A DNA stretch of 64,000 nucleotides, from positions 1-64,000 of the IMG/VR virus record IMGVR_UViG_2061766007_000957; one strand, 5' to 3'. The position numbers were made by a program, and so were the translations under genes. How positions within the stretch are numbered: the first letter of the stretch is position 1; each line of letters starts with the position of its first letter. Positions 1 to 64,000 of the stretch are shown piece by piece. Under the pieces are notes generated by a model that made no database searches, was not told the origin of the DNA, and saw only the letters and a list, made by a program, of their open reading frames with translations. This DNA is from an uncultured virus (IMG/VR IMGVR_UViG_2061766007_000957) (taxonomy: Duplodnaviria; Heunggongvirae; Uroviricota; Caudoviricetes).

Positions 1-200
1 GACGAAAGGCTGGTAGCACCGCCACCGTCTTGTACTATCATCATCCAATAAGCACCCTCGGAAGGTGTAATGTTGGTAACAGAATCTTGCTTGCACATCC
101 ACGACTTACCGTCATAGCGTACAATATCCAAACTATTATATGTAGCACTTGCACTATATGCCCCTTTTGGTATCGGTACTACTTTTGCTAATGTACTCAT
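1..200 (-). CDS. Tail fibre / RBP N-terminal fragment (truncated by window edge)
   Basis: ATG at 200 overlaps the TGA of the upstream gene. Translates MSTLAKVVPIPKGAYSASATYNSLDIVRYDGKSWMCKQD..., clearly paralogous to the N-terminus of 62073..63926. Not in the ORF track. Confidence 0.8.
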   Translation of the reverse strand, partial: MSTLAKVVPIPKGAYSASATYNSLDIVRYDGKSWMCKQDSVTNITPSEGAYWMMIVQDGGGATSLS

Positions 201-751
201 TCAGGCTCGACCCCCCATTTCAAAAATCCATTTGAATCAACCCACATTGTGAAATACCCACCACTGTAAAGAAGCTCTCCGGTTGTCCAGTCTATTGTAA
301 AGTTAGGTGCATGCTCTTCAACAACATCTTCAACATACTCTTTACAATCTTCCGCAATGCCAGCATAATATTTACTGTTATTCTGATAAGTATCATCTCC
401 GCTTGTTACCGGTACGCCACCTCTTTCTCCGACTGCCCACGCTTCAGAATCAACAGCTCTATCATCAGCGATATCAGAATAGTATAAACTGTTATTATGA
501 TATGCAGGATCCGTTGAAGGAACATCACTACCATCTCTTTTACCAATGGCGTATGCTTCAGAAGTCTCTGCATACTCTTCTGCCTGCGCTAATGCTTGCG
601 CTATTTCTTCATAAGTTCCCAATCGAATAACATTACCGGGACTCAGCGTCATATATACATAGCCATTATCAAGACATACAGCAAATTCGCCCGAAGTCAT
701 TCTTGTTGGATCAAAGTCAAGATAATTGCCCCTGCGCATTCTAATCGCCAT
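197..751 (-). CDS. Baseplate/tail-fibre adaptor-like structural protein
   Basis: Follows the tail tip gene; two internal repeats SEA(Y/W)A.G.R.G..V...D..Y.NNS.YY; AGGAGG RBS. Confidence 0.6.
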   Translation of the reverse strand: MAIRMRRGNYLDFDPTRMTSGEFAVCLDNGYVYMTLSPGNVIRLGTYEEIAQALAQAEEYAETSEAYAIGKRDGSDVPSTDPAYHNNSLYYSDIADDRAVDSEAWAVGERGGVPVTSGDDTYQNNSKYYAGIAEDCKEYVEDVVEEHAPNFTIDWTTGELLYSGGYFTMWVDSNGFLKWGVEPE

Positions 752-767
752 GAGTTATTTCCTCCTT

Positions 768-3008
768 CTATGTTATATCTATCAAAAGACCTTTGCGAAA
801 ATGCAATGTTGTACCATTTATAGTAACCGTATCCGTAACCCCTTCATTAGCATCTATGAACAAATGATCAACCCATATATTAAGAGCGGTTCCACCAATA
901 CCCAAAGATTGATATCCACCTGCATTACCCCACCAATCAAAAAATCCCACTTGAGAACCATTTTGATATCCTGTAATACTGGTTGCACTCAATTCATAGT
1001 AAGTAGACCCGGTTGCACTTCTTATTGTTGAACCGGTTATAGTTCCACCTTCAATAGTACCACCGCTTATTTCAGTACCAGTTATAGTTCCACCAGTAAT
1101 ATCAGTACCGGTTATTTCTGTACCACTTATCTCAGAAGCAGTTATATCAACACCTGTTATAGAAGGTCCTTCTATTGTACCAGCATAAATCTTAATACCG
1201 TTCTTATTCCACTCTCCTATTATTTGATTTGCTGCATTACGCACTTCAATTTTAGGATTCGTGTTTGAAGATGATCCACCAACCGTCAAGGTGCCAGTAT
1301 TTATCCAATCTGCATTGACCCCTATTGCAGAAATAGTATTCATAACTGCATTGTTATTTGCATCAATACCGGCTGACCAGGTTGTAGTTGATTCAGTTGT
1401 TCCTGCATTTGTTGTACTAAAAAATCCACTACCGGTTATTTTCCATACATGGGATCCTTGTGTAAATCTTATCTCCCCATTCACAACAGATAATGGTTTA
1501 TCTGACATATAAGAAATCATACTGCCATCGGCCTGTTCAATGGATTGCCAATAATTACCGCCTGCGTTAGCCGCAAGTTCATTCATTCTTTGCACAGCTA
1601 CATCATAATTTGATATTGCTTTCGCAGTCTTTCTGGCCTCGGCGACTATTGCCTTTGCCGATTGACTACTATATGTCGAAAATTGTTGAGCTGGCGATTG
1701 AGCGTTACAACTAATACTCATATACGCACCAGTTGTAAAAGTAACGCTAGTGCAGAATGTAAAGTATGTATTTCTCTTTGCATCACTGACAACAACCCAG
1801 TCTCCACTCTCTATTGTCGGATCCTGCAAATAAGATAAACTGAATGGTCTGAAGGGAATAAAGTTTGTAAAAAAGTCATACCATAAAGCCTGCGCAACTT
1901 CGCTTTCAATACCTACGGTGAGTGGATTATCATCAATAACCATACAATAATCAAATATCTCGGTTACATCTTCATCATCCCATACACCATGATGGCTTGT
2001 AATGAACTCATATCGTCTATTCTTATAGCGTACTTTATCACCAGCGCTATAATATGCAGAAGAACTAAATTTTGGATCAGCGCTGGCAATTACTTCTTCA
2101 TCACCATTCTTTACTTTAACCGCAGTGATAACTATATCATCAGTACCTACACAAACGCTCTTTGCAAACCCTAAATCATGAAACGCAACTGGATCTGTGA
2201 ATAAACCACCATCAAAATCATCACCGGTTGCATAAGATCCATCCAGCTTATATTGTCTTGTAAAATCACCACCATTAAGCGCATCTCCGGTAAAATAAGA
2301 ACCATCGGGCTTATATACTTTTCTAAAATTACCTCCGTCTATATATGGCTCTGGAACAGCATCTGTATACCAAACAAACCGCAATGATCCATATTCATCT
2401 ATCTTAGCATTAACACAAAGAATCTGACATACATACGAAATCATTTGCCTGCATGTAATATCTCCATCCGGCCTCTGTTCAATGGAAGTATTATACCTTA
2501 GCCTTGAAGGGGTTGCAGTATTATCAACAACTCCACAATAATTACAAATATTCTGTATTATATTCTGCAAGGTAGCAGGATAAGAAGTGGGACATTCTGA
2601 ATAGGGAACATCAAATAAATACATATTATCAACTGCTTCAATAGTGATAACAGATCCTGTGGTTGCTGGCGTTATAACAGTAAATTTGCCTATGCGGATC
2701 TTTTCAACAGTTTCATTATCTTCAAGCAGCAAGCCAACATATAAGAAGAAGGTAGCCCCATAAAAATCATACAAGCTAAAATTCTCATTTGTATTATCAA
2801 GAGCAATAGTAACAGACTTACCAAGGGCAGTTCCTATACAAAATGCATCTCCATCAACAACATCGTCATGAATTGTATTTCCGCCTAAACGAAAATCTTC
2901 CGGCGCGAGATGCAGGACTGTCCCATCAGCTAAAGTCATGTCAGCATAGTTCACAAAGTTCCTACGCATACTCATTGTTCTTCTAAATGTAGCACTTGCG
3001 CTTCTCAT
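768..3008 (-). CDS. Tail tip / baseplate hub (Tal-like) protein
   Basis: Position after Dit and tape measure; DGG.F repeats; small CBM-like insert (YSAGDKVRYKNRRY); C-terminal I(T/S)G.. pentapeptide repeats suggesting a beta-helix. Confidence 0.7.
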   Translation of the reverse strand: MRSASATFRRTMSMRRNFVNYADMTLADGTVLHLAPEDFRLGGNTIHDDVVDGDAFCIGTALGKSVTIALDNTNENFSLYDFYGATFFLYVGLLLEDNETVEKIRIGKFTVITPATTGSVITIEAVDNMYLFDVPYSECPTSYPATLQNIIQNICNYCGVVDNTATPSRLRYNTSIEQRPDGDITCRQMISYVCQILCVNAKIDEYGSLRFVWYTDAVPEPYIDGGNFRKVYKPDGSYFTGDALNGGDFTRQYKLDGSYATGDDFDGGLFTDPVAFHDLGFAKSVCVGTDDIVITAVKVKNGDEEVIASADPKFSSSAYYSAGDKVRYKNRRYEFITSHHGVWDDEDVTEIFDYCMVIDDNPLTVGIESEVAQALWYDFFTNFIPFRPFSLSYLQDPTIESGDWVVVSDAKRNTYFTFCTSVTFTTGAYMSISCNAQSPAQQFSTYSSQSAKAIVAEARKTAKAISNYDVAVQRMNELAANAGGNYWQSIEQADGSMISYMSDKPLSVVNGEIRFTQGSHVWKITGSGFFSTTNAGTTESTTTWSAGIDANNNAVMNTISAIGVNADWINTGTLTVGGSSSNTNPKIEVRNAANQIIGEWNKNGIKIYAGTIEGPSITGVDITASEISGTEITGTDITGGTITGTEISGGTIEGGTITGSTIRSATGSTYYELSATSITGYQNGSQVGFFDWWGNAGGYQSLGIGGTALNIWVDHLFIDANEGVTDTVTINGTTLHFRKGLLIDIT

Positions 3009-3382
3009 ACAGGAAGTATACTCCTTACATTGATACTAAGATCCGACCAAAGTTCTCCAGTTCTTTCTCCTAAGCGTTGAGCTCCCATACTAAAATTGCT
3101 GGCATAAAATTGAGCCGTACTCCACCCGCTGGCTTGTCTAGGATCCCGATGATGAAACTGAAAATATGGCTTGTTCATCATCAAATTAAGTATAGTTGAT
3201 ATTTCATCTGATTTCAATGACTTCCAAGTCAAATCATAACCGGCAATAGTACCCAGCGGAGTGTTATGCATAATCAGATCCTGCGTCCTATCACTATCTT
3301 CTGTAGAGGTAGTTGCGAATACTGGTTTATAGCTATCTGGAGTTTTTATTTCAGTTCCATCTATAGAAAATCTTTCTCCCAT
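3005..3382 (-). CDS. Distal tail (Dit-like) protein
   Basis: 125 aa directly after the tape measure gene; size, position and sequence style typical of Firmicutes siphophage Dit proteins. Confidence 0.6.
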   Translation of the reverse strand: MGERFSIDGTEIKTPDSYKPVFATTSTEDSDRTQDLIMHNTPLGTIAGYDLTWKSLKSDEISTILNLMMNKPYFQFHHRDPRQASGWSTAQFYASNFSMGAQRLGERTGELWSDLSINVRSILPV

Positions 3383-3383
3383 C

Positions 3384-6167
3384 TTATCCCCTTTCTAACA
3401 GGAACGGATTGCGGCCTCTGCTCATTTGTAATACCTGCCCACCTTCAATCGCGTATTGTGCGATTGTACGCTTGTCAGGCAGCATTAAATTCAATGTAAT
3501 ACTCTGCCCAGCTCCACCGTTCTGTTGTAATGCCTGATTAAAGGCGTCTACCATCGTTGATAACGGGGTTTCAATATTCGTCCCGGACTTCTGATCGCCC
3601 AGCACTGCCATGAACTCTCTATTCGGTGGTATAACAGCTCCCTGCGCAAGGTTAGGCATCTTGTATTGGAGTCTTTTGAATTGTACTTTTGGTATATTGA
3701 ATGAGAAATGATTTCCAGCTCCCATCCAATCAGGCAACCAATCCGGAACATCAAAGCTGATACTGTTTATCAGATCTACGATCGTATTAACTGCCCATTC
3801 AGCTGCTGATATAATTGAATTAAATATACCTACAAAGATCTCAGCCACGCCATACCAAGCACGCTTCCAATCTCCGGTAAATACTCCTACAATAAAATCT
3901 ATTATGCCACCAATGACATCCATGATATATCCGATCTGCTCACCGATAAATTTGAACGCGGTACTAACCGAATTTTTTACGGCAGTCAGTACCCAAAGAA
4001 CAATAGGATATATCTTTTCCTGTATCCATTGCATTAAGGGCTTTAACCAGTTTTCCCATACAAGTCTTACCAGATCGACCACCTTACCAATAAGCGGTTT
4101 CAGTTTTTCGATGGTAGGTTTGATATATTGTTCGTATGCCTTCTTAACTTCATCAGCAATGCCTTGAATAATGGGAAGAGCTTTATTGTTGTACCAATCT
4201 AAGAACTGAGCCAGCATCTCGGATACATCTTCTGTCAAATCTTCTATGAATGGATGAATATATTCATCATAGGCTTCATTCAAAGTATCAACCAAATCAT
4301 CGACGGCCTGTTTAACTGTTTCAAGAACATCTGCTATAACACCCAACGATCCATCAACTGCTTCTTTTATATCCTCTTTATTGTCGATAAAAGGCTGAGT
4401 AATCAAGGTGATTATATCGTCGATAGCTTTTGATACAAGTTCCGATATTCCCATAAATGCATCTGCAAATATACCTATCAAAGCTGCGGTTACTCTTTGA
4501 CCATTTTCATCTCCGAAGACTTCAAATACTTCTGCAAAAGCTTCTAAGAAATCAGACAGTTGATTAAGTATATGAGCCCATACATTAAACATCGATATAA
4601 GATGATTTTTTATACGCTCTTTATTTTCTTCGAGATATTTTGCAATGCCACCAACCAAATTTTGAACTATGGTGATGCCCATACTTACGATAGCTCCAGC
4701 CAATGTGCCTAAGAACCTGAATAATGCAGTTGCAAATTCATCTGCAGATTGCATAACCCGAGGATCAGTGAAAATCTCTTTTAGAGCTGCTTTTATTCTC
4801 TGCAGATTCTGCCATATATTAAGAAGCCTGTTTTTCCAATCTCCAAGACCGGCTAAGAAACCATTCTTAAAGGCATCCCAATACTTTTTCAATTCCAAGA
4901 TCTTATTCTTGATCATCTCAAGTAACTTCTTAAGTTTCTCTACCCATTCCAATATCTCAGAATCGATAGGCATCTCATGAAATGTTGCACCGGCTGCGCC
5001 GCCTGCGCCACCATCATCCGCATTGCTCTGATATTTGTTGATCTCATCAATGGGCGACAAATATCCTTTCAATGCCTTCTCTGCATTCTTAGCACTCTTA
5101 GCTGTCTTATCCAAACTCTTAGCATAATTCTCCTGCACCTGATCTGCTACCAGTATAGTTTTCTGTCCAGATAAAAGAGCCACGAACATACTGATCTTGG
5201 TAATGGCCTCATTCAAAAGATTTATTACCTTTGTAATGGCTGGTGCGAGGGCATTTATCAGCGGAGAAACCATCGCCCCTATATTATTTTTAAGAGTAGA
5301 AATAGCAGATAAAATAGAGCTGATAGACTGGTTTAATTTACCGTTTTCGCCTTCCCATAAAACAATATTCTTGATACCTTCTTTTGCGGCTTCTTTGAAT
5401 TTTCTTATGAGAACTACCATAGATCCAATTCCCAGCGCATATTTCAACAACATCTTGATACCTTTTTTGATTACTCCTGTCGTTGAAGCTATGCCAGCAC
5501 CAAACCCACCAAGTGCGCTTCTGGCATTTTTAGAAGCCCTGCTAAACTCTTTCATACGGGAAGTGGATTTCTTCATAGAAGAATTAAACTTGTCCACCTG
5601 TTTAGAATTTTCGGCAGTAGAATTTCTTTGCTGCTCCCATGAATTGATCAACAATCTTGTCTTATTGTTTATAAGAGCTAACTTCTCTGCCAGCTGCTTA
5701 TATTCATCGGTATCAGAACCAAGGGTAAACGCCTTTCCGGTATTTACCAATTCTTGCAGTCGTTGTTTATCTTCTTCTATGAGGGATTTGAATCTTTCAA
5801 GATCTGATTGTACTCGATCCCATGTCGGTCCATCAGTAATTCCCTGCTCCCGAAGTCTTTCTTGAGATAGTAAAAGTTTTTGATATGCTTCTTCAACTGT
5901 ATGAAGATGATCCTGTATTGCTGAATATTCTTCAGTCGGAATTTGAGTATTTTCAAGCTCAGTCATTTTTTCAATGACTTTCATAGCTTCGGCAGTTACT
6001 GCTGCCATCCGTTCTTTGATGCGTTGAAGAGACAAATCCAATTCTTGCCCAGCAGATTCGTCAAAAATATCTTTGATCATATCTTGAAGGGTCTTGGTAG
6101 TATTACCAATATCTTCAACACTCAATCCAACTGTTAATTCGATATCTGTTGGTTTAGACATACTCAA
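3384..6167 (-). CDS. Tape measure protein
   Basis: 927 aa helical, W/F-periodic repeats, C-terminal LAQGAVIPPNREFMAVLGDQ motif, follows the tail chaperones. Confidence 0.92.
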   Translation of the reverse strand: MSMSKPTDIELTVGLSVEDIGNTTKTLQDMIKDIFDESAGQELDLSLQRIKERMAAVTAEAMKVIEKMTELENTQIPTEEYSAIQDHLHTVEEAYQKLLLSQERLREQGITDGPTWDRVQSDLERFKSLIEEDKQRLQELVNTGKAFTLGSDTDEYKQLAEKLALINNKTRLLINSWEQQRNSTAENSKQVDKFNSSMKKSTSRMKEFSRASKNARSALGGFGAGIASTTGVIKKGIKMLLKYALGIGSMVVLIRKFKEAAKEGIKNIVLWEGENGKLNQSISSILSAISTLKNNIGAMVSPLINALAPAITKVINLLNEAITKISMFVALLSGQKTILVADQVQENYAKSLDKTAKSAKNAEKALKGYLSPIDEINKYQSNADDGGAGGAAGATFHEMPIDSEILEWVEKLKKLLEMIKNKILELKKYWDAFKNGFLAGLGDWKNRLLNIWQNLQRIKAALKEIFTDPRVMQSADEFATALFRFLGTLAGAIVSMGITIVQNLVGGIAKYLEENKERIKNHLISMFNVWAHILNQLSDFLEAFAEVFEVFGDENGQRVTAALIGIFADAFMGISELVSKAIDDIITLITQPFIDNKEDIKEAVDGSLGVIADVLETVKQAVDDLVDTLNEAYDEYIHPFIEDLTEDVSEMLAQFLDWYNNKALPIIQGIADEVKKAYEQYIKPTIEKLKPLIGKVVDLVRLVWENWLKPLMQWIQEKIYPIVLWVLTAVKNSVSTAFKFIGEQIGYIMDVIGGIIDFIVGVFTGDWKRAWYGVAEIFVGIFNSIISAAEWAVNTIVDLINSISFDVPDWLPDWMGAGNHFSFNIPKVQFKRLQYKMPNLAQGAVIPPNREFMAVLGDQKSGTNIETPLSTMVDAFNQALQQNGGAGQSITLNLMLPDKRTIAQYAIEGGQVLQMSRGRNPFLLERG

Positions 6168-6745
6168 TCACCTTTATTCCAGATTTGGTTTATCATCTCA
6201 TCATATTGCTTATCTTCTTCGGTACGGAAATCCATATCAAAATATTGTGGGTTTTCATGTTGAAACTTTCTTTCGTGTTTTTCTAATTTTTCAGGCTTTG
6301 CTAACTTATTTCTTATACCGACAATAGTGGATAGCGGAGATTCTCCTATTGCGAGATAATATCCCATAAACGTCCACCAATGCAAATAAGGCAAAGCTCT
6401 TATTTCCTGTCCAGCAACATTGTTTATAGCTGAACATATCAACTGCTCGTCCTTCTCCCAATCTATTAGTCGGGTAGCATTCTTTTCTTCTTTCAGATCA
6501 GATCCACAGTTGAAGAAAATATACATCTGATGTACTGCTTCTTCTATATCCGGAAATGCATTAAGATCTTCTATCCCTTCCATGCCATCATAAAAAATAA
6601 TAAGGCAAGCATATACCCGCTCCTGCATAGAGAGATCTTGATCATTTAGAGCTTTGAAGCAGTCTAATACCATTCTATAATCACCCTGATTTCGAATAGA
6701 ATAAGACTGCTCCTTAATCTTAACACTTATTGGTATTTCGTACAT
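6164..6745 (-). CDS. Bacteriophage Gp15-like tail assembly chaperone
   Basis: DYR..L, IDWEKDEQLI, LHWWTF motifs typical of the A118 Gp15 family. Confidence 0.8.
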   Translation of the reverse strand: MYEIPISVKIKEQSYSIRNQGDYRMVLDCFKALNDQDLSMQERVYACLIIFYDGMEGIEDLNAFPDIEEAVHQMYIFFNCGSDLKEEKNATRLIDWEKDEQLICSAINNVAGQEIRALPYLHWWTFMGYYLAIGESPLSTIVGIRNKLAKPEKLEKHERKFQHENPQYFDMDFRTEEDKQYDEMINQIWNKGD

Positions 6746-7254
6746 TATTTTTTCTTTCCAGTATACTTGGAGGTGTGGTTATTTATCCTTTTCTTCATGA
6801 GCTCAAACTCATTATTGAAGTTAGTATCATACAACCCAATCAACTTCTCCATTATATACTCAAATCGAAACTTGCCATTGATGGGATCATACAAGGTTCC
6901 ATTCGGACATGCCTTGTCTGCTATTTTAGAATCGAAGGCATAATCTAAAAGATTTTTCATGTCCTCATTGATCTTCATCAACTGATCTAATGTACTATCC
7001 GGATCATCTGTAATCGCAGCCTGAGCTTCTTCTACAAAAGCCAGCATTTTCGGATAAATTTCTTCCAGTCTTTTTACGACCGAAATATCAGAAGTATTCA
7101 ACTCTATAATTCTGTTATTATCCCGGTCCAGACGAAATCTCTTTTTCTGCAGCTCCTTAAAATCAAGATCCATTATGTCATTGCTGGGAGCTGCTTTTGT
7201 ACCCGTTTTTGTAGTTTTTATCTCAAGATTATTCTTACTTCTTTGTGCTGCCAT
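6745..7254 (-). CDS. Tail assembly chaperone
   Basis: Between major tail and Gp15-like genes; AAGGAGG RBS. Confidence 0.65.
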   Translation of the reverse strand: MAAQRSKNNLEIKTTKTGTKAAPSNDIMDLDFKELQKKRFRLDRDNNRIIELNTSDISVVKRLEEIYPKMLAFVEEAQAAITDDPDSTLDQLMKINEDMKNLLDYAFDSKIADKACPNGTLYDPINGKFRFEYIMEKLIGLYDTNFNNEFELMKKRINNHTSKYTGKKK

Positions 7255-7269
7255 ACCTTTCCTCCTTAA

Positions 7270-7806
7270 TTAAGCGTCTGCCGTAAACTGAAAATCATCC
7301 GCCAGCTTATTAACCGTACCAGTTGTAAGCTCATTTGACAGATATAAAGAAATGGGCATATTAACATTTACATCGCCACCAATGCTGTTCGGTGTGATAG
7401 TACAATTAACATGCTTCACTGCTTCAAATCCATTTGTACTATCCCCTAAGAACCCATCAATCACATATGCCGTAAATTGATTCAGTTCAGAAATAGCATT
7501 CCGGTTCATTACATCAACAAGCAGGGCTGCAAGACGACTTCCACCCATAACAAGGAACGGATCGAAATCCTGCTGTGGCTGGGTCTTATTCAGATCCGTA
7601 TAGTTGATACCAAGGATATCTGTGGATGTAGCCACATCATTGTTATATTCAATACTGGAATCTTCTGTTCTCCGGCCAAGGATCTCACGATGCGTTGTTG
7701 TCCCGGTCCCTGCTTCTTCTTCCCACTCAACTACCGTGATAAGAAGTTTACGCTCGGCTCTCTGTCCGTTATTCAGATTAACTAACTTCGGTACCTTAAA
7801 AGCCAT
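7270..7806 (-). CDS. Major tail (tube) protein
   Basis: 178 aa beta-rich, LG....DSSIEYN and DILG motifs, position after head-tail genes. Confidence 0.75.
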   Translation of the reverse strand: MAFKVPKLVNLNNGQRAERKLLITVVEWEEEAGTGTTTHREILGRRTEDSSIEYNNDVATSTDILGINYTDLNKTQPQQDFDPFLVMGGSRLAALLVDVMNRNAISELNQFTAYVIDGFLGDSTNGFEAVKHVNCTITPNSIGGDVNVNMPISLYLSNELTTGTVNKLADDFQFTADA

Positions 7807-7821
7807 TCTTTTTTCCTCCTC

Positions 7822-8298
7822 TTAGTAAATTGCTTTTGTATTATCCAGGTAATTTACCTGAATAGTTATGCTGTATTTTGCAAGCGCTGGCGTTAAGCTG
7901 GTATCTACTCCATCCAGATTCGGATTATCAGTAGATGGCTGAATAGAATCAACCACGCATTCAATACCAAAGTCCGGAAAGTTTCGAAGATCGTTTTGTT
8001 CCTCTACCCAGTCTATAACACCTTGTACATCGAGCATATCTTCTACATTCTCATTCGTATATCCCGGAACTGTTACCAATGGATTGTAGTTTATTGACCG
8101 GAAATCTATGATTGTGAATGTATACTGTTTCTGTATACTCCCATCAATAAAGGGAGTATTTGTAGCCTTATCATTTGCCACCGTGACTATTTCTCGGGTC
8201 AGGTCTTTCGCTTGAATCGCATTGAAGAACATCGGATTTTCTGCAATAGCTGGACAAGTCAACAGATATTCAATTATTGCAGCGTTCCGGTCCACCAT
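7822..8298 (-). CDS. Tail terminator / head-tail completion protein
   Basis: Synteny; FPDFG motif and C-terminal AKYSITIQVNY. Confidence 0.6.
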   Translation of the reverse strand: MVDRNAAIIEYLLTCPAIAENPMFFNAIQAKDLTREIVTVANDKATNTPFIDGSIQKQYTFTIIDFRSINYNPLVTVPGYTNENVEDMLDVQGVIDWVEEQNDLRNFPDFGIECVVDSIQPSTDNPNLDGVDTSLTPALAKYSITIQVNYLDNTKAIY

Positions 8299-8654
8299 GC
8301 TCTCCTATATCTCCTTTTAATGATATTCTGTACCTGCTTAGCAAAAGGCTTTCTTTGTGTTTGCATTGCCACTTTATCCCACATAGCAGAAGCCAGCGGA
8401 TGATAATCAGTTGTATGGTGAAACCCTACCCCATAATACTGATATCTTGCGTATGGCTGAATATACCTAACGCAAGTGGGTTCGATCTCTACTGTTTGGG
8501 ATAAGGGTCCATGCAGGAACGGAACCCAAGGATTTATCATGCGGGCAAATGAAGTATGAACCTCCAACATGAGCTGCGGATCATTGCCTATGCGGCTCAG
8601 TTTCTGTTGTATTCTTTTGGAGTTAATATCCACCTTCGTAGTTAGCCGTGACAT
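8274..8654 (-). CDS. Minor capsid / neck protein (Minor_capsid_2-like)
   Basis: PWVPF..G.L and PYARYQYYG motifs. Confidence 0.75.
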   Translation of the reverse strand: MSRLTTKVDINSKRIQQKLSRIGNDPQLMLEVHTSFARMINPWVPFLHGPLSQTVEIEPTCVRYIQPYARYQYYGVGFHHTTDYHPLASAMWDKVAMQTQRKPFAKQVQNIIKRRYRRAWWTGTLQ

Positions 8655-8656
8655 CC

Positions 8657-9103
8657 TTATATACCGTTTATCCTATAATGCTCGTTACCTCTGCCCACTC
8701 CAGTATTATCACCGACCTCTTTAATTGTCAGACAACCCTGCAATGCTTTGTACTTTGCCACAAAGTCTGTTGAACGTTTCCCAGCGGTATATTCGTCTAT
8801 ATCTTCACTGATCTCCCCTTCAACGATAATATCACCGGGTTTTAATGTGAAGTATGCTCCCTTCTGATCATTTGGCAGCTCTACCCACAAATAAGGTTTC
8901 ATGTAGTTGTCCTTTTTAGGGATACGGCATAAGATATTGTTTGTATCGATCTCGACATTATTTATCTTGACATTCTCTCCCACACTCTTGTAAAAACACC
9001 CAGTCAAGATTGTCTTATACCATCTTACCACATGAGTTAGAGGATCTTCGTATCTGTTATATACTGTAACGGTGTCATCCCACCATACTGCGTAATTATT
9101 CAT
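8657..9103 (-). CDS. Head closure / head-tail adaptor
   Basis: TVTVYN and FTLKPGD.IV.G motifs; start moved to the ATG at 9103, which overlaps the upstream stop. Confidence 0.65.
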   Translation of the reverse strand: MNNYAVWWDDTVTVYNRYEDPLTHVVRWYKTILTGCFYKSVGENVKINNVEIDTNNILCRIPKKDNYMKPYLWVELPNDQKGAYFTLKPGDIIVEGEISEDIDEYTAGKRSTDFVAKYKALQGCLTIKEVGDNTGVGRGNEHYRINGI

Positions 9104-9512
9104 CCGGATACATCCCTCTATATAGCAGCTTTTTGCCCAGCTCATTTGTGACATATGATAAATACTGGTCTATAGTTTTTTGTATCTGCGCCTCTGCAGT
9201 TTCCAACATATCCTTCGCTGATAAAGTATTATAGCTAACGGATACGCCATCATTGGATTGACTTGCTATCCCAGCAACTAACCCGGTACCATCAGTATCA
9301 GCACCATCTGCTGTAGCCTTTGCCATATCCTGCAATAATTTGATAAGTCTATATTCACAACGCTTTACTTCTTCCGGAAAGGTTGTGTCTTTTTTCAACC
9401 GGTTAAAAGTATACCAGTTGATTTTTGCTTCGGCTTCAAAACTATAATCATCGAAGGTGGCTTCATCTAATGTACCGCCCATCGCTTGATACTCTGCATA
9501 TGATAAATACAT
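9096..9512 (-). CDS. Head-tail connector (gp15-like adaptor)
   Basis: YLSYAEY..MGG, SQSNDGVSVSY and LLYRG motifs; immediately after the capsid gene. Confidence 0.8.
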   Translation of the reverse strand: MYLSYAEYQAMGGTLDEATFDDYSFEAEAKINWYTFNRLKKDTTFPEEVKRCEYRLIKLLQDMAKATADGADTDGTGLVAGIASQSNDGVSVSYNTLSAKDMLETAEAQIQKTIDQYLSYVTNELGKKLLYRGMYPDE

Positions 9513-9552
9513 GATTCCACCACCTTTCCATGATTATGTTGGAGATTTATTA

Positions 9553-10911
9553 TTAGCCTAAGGAAATGATTCTGCCGATCGCGATCGCCTTATGAGCAAT
9601 GTAGATCTTATCCGAATTTTCTCTGCTATTTACCAGCTCCCAGTTATAACCGTTCTCAAGCTCTGCATTTGTCGGAGACAATGTAGACATAGAAGCCTGA
9701 GTGAAGCTAATACCATACGGGCTGAAGCACTTACGCTGTCTGCTGTAAAGTGTATCCTGACCACCGAAGCTCTTAGGATCACGGAACATTTCATACGGAA
9801 CTTTTGCACCGCAGTTCGTGTACTCAATAGCGCCATCACCAAAGATGTATGTCGTATACTGATTCTTGGCTTCCGGATCAGTAGCAGTCACAACAGAGAT
9901 CGTACCACCGGCCGGAGCAGTACCGATACCGGTTGTCTTGGTCTCGGGCTGACCTGCGCCATAATGACCAGTCTTCTCCGTTACTGTAAGAACTGCACCA
10001 TCTCTGGATACCGAATATACATTGGAGTTCCAAGCATTTGCAATGCCGGTTGCAACAGCTGTTGCTGTCTGTGTACCTGCTACAGTAAATTCAGCGCCAG
10101 CAACTTCGTATTTCTCACCAGTTGCAGGAGATCCGCCAATCGTTACTGTATAAACACCGGCCTTCGTGCCAACGCTGGCTACCGGCATGCTATCATCTAC
10201 AAGTACAAGACGACCGTTCAGCGTAGCCATGGAAGTGTCACGCTGCATACCGTTTGCATCATTGTACTTCAGGTATGTAAGCAGTTTCAGGTTTTCAAGG
10301 TTCGTAGCAACTGCGGAATGCATGATCGCAAGACTAAATTTGCCCTTATGATCACCACATGCTTTCTGCATTGCGGTATTAAGGGTCGTTGCATCCATGT
10401 GACCGGTCTGTCCTTCACTATTGGAAACAGCCACGATATTATGGGTATGCTTGTCAACAAATTCTGCACCAGCTTCATCATTCATGTTATAAACACCGTT
10501 CATGATATGAACCAGTGTCTCCTGATCGATCTCATCCCAATACTCGGAAATCTGCTGAGCAATATTCTCCATGAAATCTACGCCAGCTGTGATATCATAG
10601 GAGAAGTCTCTTTCTGTCCATGCTTTCGCACGACCTACAACGACTCTCGAATGGCTAAAAGTTTTGGTCTGATCTGCCGTGATATCTGTTACGCCATCAT
10701 AATTAAGAGGAACAGATCCACTGATAAGACCTTTGAGCGGGGTCGTAATGTAATGACCGCCTGTCTGATCCTTCATCGCACCTACCAGATCCTGTCTCTG
10801 CGTTACTGCGCGGGATTTGATCAGCTCGTTGAGTTTAGTATTCGGAATACGATCAACATATTTCTGGAATACTTCACCGTTAAAGATTTTAGAATTGAAA
10901 ATCTCTGACAT
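9553..10911 (-). CDS. Major capsid protein with internal beta-rich (Ig-like) insertion
   Basis: FNGEVF..YV, NYDGVTDI, GRAKAWTERDF, MHSAVATNLE, GGQDTLYSRQR motifs; follows the scaffold gene. Confidence 0.92.
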   Translation of the reverse strand: MSEIFNSKIFNGEVFQKYVDRIPNTKLNELIKSRAVTQRQDLVGAMKDQTGGHYITTPLKGLISGSVPLNYDGVTDITADQTKTFSHSRVVVGRAKAWTERDFSYDITAGVDFMENIAQQISEYWDEIDQETLVHIMNGVYNMNDEAGAEFVDKHTHNIVAVSNSEGQTGHMDATTLNTAMQKACGDHKGKFSLAIMHSAVATNLENLKLLTYLKYNDANGMQRDTSMATLNGRLVLVDDSMPVASVGTKAGVYTVTIGGSPATGEKYEVAGAEFTVAGTQTATAVATGIANAWNSNVYSVSRDGAVLTVTEKTGHYGAGQPETKTTGIGTAPAGGTISVVTATDPEAKNQYTTYIFGDGAIEYTNCGAKVPYEMFRDPKSFGGQDTLYSRQRKCFSPYGISFTQASMSTLSPTNAELENGYNWELVNSRENSDKIYIAHKAIAIGRIISLG

Positions 10912-10951
10912 TTTTCTTTTCTCCCTTCACCTTATTGATTAAAATTTTGGT

Positions 10952-11641
10952 TTACTGTATCGTTAACCCCGGATTTTCGTTTGCAGCTATCATCATCTCT
11001 GTTAATGATACTGGTTTCGCCGCAACCGTTCCCGGAGTAGAACTAACAAACTGAGGTTGCGGTTTTACAGACTGGGGAGCTGGTGTCATTACCTGCGGAG
11101 CTTCGGGAGCCTTTACTGCGAAGGAATCTGCATTTTCTTCCCTATAAGCTGCCGTGAAATCTTCTCTACCAAGAATGTTGCCATTCTTATCCAGCTTCAA
11201 ATCTGCATCCAACATAGAACGAATAAACTCTCTTTTTGCAGCTGCGCTTGTGAAGTCCTGTTTATCTGCAAATCTAGTTACTGCAAACTCATAAGCCTGC
11301 TGATGTAACTGCTGTTTTGAGGTTTTCATATCCTCATCATACTTGCCTTGCAGATCCGTTAAAGCTGCCTGAAGTTCATCTAATTTGATGTATCCTTCAC
11401 CGGCTTCTTTCAGCTGTGCCTGCAAATCCGCTAAGTCAACATCCCGCGATCCAACCGTTTCATTCAGGAGTTCAATCTCCTTTATCTTTGCTGACAGATC
11501 ATCTTCGTATTTATGCTTTGATACATAATTACCTTCGTTGAGATCCGTGAACTTTGCATTGGCTTCCTTTGCCAGCGCTTCAAACTGTTGGTAGGTCAGT
11601 ACTCCGTCCTTAGCCTTGTCAAAAAGTTCCTTTACCTTCAT
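10952..11641 (-). CDS. Capsid scaffolding protein (GP20-like)
   Basis: GNYVSKHKY motif, coiled coil, Pro-rich tail; GGAGG RBS before the ATG at 11641. Confidence 0.8.
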   Translation of the reverse strand: MKVKELFDKAKDGVLTYQQFEALAKEANAKFTDLNEGNYVSKHKYEDDLSAKIKEIELLNETVGSRDVDLADLQAQLKEAGEGYIKLDELQAALTDLQGKYDEDMKTSKQQLHQQAYEFAVTRFADKQDFTSAAAKREFIRSMLDADLKLDKNGNILGREDFTAAYREENADSFAVKAPEAPQVMTPAPQSVKPQPQFVSSTPGTVAAKPVSLTEMMIAANENPGLTIQ

Positions 11642-11668
11642 TCTATTTTCCTCCATTCTTGTTTATAT

Positions 11669-11747
11669 CTGCCTATTTTATAACGCCGCTAGCAGTTTGC
11701 GGAGAATGAATTTTGTTTGGGTGTTTTTAACGGTTGTCACCCACAAC
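11669..11747 (-). ncRNA. Tandem pseudoknots in the scaffold-gene leader
   Basis: GUUGU-GGGUG-ACAAC-CGUUAAAAA-CACCC and CCGC-AAACUGCUA-GCGG-CGUUAUAAAA-UAGGCAG; both carry a CGUUA(A/U)AAA linker. Confidence 0.55.
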
Positions 11748-11757
11748 TTAAAAAGGT

Positions 11758-11797
11758 AGAAGGATGGAAAAGTGTTGCGCAACTTTTCCATCCTTCT
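11758..11797 (-). terminator. 16-bp hairpin followed by U-run (terminator/attenuator)
   Basis: AGAAGGATGGAAAAGT / ACTTTTCCATCCTTCT perfect inverted repeat, then ACCTTTTT on the minus strand. Confidence 0.6.
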
Positions 11798-11830
11798 TGG
11801 CCAAAGAAGTAAGTCTATTACTTCGTACTA

Positions 11831-11859
11831 ATTATATAACACTATTTGATAAATGTAAA
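11831..11859 (-). promoter_or_regulatory. Sigma-A promoter for the head operon
   Basis: TTTACA-17 bp-TATAAT. Confidence 0.75.
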
Positions 11860-11870
11860 CGACAAAATGG

Positions 11871-13100
11871 TTATTTTGTTGATATCTTTTTATATCCAGC
11901 AACTGTCAATTTATCTTTGCGTGGGCTCAAATTCATTTGTTCTTTTGCAAGCTTATTAAACGCATTATACTCTTTTGTTTTTTGATTTACTTTAGCCTGC
12001 AATTGTTTAGCTAATTCTTCATCTCCGGCCTGCTCCGCTATCATTTGAGCTTCCTTTGCTTTACGGACTTCCAGTGCAAGTTTATTTTGATGCTGCGTGG
12101 CTTCATACCCGGTTAAATGTTTGCCATTTGGTAATGTCATTCCCCGATTATTGTCTTCTAGGATCTTATCCAACTGTTCTTGTGTGTAGGTTGGAACTAC
12201 TCCATCCAATACAATCGGGTATGCAAAGTGTTTACAATTCCATTGACCTATAATACGTTTTTGTGCTGGGAATCGTTTACCATTGATATCTTTGAATCTC
12301 TTATTGGCTTGAAGCCTTGCATATTGCCTTGCAGTGAATATATGACCTTGAAATGGTGCATGATCCGGAGCTGGGTTATAATGGGCTGTCAATTCATATC
12401 CATTAGATCCAAATTGTCTACCAACAAAATCCATTACTTTCTGATTTATCTGACGGATGCCATCTAAAATATTTCGAATTACCGCCGTATCCATTCTTTG
12501 TTTATAGCCACTTTCATATGTAACTGTTTTTAGCCCACTGCTTCCCAGCTGCTTCATAGTACGCCGTATAGCGGTATTATAATCAATAACTCCACTTTGA
12601 GCTGCCTGTACGGCTTCGTCTATTATTGTCTTATATGTCTGCTCCGCATTATAGAACTTTGTCTTTTTTGGGTTTCTCAAATCTCTGAGTGTAAACCCTA
12701 TCATTGTTGAATTTGATAAGTTCTTGAACGACTTTTGTGTTTGCTCTGATACGGCATAAATTATTTTTTGCAGGGCTATATTCTCCGCAATCGGTATATA
12801 GGACAGTTGTCGGTAATCATAATATGGCTTTGCCTCGGCATACGCATCTGCTGCAACATATCGTATCAATTTTTTAATCTCTTTTTCTTGCAGACCACTG
12901 ACCTGTGCTATCATCCTATTGATAGATTTTACGTCAGCTCCCATTTGGTAAAGGCGTTCCAGTTTATATATATCTGATGGGAGAAGCCTTCCTATTTGCT
13001 TCACTCGTTTGGCAATTAAATTAACAATATAAACTTCTATCATTTTTTGCCGATCAACGAATGGTTGTATTAAGTTATCAATATCAATATTTGATAACAT
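11871..13100 (-). CDS. Minor capsid protein (Phage_min_cap2 / MuF-like)
   Basis: YESG, H...AP.H...QG, WNCKH and YEATQ motifs; follows the portal gene. Confidence 0.85.
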   Translation of the reverse strand: MLSNIDIDNLIQPFVDRQKMIEVYIVNLIAKRVKQIGRLLPSDIYKLERLYQMGADVKSINRMIAQVSGLQEKEIKKLIRYVAADAYAEAKPYYDYRQLSYIPIAENIALQKIIYAVSEQTQKSFKNLSNSTMIGFTLRDLRNPKKTKFYNAEQTYKTIIDEAVQAAQSGVIDYNTAIRRTMKQLGSSGLKTVTYESGYKQRMDTAVIRNILDGIRQINQKVMDFVGRQFGSNGYELTAHYNPAPDHAPFQGHIFTARQYARLQANKRFKDINGKRFPAQKRIIGQWNCKHFAYPIVLDGVVPTYTQEQLDKILEDNNRGMTLPNGKHLTGYEATQHQNKLALEVRKAKEAQMIAEQAGDEELAKQLQAKVNQKTKEYNAFNKLAKEQMNLSPRKDKLTVAGYKKISTK

Positions 13101-14815
13101 TACTGATTATCCTTTTTCTCCTGCTTATCTTTACCGCCCTTATTTTTATTGAATGGGAAATCCTGATCTTCATCGTCATTATCATAATTGGCTTTCATGA
13201 TCATATCATTCTCCATACTTTCCATGGCTTCTTTATCCGCAGATGCTAATGCCTGCTGAGCCTGCCGTTCAGTTTCACCAAAGTACCACATACGCATCTC
13301 CAGCTTTGACATAATACCATTCTGCATAAGGGTAATACGTTTATTGATCTCTTCATTGATATCAACAATAATACTATCATCCCATTCAAAGCTGATATCA
13401 TATTCTCCAGCTTTTGTGATCTCATATAAATCACAATAGGTATTCATGATATAAACCACTTCCCGAAGGGTATCTTCCAAGGTCTGCTGAATATCTAAGT
13501 TTGCTTGGAAGCTTCGCTGCTTTAAGATCTTCAGTTCGGTTGCCGTCTTTGCTTCTGAGCTGGCATCACTTAATGTTCCACGGGATATACTGCATACATC
13601 TTCTATGCGCATCAAAATACCATTCAATCCATTGATATAGTTTTGATCCCTTAATGCAGGCGAATACGGAATGAAGGTATCACCAGAAGTGCTCAAGTCA
13701 ACTTTTCTATAAAGTCGTTCCTGCATATGGGATAATACTTCATGATCAAGCCCATCAGCTCCAACCTGCGTCTTCAATGCATCTCGGTCAATATCAATTG
13801 CCATTTCGCCAGCTTCATATTCCCATAATAACCGGCTGTACTGCATATCTGCGTCCTTAATAAGGGATACTGCTCTGCTATAACCGGAAACGCCAAGAGG
13901 TGAGTTAGGATCTATTGTATTTGCTTCGGGCATTTTGAAATAAGAAAATAAAGGCTGTGTGACATTCTTTATAACGGTTTTTTCCTGCAGCCCGCTCCAT
14001 TCAGGTACTTCTTTCAATGGGCATTCCGTTCCAAGGCTGACAACTCTGTCCATAGACATATATACGTCCATATTGTTTGTTCTAAATGCTTTATTGATTA
14101 CAGTAACCTGATTCTTCTGCCATTTATGATATTCAAGCCTGCGATATATGGTATTCTTATCTACTTTTGTCTGAACGAATGCTGCTTCTGTTATATGCCC
14201 ACTTGCATCAAACGCCAGCGGATAAAAGTTATCTGCCTGAATAAAATCAAATTCAATATCGGCTGTATATTCTATATCTTCTCCTTCATTCATCACTACA
14301 TAAGGCTTAATAACCAAACCGCCTTTTGCAATTCCGTATTCGAGCTGTTTACGAAGCTGCTTTTTCAGCTTCTTATATTGCTCTTCCAAATAAGTTGCCC
14401 TATCATCTGAGGACTTGGGGACATCTTCTTTGATCATCTTTGGTTCCATGATAGGAACAAGATTGCCAAACTCGTCCGGTTCAGGTTGCTGATAATCCGG
14501 ATTTTCTATTTCCTTTTGTTCTGTGGCCACTGTAATTTCACTATTAAATTCGATCAACGCCATACGAGCTTTTTCGCTGGCAATCATAGCAGGCAACCCA
14601 AGACTAACTACCCTTGTATGATCTTCACTGTTTGGTTCATGGATCCAATCCGATTTGTTTCTATACATCTTATCCCATAGGATAATTGACTGCTCCATCT
14701 CTGTTGAAATGATGGGAGCTATGTTGATATCTAATGCTTCTCCTATTGTCGTCCCTGCAAACATTTTTTTCCATATTCCTTTCAATACATTTTTTATTGA
14801 ACTAAAGTTAATCAT
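13100..14815 (-). CDS. Portal protein (SPP1 gp6 / A118-like)
   Basis: GG.VIKPY, FYPL.FD, ANTIDPNSPLGVS, KTATE, FEWDDS motifs. Confidence 0.92.
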   Translation of the reverse strand: MINFSSIKNVLKGIWKKMFAGTTIGEALDINIAPIISTEMEQSIILWDKMYRNKSDWIHEPNSEDHTRVVSLGLPAMIASEKARMALIEFNSEITVATEQKEIENPDYQQPEPDEFGNLVPIMEPKMIKEDVPKSSDDRATYLEEQYKKLKKQLRKQLEYGIAKGGLVIKPYVVMNEGEDIEYTADIEFDFIQADNFYPLAFDASGHITEAAFVQTKVDKNTIYRRLEYHKWQKNQVTVINKAFRTNNMDVYMSMDRVVSLGTECPLKEVPEWSGLQEKTVIKNVTQPLFSYFKMPEANTIDPNSPLGVSGYSRAVSLIKDADMQYSRLLWEYEAGEMAIDIDRDALKTQVGADGLDHEVLSHMQERLYRKVDLSTSGDTFIPYSPALRDQNYINGLNGILMRIEDVCSISRGTLSDASSEAKTATELKILKQRSFQANLDIQQTLEDTLREVVYIMNTYCDLYEITKAGEYDISFEWDDSIIVDINEEINKRITLMQNGIMSKLEMRMWYFGETERQAQQALASADKEAMESMENDMIMKANYDNDDEDQDFPFNKNKGGKDKQEKKDNQ

Positions 14816-15453
14816 TATTGAACCTCTACCTTTATTAAGATTTCAACTTTATGCTTTCTACTTTTAATAGCTTCACTAATCTTTCTTTTATGTTCTTCTG
14901 ACATTGGCCCCCTCTTTCGTCCGAGTTGAGATTCTCTTAATTTCTGAATAGTTTCTTTTGACTTAGGTTTTCCGAGATTAGCTTGTCTAATTTTTTCTTT
15001 AGCTTCGGCGGTATGGTGCTTTCCTTTCATAGGGCTGACGCATCCTTTATTTCTGCCTTTAGTCAATTCACTAAACTTCTTTTTCCTTTCATCCGTCCAT
15101 AATTTACCTTTATGTCCTCGAGATATTTTTTTCTTTGCTTCCTCAGTGTGGTTAAAATGATATCCTGAACTATGTTCTCCGCCTAAAGCAGCATTGTAAC
15201 CATATTTATGATCTGTAGAATTATACTTATCTATTAAAAATCTTTCACATTCATAAGCTTTATCAATTGATATATTATCAATCAATACTATATGCTGAAT
15301 ATTATCCCATCCATATTTTTTTATGGCGTTGAATATTCGCGGCTGCCCTTTATATCCTTTTCCATTTTCCCATCTATCATTAGCTTTCTTTTTCTCTGTT
15401 ACACCAATATATATCTTATCATTTGGGAAAACATGAACATATACCAGAGCCAT
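14815..15453 (-). mobile_element. Free-standing GIY-YIG homing endonuclease with NUMOD3 repeats
   Basis: VY......KIYIG.T, AIKKYGWDN, E..LI, GYN...GG, then repeated H(T/S)EE.K.KI(S/R) motifs. Confidence 0.88.
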
Positions 15454-15472
15454 TTACCAGATCTCCTTTAAT

Positions 15473-15583
15473 TTATTCACTATCGCTGACCACATCGTCA
15501 TCTACCTCTTCTTCGTCCTCCGGACCACCACACATCAAATCACATAAATCTTCCCATGTTAGATTTTCGAATACCTCTCCCAT
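15473..15583 (-). CDS. Small highly acidic protein (36 aa)
   Basis: GGAGG RBS; MGEVFENLTWEDLCDLMCGGPEDEEEVDDDVVSDSE; below the ORF-track cutoff. Confidence 0.65.
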   Translation of the reverse strand: MGEVFENLTWEDLCDLMCGGPEDEEEVDDDVVSDSE

Positions 15584-15587
15584 AGTC

Positions 15588-16103
15588 TTACCTCCGTTTC
15601 TTGTAATCGGACAATGCCTGCTTCGCTACAAATTTGACAGCTTCAATATCTGCTTCGTCCATATTTGTCTTATCTATTAAATAATTGAACAGTGCCTTCG
15701 GAAAAACTAATCCATTGGATACCGTATACCCATTTCCATGCAGAGCTTCCTTCGCACTTTTTTCATCCGGCCGTGCTTCAAATTCAAATCCAGCATGATC
15801 ACCAGTCTCTTTATCTTTACCGGAAAACCTCCAAACAATTTCATCCTCATAATCAGCACTAGGCTGAATCATATCTTCGCCAGATTCTTCAAAATGTCCT
15901 AAGATTTTATCGACTCTTTCCATTGTATCTTTAGACATATGTTCCTGAAGAAATTCTGATTCCTTCCATACCTTAGCCATACGTTTCTTTACCTTGGTTT
16001 CGATGCTGGATCTGGTATCGTTTTTTTCAGATTCATATCCATCTTCATAAATCGGAATATGATTTCCATTAACTGTGATCCACGCTTTCGGTTCTTTGCT
16101 CAT
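15588..16103 (-). CDS. WITxNG-tagged hypothetical protein
   Basis: N-terminus MSKEPKAWITVNGNHIPIYEDG. Confidence 0.85.
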   Translation of the reverse strand: MSKEPKAWITVNGNHIPIYEDGYESEKNDTRSSIETKVKKRMAKVWKESEFLQEHMSKDTMERVDKILGHFEESGEDMIQPSADYEDEIVWRFSGKDKETGDHAGFEFEARPDEKSAKEALHGNGYTVSNGLVFPKALFNYLIDKTNMDEADIEAVKFVAKQALSDYKKRR

Positions 16104-16372
16104 CTATAAAACCCTAACCTTTCTGCAAGATAGTCATATAGCTCTTCCTGCTGCTGCTCTGTCAAATCCCTGAATGCTTTGTACCCATAAATAACGCCCC
16201 ATAGGTCAACATCTTCGCCCATCAGGTTTGCTTTATCGAATGCCTTCTCAATCCACTTTGTCATTTTAGGATTATCTTTTTCGAATGACAATAAAGGACT
16301 CTTTTCGTCTTTTTCAAATACAGGGATATGCTTACCGTTTATGGTGATCCACTGCTTTACTTCCTTCTCCAT
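16100..16372 (-). CDS. WITxNG-tagged hypothetical protein
   Basis: AGGAG RBS before the ATG at 16372; MEKEVKQWITINGKHIPVFE. Confidence 0.85.
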   Translation of the reverse strand: MEKEVKQWITINGKHIPVFEKDEKSPLLSFEKDNPKMTKWIEKAFDKANLMGEDVDLWGVIYGYKAFRDLTEQQQEELYDYLAERLGFYR

Positions 16373-17013
16373 GATAACTCCTTTTCTAATTGTATTATAA
16401 GGCATGGTTCATTCCAATACAATGCCATTATCTGTTGAAGGGATTCATGCCTTCCTTCATTTATCAATGAACCGCCAATTAGATGATCCACATGATTGAC
16501 GATGTTAGGTTTTAGATTCAAAACATGAATGCTGGGATACTTGAGTTTTAAGAAATCCCAAAATAAAACATCCACATGCTTTTTGACTTCTATATAAGCA
16601 GCATACTTTACCTGCACTTCTTCGCTGGCATACCACTCGACAAACTCCCGCATGATATCATTTGGTATTCTAATGCAGGGAAATGAATACCACATCTTGT
16701 CTAATGTGACAAAGCCAATTTCAGCTCTACTTTTTGAATAATCATTTACAAAGCCACAGACAATTCCATCATCATATGAATGTGTCAGGGCTCTAAAATT
16801 ACTGCTTATGATAACGTCATCCTGCAGATGCCATGTGCCATCTCCTTGACAAAGTTTCCAGCTTTGCATGAATGCTTTCAAACAGCCTTCTTGCTGTTCA
16901 TCATTATAAATGACAATATCCTGCCTGTGAATGCCTTGATCCTGCATGGATGGGATCAAGTATTCATCAACGTACCATTTTCTTTTTGGACAGGTATGTA
17001 TTAGATATTGCAT
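16357..17013 (-). CDS. Glycosyltransferase-like protein (GT-A fold)
   Basis: IH.CP.R, HLQDDV (DXD-like), SFPCI and P.IVNHV motifs. Confidence 0.65.
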   Translation of the reverse strand: MQYLIHTCPKRKWYVDEYLIPSMQDQGIHRQDIVIYNDEQQEGCLKAFMQSWKLCQGDGTWHLQDDVIISSNFRALTHSYDDGIVCGFVNDYSKSRAEIGFVTLDKMWYSFPCIRIPNDIMREFVEWYASEEVQVKYAAYIEVKKHVDVLFWDFLKLKYPSIHVLNLKPNIVNHVDHLIGGSLINEGRHESLQQIMALYWNEPCLIIQLEKELSWRRK

Positions 17014-17645
17014 ATAAATCTCAACTCCCGTTCCAATGCGCGCTGTTCATCGTCATCATGTAGATCCACCGTATAGTCATTTATGACCGTATAATTGGTT
17101 TTGATCTCATTGAGTGGTGTTCCTTTTATGACCTGCCATAACTCCCACGCCAGCGCCTCCCGTCTAAATTTGCCAGCGCTTTCAAGTCGTTTTGTCTTTT
17201 CAACACACTTCCAAAATCTGTCAATATCCTGCACCTTTAATGCAAAAGGTTCCGCATGATGTTTTGTATAATGACCTGCAAATGGAGCGGCGCTGGCAAA
17301 AAACTCAATATCATCAGTTTTTGTTCCAACAATAGTCGCTATGGCATATCGGCTATAAAATACATCTCCCATTAAATAACAAACCGGGTCTTTCGTTTTA
17401 TAAAAAGCATTTACCCAATGATATTTCTTCCTCCGCCTCCGGACATAATTATCATGATGTAAAACCGGGACGCCTAAGTGATCAAACTTATCGGTATCAC
17501 TGCTAATAGCTATGTCAGTTACATGGTACCGTCTTAATAAAGCAATTGTCCGCTCGATAAGTGTTTGTCCAAAAATGGATCTAAGTGGGTTTGGTATTTC
17601 CTGCTTTACTACCCTAGGACCTCCGCACATGATAATATACTTCAT
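17001..17645 (-). CDS. NTP-transferase / sugar or choline-phosphate nucleotidyltransferase-like protein
   Basis: MKYIIMCGG, G.TLIERTI.LL, YLMGDV and C-terminal DYTVD..D motifs. Confidence 0.65.
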   Translation of the reverse strand: MKYIIMCGGPRVVKQEIPNPLRSIFGQTLIERTIALLRRYHVTDIAISSDTDKFDHLGVPVLHHDNYVRRRRKKYHWVNAFYKTKDPVCYLMGDVFYSRYAIATIVGTKTDDIEFFASAAPFAGHYTKHHAEPFALKVQDIDRFWKCVEKTKRLESAGKFRREALAWELWQVIKGTPLNEIKTNYTVINDYTVDLHDDDEQRALERELRFICNI

Positions 17646-18032
17646 CTAATCTATAGTCTCCAAATAGAATTTACCATCCTTCGATTTAGTGAATTGAAGG
17701 TTTGCATGACTGCCATCTGCAAAAACCCATGCACCTATCTTTTGTCCACCATAACCTACCCATTCGCCATTCTTAACCATTTGAACTTCGCCGCTGGGAA
17801 GATCATATTTCTCAGCATAATCCTCCAGATCACTTTTGCTGATTGTTCCTTTGTATTTTCGCAGGCCTTCAAGTAAGCTGGTCTCAAATTCATCCCGATG
17901 GGGATTGATAACTTCTTTCTTCTTCTCCGGAGCTTTCTTCGGTGGCTCTCCAAAAACATCTTCTCCATTCGGTCCTCGGAACACTGGAATATGATGCCCT
18001 TCAATTGTTATCCATCTATACGGAATGCTCAT
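17646..18032 (-). CDS. WITxNG-tagged hypothetical protein
   Basis: N-terminus MSIPYRWITIEGHHIPVF. Confidence 0.8.
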   Translation of the reverse strand: MSIPYRWITIEGHHIPVFRGPNGEDVFGEPPKKAPEKKKEVINPHRDEFETSLLEGLRKYKGTISKSDLEDYAEKYDLPSGEVQMVKNGEWVGYGGQKIGAWVFADGSHANLQFTKSKDGKFYLETID

Positions 18033-18034
18033 AC

Positions 18035-19351
18035 TTAATTTCCTTTCTTATTTGCGTACTTCTGCAACGCATATCTTACTGCGTCAATACTATGGTTATT
18101 CTCATCGGGATAAGCACTAATAAAATTACCGTCCCTATCCTGCTCGTATTCGTATTCAACAAATTCCCTAAATGTATCCGGACATCTGCGCTTGTCAATG
18201 TAAATATGCGCTAAGCCCTGCAACCATTTAATGCCATAGTCCACCGACCCCGGTCCTTTATCCGCTTCGCGGGCATAAGCTCCAAACGCACGAAAGTCTG
18301 CAATGACAAATAACCCACCACCACCGGGATCGCATATTAGCTGATCCTGATTGGTTAGCAGCTTGCGTTGATTATAAAGCTGCTCATATATTTCCTGCGA
18401 TCGGTTTTTCTTTGTACTCATTTCATCAAAGATATATAAGTTTAGACGCTGGCGATCAAAATGACATTTCACATATCGGGTAGGATCCATAGCAAATCCA
18501 ACATCAAGGCCATGATAAATATGATCAAAAGTATCTATCATTGGCACTTCCCTTATTATCTTACCATCGGCATCCCTATATTGAACGGGCTGGGTCATAT
18601 CCAGGTCTTCCACATTTGGAAATACATCTCCGCCTGTACCTATGGCCTGTCCTAAATACTCATGAATGTATGCCCGCTCATTTATTTCCTTCAGGAAGTT
18701 TGCTTCCTCTATAAACTGCTCACCGAGCCATTCTTCGGGTACATCCAAATAAGTATTCCTGACAACTAACGTATCTTCCTGTCTAAATGTTTCACAATCA
18801 TCTGTATATTCATTAGCCCAGTTATTTTTCGATATCGGTGGGTTGAATGTCCTAAAATCCCAAAACTTATCGCCACCACGCATTGTGGACTGCATTACAT
18901 TACGCAGCTCATTTTCACCGCTATATTGATCCAGCTCCTCAAACCATGTTATACCAATGTAGCCGAAAGGTAATTTGATGGACTTTACCTTTTGCGGATC
19001 ATCAAGTCCCATAAACAAAATTTGCTGGCCAGTGGGTTCGTATATAATCGGTGTTGAAAAAGTCTTTGGGATCTTAAATAAGCTTTCCAGTCCCAGCTTA
19101 TAAATTCCCCATACGACCTGTGAAAAAATACTTTTCTGTACCGTATTACCGATCTTCCTAAAACAAATTGCATGACAATTTGGATTTGCCATGACCAACA
19201 GGGGGATCGCTATACCTCCCACAAACGAGGACTTTGTGGATCCACGTCCACCGGGAAATACGTAATGAGTGTGCCGATGATTTAGAATATCGCGCAACAC
19301 TGGCTTGTACATTTTAATAACTGCATCATCCAGATTGATATTCAGGTCCAT
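18035..19351 (-). CDS. terL: Terminase large subunit (PBSX family)
   Basis: Walker A GGRGSTKS, Walker B WFEE, TFNPP, nuclease GLDVGFAMDP and NHSIDAVRYA. Confidence 0.96.
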   Translation of the reverse strand: MDLNINLDDAVIKMYKPVLRDILNHRHTHYVFPGGRGSTKSSFVGGIAIPLLVMANPNCHAICFRKIGNTVQKSIFSQVVWGIYKLGLESLFKIPKTFSTPIIYEPTGQQILFMGLDDPQKVKSIKLPFGYIGITWFEELDQYSGENELRNVMQSTMRGGDKFWDFRTFNPPISKNNWANEYTDDCETFRQEDTLVVRNTYLDVPEEWLGEQFIEEANFLKEINERAYIHEYLGQAIGTGGDVFPNVEDLDMTQPVQYRDADGKIIREVPMIDTFDHIYHGLDVGFAMDPTRYVKCHFDRQRLNLYIFDEMSTKKNRSQEIYEQLYNQRKLLTNQDQLICDPGGGGLFVIADFRAFGAYAREADKGPGSVDYGIKWLQGLAHIYIDKRRCPDTFREFVEYEYEQDRDGNFISAYPDENNHSIDAVRYALQKYANKKGN

Positions 19352-19354
19352 GAT

Positions 19355-19717
19355 TTATCCTTTAACCTTTTTGATATACATACTGCTGCCAGCTTTTTCA
19401 TAATAGACAATGAACTCGGAATCCGAGGAATCGTTATCGTCTGCTATTACGAAATATTCCCCGTTCGGTTCTTCAACAATAGTATAGCCCATTGCTTCTA
19501 CATCAGCCGCCATTTCAAGTTCCCTTGTCCAAAAATCATTATTTTCGGTCAGCTGCTCCTCGATCATTTCAGCTGCTGAATCATAGCCATTTATCTCGGC
19601 TCTGTCATTGATGTTGTATTCCGATTTGTCCTGTTTGTTGCCAAACGATCCATTCTCATAAATGGGAACATGTTTTCCGTTTATAGTGACCCACTTTTCA
19701 ACTTCCCTGCTCATCAT
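19355..19717 (-). CDS. WITxNG-tagged acidic hypothetical protein
   Basis: N-terminus MSREVEKWVTINGKHVPIYENG. Confidence 0.85.
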   Translation of the reverse strand: MMSREVEKWVTINGKHVPIYENGSFGNKQDKSEYNINDRAEINGYDSAAEMIEEQLTENNDFWTRELEMAADVEAMGYTIVEEPNGEYFVIADDNDSSDSEFIVYYEKAGSSMYIKKVKG

Positions 19718-19724
19718 TTCCTCC

Positions 19725-20816
19725 TTAACATTTTACATCCATATCCACATAACCGGGAATGCCATCCACTTTACCTTTGCTGGTGTATTGCCACATGACT
19801 TCTCCGATATTGGGTTTGTATTGCTCTTTCAAAGTGCCATCATTTTTGCCGTACCGGGCAATCCAAAACTTATACTTTTGTTTAAGGGACTTGTCGATAT
19901 AATTGTTATACCAATTCACATTACAATAGATCCCAGCTTCATATCCACTGACCTGACAATATTGTAAAAACGCCTCGGCAATCTGCGCTATCTTGTGTTT
20001 CCCTGCACCAATCTGCGAAGCATCTTCCAAGTCATACCATATCGGGACATTTCTGCCATTAAGTAATTTGACAACGCTGACTGCCTCGGCATAGGCTTGC
20101 TGAACATTAATGGCGTAGCTGTACTTATATACTCCGGCCACCTTCAGGCCTGCTTTCTGCGCATCTGCGTAATAACGTTCGAACTTAGCATCCGGAAGTC
20201 CACTCTTTATTGTCGATCTTAAAATGACAAAATCTATGCCAGCATTTTTAACCCGATAGAAATCCACTGCGGATTGACATGCTGAAATATCTATACCATA
20301 GCTGTATTGCTTTGTGACACTTTCATTATCATACTTAGGAACGCCATAGCCTCGAATATACCGGCCATTGACCTTAACCGTCCTTCTTTCCACGCCATCA
20401 TTTTTGTTGCCTTCAATGACCGTTATAGTGGATCCATCGCAGGCTTCTACTAACCCAACATGTTCCGACGTCCCTTTATTGTCCCCAGCGCCAGTATCCT
20501 GCCAGTCATAAAAAATGATATCACCGGGCCTTGGTATATAAGCATCATTTTCTTGCCATATGCCTTTTTGCTGCAGCAGTGATATCATTTTATTACAGGA
20601 ACACTCGGTAGGTATTATGGCAGTATAACCACAAGCAACAGCTGCAGCACTAACAGTTGTTGCACACCACGCATCCGTGTACTTCACTTTATAGCCCCGT
20701 GCAAGTGGTTTATGGGAATTGTAAGTGTCAATAATCAGCTTATGGGTTGCATCCCCTTCTTTACAACCAAGCCATGATTTCATTTTGTCAACAATAACAG
20801 ATCTGCTATATATCAT
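19725..20816 (-). CDS. Endolysin, CHAP + GH25 muramidase
   Basis: AWCATTVS, PGDIIFYDW, HVGLVE, IEGN (CHAP); GIDIS, YDLED, WIARY, WQYTSKG (GH25). Confidence 0.93.
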   Translation of the reverse strand: MIYSRSVIVDKMKSWLGCKEGDATHKLIIDTYNSHKPLARGYKVKYTDAWCATTVSAAAVACGYTAIIPTECSCNKMISLLQQKGIWQENDAYIPRPGDIIFYDWQDTGAGDNKGTSEHVGLVEACDGSTITVIEGNKNDGVERRTVKVNGRYIRGYGVPKYDNESVTKQYSYGIDISACQSAVDFYRVKNAGIDFVILRSTIKSGLPDAKFERYYADAQKAGLKVAGVYKYSYAINVQQAYAEAVSVVKLLNGRNVPIWYDLEDASQIGAGKHKIAQIAEAFLQYCQVSGYEAGIYCNVNWYNNYIDKSLKQKYKFWIARYGKNDGTLKEQYKPNIGEVMWQYTSKGKVDGIPGYVDMDVKC

Positions 20817-21025
20817 TCTTTCTCCTTCGCCTGCGCAGCCTTGCCATCAACCCATGCTTCGCAAAAGGCATAAATAGCAGCAGATAATATACCACATACC
20901 GTACCAATAATTGTGACAGTCTGATTGGATGTTGCTATGCCTGCAATGCTGGCCGCAACCGATCCTAAAAACGCGGCTACACAAATCCAAAACTTTCTAC
21001 TTGTCAATTTCTTCTTCCAATCCAT
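20813..21025 (-). CDS. Holin
   Basis: MDWKKKLTSRKFW plus two TM helices and E..VD; overlaps the endolysin start. Confidence 0.85.
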   Translation of the reverse strand: MDWKKKLTSRKFWICVAAFLGSVAASIAGIATSNQTVTIIGTVCGILSAAIYAFCEAWVDGKAAQAKEKE

Positions 21026-21037
21026 TTTTGATCCTCC

Positions 21038-21556
21038 TTATTTTGTTATCTCATGAAATTTTTTATCAAGCCATTGTTTATGTTTACCGGCCATGCGAAT
21101 CCTCGTTCCGGTCTTCATCTCATTAGCTGGCATTCTCCGAACATTACCTTCATCGTCCATAAATACCCTGAACTGACTTCTGGTGGATGGACAATCCAAT
21201 ACAAATCCATTTGCTGTTTTGTATAACTCCGCTGCACCAGTAATATCGCTATCCGAGGTTAATGCTAATTTTCGATTCATTGTATTTAACAATGCATTGA
21301 TATTAGATTCATCAAACCCATTAACCATTGTATCCAATACTTCGCTGATTCCTTCATTAGCCTTGTCACGAGCTTTCTGTGCCTGCTCCTTTGTTATCTT
21401 TCCTTCCCGCTCCATCTTATCGATGTCCGGTTTATAGAGCATTTTAGAATCCTTATACACCTTATAAGGTGTTCTGGGTCCTACCCATCCATCCTCATAT
21501 ATTGGAATGTGATTTCCATTTATGGTTACCCACTTTACCGGTTCCTGTTTAGCCAT
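21038..21556 (-). CDS. WITxNG-tagged hypothetical protein
   Basis: AGGAGG RBS before the ATG at 21556; MAKQEPVKWVTINGNHIPIYEDG. Confidence 0.85.
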   Translation of the reverse strand: MAKQEPVKWVTINGNHIPIYEDGWVGPRTPYKVYKDSKMLYKPDIDKMEREGKITKEQAQKARDKANEGISEVLDTMVNGFDESNINALLNTMNRKLALTSDSDITGAAELYKTANGFVLDCPSTRSQFRVFMDDEGNVRRMPANEMKTGTRIRMAGKHKQWLDKKFHEITK

Positions 21557-21794
21557 TATCTCTGTCCTCCTGTTCGTACTTATGTGCGTATCTTTTCTTG
21601 ATATACCATATTGCAAATGATAAAGTTATTTCTCCGCCCAACACACTAAATACACTTGTGATCAAAGTTGTCGGCTCTGTCTGGAACAAGAAGAATATAA
21701 CTATCATTGTTGCCGTAAATACAAATAGGAATGAAGCGCAGCCTATCAATATTTTATCAATTGTGTTAAACTTAGTTACTGTCTTCTTTGTCAT
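21549..21794 (-). CDS. Two-TM membrane protein (second holin/antiholin-like)
   Basis: Two hydrophobic helices, EP.TLI and GGE motifs, basic tail. Confidence 0.6.
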   Translation of the reverse strand: MTKKTVTKFNTIDKILIGCASFLFVFTATMIVIFFLFQTEPTTLITSVFSVLGGEITLSFAIWYIKKRYAHKYEQEDRDNG

Positions 21795-22227
21795 CTTCGC
21801 TGCCCCATTCCAATTTGATTTTGATCTCATTATCCACTTTGCCAGTCGACCGGAGATCTATATCAGTTGTTCTTTTAGCCAGCTCATTTGCTGCTTTTAA
21901 TCTATCTGACAAGCTGGCTTCCAGCCCGAACTGATCCTTGACTTCGCCATTCATAACGCGGGTGAAAAAGTCCATTACTTCCTTACCGGTTGCTATCTTC
22001 AATTTGTTTTCATCGTGTCGCAAATCGTATATTTTCTTCTTTACGCCCACATGTGACATTAACCGGTAACTTTGCGCCTTCGCCGTCGACTTACTATATC
22101 CAGCCCTTCTTGCAGAATCAACAGCATTACCTGTTTCTACGTAGTATAATGCGAAGTCCAGCTGTTTTTTTGTCAACTGATATTCTTCATCTACTATTGT
22201 ATTGTCAGGATTAGTATTCTTTGCCAT
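21772..22227 (-). CDS. terS: Terminase small subunit
   Basis: LTKKQ..FA..Y..TGNA..SA..AGYS and DRLKAANELAKR motifs. Confidence 0.93.
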   Translation of the reverse strand: MAKNTNPDNTIVDEEYQLTKKQLDFALYYVETGNAVDSARRAGYSKSTAKAQSYRLMSHVGVKKKIYDLRHDENKLKIATGKEVMDFFTRVMNGEVKDQFGLEASLSDRLKAANELAKRTTDIDLRSTGKVDNEIKIKLEWGSEDDKEDSN

Positions 22228-22262
22228 ATCTGCTTAGTACAACTTCCTTTCTTTCTGTCTTT

Positions 22263-22815
22263 TTATTTGCGCCTTCTTTTTGCTCTTTCCTGAGCCTCTT
22301 CAGACCAATTACCGGATAAGCCATTATGTTTAACATTCCAATCACCGCTAATTCCATTCCCGCTTTTTATTTGCTGGGTAATATAATCATCTGCTTCTTT
22401 CGGCGTATCAAATGATTTTACTTCTTTACCCATTGCGGTTACGGTATATTTTTTTAGTTTTGTCATTTGCTTTTTTAGGCGCGTCATCTTTGACAAGTTT
22501 TCCTTTTGCATCTCTTAAACGTTTTTGCCATACTTTTATTCGGCCTTCGATTTCTTTGGCATTACGACCTTCCGAAAATTCCTTATCCCTTTTCAGGCTT
22601 TCTTTTAACTTTTTGATATTTTCATTTGCATTGTCAATTTCTTTTTGTACGGATGTGTTATGCCTTTTCTTATAAGCAGGATCTGTATTCATTCTATCTT
22701 CTCTTCCGGTCATGATCCCACTTTTCATTCTCTTGACCGCATCCCTTTTGGTTTCTCCTTCATATATGGGAATATGACGGCCATTTACAGTTATCCATGC
22801 TTTCGGTTCTGCCAT
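22263..22815 (-). CDS. WITxNG-tagged protein, apparently frameshifted at an A7 run (22449-22455)
   Basis: ORF 22426..22815 starts MAEPKAWITVNGRHIPIYEG; a +1 frame continues to 22263 with no RBS of its own. Confidence 0.7.
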
Positions 22816-22818
22816 TGT

Positions 22819-24405
22819 TTATCCTCCTTNNNNNNNNNNTTCAGCTAACTGAGATGCCAGCATTTGTACTCCATCAGGAGCTTTCCAGGATCCTTTTGTC
22901 CTTGTATATGTTGTTCCATTTATCGTTACTTTATCGCCTTCTTTTTTACCGCGCAGCATATCCTCTATTCTCATCCTAGTGGCAACCTTATCTGATGCGT
23001 GTTTCTTTAAGAAAGATTCATCAGCGGTTTTATTAGCAGTTGCTTGCCGGTTACCTGTCTTTACCTTTTTAGCCATAGGTGTATCCGAAACTCCTGTTTT
23101 ACTTATACCTATTTCCTTATCTCCTATTTTGATTGTCTTTTCTTTATCTATATCAGACTTATTGGATTTATATGAATGTCCATCATCCCAGCTCCCGTCT
23201 TCATTTTGATATCTGCCACCATTTTCAGTAGTGCGATGCAAAGATATCTTATCATCTTTAGCATCCGGATACTTCTCCTTGTATTTACGGACTGCTTCTT
23301 CTTCGCTGTCAGCTTCTACTCTTTCTAACCTTGAATGATGTTCAGTACCCAATATAGTGCTGGGTTGATAGACTGCATAATGCTTAGAATTAGTTTCACC
23401 AGCCGCTTTTTCGTCCCTATCAATCCAAGACTTTAAGTCTTTTTCTTTTGCCTTTAATGCTGCTAATTTTTCATCATAATCCGGTGCGCGTAAAGCAGGA
23501 CGGGTTCCTTCAAACTGTTTAATTTCATCCTGCACATCGGCCAGCTGTTCTTTATATACACCAAGTCTTTGTTCTTCCCCACCATCTACTTTACTTTCTT
23601 TTTCATACTTGCCTTCTCCATGCTCTCTATCATAAGCATCAACTTCATCAGCTAATTCCCTTTCCCGACGTTTTCTGTCATACTCTTTAGGATCTTCTTT
23701 ATCTAAAGGATAATCAACAACGAACTCACTGCTGGGACGACCTCCTTCCTGACCTTTTGCCGGAAACATATCATCATCAAAGCCCAGCTTGTCTTTCATA
23801 ACCTGCTTAGCTTCATCCATTGATATACCAAACTCTTTTGCAATGGCTTTCTGCTCATGTTCTGTTTCAGTATCCCAATCTCCGGACACAGGTTTGCTAC
23901 CATTATAACGTTCTGCTATCTCATCAAGCTTATCCTCATCAATATCGGATGATTTTTTGGTAGAAGTGTCCCTATCAATCCATTTTTCCAGATTTGCTTT
24001 TTTCTCTTTAAGCTTCGCCAGCTTTTCATCATAATCAGCTGCCCGCATACGAGGGGAAGTGCTCTCGAATTGTTCTATATCTTCATTAACATCGCGAAGC
24101 TGCTCCTTGTATGTTTCTACCCTTGCAGCCTTATCCGCATCGCTACCAAGATCTTCCTCATCCTCTTCCCACTGATAGCTGTCTTCCTTGCCATATTCTT
24201 TTTCCCAGCGTTTATTTTCTTCTTCCATCCATTCATGATCTGTTTTATTTGCAGGATCATTATCATCACGCATTTGTGATTTTTTCTTCCCAGATCCACT
24301 GGCTTTAATCTTTTCATATACCCCGCCTAGACTACCGTCTGAATATATGGGTACATGATTCCCATTGATAGTAATCCAAGCCTTGATCTCTTTTCCTTTT
24401 GCCAT
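22819..24405 (-). CDS. Large WITxNG-tagged, highly charged multidomain protein (C-terminus crosses an N gap)
   Basis: MAKGKEIKAWITINGNHVPIYSDG; 52-aa internal duplication; Ns at 22830-22839. Confidence 0.85.
   Translation of the reverse strand: MAKGKEIKAWITINGNHVPIYSDGSLGGVYEKIKASGSGKKKSQMRDDNDPANKTDHEWMEEENKRWEKEYGKEDSYQWEEDEEDLGSDADKAARVETYKEQLRDVNEDIEQFESTSPRMRAADYDEKLAKLKEKKANLEKWIDRDTSTKKSSDIDEDKLDEIAERYNGSKPVSGDWDTETEHEQKAIAKEFGISMDEAKQVMKDKLGFDDDMFPAKGQEGGRPSSEFVVDYPLDKEDPKEYDRKRRERELADEVDAYDREHGEGKYEKESKVDGGEEQRLGVYKEQLADVQDEIKQFEGTRPALRAPDYDEKLAALKAKEKDLKSWIDRDEKAAGETNSKHYAVYQPSTILGTEHHSRLERVEADSEEEAVRKYKEKYPDAKDDKISLHRTTENGGRYQNEDGSWDDGHSYKSNKSDIDKEKTIKIGDKEIGISKTGVSDTPMAKKVKTGNRQATANKTADESFLKKHASDKVATRMRIEDMLRGKKEGDKVTINGTTYTRTKGSWKAPDGVQMLASQLAEXXXXGG
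22830..22839. other. Assembly gap
   Basis: 10 N. Confidence 0.99.
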
Positions 24406-24423
24406 TGTTTTTACTCCTCTCTT

Positions 24424-24828
24424 TTAATAATCAGATAAATCATTTAACCAATTTTGAATTTTCTGCTTCTCTTTGTCTGTTAATTTATTTGACAATAATG
24501 CGTTTTGTAAAGTAGCCATAGCTGATGCTACATTTCTTCCTTCGTCTATACGCCCTTGCAGAAGAAGCTGATATAATTTTTGTAGATCCTTAATATTTAT
24601 CGACTTTGCATTCTTTTCATTTTCTTCTGCTTTTTGCTGCGCTTGCCTTTGGCGTTCAAGTTCAGCATCATGTTTCATCTCTTCTTCGTATTCATCTTCC
24701 TGCTCACCAGAACTGCCACCATAAACAGGAATATTATCATCATATAAAGATGATTCAATATCATCGGGCATTTTGCTATGAATAAGAATATGTCTTCCTC
24801 CTAAAGTTATCCATCTTTGACTTTTCAT
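24424..24828 (-). CDS. WITxNG-tagged protein (degenerate tag)
   Basis: MKSQRWITLGGRHILIHS; ATG at 24828 overlaps the upstream TGA. Confidence 0.75.
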   Translation of the reverse strand: MKSQRWITLGGRHILIHSKMPDDIESSLYDDNIPVYGGSSGEQEDEYEEEMKHDAELERQRQAQQKAEENEKNAKSINIKDLQKLYQLLLQGRIDEGRNVASAMATLQNALLSNKLTDKEKQKIQNWLNDLSDY

Positions 24829-25142
24829 ATCACTATATCCTTCTTCTTTTTGACATCCTCCCAATACTCATTATCAGTTGGGATCTCCCACTTATTCAAT
24901 TTATACCAAAGATCCCGCAAGTATAGCAGGATCTGGATATCGGAGCTGGACTCAAATAACTTAACATTGACAATTTTATGCTTATCTTCATTCCATACAG
25001 CCTGCTTTATAACGATCATCTCAATTATCTTATCCGTCTTATCGCTATAAAACTGGGTTTTGTTGACAAGGATTCTTTTATCAAAATTAAGGTTGATTGC
25101 TTTCTGTAATTTTTTAATTAGTGGCAGATACTTCTTAGCCAT
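24825..25142 (-). CDS. Hypothetical protein
   Basis: 105 aa ORF, coupled to both neighbours. Confidence 0.7.
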   Translation of the reverse strand: MAKKYLPLIKKLQKAINLNFDKRILVNKTQFYSDKTDKIIEMIVIKQAVWNEDKHKIVNVKLFESSSDIQILLYLRDLWYKLNKWEIPTDNEYWEDVKKKKDIVI

Positions 25143-25210
25143 TATTTTCTACGCTTTCTGCTTCTAACAACCCGCTTCTTATATTTACGGTAAGTCTGCT
25201 TTGCTGCCAT
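25142..25210 (-). CDS. Arg/Lys-rich micro-protein (22 aa)
   Basis: GGGGAG RBS; MAAKQTYRKYKKRVVRSRKRRK; TAATG coupling to the next gene. Confidence 0.6.
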   Translation of the reverse strand: MAAKQTYRKYKKRVVRSRKRRK

Positions 25211-25442
25211 TGTTTATCTCCCCATTCCCAATGTTATTGAAGCTATTATTGTCAGCTTCTTGAGTGATCAAACTTTCTTCTTCAGCCGGTAAGCTTATGT
25301 ACCACATAAAGCCAGCAATAGTGAGCAGCTCTAAAACGATCATAAATAAAAAAGCGACGAACCATCTCTTGGCGCTCTGCTTAACTTCAACAAGCAGCTC
25401 ATATGCTAAGCTATGTTCGTCTAATTTATTTTGCTGATCCAT
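25185..25442 (-). CDS. Single-TM membrane protein
   Basis: GGAGG RBS; KRWFVAFLFMIVLELLTIAGFMWY helix. Confidence 0.7.
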   Translation of the reverse strand: MDQQNKLDEHSLAYELLVEVKQSAKRWFVAFLFMIVLELLTIAGFMWYISLPAEEESLITQEADNNSFNNIGNGEINNGSKADLP

Positions 25443-25457
25443 GGCATACCTCCTCAT

Positions 25458-25619
25458 CTACTTTATTATACCTGATCGATCTATATTAAACAATCGGTTT
25501 TTTTGTTTGGTTTTCATTTTACGAAAACATATATCCCCGTATCCGTTCTTACGAGTTTTGTCACTCTTTAATTTGCGGCCACACCGTAAACAATATTCAT
25601 ATTCTTTTTCTTTTGTCAT
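25458..25619 (-). CDS. Small Zn-finger protein (DUF6011-like)
   Basis: CLRCGRKL...GYGDIC. Confidence 0.6.
   Translation of the reverse strand: MTKEKEYEYCLRCGRKLKSDKTRKNGYGDICFRKMKTKQKNRLFNIDRSGIIK
25465..25493 (-). promoter_or_regulatory. Sigma-A promoter for the packaging region
   Basis: TTGTTT-17 bp-TATAAT; spacer contains GATCGATC. Confidence 0.6.
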
Positions 25620-25764
25620 ATTCAACATACCTTTCTATTGTTGAAAATTTTTTACCACAATCATTGCAGATACGCATTCTAACATATCCTCTATCCCTTT
25701 TCCTGATTCCATCAGTTAGCTCAGTATTTAATTTTCTGCAATATGGACATTTAATTGCTGGCAT
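25597..25764 (-). CDS. NrdR-N / Ogr-like zinc-ribbon protein
   Basis: MPAIKCPYC...R.R.C..CGKKFSTIE. Confidence 0.65.
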   Translation of the reverse strand: MPAIKCPYCRKLNTELTDGIRKRDRGYVRMRICNDCGKKFSTIERYVEYDKRKRI

Positions 25765-25914
25765 TTATTCATCACCTTCTTTATCAAAAATAGACTGTTC
25801 TTCTGCCTTTCGGTCGTAATAGTCCTGCCTGCGGTACTCCCAGTCCACGTCGCGCCGCCAGTCGTTGTATTCTTCCTCTGTCCCGAACTCCCTGCTATCG
25901 TTTAAGATGCTCAT
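25765..25914 (-). CDS. Small acidic hypothetical protein
   Basis: MSILNDSREFGTEEEYNDWRRD...; ATG overlaps the upstream TGA. Confidence 0.55.
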   Translation of the reverse strand: MSILNDSREFGTEEEYNDWRRDVDWEYRRQDYYDRKAEEQSIFDKEGDE

Positions 25915-26111
25915 TCCTTATCCTCACTTTCTGCCAGAAAATTAAGTGTTCCGTTTTCGTCAATACGCACACCGCAGTATTTTTCTGTGTCAATTAAGCA
26001 GTTAGTCGTGCAAAACGGTTTTTCCTTGTCTTTATACTGTTCTTTCGTTTTGTAATTCACGAAAATTCCAATGCACATTGTATGTTCCGGCATATCAAGT
26101 ATTATTTTCAT
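25911..26111 (-). CDS. Hypothetical protein
   Basis: 66 aa; MKIILDMPE start. Confidence 0.6.
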   Translation of the reverse strand: MKIILDMPEHTMCIGIFVNYKTKEQYKDKEKPFCTTNCLIDTEKYCGVRIDENGTLNFLAESEDKE

Positions 26112-26118
26112 TCCTTAC

Positions 26119-26388
26119 CTCACTTTCCATTCTTGCACCGCAATTAGGGCAAAAATTCGTATTTCCCANNNNNNNNNNTTGAAAATCCCTTCCCACATCT
26201 TCATGTTGCGGTCGCTGATTTCCTTGCTTTCTGCATTTTCTTTTGCCTGCTCTATTGCTTGCCACTCCGCATTTGTTAAAGGATAGTCTTTCTGTATTCC
26301 TTTAAGTATTGAAATCATTATATTATTATTCATACTTTCTCACTTTCCATTCTTGCACCGCAATTAGGGCAAAAATTCGTATTTCCCA
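26119..26388. repeat. 50-bp direct repeat (26119-26168 and 26339-26388), the first copy abutting an N gap (26169-26178)
   Basis: CTCACTTTCCATTCTTGCACCGCAATTAGGGCAAAAATTCGTATTTCCCA occurs twice and encodes GNTNFCPNCGARMESE. Confidence 0.9.
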
Positions 26389-26878
26389 AATTATGCTCGC
26401 CGCATTTGTCACACTCATACCAATACTGCGCGTGTGTTGTGTATCTATCCATGCTTATGCGTTTCCAATGCCCTGCCTGCTCTTGCGGTCTGACGGACGG
26501 TAACTGTTTAACACACAAATCTTCAACTGTTTCCACGGCTTCTTTGCGGATAATCTTTGCTTCATGTGTATCATCATTAAACCACGGACTTTGCTTTAAT
26601 TCTTCGATTCCGTCAAGCACCGCCTGTCTGCTTATAGCGTCATCACACGGCTCTTGCTTTGGCGTGTACTTCTTAACTATGTCCTTACATTTCTGCATTT
26701 CTTCGGGTGTTATGCAAGGCATATCCGCTAATTCTTCACAAATTTTTTCGAGATTTGACACTTTCTCTAGTGCCTTAATTGCCAACTCGTAGGCTTCTTC
26801 ATTTTCATCTGAATATCCTTGTCCTTTGATTTCTGAATACACTTTCAAAAACCATTGTCTTGCTTCTTCGTTGGTCAT
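26330..26878 (-). CDS. Mosaic phage protein with C-terminal zinc ribbon
   Basis: MTNEEA, DAISRQA, CDKCG...FCPNCGARM modules. Confidence 0.75.
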   Translation of the reverse strand: MTNEEARQWFLKVYSEIKGQGYSDENEEAYELAIKALEKVSNLEKICEELADMPCITPEEMQKCKDIVKKYTPKQEPCDDAISRQAVLDGIEELKQSPWFNDDTHEAKIIRKEAVETVEDLCVKQLPSVRPQEQAGHWKRISMDRYTTHAQYWYECDKCGEHNLGNTNFCPNCGARMESEKV

Positions 26879-27169
26879 TTACTCACCGCCTTTATCCAGA
26901 TACTTGATTTCAAATCCGTCATCAATAGCAATAGCCAATGTCTGAACGAAAGTTTCATTCTGTGTCAAATCTTCTCTACCGATATGCAGTAACATTCCAT
27001 GCACCATTTCGTGAATAATCGTTCTCCTCTGTATATCTTCTGGCATATTCTTGTTGATACGGATTCTGCACTCGGAATAAGTTATCAGACCGAAATTTGA
27101 GTCCTGTCCTGCGAATGTATCATCTACAAAATCAACTTCATGTGGTATTCCGCAAATATTAACTCTCAT
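26879..27169 (-). CDS. ImmA/IrrE-like HEXXH metallopeptidase
   Basis: IIHEMVHG and downstream E..V. Confidence 0.65.
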   Translation of the reverse strand: MRVNICGIPHEVDFVDDTFAGQDSNFGLITYSECRIRINKNMPEDIQRRTIIHEMVHGMLLHIGREDLTQNETFVQTLAIAIDDGFEIKYLDKGGE

Positions 27170-27730
27170 TTACTCACCACCTTTCATTTCCAACACCACT
27201 TCTATTGCTTCGTGATAGTCTGGAAAATCGTCAACATTTGCTTTCAGATACGCAAGCACTTTGTCATAGGCATCTTTCTCTTGCTCTAACTCATCAAGGT
27301 CAAAGTTAGATATATGCTTCGACACCTTGTTTATCCGTAACTTCACGGGAAAAGTATCATGCTTAACACTTGTCAGCTCTTGCTCTGCACATTTGTCGAT
27401 TACTGCAAGTGCTTCTTGTGCCGTTTCATAATCCATCTCAATAGTCGCTCGTTCAATTTCTGCTCTTAACTGCTCTAGTGTCGGATTTTGTTCAAAAGAC
27501 CGTTCAAAAAGTATTCTGCAACATTCCCCGTCATTGTGTTCACATTCTTCGCAGTTATGTTCGCATTTGTCATTCCCTTGCTCCTCTCTATACTGCTCTA
27601 TCTGAAAAATCAATTCGTTCAGTTTTCGGTTTATTCTCCGTTGCACTTCAAGTATTATTGATATACTTGCAAGGACATACAAACCAAGTAGCATTTCGCA
27701 TATTTTGCTTATCACTTCAAGTGTTGTCAT
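27170..27730 (-). CDS. Hypothetical mosaic protein with N-terminal TM
   Basis: AAAGGAG RBS; hydrophobic N-terminus, Cys cluster. Confidence 0.65.
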   Translation of the reverse strand: MTTLEVISKICEMLLGLYVLASISIILEVQRRINRKLNELIFQIEQYREEQGNDKCEHNCEECEHNDGECCRILFERSFEQNPTLEQLRAEIERATIEMDYETAQEALAVIDKCAEQELTSVKHDTFPVKLRINKVSKHISNFDLDELEQEKDAYDKVLAYLKANVDDFPDYHEAIEVVLEMKGGE

Positions 27731-27755
27731 TCGCTCTCCTTTCATTCATCTGCCC

Positions 27756-28013
27756 TTAATAATCGACGCCTTTGATATATGCTGGCGGTTCTGTTAATCT
27801 GTTCGCTCTAAAATGAAATTCATCCTCGACTTTTTCTTCCTTAAACAACTCAATTAACTTTGGGCACTTACCAAGTTCTATGACTCGCATACATGGCAAA
27901 CAATGGTCACGACAAATAACATCAGATAAATACCGACTCTTTCTTCCGGTTGGATAATCATTGCGTATATGACAAGTCCGAATAATATGTTTAATATCTT
28001 TGTCAGTTATCAT
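27756..28013 (-). CDS. Cys-rich hypothetical protein
   Basis: C...CLPC.RVI..GKC. Confidence 0.6.
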   Translation of the reverse strand: MITDKDIKHIIRTCHIRNDYPTGRKSRYLSDVICRDHCLPCMRVIELGKCPKLIELFKEEKVEDEFHFRANRLTEPPAYIKGVDY

Positions 28014-28024
28014 ATCTTTCCTTT

Positions 28025-28366
28025 CTACCAACCGGTAGCGATATCAATTTGATTTTTATTTACTTCGGCAAAAGCTCCAGTATCAAGAACAATACCTTCA
28101 CCAAGGCTTGTTTCAATAACCGCCCCGTATGGATGCACATCAAATGGAGCTGCAACTATAACATAATGACCAAACATCTTGACTCCATCTTCCCGCAACC
28201 AATATTGACCATATATACCCCGGTCATGAGCCTTCTCAACAATATTCTCCATAGGTAAGTTATAATAGGTTTCCCTATGGCCATTGAATTGCACAGTGCC
28301 GATGTCCGCATTAAGCATAACAACTGCAAAAAATATATATCCAAACCAACCTATCCATCTTTTCAT
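28025..28366 (-). CDS. Secreted 3D-domain-like (lytic transglycosylase-related) protein
   Basis: Signal-like N-terminus; VIVAA....PYG..IETSLG.G.VLDTG...IDI. Confidence 0.6.
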   Translation of the reverse strand: MKRWIGWFGYIFFAVVMLNADIGTVQFNGHRETYYNLPMENIVEKAHDRGIYGQYWLREDGVKMFGHYVIVAAPFDVHPYGAVIETSLGEGIVLDTGAFAEVNKNQIDIATGW

Positions 28367-28536
28367 GAACCATCCTCCTTCATTCTAAAATGTGATCTAT
28401 CTTCCGGATCCGGAGAAAAGACCATAACGCTATGAGATCCATCTGTCACTTCTGTCATAAGACCGGGAAGCATACCTTTCATTTCTTCCTTGCGTATCTC
28501 TACTAACTGCTTCAAGCTAATTTTTTGTTCTTCCAT
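28363..28536 (-). CDS. Hypothetical protein
   Basis: AGGAGG RBS, short ORF. Confidence 0.55.
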   Translation of the reverse strand: MEEQKISLKQLVEIRKEEMKGMLPGLMTEVTDGSHSVMVFSPDPEDRSHFRMKEDGS

Positions 28537-28549
28537 TTTTACAATCCTC

Positions 28550-28741
28550 CTACAACAAATCAAATATGTAATCCATTTCTAATCCATAATAACCCAGCAT
28601 CATATCCTCTACATCATCATATCCACCTCCATTCTCGAGAATATCATACAATTCCTGACGGGCTTCTTCCCTATGCTGCTGTGCTTCTTCTTTATTATCT
28701 CCATCCCGGTTCATTAAAACTTTTTCAAATTCAGTTATCAT
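28550..28741 (-). CDS. Small acidic phage protein
   Basis: LMNRDG...EEA and GLE.DYIFDLL. Confidence 0.65.
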   Translation of the reverse strand: MITEFEKVLMNRDGDNKEEAQQHREEARQELYDILENGGGYDDVEDMMLGYYGLEMDYIFDLL

Positions 28742-28754
28742 AGCACATCTCCTT

Positions 28755-29699
28755 TCATAGGGTATTCACAAGTATATAATCCATTACAAATTGTTCTTCG
28801 TATCGACCAGTCTTAATCCCCTTTTCACATTCTCTAACAAGACGTAGTATGCCAACCAGTTCTCCGATCCTATATTTGCCTTTATGTCGCAGGGCGTTAT
28901 TGATTTGCCATTGAGTAAGGCCGGTAGTCTTAGATAGATCCTTCGTAGTCTCACAACTTTGAATTTGTAAGACTGCTTTTGTATTGTTATATAATACAGT
29001 TAGCATTACCATTACAGCTTCTCCAACTGCTTTACATTGTTCATACAAATCAAAACAGCTGGGATCTCGATCCAATATCGCATCCACAAAATCAAATATA
29101 GCATCCTTAGGCGGAGTATATATTGTCCCATCCGTAAGAAGCTGCTGAAAAACCATGTCGTAGTCCGCCAGCTTCATTCCTGCGCCATATTGCTTGATTT
29201 TGTCGATTTCCAATAAACAATGCCCATAATCATTTTCACAAGCCTCTATGAGCTTGTCACAATTATTATTTGATAGGGTAATCTCCTTTTGTATGTATTT
29301 CTTTAGTATTTGCGGTTTTAAGGCCTCAAATTCGCAAATAGTATCTTTATATGCCTTGTAGAATTTGGTGCGCTTATCGAGGCTATTAAGCAACAATATC
29401 AAGCAATTATTCTTTAACAACCCATTATTGAGTTGATCTTGGATCTTTTCATTGTTGATTATCTCCCGGTCATCCCGAATAACGTACAGGCTGTTCTTAG
29501 TAAACATTTGCCGCGATTGCAGGATCCCATATATATCTGTTATGCTATCAACATATTTTATATCTAATGTCAGTACTTCGGCTATCTTGTTAATATAAAT
29601 ACGCTGCACCGCCCATTCAGATCCGGAGAATATCAAAAACGATGGAATATCTTTTGTTTGGATATAGTGTTTGATTGTGTTAACATCCATTACATCCAT
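28755..29699 (-). CDS. holA: DNA polymerase III delta subunit
   Basis: IF.G.E, DKRTKFYK, EIDK, IFDFVDAIL, E.GIKTG motifs; adjacent to holB and dnaX. Confidence 0.8.
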   Translation of the reverse strand: MDVMDVNTIKHYIQTKDIPSFLIFSGSEWAVQRIYINKIAEVLTLDIKYVDSITDIYGILQSRQMFTKNSLYVIRDDREIINNEKIQDQLNNGLLKNNCLILLLNSLDKRTKFYKAYKDTICEFEALKPQILKKYIQKEITLSNNNCDKLIEACENDYGHCLLEIDKIKQYGAGMKLADYDMVFQQLLTDGTIYTPPKDAIFDFVDAILDRDPSCFDLYEQCKAVGEAVMVMLTVLYNNTKAVLQIQSCETTKDLSKTTGLTQWQINNALRHKGKYRIGELVGILRLVRECEKGIKTGRYEEQFVMDYILVNTL

Positions 29700-30526
29700 T
29701 CCTTTCTAATATCTAATATCCACAAATCCACCACGCCAGCTTTTGAGATCCCTTTAATCCGGAGATCCTTCAAATAGGTGCTAGTCACAAGCATACCTTT
29801 CATATAATAATTTTCTCCGGTACTGGTATAGCGATCATAACAAATTTTGATAAACAATTTGAAAAACAATTTCAAATCATACCCGGTCGCATCTTCTTTG
29901 AGCTTTAATTGATCCGCCAGCTTAAATACATTTGCACCATTCACCGTAGATATATTATCTACCGTTTTATTGACAAAGTTAAAAAACTCTTCTATGTTGT
30001 ATGAATATAGCAGATCAATCTCTCCCGGTGTCTCACAAGCATCGACAGCTTTTATAATATCGTTTTTATATCCCTTAAGATCCGCATACTCCTGTAACTG
30101 GCTTGGAAGATAAGGCTGCATCAATAATATAGTAGCCCTGCTCCGGATAGTTTCTAATGTATTATTAACATCAATCAAAGTCATGATAATATATACATTT
30201 TTAGGTGGCTCTTCCGTCACCTTCAACAAAGCATTTTTTGCTGGCGTTGACATATCATCTGCATCCGGAATAAGACATACATGATTTGTGCCAGCTAACT
30301 TATTACTATCCACTATGAGCTGCCGAACATCATCTACAGTCTTACCATATACACTAAAAATATTTTCCATGCTACTAGTTTGACTATTATCAAACTGCTC
30401 TCGAATATATTGAAACATTTCCTTCTTGCCACTACCTTCAGGTCCACAAAAAATACAAAACCGAGGAAACTTATTTGCCTTTATTAACCGGCGAACATTC
30501 TTTAATAATCTCTCCTGTCCTATCAT
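29690..30526 (-). CDS. holB: DNA polymerase III delta-prime subunit
   Basis: IGQ, GPEGSGK, NALLKVTEEPP, TIRSR. Confidence 0.88.
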   Translation of the reverse strand: MIGQERLLKNVRRLIKANKFPRFCIFCGPEGSGKKEMFQYIREQFDNSQTSSMENIFSVYGKTVDDVRQLIVDSNKLAGTNHVCLIPDADDMSTPAKNALLKVTEEPPKNVYIIMTLIDVNNTLETIRSRATILLMQPYLPSQLQEYADLKGYKNDIIKAVDACETPGEIDLLYSYNIEEFFNFVNKTVDNISTVNGANVFKLADQLKLKEDATGYDLKLFFKLFIKICYDRYTSTGENYYMKGMLVTSTYLKDLRIKGISKAGVVDLWILDIRKEWM

Positions 30527-31569
30527 TTTCTTCCTCCTTCTATAAAGCGGACTAGATATGCTTCAATATCATATTTGACTGAACTCGAATATTTAATCTC
30601 CGCGTTAATTTGCATCACAAGATCCAAAAGATCAAAACATATTCCTATATCATAATCATCGAGATCCTGCAACCATTTTGTATATTGATCTAACTTGGGA
30701 ATATTAATATATTTCCAATCGCAGCCAACTATGACCTTTTGAACATCAAGCAAAAACTGCAAATACAATTTAACAAATTGCTTTAATTCTTTGCCCTGCA
30801 AATATAACTGCTCAATGATAGATATAACCTCTTTTGTATCCTGCTCGATAATCTTATCTGTCAAAGTTAACATATCGTCGTATTCAGCTGTTCCCAGCAC
30901 ATTAACTACATTCTGTAATGTAAGCTCCGGATTATATGCCAAACACTTGTCCATCATAGTGATGGCATCCCGCATCCCGCCATCAGCTATCTTAGCAATA
31001 TAATCAATCGCTTCCGGATCAATATTAGAAAATTCACCTGCTTTGTTTTGTTCTGCATTAATGATATAAGTCAATCTCCTTACAATACCTGCATGACTTA
31101 TTCTTTGAAAATCATATCGCTGTACCCTGCTCAATATTGTCTTTGGAATCTTTTGCGGATCTGTTGTGCAGAAAATAAAAATGGATTTTGCTGGCGGCTC
31201 TTCGATCAACTTTAGAAAAGCTTGCCACCCGGTGTTACTGATACTATGGCATTCATCAATGATAAATACCTTATATTCACTGTCAATACTTTTTGTCTTT
31301 GCCTGCTGAATGATGCTTCGAACATCATCTACTCCATTATGACTGGCCGCATCCATCTCAATTGGATTGCCTTGACCATTGTTGATCTCATTTGCGAAGA
31401 TACGGGCACAAGTAGTTTTACCTGTGCCCGCACCACCACAAAACAGATATACATTCTTTATCGTCCCGGTCTCAAGTTGCTGGCGAAGAATAGTTTTGAT
31501 GCTTCCCTGCTCCATCACATCTTCAAAATCCTGCGGACGATATTTGACTGCTAAGGTCTGTTCTGACAT
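30523..31569 (-). CDS. dnaX: DNA polymerase III gamma/tau (clamp-loader ATPase)
   Basis: KYRPQDF, GGAGTGKTT, IIDECH, LK.IEEPP, TILSR, GGMRDA. Confidence 0.94.
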   Translation of the reverse strand: MSEQTLAVKYRPQDFEDVMEQGSIKTILRQQLETGTIKNVYLFCGGAGTGKTTCARIFANEINNGQGNPIEMDAASHNGVDDVRSIIQQAKTKSIDSEYKVFIIDECHSISNTGWQAFLKLIEEPPAKSIFIFCTTDPQKIPKTILSRVQRYDFQRISHAGIVRRLTYIINAEQNKAGEFSNIDPEAIDYIAKIADGGMRDAITMMDKCLAYNPELTLQNVVNVLGTAEYDDMLTLTDKIIEQDTKEVISIIEQLYLQGKELKQFVKLYLQFLLDVQKVIVGCDWKYINIPKLDQYTKWLQDLDDYDIGICFDLLDLVMQINAEIKYSSSVKYDIEAYLVRFIEGGRK

Positions 31570-31979
31570 TAGTGATCCTCCTTCTCAACATAATACATAT
31601 CCAAAAAATCATCATGCTTGAGCTCATAATCACCGATAAACTGGATCATGTCATTATGAGTAGATACCCGGACATATTTGTTCTTGGTTTGTTCACTAGC
31701 TGAGATCTTATATCCCTCGACCTGATTAGTCTGACAAAAGAAACAACGATTCTTATAAGTACCGACCATCAAATACCCGGTCTTGCTAATTTTGGTTTCG
31801 CAGCCATTCCTGAATATAAGCTGCATAATCTTACGATCCGGATTGTTAGATTTGATCATTGTAATGGTGATATCGTTGGCCACCCGGTCGCCGTACCTGC
31901 GCTCCTTCTTCATCCAGGTCATTTTTGACATGACTTCCTCTTTGTACTTGTCTACCGACAATGCAACTTTTGCTTTCAT
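31569..31979 (-). CDS. Hypothetical protein
   Basis: 136 aa with AGGAGG RBS. Confidence 0.7.
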   Translation of the reverse strand: MKAKVALSVDKYKEEVMSKMTWMKKERRYGDRVANDITITMIKSNNPDRKIMQLIFRNGCETKISKTGYLMVGTYKNRCFFCQTNQVEGYKISASEQTKNKYVRVSTHNDMIQFIGDYELKHDDFLDMYYVEKEDH

Positions 31980-31997
31980 ACTTACTTCTTCCTCCTT

Positions 31998-32330
31998 TTA
32001 TTGGTTTTGTAGTGCATCTTGCATTTTGATGAAAGTTCTTTCATCGACTATATAATAACGATCTCCGTTATTACCAAAATCAAAACACAATGTGTTATAA
32101 GGCCTGCCCATTGCAAATGCTTCTTCCCGGTTTTTTAACAGCCATTCTTTTTTGATAGCAAAAGACTTTTTTTCCTGCATGCAGGTCTTACATTCAATAA
32201 GCCATTCATCTGTCAGGACATCTCCTTTTGAGAAGGCGGTAGCGCCACTATTCACAACCTGCTTTCCTCCCATCTGTTTAGCTACCGCCTTCTCCTGCCT
32301 GTTGCTATAAAATCTTGTCGGCTTATTCAT
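31998..32330 (-). CDS. Holliday-junction resolvase-like PD-(D/E)XK nuclease
   Basis: QEK.VAK, NSGA, KGDV, LIECKT. Confidence 0.75.
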   Translation of the reverse strand: MNKPTRFYSNRQEKAVAKQMGGKQVVNSGATAFSKGDVLTDEWLIECKTCMQEKKSFAIKKEWLLKNREEAFAMGRPYNTLCFDFGNNGDRYYIVDERTFIKMQDALQNQ

Positions 32331-32646
32331 CCTGATCCTTCTCTATTTGCAGGAACATAACCCCGCGATATACGAAAGAAAAATGAACCGGATAGACATC
32401 TTGATCAACAATCTCTTTGATCAATGGAACCTCTACTGCATTTGCCAGCTCCTGAATACCGGAGAAGACATGAACAAATGGAACATCCTTACCAGTGGAA
32501 GTATCATAGGCGCTAAATACAGAGCACATGCTAACTTCCGGGTGGCCAGCTTCCAAAGTTAAAGGCTTCTCAAATACAGCCTTGACCGCCAGCACCGAAT
32601 CCACTACCTGATCCAGATACTGCTTACCAATTTCATTCATTGACAA
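32323..32646 (-). CDS. Hypothetical protein
   Basis: 107 aa, coupled to neighbours. Confidence 0.65.
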   Translation of the reverse strand: MSMNEIGKQYLDQVVDSVLAVKAVFEKPLTLEAGHPEVSMCSVFSAYDTSTGKDVPFVHVFSGIQELANAVEVPLIKEIVDQDVYPVHFSFVYRGVMFLQIEKDQDE

Positions 32647-33217
32647 TTTCCTCCATTTCTGTGATTGCGCTCTTGATCACCCAGCCCGTCCAGGTAATCG
32701 CTTGCAATTGTTTTCTATATGAAGCCACTGCTGCATGCAGCTCTTCATCGCTTTCAAATGGGCTAACATACCCATGACCACCGCACTCGGGTCCAATTCC
32801 GAAGAACTGGGATATCGGATTTGTCAATCGCTTACCACATTTCATACAGGTACAAATCTTCTCCGCATATATATCCCCGTGCAGCTCCATCTGATACATC
32901 CCGCGGGTTTCCTTAATGATATGACCAATCATAGTACGTAAAGGCATTGGGTTATTATTGTTCCATTTTGCCATAAAATCGAAACCGGGATCCGCTGGCT
33001 TGGTCATATACTGCTTAACCGTGATCTTATACTCCTTCGTATCGCCTTGTTTTTGCCCCCCAGCGCGCTCATTTAGGTGGATATTTAGCCCCGAGCATAG
33101 TAAAATATGGATTTCACCGGAAATGGCCTTATTTTCGCAAATAAACGCGTCAATATTATCATATATCGTGCCATTAACCTGAACTTTGCCTTCCCAGCCC
33201 TTTAACATTGATAACAT
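32633..33217 (-). CDS. DUF6011-like Zn-binding protein
   Basis: CMKCGKRLTNPIS...GIGPEC. Confidence 0.7.
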   Translation of the reverse strand: MLSMLKGWEGKVQVNGTIYDNIDAFICENKAISGEIHILLCSGLNIHLNERAGGQKQGDTKEYKITVKQYMTKPADPGFDFMAKWNNNNPMPLRTMIGHIIKETRGMYQMELHGDIYAEKICTCMKCGKRLTNPISQFFGIGPECGGHGYVSPFESDEELHAAVASYRKQLQAITWTGWVIKSAITEMEEIVNE

Positions 33218-33523
33218 TTAATCCACCTCCTCCCCATAATCGCCATAATCAGCTATCTCACAATTGGGATATTCCTTATAGAAGATCTCAAACAACTCAT
33301 CCGGATCCTCGGCTTCAATATTAGCTCCAAACTGCGTTCCATCAAACTTATAAGCCGATACCCAATATTCCTTCTTGTCCACCTCTTCAAAATCCCCTTC
33401 GCAATAAGGGCAATAGTACATTGTTTCATATGCTGGGAATCCCCAGTACTCGCCCCTGCTTTCCTGCACAGCTTTTGGCTCTGTAAAAATACGACCACAA
33501 TCCAAACACTTAAATGCTGCCAT
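33218..33523 (-). CDS. Zn-ribbon + acidic-domain hypothetical protein
   Basis: CLDCG..F..P and CPYC; AAGGAGG RBS. Confidence 0.7.
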   Translation of the reverse strand: MAAFKCLDCGRIFTEPKAVQESRGEYWGFPAYETMYYCPYCEGDFEEVDKKEYWVSAYKFDGTQFGANIEAEDPDELFEIFYKEYPNCEIADYGDYGEEVD

Positions 33524-33535
33524 ATTCCCACCTCC

Positions 33536-33796
33536 TTAGTATATTGATCCCCAGCAAATATCATAGGGAACTTTACCGGACAATGCTGCATCCTGCTTAG
33601 CAAAAACATAATCCATATGTTCCTGAATTGTTCTGCCGTAGGTAGCTGCCCATTTGTTATGGAGATCTTCCCAGTACGGTGCGAAAGCTTCCTGTATCTG
33701 CTGACTGCAGTATCCGCAACCAAGTTCGTATTCAGCATTCTCCTGCATTTGCAGTTCATCCATCTGCTTGAGTAATTCCTTGCGTTCCCTCGTCAT
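33536..33796 (-). CDS. Hypothetical protein
   Basis: 86 aa with GAGGAGG RBS. Confidence 0.7.
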   Translation of the reverse strand: MTRERKELLKQMDELQMQENAEYELGCGYCSQQIQEAFAPYWEDLHNKWAATYGRTIQEHMDYVFAKQDAALSGKVPYDICWGSIY

Positions 33797-33798
33797 AA

Positions 33799-34518
33799 TT
33801 ACACCTCCTCGATCTTGGCGATCTCACCCAGCTTGTTATTGTGGTTAACCCTTGCAAGGTATCTTATCAATTCCATCATACCGGCTACTACGAATATTTT
33901 CTGATTGCCGTCCTTAAAGTATACCTTGAATTCTGACATAGCTGACTGGGCTATTTCTGTGGACTCATCAATCTCTTCCTCGGGCTGCTGTACCTTAGCC
34001 AGCTCACTTTTGATTTCTGCCAGCGTCCATTTGTAATCATGATCCGGATACCTGTCATGCATCCATACATTATCAATTGCCATATCCCAGTAATTCTCAC
34101 CCGATACAAAACTGTGATATAATACGTTACCGGTCTTGGGACTGTAGCCATCGGTTGTCTCCTCTGTATGTGCCCACATACCGTGACTGCATCCAGCTGC
34201 TCCAACCTTAAAACAAACATAACCTGTAAATCCAAGTTCAATAGCCTGCTCCAAAAACTTCTTCATCTGCTTGAGCTGGGATACGGAAAGGGTGTCATTC
34301 CACCAATCAAAGATCGAAAGGTCATTACATACGGAAGAAATCTTAATTGTCCATCCTGCATGGCTATCATAGCCGCGATGAATAAATCTAACCAGCGATC
34401 CTTCGGGAGCTTTGTAATCATGTCCCAGCTGCTGATGCTCCTGAAGCATCTGAATGTAAGCCTTTACCTGCTCTAATACTACTGCTGCGTTTTTGTCTGC
34501 GTAATTTGTTCTTGCCAT
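33799..34518 (-). CDS. Hypothetical early protein
   Basis: 239 aa; AAGGAGG RBS; lies just downstream of the hammerhead. Confidence 0.75.
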   Translation of the reverse strand: MARTNYADKNAAVVLEQVKAYIQMLQEHQQLGHDYKAPEGSLVRFIHRGYDSHAGWTIKISSVCNDLSIFDWWNDTLSVSQLKQMKKFLEQAIELGFTGYVCFKVGAAGCSHGMWAHTEETTDGYSPKTGNVLYHSFVSGENYWDMAIDNVWMHDRYPDHDYKWTLAEIKSELAKVQQPEEEIDESTEIAQSAMSEFKVYFKDGNQKIFVVAGMMELIRYLARVNHNNKLGEIAKIEEV

Positions 34519-34556
34519 AATCTGTTCCTCCTTGTTTATAGGTTCTATAGTGGCTT

Positions 34557-34613
34557 GCCATCGTCAGATCCCAAGTTGCCATCTTAGGATGACGCCCCGA
34601 AGGGCGTTTCGGC
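34557..34613 (-). ncRNA. Hammerhead ribozyme (type II)
   Basis: GCC-GAAA-CGCCC(UUCG)GGGCG-UC^-AUCCUAAG(AUGGCAA)CUUGGGAU-CUGACGA-U-GGC: complete catalytic core and three stems. Confidence 0.85.
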
Positions 34614-34618
34614 TTTTA

Positions 34619-34939
34619 TTAGTCTGCAATCTTTTCGAACTGCATCTCTACGATCTCAACTTCGTGATCCCAAAATGTTACATCGTAGATATCACCTGCT
34701 TTGTAGTGCTTGTAGATCCAGCTGCGCTTTGCATCACATAATCTGGTGTAGCCATACTTGTCAACCATCCACGTGCACATCTCCATCTTGGAATACATTG
34801 CTTCGGCTGCGCTGCCCGTATTCGAAAGCATTAACTGATCCTTTCCAAAATAGGACACACTTTCCATGCCTGCGAAGTTCGGATTATTCTCTCTTGCCTT
34901 GCTTGTTACCTTTACCAAATACCTTTTCTGCATTGCCAT
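34619..34939 (-). CDS. Hypothetical early protein
   Basis: First gene after the promoter at 35002-35030; AAGGAGG RBS. Confidence 0.75.
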   Translation of the reverse strand: MAMQKRYLVKVTSKARENNPNFAGMESVSYFGKDQLMLSNTGSAAEAMYSKMEMCTWMVDKYGYTRLCDAKRSWIYKHYKAGDIYDVTFWDHEVEIVEMQFEKIAD

Positions 34940-34993
34940 ATTGCTACCTCCTTCGGTTTATAGGGTTTATAGGTTTCGGGGCATATCATGCCC

Positions 34994-35030
34994 TCGTAAA
35001 TATTATACGATATATTTAGGATAAATACAA
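34994..35030 (-). promoter_or_regulatory. Sigma-A promoter with 17-bp quasi-palindrome over the -10
   Basis: TTGTAT-17-TATAAT; TCGTAAATATTATACGA identical at 47939 and 55612. Confidence 0.85.
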
Positions 35031-35043
35031 CCCCAGTTTATAG

Positions 35044-35073
35044 AAAATAAAGGGGCGGCAAAGCCCCTTATTT
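35044..35073 (-). terminator. Rho-independent terminator after recA
   Basis: AGGGGC-TTTGCC-GCCCCT then TTATTTT. Confidence 0.75.
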
Positions 35074-35082
35074 CCTGCATTT

Positions 35083-36117
35083 CTAAATATCTAAATCCAT
35101 TCGATTATTAACAAGGATTTCCACCTGCTCCATTATATCCGGATTTTCATCCAAAAATTTAGCTACATTGGCTTGCCCTTGAATCTTATCCTTTAACACT
35201 TCTCCTGTGTCGGTATTAGTAATAGTAAACCATGATCCGCTTTTATCAATAATATTGTAAAAGATTGCTTGATCAATTAGATCTGTCAAATAATCAATGC
35301 CAGTATCATAGTTAATTGTATACTGCCCAACGTGGCGACTTGGCCTGCATGATTTAGTCTTAACCATATTAACGCAAATCTTTTGACTGCTGGGTTCACC
35401 AGAACTTCGGGATAAAGCTTTACCAAGTTCATCAAGATAAGATCCTTTTCTAAATTCAATACGGGTTGTACAAAAATGCTTCCATGCTCTACCACCTGGA
35501 GTATTTAACAAACCGGGAATGGTTGAATTGATCTTATCTCTAACTTGGTTTATACCTATACCCATACATTCATTCTTTGCGCAAGGACCAACAACAGCTC
35601 TACTAAATCTGGTAAGTGCTCCAGATATGCCAGCTACCCGTGCGTCATCTGTAAGATCCTTTTCCAAATCATTCTTGCTTGTCAAGCAGGGAATACTATC
35701 AAGCACCCATAAACCGACTTCGCCAGTTTCCACTACATCAATTATCATTTGAAATATTTCTTCGGCTGATTGGGTCTTTGGTTGCAGCAATGTAATATTG
35801 TTTACATCAACCCCTATCTTTTGAGCCCATTCGGTATCAAGGGTATTTTCAGCATCGATATATAACACCTCCCGATCAGGATACAGGTTTTGGAAATTGG
35901 CAACCATATCTAATGCGGTTGTTGTTTTGCCACCACCCTCTTCGCCAAAAAACTCCACAAGCCTTCCCAGCGGTAATCCACCATACGTGATATAATTCAT
36001 TTTTGGACTGGTGAATGGGATCCGTTTATATTCATATTCCGGAAGTCCACGCACAATAATTTCTTCCTTCGCTTCTTTGTTTATCTTCTTCATTATTTCA
36101 TCAAGCTTCGCTCCCAT
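35083..36117 (-). CDS. recA: RecA recombinase
   Basis: GGLPLGR.VE, GEEGGGKTT, YIDAE, LDS, INQVRDKI, TPGGRA, GSWF. Confidence 0.94.
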   Translation of the reverse strand: MGAKLDEIMKKINKEAKEEIIVRGLPEYEYKRIPFTSPKMNYITYGGLPLGRLVEFFGEEGGGKTTTALDMVANFQNLYPDREVLYIDAENTLDTEWAQKIGVDVNNITLLQPKTQSAEEIFQMIIDVVETGEVGLWVLDSIPCLTSKNDLEKDLTDDARVAGISGALTRFSRAVVGPCAKNECMGIGINQVRDKINSTIPGLLNTPGGRAWKHFCTTRIEFRKGSYLDELGKALSRSSGEPSSQKICVNMVKTKSCRPSRHVGQYTINYDTGIDYLTDLIDQAIFYNIIDKSGSWFTITNTDTGEVLKDKIQGQANVAKFLDENPDIMEQVEILVNNRMDLDI

Positions 36118-36283
36118 TTTGTTCCTCCTGTTCTGTTAATGTAATATGGTAATATATATCTGCACCACAATGGCTGCACTTACAAACCTGAACTATGCCT
36201 TCACCTTCTAAACCAAAATCCTCATAACTAAAATCGGCTTGCCATATAACCGATCTGTGGCCACAATGAAAACATTCGTACAT
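36101..36283 (-). CDS. Small Zn-ribbon protein
   Basis: CFHCG..VIWQADF...CSHCGA. Confidence 0.7.
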   Translation of the reverse strand: MYECFHCGHRSVIWQADFSYEDFGLEGEGIVQVCKCSHCGADIYYHITLTEQEEQNGSEA

Positions 36284-36810
36284 TATCTACCTCCATTAAA
36301 GTTTGTCATTTCTTCTTCTGTAATGCGGTGGGATAAAACTTTCTTGCAGCTCCCTAACAACTCCTGCGCATTTTCTACTTTGCCCTTTACCGTTTTATAT
36401 GCCCGAGTATATGCTGAAGATATTAAAGCCTCTTCCTGACTCGCCAGCGCCGCAAGAGTATCCTTATCTGCAATTGTTCCGGATGACTGGGCATTGCGGT
36501 TTGTGTTGTATACTTCCTTGTATACTGCCTTCGCTATATCATCTCGGATCCCCAGCTGTTCACATAAGCCGCCAGCAAAGTATATAAACGTTGACAGGTT
36601 CATGCAAAAATCCTCCAACTCAGCAGTTGTTGGTGGGTTCTCCCCATTCTTCAAACAATCCTTAATGAATAAAACATAATCATCAAGATCCTGCACATAA
36701 GGCTTGATGATATCATCTACTATTTCATCTAATTGCTGGGAATTTATTTCTATTCTTCCCTTAATCATCTCCAGTTGCTTGATATCATCTTTTTTAATTT
36801 CGTATTTCAT
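36283..36810 (-). CDS. Coiled-coil protein, possible UvsY-like recombination mediator
   Basis: Helical, T.ADK motif, between recU and recA. Confidence 0.45.
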   Translation of the reverse strand: MKYEIKKDDIKQLEMIKGRIEINSQQLDEIVDDIIKPYVQDLDDYVLFIKDCLKNGENPPTTAELEDFCMNLSTFIYFAGGLCEQLGIRDDIAKAVYKEVYNTNRNAQSSGTIADKDTLAALASQEEALISSAYTRAYKTVKGKVENAQELLGSCKKVLSHRITEEEMTNFNGGR

Positions 36811-37274
36811 AAGATCACCTCCTCAAAAAACGATGTCATATCATATTCGAAAAACACCCTTTTTCTTTTTCCAGATATAGGTTTCAAAATCATATTATAT
36901 GGATCCGCATCATATCTAATGCTTTTGTAGCCCTGCTCTTTCATATGCTCTAATGCTTGTATAGGAATAAACAAAGTAACCTGCTTATCTATAAACCAGC
37001 AAATAATGCCAGCATGCACCCCCGATATTTTTGATTTTTGTAACATGCCATTCCATTGAGTAGTAGTAATATTAGAAAACGGTAAGCTGGCTCCCTTAAC
37101 ACTTTTGCATTCAACATAATATTCGTATGGCTCTTTATAGACAATAAAGTCACATATATTTGCTGCGCCCTTGTACTGCATTGTTTGATCAGGAATACGA
37201 TCTATACTAACACCAGGAACTCTTTCAAAAGCTTCCCGTATTATTGGTTCAAATTGCTTTCCTCGGTTAGCCAT
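36807..37274 (-). CDS. recU: RecU-like Holliday junction resolvase
   Basis: NRGKQFE, CDF, VECKS, LPFSNI...Q. Confidence 0.82.
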   Translation of the reverse strand: MANRGKQFEPIIREAFERVPGVSIDRIPDQTMQYKGAANICDFIVYKEPYEYYVECKSVKGASLPFSNITTTQWNGMLQKSKISGVHAGIICWFIDKQVTLFIPIQALEHMKEQGYKSIRYDADPYNMILKPISGKRKRVFFEYDMTSFFEEVIL

Positions 37275-38067
37275 CTTTTCTACACTGCTCCTTATAGCTG
37301 CATACAGAACAAGCTTTTTTCTCTACCGGGTTAAGACCTGAAAGCCTTGGTGGTACTTTACCATCCTTCACATAAGTATTTGTATTCTCCATATAACCAA
37401 TGAGATCCTGTTTCATATCGGGAGTTACATTAAACAAAAATACTTTCTTGCTGCATATATCCCGGTTCTCATAAAGAAACAAAACATCATCTATTTCAAA
37501 TGCAAGGCTGTATGCGGTTGCCTGCTTATAATGGGATGGATCTACCCCGGTCCTTTCATAAAACTTTCTTGTGCTTTCTGTCTTAATTTCCAGGATATAA
37601 TACTTGCCCCGATACCGAATAATCCCATCGCATAAAAACGACATGTTGAATTTTTTGTGGTATAGCTTTGTTTCCATTCCCTGCTGACTAACCACCTCTA
37701 TATCAGCCAGCTCCCTGCTCTTTATAAACTCCGCTACATCTATATATTCACAATTAATGCCATTTTGTTTCATCCCAGCAACTGCTTTTTGGATCCGTTC
37801 ATGCCGATCGGTTCCACTTTCACATATACCAATGAAACTGCATTCCGGTGCTTTATCGTCTGCGTCAATTCCTTTCAACTGATAATATGACATGCGCATA
37901 CAATTCATCCCACTTGGCTTAAATGTATTGGATGGCTTTCTGCCATTATTCTTATCAGTCATTTCAATAGACTTTTGCAGATCCGTTAAGAACTGTTCTT
38001 CCACAGTGAGCTCCCCTATGGTACTGTCTATCAATTTAACCAGATTTGCTAAACTTGTTCTTGCCAT
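37267..38067 (-). CDS. Cas4-like PD-(D/E)XK exonuclease (solo)
   Basis: PS..C.R..YY, GT..H, DG, LEIKT, Q...Y, C-terminal C..C.Y...C. Confidence 0.8.
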   Translation of the reverse strand: MARTSLANLVKLIDSTIGELTVEEQFLTDLQKSIEMTDKNNGRKPSNTFKPSGMNCMRMSYYQLKGIDADDKAPECSFIGICESGTDRHERIQKAVAGMKQNGINCEYIDVAEFIKSRELADIEVVSQQGMETKLYHKKFNMSFLCDGIIRYRGKYYILEIKTESTRKFYERTGVDPSHYKQATAYSLAFEIDDVLFLYENRDICSKKVFLFNVTPDMKQDLIGYMENTNTYVKDGKVPPRLSGLNPVEKKACSVCSYKEQCRKDG

Positions 38068-38079
38068 TATTCTTCCTCC

Positions 38080-38117
38080 AACAAAGACGGGCTACCTATA
38101 TTTCAAGATAGCCCATC
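38080..38117 (-). terminator. Hairpin/terminator after dnaN
   Basis: GATGGGCTATCT-loop-AGGTAGCCCGTC then TTTGTT. Confidence 0.55.
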
Positions 38118-38126
38118 AATAAAATA

Positions 38127-39206
38127 TTACTGCTCTTCCAATAATGCAATGACCTGCGTAATATTTCCATCAACTAATTTGATACTGGAGTCTTTGCCAT
38201 AATGAAGCTGAATACTATCTCCGGTATTTGCCTTGAGCTGGGTAATAAGCATATCAATATCAATGTGACAGGTATATGGCTTGAAATTTTCATTTTCCAA
38301 ATACTTCAAAGTCTCCACACCGTTACTGGTTTTACTGCTAATGTCAACTCCATCTTCAGTAAAAGTCAGGACAATGGCTTTATTATCATACTGGCCTACA
38401 AATAAAGCTATTCGATCTAAAATCGCAAGAAACGCTGCCTTATCCAATTTACATTTACTGTCAAATTCTTCTTTCAGTAAATCACTAATGGCATCGATTT
38501 GATAATCCTCTACTCCTTCCATAGAATGACCAAATACAACACAGTCCGGAGAATCAAATAACAAAACATCCCCACTGCGGATGAATTTAATTTTTTCACA
38601 AGTCATTACATCAAGTAAATTCATTGTTTCCGCACTGATAAGTAATGGATCCTCTCCAAATACATTTGCATCTAAGCTGGACACTTTATAAGTATCAGTC
38701 GCTACAATTCTTTCCCCTGCATAATATCTGGTATAAACCGGTACTTCCATAGTAACAGCAAGAGCAGGCTTAACAGATGCAAGAATAGTTTTTATTGTAG
38801 CCAGCGCAACTTCTATCCCTTTTGATGTTTTTACTTTTGCAACTGGATCCGGAAACTGAATTGTATTCCCTTCTTCATCTAATGGCAATTCAATTTTATA
38901 ATCGCCATTACCTTTCACATTTAAGATCCCATCATTCACTTCTAATGAAATGGTTTCACAAGTCATTTTTCCAATCAGCTTACTAAACTGCTCAACCTGC
39001 ACTACCACATAAAAATCTTCTCCCATTACATTATCCTGATTGATATACAGGTAATTGCTGGCATCTGTCGTAATAAGGGTAGCTTTGTTATTCTCAACCT
39101 TAATAGCCATCAATCCAGTCACCGGGATCAGCTTATTTTGACTAGCTCCCTTGATAGATCTGCTGACAAGCTCTTTGAAGATGTCAGCCTTCATAGTTAA
39201 TTGCAT
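38127..39206 (-). CDS. dnaN: DNA polymerase III beta sliding clamp
   Basis: 359 aa, three-domain pattern with TD motifs (ITTD, VATD), FP, LDRI.LF. Confidence 0.85.
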   Translation of the reverse strand: MQLTMKADIFKELVSRSIKGASQNKLIPVTGLMAIKVENNKATLITTDASNYLYINQDNVMGEDFYVVVQVEQFSKLIGKMTCETISLEVNDGILNVKGNGDYKIELPLDEEGNTIQFPDPVAKVKTSKGIEVALATIKTILASVKPALAVTMEVPVYTRYYAGERIVATDTYKVSSLDANVFGEDPLLISAETMNLLDVMTCEKIKFIRSGDVLLFDSPDCVVFGHSMEGVEDYQIDAISDLLKEEFDSKCKLDKAAFLAILDRIALFVGQYDNKAIVLTFTEDGVDISSKTSNGVETLKYLENENFKPYTCHIDIDMLITQLKANTGDSIQLHYGKDSSIKLVDGNITQVIALLEEQ

Positions 39207-39222
39207 AATACTTACTCCTTTC

Positions 39223-39747
39223 CTAGAACAATTTTTTTCTTGTTGTATCTATATCAGGCTTTATAAGCTGATTAAGATCCGCATCACTTATTTTAACCTG
39301 TTTAGGAACAGTTAAAAAACTATCTATATGAAATGAATTATCTATACGCATTTGTATATACAATTCAATTTGATTAACAGTATACAATCGGATCATTCGT
39401 CTACCATACAAGTCATTAACGCTGATGGGAATAGCATCTTTATACTCCGCCAGCTTTAACTTCACAAGCCTTTTCATGACTTCAGAATCCTGCATGGCAA
39501 ACCATGATTTATATAAATTTGATTGTACTTGGGTTTTACTAAAAAATTCTCCTAGTCTAGTACCGGGATGTTTTTCTAACATTCGGTCTCCGGTTTTTAC
39601 AGATTTCATGTAGAGTTCTAAATTGCAAATAGAATTGTCAAATACTTCTTCAAGCCAATTACCGTATTCTCTGGTGGTAGTAAGGACAGGGCTAACTGCC
39701 CTATCCTTATTCACCAAAACAAATGTATTAAGACATCTGTTCTTCAT
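39223..39747 (-). CDS. Unknown protein in the modification cluster, C-terminal RKKLF
   Basis: Overlaps the yhhQ stop; ends TTRKKLF. Confidence 0.7.
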   Translation of the reverse strand: MKNRCLNTFVLVNKDRAVSPVLTTTREYGNWLEEVFDNSICNLELYMKSVKTGDRMLEKHPGTRLGEFFSKTQVQSNLYKSWFAMQDSEVMKRLVKLKLAEYKDAIPISVNDLYGRRMIRLYTVNQIELYIQMRIDNSFHIDSFLTVPKQVKISDADLNQLIKPDIDTTRKKLF

Positions 39748-40420
39748 GCGCAACTTCTTTCCTTTCCCTTGTCAACAAATAAAAGATCGGAGTATCAACA
39801 GCGGCAAGAATAAATTTCAGGAAATACTGGCCTACCATCATTGCCCACAATGCCGGTCGCATCTGAGCATCAAATAACCATCCAAAACCAAGACCAAATG
39901 AAATACCAATAAACACTACAGTATCCCATATCTGACTTGTCATTGTAGAAGCATTATTCCAAATCCATCTCCCGCCCTTTGTACTGCCATGCTTCTTAAT
40001 ATACTTGTCTCTAATCTTATGGAAGATCCAAACATCCCATGACTGGGAAATATAATAAGCTACAAGAGATCCCACTACAAAGATCCAGTTCTGTCCCAGC
40101 AACATATCATATGCTCCTTGCATATCCTGATTTACTGCCGGTAATTGCTGAGTGAATATAATTAACAAGGTTGCTAAAATCTGTCCAACAAATCCCCAGC
40201 GAACACAAAGATTAGCTTCCTTCTTGCCCCATATCTCACCAATTACATCTGTCATCAGAAATGTAATTGCATAACATACAGCTGCTCCCGGTAATTGAAT
40301 TGTTCCACCAAAAAGAGGAATCCCGGTTTCGACAGTCTTTGCCGTAACTACATTGGCAATGACCAAAGATACTACAAATAACATACAACATAAAATTAAA
40401 TTGTTTTGATTTTTTTTCAC
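39728..40420 (-). CDS. yhhQ: Queuosine-precursor (preQ0/preQ1) transporter, YhhQ/Vut_1 family
   Basis: IANV...K, TFL.TDVIGEIWG, GSL.AY..SQ.WD, NN.STM.SQ..DT..F; multiple TMs. Confidence 0.92.
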   Translation of the reverse strand: MKKNQNNLILCCMLFVVSLVIANVVTAKTVETGIPLFGGTIQLPGAAVCYAITFLMTDVIGEIWGKKEANLCVRWGFVGQILATLLIIFTQQLPAVNQDMQGAYDMLLGQNWIFVVGSLVAYYISQSWDVWIFHKIRDKYIKKHGSTKGGRWIWNNASTMTSQIWDTVVFIGISFGLGFGWLFDAQMRPALWAMMVGQYFLKFILAAVDTPIFYLLTRERKEVAHEEQMS

Positions 40421-40430
40421 TTCTTTTTCT

Positions 40431-40470
40431 CCTTTATTTTTTAATGTCGGTCAGGACTATAAAACGACCC
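40431..40470 (-). ncRNA. preQ1 class I-like riboswitch
   Basis: GUCG-UU-UUAU-AGUCCUGAC-CGAC-AUUAAAAA-AUAA-AGGAG: H-type pseudoknot with an A-rich tail abutting the yhhQ Shine-Dalgarno. Confidence 0.65.
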
Positions 40471-40526
40471 ATCTATTATCAAGAACAGGTATGCCATTAT
40501 CTCCTTTCTCATACTTAGATTTGTTC

Positions 40527-40997
40527 TTAATAAATCACTTTGTTCAGTTCGCCATACTCAGCATACAAATCCTGCGCAGGCTTTCTATCCATTTCTTCGA
40601 TCTCCAATACAGTAGTATCTGCACAACCGGCCTGTATAAAATTATATATGAAATCATCTCTGAATCCAATACCTTCACAATCTTTTGGTAAACCGGATAC
40701 ATATACCTTCTTTATATTTGCCCAAATAATTGCTCCCATACACATCGGACAAGGATAACCTGTTGCATATAATTCGCATCCAGTTAAATCATATGTTCCC
40801 AGCTTTTCGCAGGCTTTACGTATTGCCATGATCTCCGCATGAGCGGTAGGATCATTATTTGCTAATACGTGATTTGAAGATACTGCGATGATCTCCCCAT
40901 CCTTAACAATTACCGCACCAAACGGACCACCTTTGTTTTCCTTCATTGTTTTTGATGCTTCTTCAACACCTAACTGCATGATCTCTTCTTTGGTCAT
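40527..40997 (-). CDS. guaD: Guanine deaminase (cytidine-deaminase fold)
   Basis: GGPFGAVIV, DPTAHAE, PCPMC, GF.DDFIY typical of B. subtilis GuaD-like enzymes. Confidence 0.85.
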   Translation of the reverse strand: MTKEEIMQLGVEEASKTMKENKGGPFGAVIVKDGEIIAVSSNHVLANNDPTAHAEIMAIRKACEKLGTYDLTGCELYATGYPCPMCMGAIIWANIKKVYVSGLPKDCEGIGFRDDFIYNFIQAGCADTTVLEIEEMDRKPAQDLYAEYGELNKVIY

Positions 40998-41707
40998 TCT
41001 TCTTCCTCCTTTTTTAACGCGGGATCCTTTATCCCATTTGCTTCAAACGCGGCTGCCCTATCAATACAGGTACCACATTTACCACATGGCTTATCTGCAC
41101 CATTATAACAGCTCCATGTCAACTCATATGGAGTCCCAAGCTCCAGACCCATCTTAACCACACCAGCTTTATTGAGATTGACAAGTGGCGCTTTCAAATG
41201 CACCTTGCCATAGGTACCAATAGATATAGCGAGATCCATCGCATCCGTAAATGCTTCGGAACAATCCGCATACGCATTACCTGCTGCATCATCAGCATGA
41301 GCTCCCAAGTATATATCAACTTCATCCTCGGGATATATCGCCATCGCCATCGCTGCAACAGAAGCCAGCAACAAACCATTTCTAAATGGCACATATGTTG
41401 ACACCATTCCTTCTCCATTCTTTGCAATCTGCTCCGCATAAGAATGTTCCGGGATCTTTTCAGTGGACTGACTTAACAATGGACAATTACTGTCTTCCAT
41501 GATCCCGGTATTAGATAGATCAATTACTTTATGATCCACCTTGTAATACATGGCCACCCGAGCTGCGCATTCCAATTCTTTAGAATGCTTCTGTCCATAA
41601 AAAACGGAAACCGTAGTTACGTTTTCTGCTCCCAGCTCTTTAACCGCCAGCGATACGCAAGTTGTAGAATCAACTCCGCCACTGTTTAACACTAATGCTT
41701 TTTTCAT
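40994..41707 (-). CDS. queC: 7-cyano-7-deazaguanine synthase
   Basis: SGGVDS, YGQKH..EL, TYVPFRN, Y.DC, TWSCY....PCGKCGTC..R. Confidence 0.95.
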   Translation of the reverse strand: MKKALVLNSGGVDSTTCVSLAVKELGAENVTTVSVFYGQKHSKELECAARVAMYYKVDHKVIDLSNTGIMEDSNCPLLSQSTEKIPEHSYAEQIAKNGEGMVSTYVPFRNGLLLASVAAMAMAIYPEDEVDIYLGAHADDAAGNAYADCSEAFTDAMDLAISIGTYGKVHLKAPLVNLNKAGVVKMGLELGTPYELTWSCYNGADKPCGKCGTCIDRAAAFEANGIKDPALKKEEEE

Positions 41708-41717
41708 ACTTACCTCC

Positions 41718-42422
41718 TTAAAATAGTTTTCTATTTTGGCTATATGGATTTGTTCCCTTGTAAGTATTTACCAGGTAATATAATCCATCATGGAGCTCAA
41801 ATATACTTCGATCTTTTAATCGGTTTTTTACTGGCTCTTTATCATTGCCACCAACAACCCCGCAATTAAATACCCGCTGAATATGGGTTGAAGAATAATC
41901 AGATAATTTTTCCCGTAACAATGACATCAAATATCTCTTTTGATAACCTTCTGATGGATTTAACATGGTGGTTATTTCCATCCATATCTTATCAACATCT
42001 AAGGATTCCCTTTGCCCGGTATTTAGATAATGCAAAATGGATCTTCCTTTTATTCCGTGTAATGGGAAAATGATTTCGCCCATCAGGTAATTAGAAAGGT
42101 CTGCATATACTCCGGGAAGTATCAAATAATATTTAGTGCAAGCAGGAAATCGGTTTTGTATAACTACCTGCGCGCCCCTGAATACCTCTTCCCTTTTATC
42201 AGGGTCCACATCTTCAAGATTTAGATCGTATGGCTCTATAATTTCATCGGGTTCTAATATGCCATACTTTCCGGAAAATATGACCCAGTTTATAAAATTC
42301 TTGATAGCATAATTTTTGCGGATAAGAAAGTTAGATCCAACATACATATCAGCAGCCTTTGTCCTGATGCCTGCTTTATCTTTTCCACAACCAATTATAC
42401 ACAAGCAATCCGATCCATACAT
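41718..42422 (-). CDS. DUF6884/YaaA-like protein, C-terminal RKLF
   Basis: IIGCGK.K, AADMY.G..F, I.SGKYG.L.PDE.IEPYD. Confidence 0.7.
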   Translation of the reverse strand: MYGSDCLCIIGCGKDKAGIRTKAADMYVGSNFLIRKNYAIKNFINWVIFSGKYGILEPDEIIEPYDLNLEDVDPDKREEVFRGAQVVIQNRFPACTKYYLILPGVYADLSNYLMGEIIFPLHGIKGRSILHYLNTGQRESLDVDKIWMEITTMLNPSEGYQKRYLMSLLREKLSDYSSTHIQRVFNCGVVGGNDKEPVKNRLKDRSIFELHDGLYYLVNTYKGTNPYSQNRKLF

Positions 42423-43678
42423 CAGAATAATTTCCTCTTCTTTGCTACCGGTTTATATTCGATGTCTGCAAACTTCTTTTTCATATACCGGGCATTATGC
42501 ATAATTCTTTTGTCACGGCTATCTGCAAGCTCTTCAAGCGTAAACCCGAACTCTTCTATCGTCTTGTTAAAAGCTTCCTGTAATTCGGGTGTCAAATGAG
42601 AAAAATGATTAGGATCGTTTTTCTGCTGACTACTTACTGATACTACGCCAGCATCTGTCATAATAGATCCAGTTGCAGCTGTCATGATCCATGAAGTACT
42701 ATCTGCCGAAGTGATCGGATATTTTATAAGCAAACTTTTATCGGTCATTCCAAACGCATGCACCTTTACATTGGGATTAGATGATTTACTGATAACATCA
42801 AAACATTGTTCCAAAAACCGATCTCTCACTTCAGCTGGCTTTCCTACCATACCGCCCAGCGCTATATACGGAATATGATCCCCATTCTCGTCTACCCATT
42901 CAAGAGCCTGCTTCAAAAACTCAATAGGCTCGCCGACATGAAATGTATATAACAGGCCTTCTGGTTTTTTCATTTTAGGCCTCATATACAAATAGTTCTC
43001 CCAGGTCTTTTGAGCTGCAATTCTTACCTCTTCATGGGTTGGCAACCGGCCACTATTACGATCACCGGGAATAACGTCGATCTGCCCGTATAAACTAATA
43101 TAATCCGCCCGCTCATTGATCCAGTTTATATATTGATCCACATCAATAACTTTACCCTGCGTCCATGCAGAAAATGCTCCGGAATCTATAAACAGTTTTC
43201 CCTTTGCAGTAACATCGTTCTTATATTTATCGACTGCCTTCGCAGTTAAATAACTAAACAAAATGTTGCTTGGTTCTTCCTCATATGCAACTTTCATCAC
43301 TTCTTCTTTTTCCGGTCCAACAAGATATAAATCCAACACTCTTCTCCTTTCTTCTATTCCCAGCTTATCGCTGCCAGCAAAAAATAAATCCATCTCTTCA
43401 ATCCTCTTAATAAATTTGTTTACCTGCCTTTTTTCATCGGAAGCTGCATAAGATAAAAGACAATTAAATTGATCTAATAATACTGATGCGCCACCGGCTT
43501 TACTTTGATTTGCCCCTGCTAAGTATAAGTCCATTTCCTTTACCTTAGAAATTAGTTTATCAACTAATGCCTTTTGATATCCGTAACTCAATAAACGATT
43601 ATATCCCATCAGATAAAGATCTAAATATAATTCTTCTGAGATCTTAAATTGATATCTCCCTGCAAAATACAAATCCAT
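42422..43678 (-). CDS. dpdA: DpdA-like DNA-guanine transglycosylase (TGT fold) with repeated N-terminal module
   Basis: LFIDSGAFS, D.IP, TFH.GE, IALGG, KVHAFG, SADSTSW; adjacent to queC and yhhQ. Confidence 0.82.
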   Translation of the reverse strand: MDLYFAGRYQFKISEELYLDLYLMGYNRLLSYGYQKALVDKLISKVKEMDLYLAGANQSKAGGASVLLDQFNCLLSYAASDEKRQVNKFIKRIEEMDLFFAGSDKLGIEERRRVLDLYLVGPEKEEVMKVAYEEEPSNILFSYLTAKAVDKYKNDVTAKGKLFIDSGAFSAWTQGKVIDVDQYINWINERADYISLYGQIDVIPGDRNSGRLPTHEEVRIAAQKTWENYLYMRPKMKKPEGLLYTFHVGEPIEFLKQALEWVDENGDHIPYIALGGMVGKPAEVRDRFLEQCFDVISKSSNPNVKVHAFGMTDKSLLIKYPITSADSTSWIMTAATGSIMTDAGVVSVSSQQKNDPNHFSHLTPELQEAFNKTIEEFGFTLEELADSRDKRIMHNARYMKKKFADIEYKPVAKKRKLF

Positions 43679-43688
43679 TTTACTCCTC

Positions 43689-45998
43689 CTATATCTGTAA
43701 TGGCTCCCCGTACCATTGTTTTGTTATCTCCACATCACATTTTACTGGCATATCCAAAATACTTTCGGCTGCTTCTGACATTATACTTGCCAAAAGACTA
43801 GAACATTTTTCAACGTTCTCCTTTGGACATTCTGCAATAATTTCATCATGTACCGGAATAAGAAGTTTGAACCCTAAACTTTGCAGCTCTTCTGATTTAT
43901 TGAGTTTGATCATGGCTAATTTTGTTAGATCAGCTGCGCTTCCTTGTATGCGGGCATTAACGCATTGTCTTGTTGCATCTGCAATCTTTGCCCCATTATC
44001 AATAATCCAGATCCCTTCTTTATTTGCTTCTTCAAATATTTTTCGCTTTTCGTTTCCCCAGCATCGGGACAGCTTTCTAAGATAATAGTTGATAGTATCC
44101 TGCGGAACTTCTGTTGTATTATATTCTGGTTCATTCATAAAATCAAAATCAAGAAGATCATCATCCTTCGGCGCACCATCTTTCCATTTGAATTCAAACT
44201 CTTCTAATTGAAGATCCGGTAGCCTTCTCTTGCGGCCACATACAGTTGTTACATATCCAAACTCATAAGCCATATCTAAAGAATCCTGTTCAAATTGTTT
44301 TATCGCTGGGAATCCTCTAAATACACTTTGCTTTATATCCTTCGCCTTTTGTTCTGAGCATTTGAGCTGCTCCGCAATACTCTTTTCCCCGCGCCCATAT
44401 AACACTCCAAGCAATATACTCTTTGCTTGAGTCCTGCGCTCTTTACCTTTCTTGTTAGTCTTACCAGAAGAATCAAATTCCTTGCATTCTTCGTATGGGA
44501 CATTAAACGCTTTACTGGCTATCTCTGAATATAGATCCTTGTCAGCCATAAAAGTATCATACATTTGAGAATCCCCAGCTTTACGACATAAGGCTGCAAG
44601 ACATTTTGGTTCTTGCTGGCTATAATCTGCCGACATTAAAACATATCCATCAGATGCAACAAACATCTTTCTAATATCCTTGTTATGAGATGGTATGTTT
44701 TGTAAGTTTGGATCACTACTACTCATTCTCCCAGTATCCGCACCATACTGATTAAACCTGCAATGAATACGCCCATCATTCGGATTAACACATTCAGGCA
44801 GCTTCTCAATATAAGTTGTCAATAATTTCTTAATGCCCCTATACTCTAAAATTGCATTAGATATTGGATGATCTAATTTACTGAGGATCTCTTCTCCAGT
44901 ACCCCGCGGATTCCTTTTATCGGGACATTTTAATCCCAGCACATCATATAACATAATTGCTATCTGAGATGCAGAACTGATGTTGATGGGATATTCAAGT
45001 TTATTGTTTATTCCCTGCTCCGCTCGATACCGATCTAAGTCTTCTCCAAAATCATCACACAGTCGGTAAAATTTTTCCTTAGCATCTTCTAACATTTTAT
45101 TGTATTGAACATTAAGTTGATTTGCATAATCCATATCAAGCAGGATTCCATTATCCTCCATACTTGTGACAGCTTCAATACATGGCATCTCTATATTTTT
45201 GAATACCCAATATAACTGTCTCATATCTTCCCGATCATGATCCGCCCTTAAATGCTTCCTCTGATAGCTGCATAATTCATAAGTAATTTCCGGATCATGA
45301 GCTGCATATAGATATCCAACAGTTGGTGGGATCATAGTAAATGGAATGCCCTTAAATAAATCATCAAATCTAAACGCATCCCCTTCGCCAGCTAAACAAT
45401 ATTTCTTATGCAAATCTTTTAGATTTTTATGGGGCTCATTTTCATTTAAGATCCGGCCAGCTAAAAACCCATCCCATGTACAGTATATATTTTTGATGCC
45501 AGTTTGATTTCGTATAAACCGCAAATCAAAATTAGCATTGAACATATCTATCTCCGGACGCTTTTCTAATAAGCGATTAAACTCCTGAGATACAAAGTCA
45601 ATGCTTAATTGATTTGGAACAAACTCATTCGTAATATAACTGATATGATTAAGGGGTATGTAAGCAGCTGGCTGCCCTTGCGTAAATGGACATATGCCTG
45701 CTATATGATTTAAGAGCGGATCTAATCCATCGGTTTCGGTATCAATGGCTATATATCCATTACCTATACATTCGGTAATAAAATCGTGCAGGACTTCTTC
45801 TTCCCGAATGAGCTGATATCGGTCTTTGTATTGTCCAAGATTCTTTTCAACTTCCGCCTTGATCTGGTTAATGCGGGCAAGCATAGTAGATCCACTTCTG
45901 ACAGTTGATCTTGCTTTAGATATGGAATTAGATTTCCCAGCAATCTTTTTATCCTGAGCTTTATTATTAAGCCTATTCGGCACTTCAAACAACGCCAT
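43689..45998 (-). CDS. polA: Family A DNA polymerase with 3'-5' exonuclease
   Basis: DTETDG, FNANFD, YAAHD; TGRMSSSDPNLQNIP, DYSQQE, R..AK....G..YG, VHDE. Confidence 0.96.
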   Translation of the reverse strand: MALFEVPNRLNNKAQDKKIAGKSNSISKARSTVRSGSTMLARINQIKAEVEKNLGQYKDRYQLIREEEVLHDFITECIGNGYIAIDTETDGLDPLLNHIAGICPFTQGQPAAYIPLNHISYITNEFVPNQLSIDFVSQEFNRLLEKRPEIDMFNANFDLRFIRNQTGIKNIYCTWDGFLAGRILNENEPHKNLKDLHKKYCLAGEGDAFRFDDLFKGIPFTMIPPTVGYLYAAHDPEITYELCSYQRKHLRADHDREDMRQLYWVFKNIEMPCIEAVTSMEDNGILLDMDYANQLNVQYNKMLEDAKEKFYRLCDDFGEDLDRYRAEQGINNKLEYPINISSASQIAIMLYDVLGLKCPDKRNPRGTGEEILSKLDHPISNAILEYRGIKKLLTTYIEKLPECVNPNDGRIHCRFNQYGADTGRMSSSDPNLQNIPSHNKDIRKMFVASDGYVLMSADYSQQEPKCLAALCRKAGDSQMYDTFMADKDLYSEIASKAFNVPYEECKEFDSSGKTNKKGKERRTQAKSILLGVLYGRGEKSIAEQLKCSEQKAKDIKQSVFRGFPAIKQFEQDSLDMAYEFGYVTTVCGRKRRLPDLQLEEFEFKWKDGAPKDDDLLDFDFMNEPEYNTTEVPQDTINYYLRKLSRCWGNEKRKIFEEANKEGIWIIDNGAKIADATRQCVNARIQGSAADLTKLAMIKLNKSEELQSLGFKLLIPVHDEIIAECPKENVEKCSSLLASIMSEAAESILDMPVKCDVEITKQWYGEPLQI

Positions 45999-46023
45999 TG
46001 TATTTCTCCTTAAAACAAATGAA

Positions 46024-46097
46024 TCGGGAGTATGGGATTCGAACCCATCGTCTTCGGCTTATAAGGCCGCTGCATTCACCTGCTATGCTAACTCCCA
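46024..46097 (-). tRNA. tRNA-Ile (anticodon UAU), CCA not encoded
   Basis: TGGGAGT/ACTCCCG acceptor, GCAT/ATGC D-stem, CGGC-CTTATAA-GCCG anticodon arm, ATGGG-TTCGAAT-CCCAT T-arm. Confidence 0.88.
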
Positions 46098-46213
46098 TTT
46101 ATTGCAGGGACAACTTCTGCTTACCTAAGCTTCACTCATTGCCCGGTCCGATTGCATATAACCCTGCATGGATCAGAGTGTCAATCCGTTAAAGTTTTGA
46201 ACGGGGGAGCTGT

Positions 46214-46927
46214 TTAGTATACGTCCTCGTTGCTGCGGCGCGAAGGAGTTCTCCGTCTTACCGGGGCTTCCTCTTCCTGCTTACCGCCACGCCGTCTGAC
46301 GGGGCGAGCTTCTTCCGTATCATCATCCGTCGGCGGGAACTGACCTTCTGTCAGGTAATACTCCATATCTTCCGCCGTCTTATCAAGTACATGATTCCCA
46401 AGGATGGGAGACATTGCAGGGAGATCCTCTAACGTAGTATCATCAGGCTGGCCGATCGGATATACATTGTACTGGGTCTGCTGATCACCAGATGCGCCAT
46501 CACGCTCGATCTCAAATATCTGGCCTACCATATTCGGATACCGGGAAGCCATGCTAGTAAGCTTCTTAAACCAGGTCTTGCCCCGCTCCCATATCTGCAC
46601 CTTATCCTCGTCAATGTTATAGATCGGGATAAACAGCTTGACAACCGTATATTTGCCTTCGCGGCAAAACGGGCATACATCAACCGGATCCTTATAATCC
46701 CGCAAACAGTTAACGTATCTCTTACGGGGTCTGCCATTCTTGCCCATTAGGACTCTACCATTTTCATCGACCATATCGATTTCATGGACAGTATCCCCTA
46801 CAATATCATCAACGCTGGCATACATAAATCTGACCTGCGCCACTTCCTTATCTTCTTTGAGCTGAAAGAACCCAGCTCCTCCTTGGCCGCCGTACTTATC
46901 GACCTCGTCATGTCTAACTCTTGCCAT
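46214..46927 (-). CDS. ssb: Single-stranded DNA-binding protein (gp32-like, Zn)
   Basis: FFQLK.D.E...VRF, C.....CPFC, IWERG, IERDG..GD..T.Y; acidic tail. Confidence 0.75.
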   Translation of the reverse strand: MARVRHDEVDKYGGQGGAGFFQLKEDKEVAQVRFMYASVDDIVGDTVHEIDMVDENGRVLMGKNGRPRKRYVNCLRDYKDPVDVCPFCREGKYTVVKLFIPIYNIDEDKVQIWERGKTWFKKLTSMASRYPNMVGQIFEIERDGASGDQQTQYNVYPIGQPDDTTLEDLPAMSPILGNHVLDKTAEDMEYYLTEGQFPPTDDDTEEARPVRRRGGKQEEEAPVRRRTPSRRSNEDVY

Positions 46928-46928
46928 A

Positions 46929-47720
46929 TTACTTGTCCTCCTTCTTAGATTTTGTAGTGCCTTCGTTCTTGGAGATGCGATAATTTCTCCCAGCTTTCAG
47001 TAGAGCCTTGATCAGCTTCTTATCCTGCGCGGACAGCTTGTCCGTGAATTTGTATACCGCCCCAAACATATGATTGATAGTTGAAGTGGGCTGAGTCATA
47101 TCCTCAGTAACCACAATCGGCTTAACAGCAATCGTCAGAGAGCTCTTGCTGTAATTAAACTTGCAATACATATGGCCGCCTACCTTAAACGCATTCATCT
47201 TGATGTCCTTAGCAGGGCTGAAGATCTCATCCCCATATGCAGCTACCTGATCATAGATCCACTGCTTGTCCTCAGTGATGTGAGCTGCTTCCTGTTTAGG
47301 CTGGCGCGGCTTACGAGCTGCCTTTTTCTTGGCTGCATCAGCCTTTGCCTTTGCCTGAGCTGCGATCTCCTTACCAACCTCAGCCAGCGGAGTACCATCG
47401 CCTGCTACCTCAGCCTTCAGATCTGCCAGCTTCTCCGAACCGGGCATAGGAACCAGATTTTCCTCAACAATCTCATAGGATTCGATCTTAGGGCACTCAA
47501 TGCCAAGATCCTTCTTCTGCTGCATAACCTCCTCAACATAAGCATCCTGCTCCTGAGCCTGCTCATCCTCAACCTTCTTCCACCATCTCTTGAAAGTGGA
47601 TTCTGAGATCTCGGTGATCTTGCCATCAGCATACTGCAGCTGAACCGTTTTGAATTTCTCATTCCTGCCAATTACCGTCGCCATCTGTACTTCTTTGCTT
47701 CTCTTGTTCATGTAAGTCAT
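46929..47720 (-). CDS. Hypothetical early protein
   Basis: 263 aa; STFKRWWK; Ala/Lys-rich linker; AAGGAGG RBS. Confidence 0.75.
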   Translation of the reverse strand: MTYMNKRSKEVQMATVIGRNEKFKTVQLQYADGKITEISESTFKRWWKKVEDEQAQEQDAYVEEVMQQKKDLGIECPKIESYEIVEENLVPMPGSEKLADLKAEVAGDGTPLAEVGKEIAAQAKAKADAAKKKAARKPRQPKQEAAHITEDKQWIYDQVAAYGDEIFSPAKDIKMNAFKVGGHMYCKFNYSKSSLTIAVKPIVVTEDMTQPTSTINHMFGAVYKFTDKLSAQDKKLIKALLKAGRNYRISKNEGTTKSKKEDK

Positions 47721-47794
47721 GTCTTTTCCTCCTTAGAAATAAGTTTGTAGGGTTTGTAGTTTCGATACGATATTAAGTTGTAGGAACCTCCTTT

Positions 47795-47926
47795 CTATAG
47801 TGAGTTGATATATTCCTCGGCGTCCTGCTCACTGGCAAAACTTCCGATGAATCCCAGCTTGCCATATACGTCAACCCCCATGGTCGACCGGCCAATAATG
47901 ATTGTGAATCCCTTATAAATGTACAT
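47795..47926 (-). CDS. Small early protein (43 aa)
   Basis: GGGAGG RBS; MYIYKGFTIIIGRSTMGVDVYGKLGFIGSFASEQDAEEYINSL; first ORF after the promoter. Confidence 0.7.
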   Translation of the reverse strand: MYIYKGFTIIIGRSTMGVDVYGKLGFIGSFASEQDAEEYINSL

Positions 47927-47938
47927 ACGCACCTCCCA

Positions 47939-47975
47939 TCGTAAATATTATACGATGTATTTTCTGACATTTCAA
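47939..47975 (-). promoter_or_regulatory. Sigma-A promoter with shared 17-bp quasi-palindrome
   Basis: TTGAAA-17-TATAAT. Confidence 0.85.
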
Positions 47976-47978
47976 CCC

Positions 47979-48143
47979 TTATTTTGTATTTTGCAGGGCT
48001 TCAAGAATCTGCTTAGTAATATACGAATTTGTAGATCCGGAACGCATGACAATTTTTATCTTACTAAGATCCGCTCCGGATTTTCTTAACTTTCTACATA
48101 TGGCATCAAACCTCATCAATAAATCCCTATCTTGTTCTTTCAT
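47979..48143 (-). CDS. Hypothetical protein
   Basis: ATG overlaps the primase TGA. Confidence 0.6.
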   Translation of the reverse strand: MKEQDRDLLMRFDAICRKLRKSGADLSKIKIVMRSGSTNSYITKQILEALQNTK

Positions 48144-49084
48144 AGCACTTTCTCCAATCTTTTTAATTCTTCCCCGGTACATTCATTTGCATCTTTACGT
48201 CCACCGGGCAGCAAGTATTCAAATATCAATTTATTTGTAACATTCTTTTTAATTCGCTGGCGAGCCTGCATCCCTGCTTTATCCATATCGGTACAAAGGA
48301 TCAGTTCCCTGCATGGCAACTCTCTAAGCTGCTTGTATTGCAACTCCGTCCCAAGACCATTCAGCGCCACCGCACATCTTTTAATTGTCCAGAATGATAA
48401 TGCGTCAAGCATTGATTCGCATACAATGACTGCTGACGGGAATACTCTTTGTTGATATAATTCGAAAAGTCCGTAGAGTGGCTTTTCGGCTTCTTTCGGA
48501 TAATTAAAATACTTAGTATCAACAGACCGACGGGCAACAAATAATGTGCCACCAGATTTATCCCGTACAGGAAAAGTAATGCAGCGAGTATCTTTATCAT
48601 ACCCAATATCAAACTCCTCAATAACTTCATCTGTTAACCCCCTCTCATACATGTATGGATGATAGTATCTATAGTGCTCTAATATTTCTTCTGGAACATA
48701 AGTTATTTGTTTTTCTTGTGTCTTGCCTCTGCTGAGCTGCAATTCGATCGGCTTTCGATCCTCGACCTGAATAGTTGCATAATTTTTCAGTAACCACTTC
48801 CATCCAAAAGATCCAACCTGATCATTGATATATCCAAAGCAATATGAAATGACTTCATTAAGTTCGTGGATCTCCCCACATGCAAAACAATGAAATTTGC
48901 CATCGCTTTTTCTAATCCCAGCACTAGGTCTTCGTTCATTGTGATATGGACAGCATACCATGATATCATTCCCGATATCTTTTATCTTATCAAATTTTTG
49001 CAAGCCTTGCGTAGCCAGCTGCGCATCGATCTCCATCAATATATCATTCAGGCTTGCATTAAATTCTACGCCATTGATTTTCAT
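48140..49084 (-). CDS. dnaG: DNA primase (CHC2 Zn finger + TOPRIM)
   Basis: CPYH.E..PS...CFACG, ITFP, CES..DA, DMDKAG, KDANE. Confidence 0.92.
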   Translation of the reverse strand: MKINGVEFNASLNDILMEIDAQLATQGLQKFDKIKDIGNDIMVCCPYHNERRPSAGIRKSDGKFHCFACGEIHELNEVISYCFGYINDQVGSFGWKWLLKNYATIQVEDRKPIELQLSRGKTQEKQITYVPEEILEHYRYYHPYMYERGLTDEVIEEFDIGYDKDTRCITFPVRDKSGGTLFVARRSVDTKYFNYPKEAEKPLYGLFELYQQRVFPSAVIVCESMLDALSFWTIKRCAVALNGLGTELQYKQLRELPCRELILCTDMDKAGMQARQRIKKNVTNKLIFEYLLPGGRKDANECTGEELKRLEKVL

Positions 49085-50367
49085 TAGAAAACATCCTCGT
49101 TGCTTTCTTCTTTTTCTTTTGGCTTTCTTTCCCTGCGCCTTATCGGTTCATCATTATTCAGAACAGTTGGTATAAACTCACCAATATTAGCATTCCATGT
49201 ATAAGCAATCTTTCCACCAACTCCTCCGTTCCTTTGCTTCTTAACCTGAATGATCAAAGTATTGTCTTTTTGCTTTAATGAAATAATCTTGCTGGCATTG
49301 TAACTAATACCATCGCTGTCCCTGATATTTTCCAACTCAGGGAGATCATCTGTATTCTTATCAGTAATGCCGCCCCGGTTTGCTTGTACAACTGCCAGTA
49401 CCGGAACTCCGACTTCCATTGATAGGCTCATAAGATCCTCAGCTATGTTTGTCAGAGAAGTGGTTTTATTATCGTTTCTGCGACCCCGCTCATCACTTAA
49501 ATATGTTATGCCATCAATGGCTATAATATCAAGATGATTTTGCTTTATCCAGTTCCGTAACTTTGTTACAGTTATTTGCCTATTGAAGTCATTGGGGGTA
49601 GCAACTAAAAATTGATTTTCCTTAGTAAGCAGATCATCTATATAAGTCCGGTATTCATCTTCTGCGATGTTATTATTACCCCACATAAGACCTTTATTAT
49701 CAAAATTCTTATACAAAGTATCAAACCTATATCCGATACTGCTGGCTCCCATTTCCGGACTAATATAGCCAACATTAAATCCGATCTCCCATATATGAGA
49801 ACATATTTTTTCAAGCAGCCATGACTTACCTTGATTTGTTCTTGCAAAGATCACAAATAATTCTTCTCTTCGCTGAATCCCATGAATTAGATCATCAAGC
49901 TCCGGTAACCCAGTTGTAAAGAACCATTCTTTTTGATGATCCCTTCTTTCAACAAATTCATCATATCGCTGCTTTGCCTGCGATATAATATCAATTCCTC
50001 CCAGCTTATAAGAAGGTTGTAATTCTTTTGTGGCCTGCAACATGTATTCAGCAGCTGCATTAGCATCCGTCTGTAACAGATCAGCAATCTTCTGAACAAT
50101 GGGAACTGATTTTTGAAATAAATATTCTTCCCGAATTGTTTCCACCAAATAACGATCACTTTCGGTAACCTCAACCAATTCTATATTATCAAACTTACTT
50201 AGAAAGGTCGCTTTGTCAGGAGTGTTGCCGTACTGCTTATAATGATCCAATATGAAATTGTATTCGTCTTCGTATTCTATGAAATACTCTTGGGTAAGTT
50301 GATTGTTTTCGATAATATCTATGCTGCCAGTTTGAAGGCATTTTGAAAGAATCTGGAGTGCAACCAT
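49084..50367 (-). CDS. dnaB: Replicative DnaB-like helicase
   Basis: TGL..LD, ARTNQGKS, SPEM, IDG, QANR, KQRNG. Confidence 0.9.
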   Translation of the reverse strand: MVALQILSKCLQTGSIDIIENNQLTQEYFIEYEDEYNFILDHYKQYGNTPDKATFLSKFDNIELVEVTESDRYLVETIREEYLFQKSVPIVQKIADLLQTDANAAAEYMLQATKELQPSYKLGGIDIISQAKQRYDEFVERRDHQKEWFFTTGLPELDDLIHGIQRREELFVIFARTNQGKSWLLEKICSHIWEIGFNVGYISPEMGASSIGYRFDTLYKNFDNKGLMWGNNNIAEDEYRTYIDDLLTKENQFLVATPNDFNRQITVTKLRNWIKQNHLDIIAIDGITYLSDERGRRNDNKTTSLTNIAEDLMSLSMEVGVPVLAVVQANRGGITDKNTDDLPELENIRDSDGISYNASKIISLKQKDNTLIIQVKKQRNGGVGGKIAYTWNANIGEFIPTVLNNDEPIRRRERKPKEKEESNEDVF

Positions 50368-51023
50368 TATCTCATATCCTCACTTTTCAATTCTATTATC
50401 TCACTGCAATTGTATACCCTGCTTACCAACCGGCTACCAATATGCTCTGTTAATTCTTCAACAGAAGTATAATTGCTTGTAAATATGTTGGATCGGTTTG
50501 CCTGCTGCCTTGCATTGATATAAACAAGCAGCTGAGTGTAATCATATTCACTTACTTTACCCGCTCCTATATCATCCCATATGACGAGCGGGGTTTTCTT
50601 TACGTTTTCCAAATAACTATTAGATAATGGGTTGTCAAAATGCTTTAACGAGGTTAAAAATTCCGGAACATATATAAACAATCCCAGCGGCTCAACAGGA
50701 CCCCATACATCCCATTCTAATTCAAACAGCTTATACATGATCTTGATCGCCCAGCTTGTTTTTCCATTACCAGTATATTTGCTGCATATGTAAAGATTAC
50801 TTCCATCTTCAACAAACCCATCCACAGTATCCTTTATCTCTTTCAGGCGAAGAAATTGTTTGAGATCTTTCCCATCGCAATCCAAATTGATGGGATGATG
50901 TAAATTCTCCGGAACACCAGATAAATTCATTAAGGCTTTAATAACCGGATATTTTACGCAAGTATTACAATCTTTATCGCATACCTTTTTATACCAGCAA
51001 TCAGAAATGGTATACGCGTTCAT
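50367..51023 (-). CDS. DnaC/IstB-like helicase loader ATPase
   Basis: TGNGKTS, VIWDDIG, FTSN, G.RLVSR. Confidence 0.85.
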   Translation of the reverse strand: MNAYTISDCWYKKVCDKDCNTCVKYPVIKALMNLSGVPENLHHPINLDCDGKDLKQFLRLKEIKDTVDGFVEDGSNLYICSKYTGNGKTSWAIKIMYKLFELEWDVWGPVEPLGLFIYVPEFLTSLKHFDNPLSNSYLENVKKTPLVIWDDIGAGKVSEYDYTQLLVYINARQQANRSNIFTSNYTSVEELTEHIGSRLVSRVYNCSEIIELKSEDMR

Positions 51024-51783
51024 TTTTATCCTCCTTTGTAGCTCTTGGTGCAGATGCTAACCCATCTATGGATTTCTTTTTGCCATTATATTTTCCCTCT
51101 AAGATACTGAGAAATTTATCCTCCCTAAAAATGAAATCAAAATCTGCAACCCAGCCTCTGTCATTTTTTCCGGTTAAAAAATCAGATGCATTTGCTTTAT
51201 CAAATACCTGGATTATTTCGTCCAGCGAATACTTTTTAAGGATAGCCCGGATAGCCTTTTTCCTTTTTTCTGATAATTGCCTTGCTTTTGGTAATTTGTT
51301 ACATCGATCATTGTACAATTCCAATACCCGATTTTCGCCCTTATCCCCTTTATCCCTTTCTATATCTATATCTTTTTTTACTTCTATAAGCCCTTTACTG
51401 CTTAATGGCTTATTAAGACTATTATCTAGATTATCTATATGGCTTATATTATTGGTGAACCTTAGGTGCATACCATGAACCTTAGGTGCATACCCCCCAT
51501 GAACCTTAGGTGCATAGTATGCAACATAGGTTACTCCATTTATAATTAATTGTTCTTTTGTAATAAGATTGCGGGAAATAAGATTCTTCAGATTTTTTTG
51601 AATGCCCTGCTTTGTAGCTCCACACCAATCGGCTAAATATTGCAGGCTGCCAGTAAACTTTTGGTTTTCGATTTGACTGAATCCATATATAGTGGCGTAT
51701 ACAAGTAAATCATTACCGGTCAATCCCAGCTCCGTTCTCATCCATCCTTGTATTTCTAAGAAATTGGTTTCCTGTACTTGCAT
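51001..51783 (-). CDS. Phage replication initiator (winged-helix N-terminus)
   Basis: L.L.GN.LLVYA.IYGFSQ, GSL.YLA.W, SDFL.G.N..GW.ADFDF; GGAGG RBS before the ATG at 51783. Confidence 0.85.
   Translation of the reverse strand: MQVQETNFLEIQGWMRTELGLTGNDLLVYATIYGFSQIENQKFTGSLQYLADWCGATKQGIQKNLKNLISRNLITKEQLIINGVTYVAYYAPKVHGGYAPKVHGMHLRFTNNISHIDNLDNSLNKPLSSKGLIEVKKDIDIERDKGDKGENRVLELYNDRCNKLPKARQLSEKRKKAIRAILKKYSLDEIIQVFDKANASDFLTGKNDRGWVADFDFIFREDKFLSILEGKYNGKKKSIDGLASAPRATKEDKNERVYHF
51456..51516. repeat. Three 17-bp iterons (probable replication origin)
   Basis: TGAACCTTAGGTGCATA at 51456, 51476 and 51500, inside the initiator gene next to AT-rich DNA. Confidence 0.8.
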
Positions 51784-51802
51784 GCCGTCCTCCGATAAAA
51801 CC

Positions 51803-51902
51803 GGGCTTGCATAAATGCAAATGCGGTTACATTTATGCAAGCCCTTCTGTAGCTTTCGTTATAAGGTTTCTTGTTGCAAGAGTTCCGCATAACTCCAGCT
51901 AC
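51803..51902 (-). promoter_or_regulatory. Kissing-loop attenuator-like leader of the initiator gene
   Basis: Hairpin GAGUU(AUGCGG)AACUC and an 18-bp hairpin with the complementary loop CCGCAU, followed by GGUUUU. Confidence 0.65.
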
Positions 51903-51933
51903 CTTTTTAATGAACCATGCAGCTCACAATTCT

Positions 51934-51961
51934 ATAATACTCATTGACATATATAAGTCAA
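51934..51961 (-). promoter_or_regulatory. Sigma-A promoter for the replication operon
   Basis: TTGACT-16-TATTAT; overlaps the inverted repeat TTGAC-N8-GTCAA. Confidence 0.5.
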
Positions 51962-51966
51962 CCTTT

Positions 51967-52200
51967 TTATTTTTGGTATGCCTTATATGCATCCTCGATC
52001 TGGTTGTCACATTCAGCATTAACAGTATCCCATAGCAATTTTCTTTCCTGCTCCAGATCCACACCTTCGACTGCTGGGATCAATCTTTCTTCGCAAGCTT
52101 CGATTGTATAGAAGGCATCCCCGATCTTAATACTTGCCCTGCTCGTAAACCGGATACTTGTTGTGACAGCTTTCTGTTCATACTTCTTCTTTGTGGCCAT
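51967..52200 (-). CDS. Hypothetical protein
   Basis: 77 aa, TAATG coupled. Confidence 0.7.
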   Translation of the reverse strand: MATKKKYEQKAVTTSIRFTSRASIKIGDAFYTIEACEERLIPAVEGVDLEQERKLLWDTVNAECDNQIEDAYKAYQK

Positions 52201-52679
52201 TATTTTTTCTCCTTTGCTTTTTTGATTGTAAGGCGCTCTTCCTGCTTATCGGTATAACATGCCTTCAATTTAAGCAGAACCGCCTTATCTTCAATGTCAC
52301 CATTAAATATGGCGGTTTCTAAAGCATCCTGATCGATATATTCCTTTGTCCTGATATAAGGACATTGCTGGGATCCATTATGGGAGATCCAATAGTCTTT
52401 CAGGATTTCAAGCATCTGCTCTTCATTAACAATATGCTTGGTTGCCACTACATAAGACATTACCCAGCCATCTGCTTCTATATTATTGACAGAAAGCTCC
52501 CTGCATATACGCTTTATTTCCTTGTTATCCGCCTCAATTAGCGCTTTTAATTCATCAGCCTTAGATTTATTCGCCCCATAGGCTGGAATAAGCTGTATGA
52601 GCTTATTTTGGAGCTGATTTGCTGGCTCCTGCCTTACCTCTTCTACCGGGTTTTTTACTCCTAATACTTTTCTTGCCAT
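52200..52679 (-). CDS. Hypothetical (Gam/gp157-like) protein
   Basis: AAGGAGG RBS before the ATG at 52679; IRTKEYID..ALE motif. Confidence 0.55.
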   Translation of the reverse strand: MARKVLGVKNPVEEVRQEPANQLQNKLIQLIPAYGANKSKADELKALIEADNKEIKRICRELSVNNIEADGWVMSYVVATKHIVNEEQMLEILKDYWISHNGSQQCPYIRTKEYIDQDALETAIFNGDIEDKAVLLKLKACYTDKQEERLTIKKAKEKK

Positions 52680-52950
52680 CTTCTTTGACCTCCTTCTTAT
52701 AATATCGCTGGGTTGTTTTGCCCATGATACCATTTCTACCTTTTGGAAGTGCCTTCTGAAATTCGATCAGTTTTGACAGATCTTCCCTTTTCCAATAGCG
52801 TCTACTTTTTTCAGTATCTTTTGTATACTCCGGAAGCAGCTGCGCAATTTCATTGTCCGGATTTTCCTTCTTAAATCGATACCAAAAATTCAAAGTATTT
52901 TCGCTGATGCCCAGCATTACTACTACCTGTTGTGCTGTTAAGTATTCCAT
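52603..52950 (-). CDS. MerR/excisionase-like HTH DNA-binding protein
   Basis: YLT.QQV...LGIS.NTL..W and R.W...DL. Confidence 0.7.
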   Translation of the reverse strand: MEYLTAQQVVVMLGISENTLNFWYRFKKENPDNEIAQLLPEYTKDTEKSRRYWKREDLSKLIEFQKALPKGRNGIMGKTTQRYYKKEVKEDGKKSIRSKKPGRRGKAGASKSAPK

Positions 52951-53021
52951 TTCTATCCTCCTTTATCCATCATCATAACAGCTAATCTCCTTTCCATAGG
53001 GCTTGTAGGTTTATCCTATTA

Positions 53022-54698
53022 TTAGCTGAGCAAATAGTTCAGCAATTCTCTCTTATCTCCGGCCAGCTTGCCATCAACCATAGCATCCGCCATCATACCT
53101 TTCTTTTCAACAATTTCATGAATGCGCTCATCAATTGTATCCTTACACATCAAGGTATAAATTGTAAGATTGTTTTTCTGTCCAATTCTATGACAGCGGT
53201 CAACACATTGTTCTTTCAAAGCCATGTTCCAAGGCTCATCCAAAAAGATCTCAACTGTCCCAGCAGTTAATGTAAGGCCCGTGCCCATTGCACCGGAAGT
53301 TCCGATCAATATCTGAATGTTACCATTCTGAAAATCTTCAACTATATGCTGGCGACGATCATCTGGAATTTCTCCAGTTATACAAGCTACATTATAGCCA
53401 GCATCTTCTAATCGGTCAAGTACAGGATCTACCATTTGAGTCCAATTTGTAAAGATAACAACCTTCTTATTATTACCGGTAGCTTCCTCAACTAACTCCA
53501 TCATTCTATCTATCTTAGCCGATTCCATTATGGTACTGGATAAGATCCCAGTAAAACCAGTTGCTTGTCTCATACGGATCAATTCTGCTAAAGGATTTGG
53601 AGATATAGAAATCTGATCAATGTTGTCTTTGATTTCCTGCGTCACTTCCTTATAAACTTTCTTCTGCGCAGGCAGCATATCCACAAACTCATCAATATAA
53701 GTTTTCTCCGGAAGATCTAAAACTTCTTCTTTTTTGCGGCGCAGCATAATTTCATTAAGTCGATCCTGCAATTCATCTAAGTTCTTATAACCGACAACTT
53801 GATAGCCACCAAATCCACCATATACACAGTAATGTTTCTTGAAGCTGTAGAAGGCATGCTTTTCATACCCAAGCCATTTCAAGATAATAAACAGATCCAT
53901 AGGCTGATTCATAAGGGGCGTTCCAGTCATGGCAATCATTGTTTCTGCCTGCAGCTGCAAAATACCTTTGCCCTGCTGAGTGGATGGATTTTTACATTTA
54001 TGACATTCGTCAAATGCTATCATACCGATAAGCCCGCATTCGCATGCCTGCTTCAAAGCATTCGCAATAACCTCATCCCGCAATGATTCTACATTTGTGA
54101 TAATGAAATATTCATCATGTGCTGGGAGATCAATAATGTCATTATACTTGTCCTGATTGCTTCCAATAGAGATTCGATTGCCTTTTGTTTTCTGACCAAG
54201 GATCCAAGCATCTTCATTAGAATGAGTATAAACCTCATTACGCCAGTTCCACTTCAAACCATTAACGCCGCAAATAATAAGGCAATGCTTATATCCTTTC
54301 GCGAGCTTCTTGGCAACCGCAATATCAATAACCTGCTTAGTCTTGCCAAGTCCCATTTCATCTCCCAGCAACCATCTGTCATATTGCAGGCCATAGTTAA
54401 AACCAGTTATCTGATGTTCATAGGGAGTTGTTTTGAAGTTGAATCCCTTCGGCATAACTGCCTTCGGTTTTTCTAAAGATACATACTGGCCACTGATATC
54501 GAAATCCTGATCCGGTAATGCCTTTACAAAATCTCCCAGCTTATTCAATGGGAGCTCCCACTTCTTTTCATCCGCATACCAAAACTTAGTTGGAAAAGTA
54601 CGAATGACCTCGACGATTTTCATATCGAAGTCAAAGGTAATGAATAATGAAAAATCTCCATTCAATCTGTTTGCCTTGTCTATAGTGATTTTGATCAT
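53022..54698 (-). CDS. SNF2-family helicase
   Basis: DEMGLGKT, FDECH, TGTP..N, MLRRKK, G.GLTLT, Q..DR.HRIGQ. Confidence 0.93.
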   Translation of the reverse strand: MIKITIDKANRLNGDFSLFITFDFDMKIVEVIRTFPTKFWYADEKKWELPLNKLGDFVKALPDQDFDISGQYVSLEKPKAVMPKGFNFKTTPYEHQITGFNYGLQYDRWLLGDEMGLGKTKQVIDIAVAKKLAKGYKHCLIICGVNGLKWNWRNEVYTHSNEDAWILGQKTKGNRISIGSNQDKYNDIIDLPAHDEYFIITNVESLRDEVIANALKQACECGLIGMIAFDECHKCKNPSTQQGKGILQLQAETMIAMTGTPLMNQPMDLFIILKWLGYEKHAFYSFKKHYCVYGGFGGYQVVGYKNLDELQDRLNEIMLRRKKEEVLDLPEKTYIDEFVDMLPAQKKVYKEVTQEIKDNIDQISISPNPLAELIRMRQATGFTGILSSTIMESAKIDRMMELVEEATGNNKKVVIFTNWTQMVDPVLDRLEDAGYNVACITGEIPDDRRQHIVEDFQNGNIQILIGTSGAMGTGLTLTAGTVEIFLDEPWNMALKEQCVDRCHRIGQKNNLTIYTLMCKDTIDERIHEIVEKKGMMADAMVDGKLAGDKRELLNYLLS

Positions 54699-54749
54699 TT
54701 TGTTTCCTCCTATATATGCCCGTATAGCCGCTAGCCCAGCTCCTGATAT

Positions 54750-55493
54750 TTAAGCCATCGGATTAATAAGTGTTCTAAAATGATAACACTGGATGTTATA
54801 TCCACCGGCTCCGATGGTCTGTACTTTTGCTTTGCCTTTTGTTCCAATAATGAAACCATTCAGATCATCCTTTGCTCCAATACTTAAGTTGCTGGCATCC
54901 GTGATCTGTCCTACGATTGCATTTGTTCTTTCAATAATGAAATCGTATTTACGGTTGGCTTCCTGTTCCAGATCTTTGTCCAGCTTTTTCAGATCCAGCT
55001 CATTTCGATCCATGTATTGGATGATCCAATTCCATTTCGAAAGATAAGCTTCTCTGACCTTATGCTCTTCTTCTCGCAGCTGCTTGCGTTGCTCCTTCTC
55101 GGAATAAGGAATCTTCCAATTCATCAAATCACAATAGTTACGTTCATATTCTGCATATTCCTGCTTTGCTTCCAAATATGCAGGCACTGCGTCGATATAG
55201 TGCTGGCGAACCCTTGCCTTCCAGTTATCCAGGAATTGAGTGATAACAACCACATTGCGGCTTGCTGCCTTTTCCAATTCCTGCATCAACTTCTCATTAT
55301 AATCTGCTAATGCCTTTTTTGCATCCTCTAAATCTTTCAATGCCCAGCGCTTATCCTGTTCGCTGTAATAATACGGGTTGACCTCCCAGTCAGTTGATTC
55401 CGCCATCGCGATACGATCCAGCTTCTTTACAATCTTGGCAATTTCTGCTTCCTTGCCTGCAATCCTCTTCTTTAAAAATTCTACACTTGCCAT
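54750..55493 (-). CDS. Hypothetical early protein (coiled coil + conserved C-terminus)
   Basis: AAGGAGG RBS before the ATG at 55493; LNG.I.G..G...V.TI.AGGYNIQC.H.R. Confidence 0.75.
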   Translation of the reverse strand: MASVEFLKKRIAGKEAEIAKIVKKLDRIAMAESTDWEVNPYYYSEQDKRWALKDLEDAKKALADYNEKLMQELEKAASRNVVVITQFLDNWKARVRQHYIDAVPAYLEAKQEYAEYERNYCDLMNWKIPYSEKEQRKQLREEEHKVREAYLSKWNWIIQYMDRNELDLKKLDKDLEQEANRKYDFIIERTNAIVGQITDASNLSIGAKDDLNGFIIGTKGKAKVQTIGAGGYNIQCYHFRTLINPMA

Positions 55494-55611
55494 TCTGCTA
55501 CCTCCTTTGTGGTTTATAGTGTTTGTAGTGGAGAAGCTTTGCTGTCCTGCCAATATCGACCGCGTAGCTTGATTACCACGACCGGTACCCGGTTTTGCAA
55601 TATATCAGCCC

Positions 55612-55648
55612 TCGTAAATATTATACGATATATTTATGGTAAATACAA
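55612..55648 (-). promoter_or_regulatory. Sigma-A promoter with shared 17-bp quasi-palindrome
   Basis: TTGTAT-17-TATAAT. Confidence 0.85.
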
Positions 55649-55650
55649 CC

Positions 55651-55692
55651 AAAAAATAAAAATAGCAGATTTCCGTAGAAACCCACTATTTT
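55651..55692 (-). terminator. Rho-independent terminator closing the 59.4-55.7 kb cassette
   Basis: AATAGTGGGTTTC-TACG-GAAATCTGCTATT-TTTATTTTT. Confidence 0.8.
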
Positions 55693-55709
55693 CAATAATT
55701 TGATGGCAT

Positions 55710-56081
55710 TTAGAATTCAATATTTGAAAGGTTTTCTTCTATTATATGGCGTTCTTCAGGTAAATCGGTGCTGTTATATAGGATATGCAGAAACTCCAAT
55801 ACTTCTTTGCATATAACCGCAATATGAGTTAATACGGCTTCCTTTTCTGTCCCAGTTAATTGATATTGCCTTTTAATATCACAATAACGTTTATAGCTGG
55901 GGAGTATATCAGTCAATTCCTTCCCTACCACATCATTTTTAATTGCTGACACTTGATTTAAGGCTTCTGAATTAAAATGTCTTACAATGTATAGGGACGC
56001 CAGCTTTTCACAGTTGTTAAAAGTTGTATCGTTGTCCTCCAATTCTTGAATTGTATTCTCTACCAGCTGCATATCTAACAT
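55710..56081 (-). CDS. Conserved-cassette hypothetical protein
   Basis: I.ELE....TF.NCEKLASLYIV. Confidence 0.7.
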   Translation of the reverse strand: MLDMQLVENTIQELEDNDTTFNNCEKLASLYIVRHFNSEALNQVSAIKNDVVGKELTDILPSYKRYCDIKRQYQLTGTEKEAVLTHIAVICKEVLEFLHILYNSTDLPEERHIIEENLSNIEF

Positions 56082-56647
56082 ATGCTCACCTTCAATTCTT
56101 CTTCACATAGCTTTTGATATTTCTTATGCTTGCGTCCCTGCTCCTCGATGATCATAGTCATATCATAATTGGTTGCTTCTTTATTCAGCCAATAGCGTTC
56201 AGCCTTTTTAAGCTCACAGTCCACATCCTCTATAAACTCTTTAACCTTCATGGCGCTGGCTACTTCATTTATGGCAATCAATTCTTTATACATCTGTTCA
56301 TAGAGCTTCTTTGTATCCCGCTCCCATTCAACCCATTTTGTAAGACCATTCTTTACTCCATTCTGTTTTGTTGAAATATCAACATCAGATCTTACATGGT
56401 TATACCAACTGTCCGGTATGAGATTTGGATCCTCAATTTTTTCTTCGGGAATCAAATTATCATGATGATTGATAAAGTACCTATTCAAACTTCTATATCC
56501 CAGCGTTTCTTTCAAGAAATGGTATTCATGGCATCTTTTATAACCCTTCAATCCGAGAAAGTCATAATAGTTTGCCATTTGATCATGGATCATCATTCCT
56601 TTTATCATATGAGATGCCAGCTTACTATATATCTCTTTCAGTTCCAT
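56075..56647 (-). CDS. Ferritin-like four-helix-bundle protein
   Basis: H.QMA.Y.DFL.L.GY...HE.H...E, WVEWE, D...E helical pattern. Confidence 0.65.
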   Translation of the reverse strand: MELKEIYSKLASHMIKGMMIHDQMANYYDFLGLKGYKRCHEYHFLKETLGYRSLNRYFINHHDNLIPEEKIEDPNLIPDSWYNHVRSDVDISTKQNGVKNGLTKWVEWERDTKKLYEQMYKELIAINEVASAMKVKEFIEDVDCELKKAERYWLNKEATNYDMTMIIEEQGRKHKKYQKLCEEELKVSIC

Positions 56648-56867
56648 TATTTTCCTCCAATAATTTTATGATATGGTCGAGCTTGATATCCTGCATCTCA
56701 AGATGGGAATGGATCTCCTGTAATAACATTTCAGCTTTATCTGCTAAATCATTTTGCAATTCCTGCTTATCGGATTGAGTTACATTTTCATCGAGATTTA
56801 TTAAACCGATAACAAAACTCATCACGGTCAATATATCCAAGAAATCAAGCTGACCATTATTTGTCAT
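56625..56867 (-). CDS. Small membrane/coiled-coil protein
   Basis: FLDIL.V.SF.IG..N..EN..Q. Confidence 0.7.
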   Translation of the reverse strand: MTNNGQLDFLDILTVMSFVIGLINLDENVTQSDKQELQNDLADKAEMLLQEIHSHLEMQDIKLDHIIKLLEENNGTERDI

Positions 56868-56868
56868 A

Positions 56869-57246
56869 TCAACATACCTTCGTTACTACAATATTTGCAT
56901 CCGTAAAAGTTGCAGATGCAGATCCAGTATTTCTTACCTGTATATTAGTTGGCTGACTGCAGCAGCATTTCGTATTATTTTCTGATACCGGAACAAGGGT
57001 TACAAACGAAGGCGAAGTGCCAGTTGATTGAGCCTGCGGTAGAGCCACACCATCTTTGAATAACTGAATAGTAGCTGCCGTAGCAGAACTTGCATCTACT
57101 GATACCATATATACACCGCATTTATTCAATTCTATAGTAGATACCCCATTTAATTTAACCGTACATCCTTTTTCGATAGAAGTATTGTTAAAAGGTATTG
57201 CCGTATCCTGTGGTACTGTTACATTCAAACTATATGCTTCTAACAT
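56869..57246 (-). CDS. BclA C-terminal / C1q-like beta-sandwich protein
   Basis: AIPF.N, L...GVY.V.V, QL..DGV.LP.A, V.NTG, NI.V.K. Confidence 0.6.
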   Translation of the reverse strand: MLEAYSLNVTVPQDTAIPFNNTSIEKGCTVKLNGVSTIELNKCGVYMVSVDASSATAATIQLFKDGVALPQAQSTGTSPSFVTLVPVSENNTKCCCSQPTNIQVRNTGSASATFTDANIVVTKVC

Positions 57247-57264
57247 TTACTCATCCTCCTTGTT

Positions 57265-57295
57265 AAAAATAAGAGGAGCAGTTGCCCACTCCTCT
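57265..57295 (-). terminator. Intra-cassette terminator
   Basis: AGAGGAGTGG-GCAA-CTGCTCCTCT-TATTTTT. Confidence 0.75.
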
Positions 57296-57339
57296 CGATA
57301 CATAGGCATACTATATATGCTCACCAAATATAAATTTGT

Positions 57340-57990
57340 TTATACTCCACAACCACATCCGCAAAACGGACTCATTCCAGCATTGTAAGTCCAAGAGTTA
57401 GGATATCTTACAACACCATTGGTAGCCTGCGCCAGCTGTAACTGATTAACCTGTGCCTGCAAAGCTTCAATCTTATCCTGCGCCAGCATATCTTTTACCG
57501 ACTGGATCTGCGCTGTGATATTTGCATTAGTAGCTGCATCTCTCATAGCGCCGTCATAATTTGTCTGCTGAATTAACTGCTTCGTCTCACAGCAGCATTC
57601 ATTCTGCTTTGCAAGAAGGTTTGCCTGACCTACCTGTAACTGTGCAATATCTCTCTCAGTTTCATTGTAAAGATTCTGCATGGCCATCAAGCTATCATGG
57701 AATGTCTGATTAGTAGCTGCGATACCTGCCTGACCCTGAGCATTCACTGCTGCGAGAATGTCTCTGGTCTGTGCCTGAAGATTCTGGTTATCGAATCCAC
57801 GCTGCACTTCATTAGATGTAGCGAGGTTCTCATAACCGATGGCATTATTAAAACCGCCCCAGCCAAAACCATTGCCACCCATCATTGCAAGAATGAGAAG
57901 TGCGAAGATCCAGAAACCGCCACCGCCGAAACTGTCAACGCCATTTCCACCAATAGGCATTACCGGCATAATTCCCGTACCGTTATCCAT
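57340..57990 (-). CDS. Gly-rich TM + coiled-coil CCC protein
   Basis: GGGGFWIFALLILAM, VQRGFD, QNECCCET, C-terminal CGCG. Confidence 0.8.
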   Translation of the reverse strand: MDNGTGIMPVMPIGGNGVDSFGGGGFWIFALLILAMMGGNGFGWGGFNNAIGYENLATSNEVQRGFDNQNLQAQTRDILAAVNAQGQAGIAATNQTFHDSLMAMQNLYNETERDIAQLQVGQANLLAKQNECCCETKQLIQQTNYDGAMRDAATNANITAQIQSVKDMLAQDKIEALQAQVNQLQLAQATNGVVRYPNSWTYNAGMSPFCGCGCGV

Positions 57991-58019
57991 TTGTTTTCCT
58001 CCTTTAGATTTTGTATATA

Positions 58020-58265
58020 TTAAGCGTTGCGCATCGCTTGTATGATTTGATCCGCATCTACATTCATTTGCTTTGCAAGATCTCGAAATGCCTTTTCCGG
58101 ATTTCCATTAGCAGCTTGTATCAAAGAATTAACCTGCGGATTTCGTTGAAGCATTTGTTGAATCATTGCCTGCGGATTACTCATAGTCTTAAACTGCTTT
58201 ATGAGATTTGTGATATTACTTGATAATTGGCTTTGCGGATTTAACTGCTGATACAGATTTGTCAT
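58020..58265 (-). CDS. Gln/Asn-rich small helical (STI1-like) protein
   Basis: NPQAMIQQMLQRNPQ...NPEKAF. Confidence 0.7.
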   Translation of the reverse strand: MTNLYQQLNPQSQLSSNITNLIKQFKTMSNPQAMIQQMLQRNPQVNSLIQAANGNPEKAFRDLAKQMNVDADQIIQAMRNA

Positions 58266-58590
58266 TTGCGTTCTCCTTCATTATTGATTTAACCAAAGAA
58301 GCCAGCTCATCTTTCTTAACATATCCGGTTAGATCTACATTTGGAGTTGAAGTATTAGTTATCTCTTCAAATCTAAAAGTCCTCAAATTACACATACCTA
58401 CATTATCGGATACCTTTATATAGAAGATCCCATCGTTCTCACTATCTAATAAAATGCAATTAGATGCTGGCATTAACTGAAAAGCCTTTGCCCCTTCAAT
58501 TCCCTGCACCCAGTTTATACCATTATGGTTTTGCTGGGCGACATAATTCATTTGCGGAAACATAGGGTTTGTTATTGTTGGATTGATCAT
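58216..58590 (-). CDS. Conserved-cassette hypothetical protein
   Basis: WVQG.EGAKAF, LLDSE...FYIK.SD..G, YV.K.EL. Confidence 0.75.
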   Translation of the reverse strand: MINPTITNPMFPQMNYVAQQNHNGINWVQGIEGAKAFQLMPASNCILLDSENDGIFYIKVSDNVGMCNLRTFRFEEITNTSTPNVDLTGYVKKDELASLVKSIMKENANDKSVSAVKSAKPIIK

Positions 58591-58723
58591 GGTTTATACT
58601 CCTCCTCGATAAGTTAGATTGAGATTGAGTATATGCAAAGAATGCATATACCGGAGAACAATTTAATTCTTTCATTATGTTTTTAAGATCATTACTTATA
58701 TCTTTCATACTCTTATTGTAAAT

Positions 58724-58754
58724 AAAAAAGAATCCCACTAAATGTAGGATTCTT
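58724..58754 (-). terminator. Rho-independent terminator
   Basis: AAGAATCCTAC-ATTTA-GTGGGATTCTT-TTTT. Confidence 0.7.
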
Positions 58755-58782
58755 ATACAAAAATTCTATTGATAAATATATG

Positions 58783-59097
58783 TTATTTGTCCCTTAGATC
58801 TGCAACTGCTTGCTCAAGCTTATAAGTACGCTCGATAACAGAATTATGCTTCTCAACCTGCTTTGCTAAATCATCGAATTTTGTTTCTATGATTTCAACT
58901 TTCGTATTTATTTGAGAAAGTTCATTTTGCAGGGAATGGATTTCTGCATGAGTTTGCTGATGATATTCATCAAGCGTTTTCTGCATATCCTCCCTTGTTT
59001 TATCTCTTTCTTTTCTTGCGGACATTTGCCATGTTCCCATCGAAACAAGAAGCGTTACTCCACCTGAAATTAAAGCGCATGCAATTTCTGCATTCAT
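58783..59097 (-). CDS. XhlA/holin-like single-TM coiled-coil protein
   Basis: N-terminal TM and V.KHN.VIERTY.LE motif. Confidence 0.6.
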   Translation of the reverse strand: MNAEIACALISGGVTLLVSMGTWQMSARKERDKTREDMQKTLDEYHQQTHAEIHSLQNELSQINTKVEIIETKFDDLAKQVEKHNSVIERTYKLEQAVADLRDK

Positions 59098-59110
59098 AAT
59101 TTTATTCTCC

Positions 59111-59197
59111 TTACATATATTTATCCATAAACCATTGAATTAGCAGGCATATAATCGTCATTACTATTCCAATGGATAATACAAACAAAAGAGCCAT
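59111..59197 (-). CDS. Small TM peptide (28 aa)
   Basis: MALLFVLSIGIVMTIICLLIQWFMDKYM fills the intergenic gap exactly; weak RBS. Confidence 0.45.
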   Translation of the reverse strand: MALLFVLSIGIVMTIICLLIQWFMDKYM

Positions 59198-59199
59198 AT

Positions 59200-59400
59200 C
59201 TATATCACTCGTTTCATTTTATCTTTTACTCTTCTTGCCAGCTTAGAAACTTGAGCTTCTGATACATTCATTTGTAGAGCTATTTGTATATTAGAACAAT
59301 CCTGCGAACGTAAATTAAAATATAATAATTCATCCGGAGTGAAATTGCAAAGCTCTCTAAATGTATTCAGTTCTGGTACAGTGAAATCTCTAAGCTTCAT
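59200..59400 (-). CDS. Stand-alone LuxR/GerE-type HTH regulator
   Basis: FT.DE...F.L.....SN.QIA..MNVSE..V. Confidence 0.75.
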   Translation of the reverse strand: MKLRDFTVPELNTFRELCNFTPDELLYFNLRSQDCSNIQIALQMNVSEAQVSKLARRVKDKMKRVI

Positions 59401-59835
59401 TTATGTTGTCTTGATATATTGCAGGGTAACATATACAGTCACCTCCGCTGCGGTAACATAGGCGATATATATCTGCAATGCATTTTCCCGAATGTTAATA
59501 TTTGCGGACTTATAAGTAAACATTGCGGATGCACCGCTGCCTGAATAAGTATCGCGACCAAACGCTGTAAAATTACCCGAATCTAACAGAATATATCTAA
59601 CATCAACAAAAGTCTTATTTGAAACATCAAAATCAGAAAAAGAATGCCATGACTTGTTTCCGGTTGAAGGAATTGTTTTCGTTAAAGTAATCTGATATAA
59701 TGGCGATCCATCTATCCATCTACCAACGACTTTTTCAGTTGTAGAATAATCATTTGCAGAACCATTCAAATAAGGTCGTATACCTTGATAAAAATCCTGC
59801 AAATCGCTTTTTGTTACCATTTTATTTGCTGACAT
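59401..59835 (-). CDS. Receptor-binding domain protein (paralog of the 59850..61019 C-terminus)
   Basis: YSTTEKVVGRWIDG.PLYQ...TLQYIKTT. Confidence 0.65.
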   Translation of the reverse strand: MSANKMVTKSDLQDFYQGIRPYLNGSANDYSTTEKVVGRWIDGSPLYQITLTKTIPSTGNKSWHSFSDFDVSNKTFVDVRYILLDSGNFTAFGRDTYSGSGASAMFTYKSANINIRENALQIYIAYVTAAEVTVYVTLQYIKTT

Positions 59836-59849
59836 TTATCTCCCCTCCT

Positions 59850-61019
59850 TTAATCCGTTGTCTTGGTGTACTGAATGGTTATCCAATAATCAGTCGAACT
59901 GTTTGAAGAACTTCTCCACTCTATATTTTCGTCATAATAAAAAACATCATACATAGATGATTGACTTTGATAATACGGTATAGAGAATTGATATCCTGAA
60001 ACAACTACATTACCTCTAATATTTATAAAATGCTCCGGCGATAAACTAGATACTGAAAATAAACTTGTTGATGTTGATGCAACTGTTCCCGAAAAAGTTT
60101 TCTGATAAATGGGTTTTCCATCAATCCATTTACCAACAACTTGCTCACCTGTCGAATATTCTTGGAAATTATCTCTCGCGACCGGTAATGGAGTAATAAC
60201 ATCATTCATATCTGCCGCGGTCATCTTATCTGTAGAATCCTGATAAGCAGTTGTATCAATAGTACCATCATTTTTAATAAGACCGGCCGTGGAAGATTTC
60301 TGCGGATAATTTGATAAATCAACAAACCCCGAAAGTAAATCAAATTTATAAGTAGAACTACCAATATCAACAACGGCTACATTATCACCGACGTTAATTG
60401 TCTTGCCTGCGCCACCTACAAAGTCAGCAGTTGTTGTCCCGCTATCAGTTACATTATAAACATTGCCAAGATTGCTAGCAATTAAAAGACTTGAAGTAAG
60501 CTGGGCAACTGTCTTATCTCCGCTTGGTTTATATACACTTGAAAGGGCCGCATCAATAGCAGTCTTTACCGCTCCACTTTCAACAAGTGCTGTAGACCCA
60601 TCTGTCACCGCATTTGTGCTATTCTTAGCAGCTGCGGTTCCTAGTGTAGGCTTATTTTTGATATAATCTAATTTTGTATTATCTGACTGATCATAATCTG
60701 ACTGGATCTGAGCGGCTGGAATGTCGCTTGCAGTCGCCAGCTTATTTGATGATGTTGCTCCTGAAGGAATAACTCCTTCAATAGCAGTCACCCTTCCTGA
60801 TAATGCAGTATCATCATATACAGTATCTGTGAATACTGCATTCGCCGGTACATCTTTTGCAACGGTATGATTATTTACTTTTTCTGCATTATCAACAATG
60901 CCATTATTGTCCGTATCATAAACGGACTTTTTCATGTCGCCATCGCCACTTCCTCCACCACCGGAGCCAGCTAATGCAGATGCTAATGCAATTACTTCAG
61001 CTTCTGTTACTGCTTTCAT
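59850..61019 (-). CDS. Tail fibre protein
   Basis: GDM.KSVYD.DNNG.VD.AE, DYIKNKP, G.VYNV, YSTGEQVVGKWIDGKPIY modules. Confidence 0.75.
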   Translation of the reverse strand: MKAVTEAEVIALASALAGSGGGGSGDGDMKKSVYDTDNNGIVDNAEKVNNHTVAKDVPANAVFTDTVYDDTALSGRVTAIEGVIPSGATSSNKLATASDIPAAQIQSDYDQSDNTKLDYIKNKPTLGTAAAKNSTNAVTDGSTALVESGAVKTAIDAALSSVYKPSGDKTVAQLTSSLLIASNLGNVYNVTDSGTTTADFVGGAGKTINVGDNVAVVDIGSSTYKFDLLSGFVDLSNYPQKSSTAGLIKNDGTIDTTAYQDSTDKMTAADMNDVITPLPVARDNFQEYSTGEQVVGKWIDGKPIYQKTFSGTVASTSTSLFSVSSLSPEHFINIRGNVVVSGYQFSIPYYQSQSSMYDVFYYDENIEWRSSSNSSTDYWITIQYTKTTD

Positions 61020-61040
61020 ATGTTTAATCTCCCTTCATCG

Positions 61041-61265
61041 TTATTTCCATACCCATGTATGCGAGCTGTTAAGACAACCGACATCAAATGCGGCAGTTCT
61101 TACAATAGAACCAGCATCTAAATCAACATCGTCCCACATCCCTTCAACATCTTCGCCGGTAATGGAATTTGTCACTTCAGATTTTGTATCTGCATAAAGA
61201 GATACCATCTGAGCTTTCTTCCCTCCTGTTTGAGATTCTCCTAAGACGCTTAACAGTTTTATCAT
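61041..61265 (-). CDS. Small structural hypothetical protein
   Basis: ADTK.EV, AGS, LNS...WVW. Confidence 0.6.
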   Translation of the reverse strand: MIKLLSVLGESQTGGKKAQMVSLYADTKSEVTNSITGEDVEGMWDDVDLDAGSIVRTAAFDVGCLNSSHTWVWK

Positions 61266-61363
61266 TTTCTATCTCCTCCTTTCATAATGCCCTTTATGAT
61301 GAAAAATAATAATATCAATTCAAGTATGCACCCTATTGTTAAAACAATATACATATCAATCAT
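61262..61363 (-). CDS. Small TM peptide (33 aa)
   Basis: GGGAG RBS; MIDMYIVLTIGCILELILLFFIIKGIMKGGDRK; TGA overlaps the next ATG. Confidence 0.5.
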   Translation of the reverse strand: MIDMYIVLTIGCILELILLFFIIKGIMKGGDRK

Positions 61364-61376
61364 AAAAATTCTCCCA

Positions 61377-62057
61377 TTATTCTCCAATAGCAATCCACCA
61401 CGCTGATTTCACGGCACAGTTTGCATTATTATTTGTTGTGATCGAAACCGAACCACCATTTATATTTAGAGTTGCTATATAAACAGCTGTTCCAGCAGTA
61501 CCAAGAGGTTTATCGATATAGCTACCTGCGGTGGAACCATTATTATAAAATCCTTGATAATTAGTTGAGGATACATCGTAATTATACTGGCCCGAGCAGC
61601 GTATATTTGCATTTCCTTTGGACCCATTGTAAAAAATATAAAATCTTTTGATGCTGGTTAAACCGGTATTGAAAGAAGTTCCGGTATTTGCACCTTCAAT
61701 ATCTGGGCAAGTACCGTACGCGCCTGCTGTAGGTGGTGATTGATATAAATATCCACCGGAAACACTCAAGTTATACATTTTGCCTATTGATAACCAAGGT
61801 GGGTTAGAGCTGGATGGAGTTACAGTTTCATAATTATCAATAATATATCCGCCATTTCCGGTTATTCTATATATATAGCCAGCATATACAGGTGATTGAG
61901 TGGGGTTTGACGTTGGCGTATGTTCAATATAATCCTTAATTGCATATCCGGCCTCTGTCGGTTCATATATTTGTCCGCTTATCATATAAACAGGCTGATT
62001 TGAAGGAGTAATTGGTGCTGGTGTAACGCCACCGCCGGTACATCTATACATTGGCAT
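61377..62057 (-). CDS. Tail fibre-associated protein with three ITPS..P...G.IY repeats
   Basis: Repeat units visible in the translation; tail-fibre context. Confidence 0.6.
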   Translation of the reverse strand: MPMYRCTGGGVTPAPITPSNQPVYMISGQIYEPTEAGYAIKDYIEHTPTSNPTQSPVYAGYIYRITGNGGYIIDNYETVTPSSSNPPWLSIGKMYNLSVSGGYLYQSPPTAGAYGTCPDIEGANTGTSFNTGLTSIKRFYIFYNGSKGNANIRCSGQYNYDVSSTNYQGFYNNGSTAGSYIDKPLGTAGTAVYIATLNINGGSVSITTNNNANCAVKSAWWIAIGE

Positions 62058-62072
62058 ATTTCTTACCTCCTT

Positions 62073-63926
62073 TTATTTTATCTCGATTCCACAAGTCGTT
62101 ACATTATCAGAAGTTTTGAACTTAACATTCATAGATCCATTTGATGTAGATACGCTTGTAGGCGCAACTCCGAACACGTTACAATAATAATCGTATCTCC
62201 CGGTTGTTGTTATTCTTGCATCTGTAAAAGCGAATGTTCTTGTCCCACTTGAATCCGTATATGTTGATTTTTCAATATAATCTGGTAGAGCATCCGTCAA
62301 CTGCTTGTTGGTCATTGCATACGGCGCATAAGTGCTATCAGGGTCACTCGCAAGGCGTAGCATCGGCTTTAATGTGATACCGCTTGCGTTCGTACCATTT
62401 GTAACAACAATAGACAGATTCCATACGGCACTTGTTATATCGGGGAATACAAAAGTGTTTCCACTACCGTTATCTTGATATACGTCACCGTCACGAATCC
62501 ATAGTTGAACACGAATGTTACCCGACAAACCACCCGTCAATGTGACACGTTTGCCTTTCAGCCTATTAGAAAAGCCAGAGTTGGTATCATTTGAACGGAA
62601 GGTATAAACCGCATTTGCCCCACTAGCAGTACCACTCATGCTAATCGTTCCGTCTGAATTAGCAGTAAAAGTAACACCAGCCGTGTCAACTTTTGTATCA
62701 CCGTCTTGATACGGATAAACAAGTAAATTCTTTGCCCCTAAAACCGCCTGTTCACTTCGGTCAAACTTGCTATCTTTGACCGGAACGTAATAAGGCTCAT
62801 ATGTTGGGTCAGTTTCGGTGGAAAGGCGTAGCATCGGCTTGAACAGAAGGTTGCTTGCGTTGTAGCCGTTGTTTATTCTAATTTCAACAGAAAGTGCCGT
62901 TGAAGAATCCGCTGGAATGTCAACACCTTCGCCGTAATCATATATGTCACTTCCCGACATACGCCATTTAAGCGAATAGCCATTTGAAGAACCGCCAGCC
63001 GGACAACCACTCATGATTAAGTCACGATTTCCCGTTGTTACATTTGTTGCAATGGGCAATACTGTTGTCGCACTTGCAGTTCCATTTACAAGAACAGAAC
63101 CGTCAGCATTTACAGTAAACGTTACGTCATTGATAACCTGCGAATACGCAACGTTTTTAAGTAAATTCTTCCCTTCAACAACTTCCGCATCCCGGAAAGT
63201 CTGCTTGACCGTTTCGTGGTAAGGCTCATAGGTCGAATCGGATATATCGCCATGACGTAGCATAGGGTAAATCTTTACATTGCTTACCTGCTTATCTTTT
63301 GCTATTCTTATGCGAACAATGATCGCGGTATCTGCTGATAAGGTAAAGGATTTTGACGTACCGCTTTCAACCCTATACAGTTCGTTATAACTTGTATCAA
63401 GTATTTGTATGCAACCAAACGTAGATGCGTCTGCGCCTTGCGAAAGAATGTAATCTCCGGCTTTAAGCGTAAACGTATTCAGTTCCAAAAAGGCATTTGC
63501 GCTTGCCGTACCGTTCGCATTAACAGTTCCGTCTGCGTTTACCGTGTACGTTATATCGCTTTTAACTGCTGATTCCGCTTTGTTTTCAAGAAGGTTCTTC
63601 CCCGTCCATCCAACAGTATCTCTAATCAAATCTTCATCGGCTCCGCCACCACCACCTGACTGATTGACCCATGTAACATCGTAATCAGTAGCAGATGCTT
63701 TTGCCAGCACTTGATTAGCGGATCCTCCTGAAGGAAGTCCATGAGCTGTTGCATCTTCAGCTAATACCGTCCATGTAGCACCTTCGCTGGGCGTAACATC
63801 GATCACGTTATCTTGCTTGCAAACCCAAGACTTGCCATTGTAGCGCACCCAATCAAGATGCGAATAAGTTGTACCTGCGCTATAAGTGCCTTTCGGCATT
63901 AAAACAACTTTTCCGATTGATTCCAT
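62073..63926 (-). CDS. Tail fibre / RBP with three tandem beta-sandwich (CBM-like) repeats
   Basis: Three units of GKNLL...T.N.DG.V..NGTAS...PMLR....D.TY.PY. Confidence 0.78.
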   Translation of the reverse strand: MESIGKVVLMPKGTYSAGTTYSHLDWVRYNGKSWVCKQDNVIDVTPSEGATWTVLAEDATAHGLPSGGSANQVLAKASATDYDVTWVNQSGGGGGADEDLIRDTVGWTGKNLLENKAESAVKSDITYTVNADGTVNANGTASANAFLELNTFTLKAGDYILSQGADASTFGCIQILDTSYNELYRVESGTSKSFTLSADTAIIVRIRIAKDKQVSNVKIYPMLRHGDISDSTYEPYHETVKQTFRDAEVVEGKNLLKNVAYSQVINDVTFTVNADGSVLVNGTASATTVLPIATNVTTGNRDLIMSGCPAGGSSNGYSLKWRMSGSDIYDYGEGVDIPADSSTALSVEIRINNGYNASNLLFKPMLRLSTETDPTYEPYYVPVKDSKFDRSEQAVLGAKNLLVYPYQDGDTKVDTAGVTFTANSDGTISMSGTASGANAVYTFRSNDTNSGFSNRLKGKRVTLTGGLSGNIRVQLWIRDGDVYQDNGSGNTFVFPDITSAVWNLSIVVTNGTNASGITLKPMLRLASDPDSTYAPYAMTNKQLTDALPDYIEKSTYTDSSGTRTFAFTDARITTTGRYDYYCNVFGVAPTSVSTSNGSMNVKFKTSDNVTTCGIEIK

Positions 63927-64000
63927 GCTTTTGTTCTCCTAAACAAAATTAAAGATTCCAAATTTTGCAATAAAAATTGATCTGCAAGTTACTTTTCTTG

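Follow-up and report, generated by a model that had tools for sequence, protein, structure and literature searches.

Does a short peptide at the N-termini of otherwise unrelated phage proteins mark them for carriage inside the capsid? The question is raised by a 64,000-nucleotide stretch of an uncultured virus genome (hereafter, the window), in which the original prediction described eight such open reading frames (ORFs), gave their start coordinates correctly, and proposed a capsid-loading tag. The tag probably marks proteins that are carried inside the capsid.

Eight tagged ORFs and their neighbours

A six-frame regular-expression scan of the window gave exactly eight motif matches, all on the minus strand. 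A degenerate DNA pattern also matched eight times on the minus strand of the full 64,584-bp virus record, and the reversed pattern did not match it at all. All eight tagged ORFs are found between 15.6 and 24.9 kb of the window (scores are those of the tag profile):

15588..16103, minus strand: t1, 171 aa; tag tryptophan at residue 8; acidic body; 50.1 bits
16100..16372, minus strand: t2, 90 aa from the ATG at 16372; tag tryptophan at residue 8; 49.2 bits
17646..18032, minus strand: t3, 128 aa; tag variant WITIEGHHIPVF; 36.5 bits
19355..19717, minus strand: t4, 120 aa; very acidic, with 26 D+E versus 11 K+R; 51.8 bits
21038..21556, minus strand: t5, 172 aa from the ATG at 21556; 46.0 bits
22426..22815, minus strand: t6, 129 aa; very basic, with 36 K+R; 60.2 bits
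22819..24405, minus strand: t7, 528 aa; 41% charged residues; 44.8 bits
24424..24828, minus strand: t8, 134 aa; most divergent tag, RWITLGGRHILIH; 29.1 bits

The module contains the leader M-A-x-[RK]-E-[VPI]-K-x, the hairpin W-[IV]-T-[IV]-N-G-x-H-[IV]-P-[IV] and then, usually, a short helix; t6 is the only one of the eight copies with the full consensus tail of the helix, ...YEGETKRDAVKRM. In the tag of t8, P is replaced by L and N by G. The tag tryptophan is residue 6–10 in all eight ORFs, the motif starting 5–9 residues past the start codon, and upstream of every tagged ATG there is a purine-rich stretch that resembles a Shine-Dalgarno sequence (aaaaggag in t2; weakest at 16103 and 24828). 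Among 455 window ORFs the profile scored the eight at 29–60 bits and the next best at 2.5 bits, hence there is no ninth copy in the window, as had been claimed.

The tag is the sole feature common to the eight proteins. Comparison of all 28 pairs by blastp yielded a best E-value of 0.31, in agreement with the earlier view of the bodies as unrelated, and the codon is identical in only 73 of 184 pairs of codons for the same residue, so that the peptide rather than the DNA is conserved, again as proposed. Chance resemblance, low complexity or a gene start duplicated locally and recently is an extremely improbable origin of the tag. This is refuted by eight versus zero pattern matches in the genome and 102 versus zero matching stretches in IMG/VR for the pattern and its reversed control, by the gap between 29–60 and 2.5 bits, and by the codon comparison.

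The bodies have no family match in Pfam, PHROG or NCBIfam (t1 also gave no usable atlas match), and family and protein searches found no recognisable effector domain in any of them. A single relative of t3, 61% identical, was found in a search of 5.8 billion proteins, while a 95% identical relative of t5 (P0232) retains the tag. An internal duplication of about 50 aa is present in t7, whose C-terminal codons include a masked run of N at 22830–22839 and whose partial homologue is a tagged 590-aa ORF of another contig (L046). The eight ORFs, 90–528 aa long, are two-part late accessory proteins: the N-terminal part, some 30 residues long, is the conserved module, and the rest is a fast-evolving body.

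The packaging and head genes of the window interleave with the eight ORFs or follow them:

21772..22227, minus strand: terminase small subunit, TerS (PF03592, E 1.1e-21; phrog_51), with tagged ORFs on both sides
18035..19351, minus strand: terminase large subunit, TerL (PF04466 and PF17288), tightly adjoined by t4 and t3
13100..14815, minus strand: SPP1-type portal protein (phrog_533, E 1e-115; PF05133)
11871..13100, minus strand: MuF-family minor capsid protein, Phage_min_cap2 (PF06152, E 1.4e-65)
10952..11656, minus strand: head scaffolding protein (phrog_194, E 3.6e-14)
9553..10911, minus strand: major head protein (phrog_247, E 9e-84)

The Pfam and PHROG matches agree with the earlier assignment of terS, terL, portal and a MuF-type minor capsid gene as neighbours. 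The t4 gene ends 4 nt ahead of the terL start, t3 starts 3 nt past the terL end, and the t2 stop overlaps the t1 start. No match to a head protease was found among the window ORFs scanned. In window-like phages the tagged genes adjoin terS and terL rather than portal, perhaps just because this site tolerates insertions.

One claim of the original prediction was not supported. The MuF protein segment TLPNGKHLTGYE, described as faintly similar to the tag, has no score at all with the tag profile. A MuF domain (PF04233 or PF06152) is absent from all eight tagged ORFs, being encoded by the separate gene at 11871–13100. Nor is MuF supported as a necessary partner of the tag: in a tag-rich phage with a complete genome of 111 kb (G003), the portal and scaffold belong to the families found in the window, but MuF is not detectable. 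The portal and scaffolding proteins are the candidate readers of the tag.

Fold, distribution and cargo of the tag

An AlphaFold2 model of the t6 tag contains strands at residues 6–10 and 13–17 and a helix at 23–32, with a mean pLDDT of 87.6. It reproduces the β-hairpin with an NG turn that had been proposed, and adds a helix that was not seen earlier. The tag is thus predicted to be a hairpin-plus-helix module of about 30 residues that folds on its own. No Pfam, PHROG, NCBIfam or PDB sequence spans it, and the motif did not prove to be a piece of a larger fold found in unrelated contexts. The invariant W, T, H and P residues could merely stabilise the hairpin.

The tag profile matched 1333 protein clusters at E≤1e-3. 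Among the best 150 of these clusters, 114 carry a single tag that falls in the first 15 residues, five carry a single tag further on, and 31 have two to four tags; in long proteins the tag recurs two to four times, between modules. Of 18 other contigs, 15 have virion or packaging genes (terminase, portal, MuF, capsid or neck) beside the tagged ORFs: 9/9 contigs in a first set and 6/9 in a second. The remaining three contigs of the second set include two ambiguous cases (L030 and L113) and one without such genes, a Melainabacteria metagenome-assembled genome (MAG) with no phage gene within 6 kb of the tagged ORF (L115). Thus, the matches across phages are predominantly N-terminal, in part multi-copy and mostly linked to the head genes, which is the outcome of a check that the prediction had proposed. 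MAGs of several phyla carry tag-bearing loci. By tblastn, none of 50,697 GenBank phage records has a true match to the tag, and therefore no cultured tag-bearing model is known, and the system belongs to a part of phage diversity that has no laboratory model yet. The literature searched contained no description of the tag.

The domains found behind the tag in relatives are Zeta_toxin, ART/ADPrib_exo_Tox, LPD3, NUDIX, His_Phos_1, an ATLF-like peptidase, KTSC and MuF_C (PBECR RNase). In six cases the tag follows a Phage_portal_3 domain (L044, L050, P0002, P0013, P0073 and P0085). It stands behind or before DUF2213, a putative protease or scaffold judging by gene position, in seven others (P0009, P0025, P0066, P0154, P0221, P0238 and P0242). 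The position of the tag tracks the type of head module. Of 37 tags in window-like head modules, 36 lie no more than 12 aa from an ATG. Of the 22 in DUF2213/portal_3/XkdF modules, none is as close as that to the first start, and just two are within 30 aa of the upstream stop. The leaders of N-terminal and internal tags differ, E-P/V at positions -4/-3 being common to both, and the internal tags (n = 56) are preceded by a conserved leader R-[MFL]-D-[EA]-E-P.

Possible roles of the module

On balance, the module is probably a common label of capsid-internal cargo, and the tagged ORFs a single-gene ("split") form of phage polyvalent proteins, which are themselves probably carried in the capsid and injected. 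The invariant W/T/H/P face of the hairpin would be turned towards an internal head-assembly component that is conserved, the portal or scaffold core being a likelier reader than MuF. The cargo would be built into the procapsid ahead of DNA packaging, remain inside when the scaffold leaves, and exit with the DNA at infection. Other phages would string such modules onto the portal gene or the DUF2213 gene at the scaffold/protease position. Where DUF2213 or XkdF-type genes are present, the module is part of polyproteins, behind the R-[MFL]-D-x-E-P leader, and is presumably freed by cleavage, which would yield a similar tag-first N-terminus. The SPP1-like window phage has a scaffold and no detectable protease, therefore each cargo would be a gene of its own. 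The acidic or basic composition of the bodies and their rapid turnover fit host-takeover or anti-defence roles. The label is supported by the peptide-level conservation of the N-terminal tag, its predicted independent fold, the effector-type cargo and the portal or DUF2213 fusions of relatives, and the head genes beside tagged ORFs in other contigs. Points against it are that the eight bodies have no recognisable effector domain, that W, T, H and P may only stabilise the hairpin, that tagged genes adjoin terS and terL rather than portal, that the tag persists in portal and DUF2213 fusions, and that the Melainabacteria ORF has no phage gene nearby.

The module could instead act after loading, as an exit or delivery signal rather than a procapsid address, either as a handle that leads the protein N-terminus first through portal and tail or as an element that, once the cargo is in the cell, contacts some conserved component of the host. 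The tag heads each module even when fused to portal or DUF2213, where such a fusion needs no address, hence it may have a role after loading; moreover, the mature form that we infer has the tag near a free N-terminus in both types of head modules. A host target would have to be widely conserved, as the tag loci span MAGs of several phyla. Against this reading, the stand-alone cargo of the window would still need a route into the capsid, with the tag as its only common feature. We regard this explanation as unlikely by itself, though the two are not mutually exclusive and both could hold. That the module is mainly a processing junction, at which a protease of head maturation or of polyproteins would use it as a P'-side recognition element or as an exosite, seems quite unlikely. 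The conserved leader ahead of the 56 internal tags speaks for it, as does the association of internal tags with modules that have DUF2213 or Peptidase_S78_2 genes, and the N-terminal tags of the window would then be relics of modules split off polyproteins. Yet a relic would decay, whereas the tag is the only conserved part; the window has a scaffold and, among the ORFs scanned, no protease match but eight well-conserved tags with just 5–9 residues in front, and the tag is at the extreme N-terminus in 114 of the best 150 clusters.

It is very unlikely that the module has no virion role and acts in the producing cell as a regulatory, folding, oligomerisation or nucleic-acid-binding mini-domain. 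A 30-residue hairpin-plus-helix could serve many such roles, tagged genes adjoin terminase and lysis genes, and the Melainabacteria ORF stands in a non-phage context. However, the fusions behind portal and DUF2213 domains place modules inside the head, and acidic tag flanks in many copies argue against DNA binding. In addition, a Zeta kinase, an ART or a PBECR RNase made late would harm the producing cell to no obvious purpose, while delivery fits these domains (Iyer, Burroughs, Anand, de Souza and Aravind 2017, J Bacteriol; PMC5512222).

Returning to the label of capsid-internal cargo, we tentatively consider a broader version, whose probability is somewhat below even: the module would be a portable address that spans lineages, is read by the portal or scaffold core, and determines which proteins are carried and injected by a large group of uncultured phages, most of them phages of Clostridia. 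If so, polyvalent, portal- or scaffold-fused, frameshift-extended and stand-alone tagged cargo would be interchangeable packagings of one loading system, any tag-first ORF would become a candidate for an anti-defence protein or an effector of the first minute, and foreign proteins could be brought into such capsids by means of the tag. The tag would turn thousands of hypothetical ORFs of metagenomic phages into a predictable class that probably travels with the DNA, would single out rapidly evolving bodies, the eight included, as candidate agents of host takeover or counter-defence, and would offer a simple experimental handle in reporter fusions and the four invariant residues.

Comparison with known cargo systems

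The capsid-targeting sequence (CTS) of phage T4 is a short N-terminal peptide of unrelated proteins (IPI–III, Alt) that are internal to the head and ejected, and it is portable in principle; its approximately 10 residues bind the scaffolding core and are removed by the prohead protease gp21. The window tag is similar as a short N-terminal peptide common to unrelated proteins, which would likewise be internal to the head; in contrast to the CTS, it is a predicted folded hairpin-helix of about 30 residues, and a protease gene did not turn up in the window. In phage P1, anti-restriction cargo of the DarB/Dar system is loaded into the head via an N-terminal region and other head-associated proteins. 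The DarB signal belongs to one protein lineage, whereas the window tag occurs on many unrelated proteins. Encapsulin cargo-loading peptides are short, conserved and present on unrelated cargo encoded beside an HK97-fold shell gene, and dock this cargo inside the shell. They are usually C-terminal, extended and shell-binding, unlike the N-terminal tag with its predicted fold.

The tagged ORFs also resemble polyvalent proteins. Effector domains fused to MuF or portal were argued in PMC5512222 to be packaged and injected, as were their solo versions among late genes. The effector modules discussed there (ART, LPD3, PBECR/MuF-C and peptidase) lie among late virion genes and are either fused to portal/MuF or solo, exactly as in tag-bearing relatives of the window proteins, which supports the view that the cargo classes behind the tag are those regarded in PMC5512222 as capsid-delivered effectors. 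Its main text states no route by which solo effectors enter the capsid, and a common N-terminal or junction peptide did not turn up in it; no Pfam LPD model spans the tag. This entry route is a gap in the picture of polyvalent proteins that a conserved tag would help to fill. The tag on phage cargo is an undescribed module; the delivery of polyvalent proteins was argued for earlier, in PMC5512222.

The eight ORFs share with polyvalent proteins their location among late and virion genes of a portal-terminase phage. They differ in that polyvalent proteins, as described in PMC5512222, have 2–15 distinct effector domains per polypeptide, whereas the window ORFs have single small bodies, none of them recognised, and none of the hallmark domains (MPTase, ART, LPDs, PBECR and others) was found in the eight. 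Several effectors on one polypeptide are found in relatives, which combine two to four tags with ART, NUDIX or peptidase domains.

Tagged ORFs in the packaging region

The window covers 64,000 of the 64,584 bases of the virus record (CheckV completeness 96%), and the minus strand carries all of its genes. A six-frame scan with the regular expression W[IV]T[ILV].G.H[IV].[IV] gave exactly eight matches; a degenerate DNA pattern recovered the same eight sites, and its reversed control recovered none. When the tag profile was run against 455 window ORFs, the eight tagged ORFs (t1–t8) scored 29–60 bits and the next score was 2.5 bits, confirming the original prediction that eight ORFs share an N-terminal peptide. 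Two accompanying claims also held. The bodies behind the tag are mutually unrelated (lowest blastp E 0.31 across 28 pairs), and the codons differ between copies, with codon agreement in only 73 of 184 pairs at identical residues. In every copy the ATG lies 5–9 residues before the tag and is preceded by a purine-rich ribosome-binding stretch.

Tagged ORFs (each found by both the regular expression and the tag profile) and neighboring features of the window
14815–15453, minus, GIY-YIG/NUMOD3 homing endonuclease, before the portal gene
15588–16103, minus, tagged ORF t1
16100–16372, minus, tagged ORF t2
16357–17645, minus, two enzyme-like ORFs (weak NTP_transf_3), between t3 and t2
17646–18032, minus, tagged ORF t3
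18035–19351, minus, terL, among tagged ORFs
19355–19717, minus, tagged ORF t4
19725–21025, minus, holin and endolysin, between terS and terL
21038–21556, minus, tagged ORF t5
21772–22227, minus, terS, among tagged ORFs
22426–22815, minus, tagged ORF t6
22819–24405, minus, tagged ORF t7
24424–24828, minus, tagged ORF t8

Downstream of the tagged region are genes for an SPP1-type portal, a MuF-family minor capsid protein (Phage_min_cap2), a scaffolding protein and the major head protein, followed by neck and tail genes; no head protease was found among the scanned window ORFs. The t4, terL and t3 genes adjoin within 3–4 nt, which suggests that t4 and t3 are co-expressed with the packaging genes. 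The packaging module at 14815–21025 is heavily interrupted by the holin and endolysin genes, the homing endonuclease and the two enzyme-like ORFs; glycosyltransferases occupy similar places in two related phages (L013, L080).

None of the eight tagged ORFs has an above-noise match in Pfam, PHROGs or NCBIfam. A protein atlas search gave no match for t1, and a single relative of t3 was found in a protein search. A segment of about 50 residues is duplicated within the t7 protein (roughly residues 95–145 and 280–335; YKEQL..V.....QFE......RA.DYDEKLA.LK....L..WIDRD), part of which is shared by a tagged 590-aa ORF of contig L046. Masked runs of ten N occur at 22830–22839 and 26169–26178, the former within the final codons of t7 and immediately preceding the t6 ribosome-binding site.

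Structure and distribution of the tag

An alignment of 70 non-redundant tag copies from this and other phages has a gap-free core that never varies at W, T, G and H and has P in at least 90% of copies. The proposed β-hairpin with an NG turn is predicted by AlphaFold2 from this alignment (strands 6–10 and 13–17; mean pLDDT 87.6), together with a helix at 23–32. In this model W, T, H and P would lie on one face of the hairpin and aliphatic residues on the opposite face. The tails of the tag are of two types, a helix (xEG[EQ][ST]KxxAVxxF), whose consensus form occurs within the window only in t6, or a glycine-rich stretch. The invariant residues are retained with either tail, an argument against their serving merely to pack the helix.

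Two other roles for the tag were considered. The tag may resemble the NPTH autocleavage motif of FlhB/YscU, but Asn autocleavage was dropped: the Asn is not among the invariant residues, which are W, T, G and H alone, and gives way to K, R, E, S or G in some copies. DNA binding is unlikely because the tag flanks are acidic. A PDB sequence search gave only a chance match (3psq, E 0.09), Foldseek with the 34-residue tag model against BFVD gave none at E ≤ 0.001, and a homologous-protein search with a 40-residue region returned only the query itself.

The tag DNA pattern was found in 102 stretches of IMG/VR contigs (reversed control, 0), and out of 1.84 billion cluster representatives the tag profile matched 1333 at E ≤ 1e-3, of which 169 reached E ≤ 1e-10. 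Among the best 150 clusters, 114 have a single tag in the first 15 residues (protein lengths 38–1013 aa), in five the only tag comes later, and 31 carry two to four tags. All 112 matches of a second tag search are unnamed or 'hypothetical'. Searches of 50,697 GenBank phage records (tblastn, three tag queries) and of plasmids gave no true match in either. GTDB, at one genome per species, contains 10 tag loci, most of them in Clostridia metagenome-assembled genomes (MAGs); two are in Desulfovibrio and one is in a Melainabacteria MAG.

Tagged ORFs have terminase, portal, MuF, capsid or neck genes as neighbors in all nine contigs of one set and in six of nine further contigs; the contexts of L030 and L113 are ambiguous, and L115 has cellular genes only. 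Across phages the tag proved mostly N-terminal, multi-copy in part of the best clusters and linked to head genes, in line with the proposed check. The L115 locus (5950–6303), a 118-aa tagged ORF in the Melainabacteria MAG, is flanked by DnaB, CinA and peptidase M20 genes; phage genes are absent within 6 kb of it, and it is the single context that does not fit. Of the tagged proteins in IMG/VR, the commonest is a tag–LPD3 protein of 265 aa (L009:9890–10735; about 35 near-identical loci), whose gene is located between neck-terminator and tail-sheath genes and not among head genes.

Cargo domains, fusions and position of the tag in other phages

Domains joined to the tag in other contigs (L) and protein clusters (P)
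Zeta_toxin, behind the tag: L023, L061
ART/ADPrib_exo_Tox, behind the tag: L045, L021, P0001, P0089, P0097, P0135
LPD3, behind the tag: L009, L118
NUDIX, behind the tag: L050, P0099
His_Phos_1, behind the tag: L073
ATLF-like peptidase, behind the tag: P0019; weaker in L019, P0128
KTSC, behind the tag: L030, L072
MuF_C, behind the tag: L113
Phage_portal_3, in front of the tag: L044, L050, P0002, P0013, P0073, P0085
DUF2213, beside the tag: P0009, P0025, P0066, P0154, P0221, P0238, P0242

Further cargo domains behind the tag include tRNA_NucTransf2 and PARP, and 13 of 30 multi-tag proteins scanned have no Pfam match at all. MuF_C corresponds to the PBECR RNase in the text of Iyer et al. 2017 (PMC5512222). 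In phages with tag–DUF2213 proteins, the DUF2213 gene is located between the MuF and capsid genes.

The position of the tag differs between locus types. In window-type head modules, 36 of 37 distinct tags are at most 12 residues from an ATG and 34 of 37 at most 30 residues from the upstream stop; at DUF2213, Phage_portal_3 or XkdF-type loci, 0 of 22 are at most 12 residues from the first start and two of 22 at most 30 residues from the upstream stop. The leader of N-terminal tags is M-A-x-[RK]-E-[VPI]-K-Q, and that of internal tags is R-[MFL]-D-[EA]-E-P-[DE]-[SA]. We infer that in its working form the tag is near a free N-terminus, which would come from translation start in window-type phages and from cleavage in internal-tag phages.

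Neither tagged KTSC ORF (L072:4497–6271 and L030:9384–10882) has any start codon ahead of its tag, back to the upstream stop. In each contig an ORF of about 192 aa comes before it and terminates with CGKLH(A/E)KKN and a stop on a run of 9–10 A, where a −1 shift would join this earlier ORF to the tag and cargo. Programmed frameshifting or transcriptional slippage setting the cargo dose is likely here, because the arrangement is kept in two divergent contigs. A tag ORF without a start codon at L091:244–630 follows a short ORF ending on a run of nine G, which could reflect slippage or a homopolymer assembly error. In the complete 111-kb phage G003 (L023:4819–7579) the terL sequence is broken up into three ORFs next to an HNH endonuclease gene, and terL of L034 (891–2456) carries an intein-splicing domain; both interruptions are signs of selfish elements within terL.

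Candidate tag-binding partners and known systems

A faint resemblance of the window MuF protein to the tag had been suggested and was rejected: this protein gets no score from the tag profile, and the T..G.H spacing that is conserved across 14 homologues of MuF is one residue off that of the tag. The complete 111-kb phage G003 has eight tags around terS and terL and shares the portal and scaffold families of the window, with the scaffold gene directly following the portal gene. No MuF was detected in it by the A3 profile, PF04233 or PF06152, which found the positive control L056; the PF04233 search is insensitive, as it missed the weak MuF of L009, and G003 could have a divergent MuF. With this tag-rich phage lacking a detectable MuF, MuF is unlikely to be an obligatory tag-binding partner, and the portal or scaffold core therefore seem likelier candidates. 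The fusions of the tag to portal and DUF2213 proteins agree with such a partner without proving it.

Functional analogues of the tag are the capsid targeting sequence of T4, the DarB signal of P1 and the loading peptides of encapsulin cargo. Literature searches with the motif strings gave no relevant papers (the matches were 'witing' typos only), and no such tag turned up in searches for papers about MuF, cargo, phage internal proteins or the targeting of proteins to capsids. The tag is a real, widespread and undescribed module. The capsid-loading and co-injection reading is partly supported. Context and fusions place the tagged proteins in the capsid-cargo class; packaging, ejection, a tag-binding partner and any anti-defence role are putative. 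The closest frame for the tagged proteins is the phage-type polyvalent protein in the text of Iyer et al. 2017 (PMC5512222), which covers effectors fused to MuF or to the portal as well as their 'solo' forms encoded by late genes; a word search of that text found no shared junction or N-terminal peptide.

Elsewhere in the window, genes for QueC, Vut_1 (queuosine-precursor transporter-like), DUF6884 and a dCMP/cytidine deaminase are grouped at 39728–43678. The grouping suggests that the phage makes 7-deazaguanine-type DNA modifications. A single tRNA-Ile gene (anticodon TAT; 46024–46097, minus) is located in the only region of raised G+C (0.47).

Follow-up and report, generated by a model that had tools for sequence, protein, structure and literature searches.

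Locus and encoded proteins

The window analysed here (64,000 nucleotides, positions 1 to 64,000 of the IMG/VR virus record IMGVR_UViG_2061766007_000957) contained a gene cluster lying between polA and the sliding clamp gene, entirely on the minus strand (Table 1). Three non-homologous proteins of this cluster, the DpdA-like transglycosylase, the DUF6884 protein and an orphan, displayed nearly identical C-termini, hereafter called the tag. This had been noticed in an earlier sequence-only reading, which had also placed the cluster correctly and described the metabolic members QueC, GuaD and YhhQ as untagged; their C-termini (KKEEEE, NKVIY and EEQMS, respectively) were checked and none ends in LF. 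FolE, QueD, QueE and QueF were not found in the genome.

Table 1. Features of the tagged cluster and of replication genes in the window
Feature	Position	Strand	Evidence or remark
PolA (family A, 3'-5' exonuclease)	43689..45998	-	N-terminal MALF at 45987-45998
DpdA-like DNA transglycosylase, 418 aa	42422..43678	-	phrog_887 TGT-like, E 2e-51
DpdA C-terminal tag KKRKLF + stop	42422..42442	-	117/120 homologues end LF
DUF6884 (YaaA-like fold) protein, ~90 aa C-terminal extension	41718..42422	-	Pfam 62 bits, cut-off 30
DUF6884 tag QNRKLF + stop	41718..41738	-	5/5 of the 226-234 aa subtype end LF
QueC (preQ0 synthase), untagged	40994..41707	-	PF06508 E 4e-53; TIGR00364 above cut-off
GuaD-like guanine deaminase, untagged	40527..40997	-	Best PDB match guanine deaminase 1wkq/1tiy, E 1e-34
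YhhQ/Vut_1 queuosine-precursor transporter, untagged	39728..40420	-	TIGR00697 above cut-off
Orphan, 174 aa, compact fold + loose tail	39223..39747	-	Structure model
Orphan tag TRKKLF + stop	39223..39243	-	76/78 homologues end LF
Phage beta-type sliding clamp (DnaN fold), remodelled peptide pocket	38127..39206	-	Profile match B. subtilis DnaN E 9e-21; model Z ~35 to DnaN structures
Clamp E357/E358, replacing E. coli R365/L366	38133..38138	-	Structural ranges 1..357 = 1..365, 1..358 = 1..366
Clamp loader delta-prime + gamma/tau	29690..31569	-	Delta-prime 29690-30526; gamma/tau 30523-31569
Clamp loader delta	28755..29699	-	TIGR01128 above cut-off; SRQMF (29502-29516) in the alignment columns of E. 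coli QAMSLF

The DpdA-like protein displayed a TGT-type core from about residue 110, preceded by four to five degenerate N-terminal repeats. It was 36-40% identical to the DpdAs of MS1, Dp-1 and Flasso (Dp-1: 36%, E 1e-48) and scored 22 bits against the NCBIfam DpdA model (cut-off 200); its profile gave no significant match to PDB sequences. Residues D165, D201, H307 and D326 as well as the DSGAF motif were invariant across 68 aligned DpdAs, and we take DSGAF, D201, H307 and D326 to be the TGT-type catalytic or base-binding residues. Equally invariant were L417 and F418 at the end of the tag, preceded by a linker that varied freely.

The second tagged protein belonged to DUF6884 (PF21818). Of the two motifs described for this domain, CxxxK and LSAxxG (PMC11701544), the former was kept as CGKDK and the latter appeared as FSGKYG. 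Its C-terminal linker was variable in alignments, like that of DpdA. Comparison with a phage DUF5591 (ArcS core) protein occupying the same slot gave an hhalign probability of 1% (E 0.055).

The orphan begins at ATG 39747 in the database protein, the ORF finder opening it at TTG 39753. Its model (pLDDT 89) turned into coil after residue 160, the last blocks falling to 71 and then 54. No match was recorded in Pfam or PHROG, none by Foldseek at E<=0.001 in the PDB or among viral models, and no usable one in the Atlas; a resemblance to the Dachshund/Ski DNA-binding domain (VIA; Z 5.7, rmsd 2.8, 89 residues aligned) was below the trusted match level.

Conservation and distribution of the tag

Among the minus-strand ORFs without mutual overlap and 80 aa or longer (n=82), only DpdA, the DUF6884 protein and the orphan ended in LF (3/82, with 0.22 expected; P=0.0014). 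Only 0.002 ends of the type [RK]KLF were expected (P ~1e-9), this motif having been defined after the tails were seen. The three DpdA homologues lacking LF ended in LI, and many DpdAs displayed a KKLSLF tail.

The tags of the window carried K, N or R at position 1, not Gln, and R or K at position 2, not an aliphatic residue. Gln1 and an aliphatic position 2, both of which raise affinity on bacterial clamps, were thus missing. Similarly, the Gln-equivalent position was K/R in 91% of 193 tails and Q in 4%, position 2 was hydrophobic in 18%, and positions -5 and -6 were hydrophobic in 1% and 6%, respectively. The basic tails carried charges of +2 to +4.

In related loci, 87 of 1332 non-redundant ORFs ended in LF or LW, and 78 of these 87 tails were net positive. 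The tag was found on DpdA (35/37), a ligase-like Nlig-Ia protein (13/16), the orphan (5/6), other DUF6884 proteins (3/3), a SAM methyltransferase (5/5) and a GT2-like protein (6/7), and likewise on a GNAT/ATPase protein in related phages; altogether, eight or more unrelated families are tagged. It occurred in none of the QueC (12), QueD (16), QueE (15), FolE (13), YhhQ (22), GuaD (7) and PRTase (6) proteins of these loci, nor on TAGT (0/16), GT1-like proteins (0/7) and three methyltransferases, which are probable DNA-modifying enzymes of the same slot. The three tailless Nlig-Ia proteins start with M-x-L-F, and the copies of Dp-1 and MS1 start with MQKSLF and MAQRTLF, respectively. Some ends contain Gln, as in Dp-1 (RQRRLF), MS1 (KQNRLF) and Flasso (SQGKLF), whose PolA starts with MFQNSLF. 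These comparisons support a tag that behaves like a clamp-binding motif, being restricted to DNA-acting proteins, portable between termini and grading into the canonical QxxLF.

The sequence-only reading had implicated both the orphan and the DUF6884 protein in the modification pathway. The orphan does accompany DpdA in 6/6 loci; the DUF6884 subtype of the window was absent from 58 related loci (0/58). Since the tag also occurs on enzymes foreign to deazaguanine chemistry, it cannot by itself place either protein in the pathway.

The tail was also compared with clamp presence, "clamp-less" meaning here the lack of a phrog_947 match (a search with PF02916, the T4-type clamp, matched nowhere, controls included). 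Among named phages, DpdA ended in LF in 15/18 with a clamp versus 0/7 without; five of these seven are actinophages, and a rough tree allows one or few origins of the tail. In IMG/VR records at least 88% complete, the counts were 16/18 versus 0/3. A clamp match together with a DpdA devoid of LF was recorded in phi3ST:2, R26L, Flyfo, L210 and L221. Further clamp-less DpdA relatives were sought in IMG/VR, where the Sonali query retrieved only itself and the phi3ST:2 query nothing. As expected of a tail confined to clamp-encoding phages, it was lacking in the clamp-less DpdA phages (0/10), a sample of few independent lineages; exceptions were L196 and L251 (79-81% complete), where LF was present and a clamp was not found.

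The phage clamp and its pocket

The clamp model displayed the three-domain beta-clamp fold (pLDDT 92; Z 35.5, rmsd 2.1 and 346 residues aligned to S. pyogenes DnaN), its residues 1..358 superposing on E. coli 1..366. The C-terminal correspondence was taken from structural ranges, hhalign to E. coli DnaN having misplaced the last strand, and that of hydrophobic subsite I from sequence. E. coli R152, H175, M362, P363 and R365 were replaced by V155, Y173, A354, L355 and E357. Among 49 clamps, position 365 was E/D in 30 and K/R in none, position 366 was E/D in 38, and position 152 was never R and K only twice. Subsite I (L155, T172, L177 and V360) was kept as Y/L, T/S, I/V and I/V in most of them. 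R365 and R/K152 were conserved in E. coli and in 5/5 DnaNs of binned genomes in which contigs of such phages occur. As a single query, the window clamp had no match in IMG/VR; a narrower clamp alignment did retrieve relatives.

In the accessible text of PMC11139829, bacterial clamp pockets are described as positive and the flanks of their ligands as mostly negative. The BcepGomr/9g-like clade kept G-x-[RK] in 27/31 clamps, and 32/34 of its DpdAs ended in L[FW], 31 of these with Gln (canonical Q-x-x-L-F). The co-variation of clamp and tail charge is essentially a contrast between two clades.

Related elements were found on replication proteins. PolA begins with MALF, as noted earlier, and M-x(0-6)-L[FW] occurred near the start of 38/42 full-length PolA homologues. 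In the loader subunit delta, SRQMF (residues 62-66) occupied the same alignment columns as the E. coli QAMSLF (from residue 69), again as proposed; an element related to x-L-F thus occupies the clamp plug of delta in the corresponding place. A second tail class, acidic and F-ending, was present on SSB, DnaB and primase of the clade.

Proposed mechanism, alternatives and known systems

We consider it likely that the basic tail ending in x-L-F binds the phage clamp through a motif of reversed charge and so links DNA modification with replication. Given a positive tag and a negative phage pocket, the tag would probably hook its carriers onto the phage clamp. The clamp would be loaded onto phage DNA by the phage loader, whose delta subunit would use a two-hydrophobe plug of its own, and PolA would grip the clamp via its N-terminal M-x-L-F. 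DpdA, the DUF6884 protein and the orphan would bind by placing their Leu-Phe in the hydrophobic subsite, with their run of Lys/Arg pairing with the acidic residues that replace bacterial Arg365/Leu366, Arg152 also being lost. Such docking may concentrate DpdA on nascent phage DNA, in which it would replace guanine by a 7-deazaguanine, preQ0 being the most likely one. Since FolE, QueD and QueE are missing from the genome, the precursor would either enter through YhhQ or be completed by QueC, and GuaD would clear the released guanine.

The phage-specific clamp-binding code advanced in the sequence-only reading thus gained a new argument in the charge-reversed pocket, besides tail conservation, its sorting among proteins and the delta plug; the putative code extends to more than the deazaguanine enzymes. 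A bolder version, which we hold only tentatively and at somewhat less than even chances, is that a large clade of Dp-1/phiCTP1-like Firmicutes phages possesses an orthogonal clamp code. With the charges of pocket and tags swapped, host and phage clients would not cross-bind, and any enzyme of the polA-dnaN slot (DpdA, methyltransferases, acetyl- and glycosyltransferases, DUF6884 proteins, orphans) could join the fork via a four-residue end. A terminal basic LF would then mark, across whole genomes, undiscovered DNA-modifying or repair enzymes. If true, this would explain how these phages steer modification to their own DNA.

An unlikely alternative is that the tag binds beta-clamps in general, the host clamp as well as or better than that of the phage, with no private code. 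Bacterial clamps can be bound by LF alone, their pocket is conserved between species and the Q-type tails of relatives are canonical. Moreover, 9g DpdA was active on plasmid DNA in E. coli without the 9g clamp (accessible text of PMC6884629). The earlier claim that host DNA is spared is unsupported in view of this activity and of the T4 alpha-glucosyltransferase, which binds gp45, yet whose share of modification was mostly set by expression and not by clamp binding (accessible text of PMC13216743); both observations also weigh against the clamp-coupled reading preferred here. Against general binding, host-type DnaNs keep R152 and R365 and, according to the same part of PMC11139829, binding to the E. 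coli clamp is weakened by positive charge close to position 1, a charge that the tails carry in plenty. Furthermore, a tag for the host clamp would be of greatest benefit to DpdA phages with no clamp of their own, and these lack it (0/10).

Docking on a phage hub other than the clamp, such as PolA, the helicase or SSB, appears quite improbable. The acidic F-ending tails indicate that other peptide pockets are in use, and a basic tail could bind such acidic tails or DNA. Yet the x-L-F-type element is present on PolA and delta themselves, intermediate forms connect the motif with QL[SD]LF and the charge of the clamp pocket co-varies with it. Even less credible is a MinD-like amphipathic membrane anchor or a protease degron, although the succession of basic residues and terminal hydrophobes is reminiscent of such signals. 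MinD-type membrane-targeting helices have a hydrophobic face at i, i+3/4 and i+7; the rarity of hydrophobic residues at -5 and -6 means that no such face is formed in the 193 tails, and the element also occurs at N-termini, only on DNA-acting proteins. Chance or common ancestry of the gene ends, despite the post hoc motif and the Lys-rich proteins, has next to no likelihood and was largely refuted by the conservation counts: the excess of LF alone in the genome, the invariant DpdA end behind a free linker and the number of unrelated families tagged.

The charge-reversed clamp motif can be set beside known systems. Phage DpdA systems (Dp-1 with dPreQ1, 9g, CAjan and Iggy) likewise combine DpdA, QueC and YhhQ in the accessible texts of PMC6884629, bioRxiv 2023.04.13.536721, PMC10484667 and PMC7544227, and Dp-1 (a Streptococcus phage), MS1 and Flasso have clamp, loader and gene order in common with the window, as well as LF-ending DpdAs. 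Unlike these systems, the window genome lacks the four enzymes named above (FolE to QueF) and has GuaD, DUF6884 and the orphan in addition. The word "clamp" was absent from the main text of the four papers, whose supplementary gene tables could bear on clamp co-occurrence, and a clamp motif on DpdA was not seen reported in the literature searched, most subscription papers being outside it. How a post-replicative DpdA finds phage DNA before packaging is not addressed in those main texts; a terminal tag makes this targeting testable by a two-residue mutation in the cultured carriers 9g, Iggy, Dp-1, MS1 and Flasso. The tag further flags as candidate DNA-acting proteins the 174-aa orphan, the DUF6884 subtypes, the stand-alone ligase-like domain and the GNAT/ATPase protein.

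The bacterial beta-clamp motif, Q-phi-x-[LM]-[FL] or QL[SD]LF in the accessible text of PMC11139829, similarly presents a terminal Leu-Phe at the N- or C-terminus, on a tail that is probably loose in the phage proteins too, is common to polymerase, loader delta and DNA-processing clients, and goes with a clamp of DnaN fold. In contrast, the phage tags have Lys/Arg for Gln1 and usually for phi2, with positive instead of negative flanks. The phage clamp also differs by the five replaced pocket residues and its acidic positions 365/366, and its putative clients are DNA-modifying enzymes; this charge reversal, if selective, would constitute a natural orthogonal clamp-ligand pair. In eukaryotes, DNMT1 is recruited to PCNA through a PIP box, likewise a maintenance-type DNA modification tethered to a sliding clamp by a short motif, albeit with a eukaryotic clamp, methylation and unrelated proteins. 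The published precedent for a clamp-bound modification enzyme is the T4 alpha-glucosyltransferase with gp45 (accessible text of PMC13216743, citing Sommer 2004), where a post-replicative phage DNA-modifying enzyme is bound to the clamp of its own phage. That system, for which this text gives no motif, differs by its trimeric T4-type clamp and hmC glucosylation, the present one by a beta-type clamp and a single tag on many interchangeable enzymes.

The tail and its conservation

A C-terminal LF tail had been described by the sequence-only reading on DpdA, the DUF6884 protein and the 174-residue orphan, together with its absence from QueC, the GuaD-like deaminase and YhhQ, a MALF start on PolA and an SRQMF segment in delta aligning with E. 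coli QAMSLF. All were confirmed on the ORFs of the window (see table), where no other LF ending occurred in the 82 minus-strand ORFs 80 or more residues long (0.22 expected, P=0.0014). Among the best 120 of 1606 DpdA homologues, which are close relatives (≥55% identity), 117 ended in LF and three in LI, and position -5 was K or R in 102 of the 117. Orphan homologues displayed the LF end in 76 of 78 cases, the remaining two being shorter (159 and 103 aa). The window's DUF6884 subtype displayed it in 5/5 proteins, and a broad DUF6884-like sample in 25/149 (13/50 among the nearest, 3/49 among the farthest). The tail is a real, strongly conserved feature.

Coordinates of features in the window and in related loci gathered for comparison (L-numbers)
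Feature	Position	Strand	Remarks
dnaN (clamp)	38127-39206	-	
Orphan	39223-39747	-	ends TRKKLF
DUF6884 protein	41718-42422	-	ends QNRKLF
DpdA	42422-43678	-	ends KKRKLF
DpdA residues 1-110	43333-43678	-	4-5 degenerate tandem repeats built on the first strand unit, M-D-L-Y-x-A-G ... LLSY
polA	43689-45998	-	
SSB	46214-46927	-	ends SNEDVY
DnaB	49084-50367	-	ends SNEDVF
ORF run	54750-58590	-	includes N/Q/M-rich proteins
BclA C-terminal domain, weak match	56869-57246	-	within ORF run
ORFs with similar W-I-T-I-N-G-x-H-I-P start	15588-24864	-	at 15588, 16100, 17646, 19355, 22426, 22819, 24424
Stand-alone Nlig-Ia (NAD-ligase N-terminal) domain	L018:19941-20402; L035:9859-10218		103-160 aa; 14 others
Class I SAM methyltransferase	L007:8342-9208; L014:11147-11995		282-293 aa; shortly after dpdA

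The same reading had implicated both uncharacterised proteins in the modification pathway. The orphan occurred with DpdA in 6/6 of its loci among 58 related polA-clamp loci (DpdA itself in 33/58, redundancy kept in); its fold bears a weak likeness to Dachshund/Ski DNA-binding domains, and it is likeliest a DNA-binding accessory factor. The tie of the DUF6884 protein is loose, since its subtype was found in none of the 58 loci. Other DUF6884 subtypes lay directly behind dpdA, and one database protein is a TGT and DUF6884-like fusion. PMC11701544 presents DUF6884 as YaaA-like and a probable DNA binder; one member, from B. subtilis, was found at lesions in DNA and flips a base in a model. Our guess is that the window's protein targets either the inserted base or abasic by-products.

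Tail carriers in related loci

The interval between polA and dnaN (loci L051-L117) works as a slot with exchangeable contents: DpdA cassettes, DNA methyltransferases, GNAT/ATPase proteins, TAGT glycosyltransferases paired with a short ParB-like protein, GT1- and GT2-like proteins, radical SAM proteins and UDP-galactopyranose mutase; it likely holds undescribed base modifications. In the locus sample (34 gathered via DpdA and 68 via the clamp), 87 of the 1332 ORFs remaining after 90% clustering ended in LF or LW. Carriers included DpdA (35/37), stand-alone ligase-like Nlig-Ia domains (13/16), the orphan (5/6), the SAM methyltransferase (5/5), GT2-like proteins (6/7) and two other DUF6884 subtypes (3/3); at least ten DNA methyltransferases were tailed and at least three were not. 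In this set the tail was absent from every QueC (12), QueD (16), QueE (15), FolE (13), YhhQ (22), GuaD (7) and PRTase (6). Its absence from TAGT (0/16) and the GT1-like family (0/7) counts against a simple rule; most ParB-like partners of TAGT display an x-L-F start.

The element is portable. Stand-alone Nlig-Ia proteins, which had no clear match within the window's genome, carried it at either terminus or at both, and the three lacking the C-terminal tail begin M-x-L-F, a start also found in 38/42 full-length PolAs. Tails of cultured relatives displayed the canonical Gln (Dp-1 RQRRLF, MS1 KQNRLF, Flasso SQGKLF). The SAM methyltransferase is a candidate enzyme that could methylate the inserted base. 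SSB and DnaB homologues retain acidic D-x-F ends and primase homologues frequently end in L-E-E-I-F; such ends form a second tail class, similar to the tails of T7 gp2.5 and gp4, which are likewise acidic and end in Phe.

Clamp presence and pocket charge

The tail had been expected only in phages encoding their own clamp. Among 25 named DpdA phages, hand-picked for diversity out of 261 matches, LF occurred within the last five residues in 15/18 positive for clamp family phrog_947 versus 0/7 negative ones (Fisher P=0.00025, lineages being non-independent): the expectation stood for clamp-less phages, but 3/18 clamp-positive ones lacked the tail. In phi3ST:2, VNLF instead ends two neighbours of the LF-less DpdA; in R26L, which has a clamp, DpdA ends QQYLLGDL; Flyfo DpdA has no LF and its clamp match is partial. 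In clamp-less SfI the DpdA end is QLAFEV, possibly a motif for the host clamp. From a motif-based IMG/VR sample (80 loci of at least 116; 40 tested, on contigs ≥35 kb), records at least 88% complete displayed the tail in 16/18 cases with a clamp versus 0/3 without. These counts leave aside L225, whose gene is cut, L256, whose frame stops after 55 residues, and 17 records of lower completeness; among the latter, L196 and L251 had LF, and a clamp was not found in them. A rough tree of 190-residue cores fits few origins of the tail.

The clamp model (pLDDT 92) superposed on bacterial DnaN structures with Z 33-35, its residues 1..358 matching 1..366 of the E. coli protein. PMC11139829 lists the pocket residues and describes a positive environment around bacterial pockets, with ligand flanks that are mostly negative. 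Across 49 clamps of related loci, hydrophobic subsite I positions were still hydrophobic, Arg152 was missing throughout (K in two), position 365 was E/D in 30 but never K/R, and position 366 was D/E in 38 (E. coli numbering; 152 and 175 mapped by sequence alignment), whereas E. coli DnaN and 5/5 DnaNs from genome bins kept R/K152, P363 and R365. The tails were net positive in 78/87 cases. The BcepGomr/9g-like clade is the mirror image: 32/34 distinct DpdAs end in L[FW], 31 with Gln, net tail charge is zero or negative in 25/32, and flanking clamps keep G-x-[RK] in 27/31. This co-variation sets one clade against another and does not amount to many independent changes. In 9g-, Iggy- and BcepGomr-like phages (L039-L042, L045, L047, L048, L124-L127), dpdA is found upstream of the clamp and polymerase genes, with at most two small genes in between.

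Genome setting and probable clamp docking

The source record (64,584 bases, 96% complete) lies nearly entirely inside the window, which encodes PolA, primase, DnaB, SSB, a three-subunit clamp loader and a beta-type clamp. Clamp matches in INPHARED were limited to seven records of five phages (phiCTP1, FA88, Flasso, MS1 and Dp-1). Related DpdA contigs occurred in genome bins labelled Clostridiales, Tissierellaceae, Romboutsia and Izemoplasmatales, binning being weak host evidence. FolE, QueD, QueE and QueF were not found by tblastn across the whole record, and the deazaguanine cassette, with YhhQ, QueC and a guanine deaminase, is of the salvage type; GuaD accompanied DpdA in 6/6 related loci. 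DpdA N-terminal units numbered 0 to 5 per protein by strict pattern (120 homologues, 300-523 aa); two internal copies open with ATG after AG-rich stretches, near 43531 and 43390, and may represent internal starts or spare modules. The ORF run at 54750-58590 is possibly sporulation-related cargo.

Neither a DpdA clamp motif nor a phage beta-clamp with reversed charge turned up in literature searches, and the word clamp is absent from the main text of four DpdA papers (PMC6884629, bioRxiv 2023.04.13.536721, PMC10484667, PMC7544227). As the sequence-only reading had proposed, the tag probably attaches DpdA and its neighbours to clamps that have been loaded onto new phage DNA. Two papers temper the functional claim: in E. 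coli, 9g DpdA by itself could modify plasmid DNA (PMC6884629), and although alpha-GT of T4 binds gp45, its share of glucosylation is set mostly by expression (PMC13216743). That host DNA would be spared is therefore a rather doubtful corollary. Alpha-GT and gp45 of T4 provide a precedent for clamp-tethered DNA modification. A further one is DNMT1 with PCNA.
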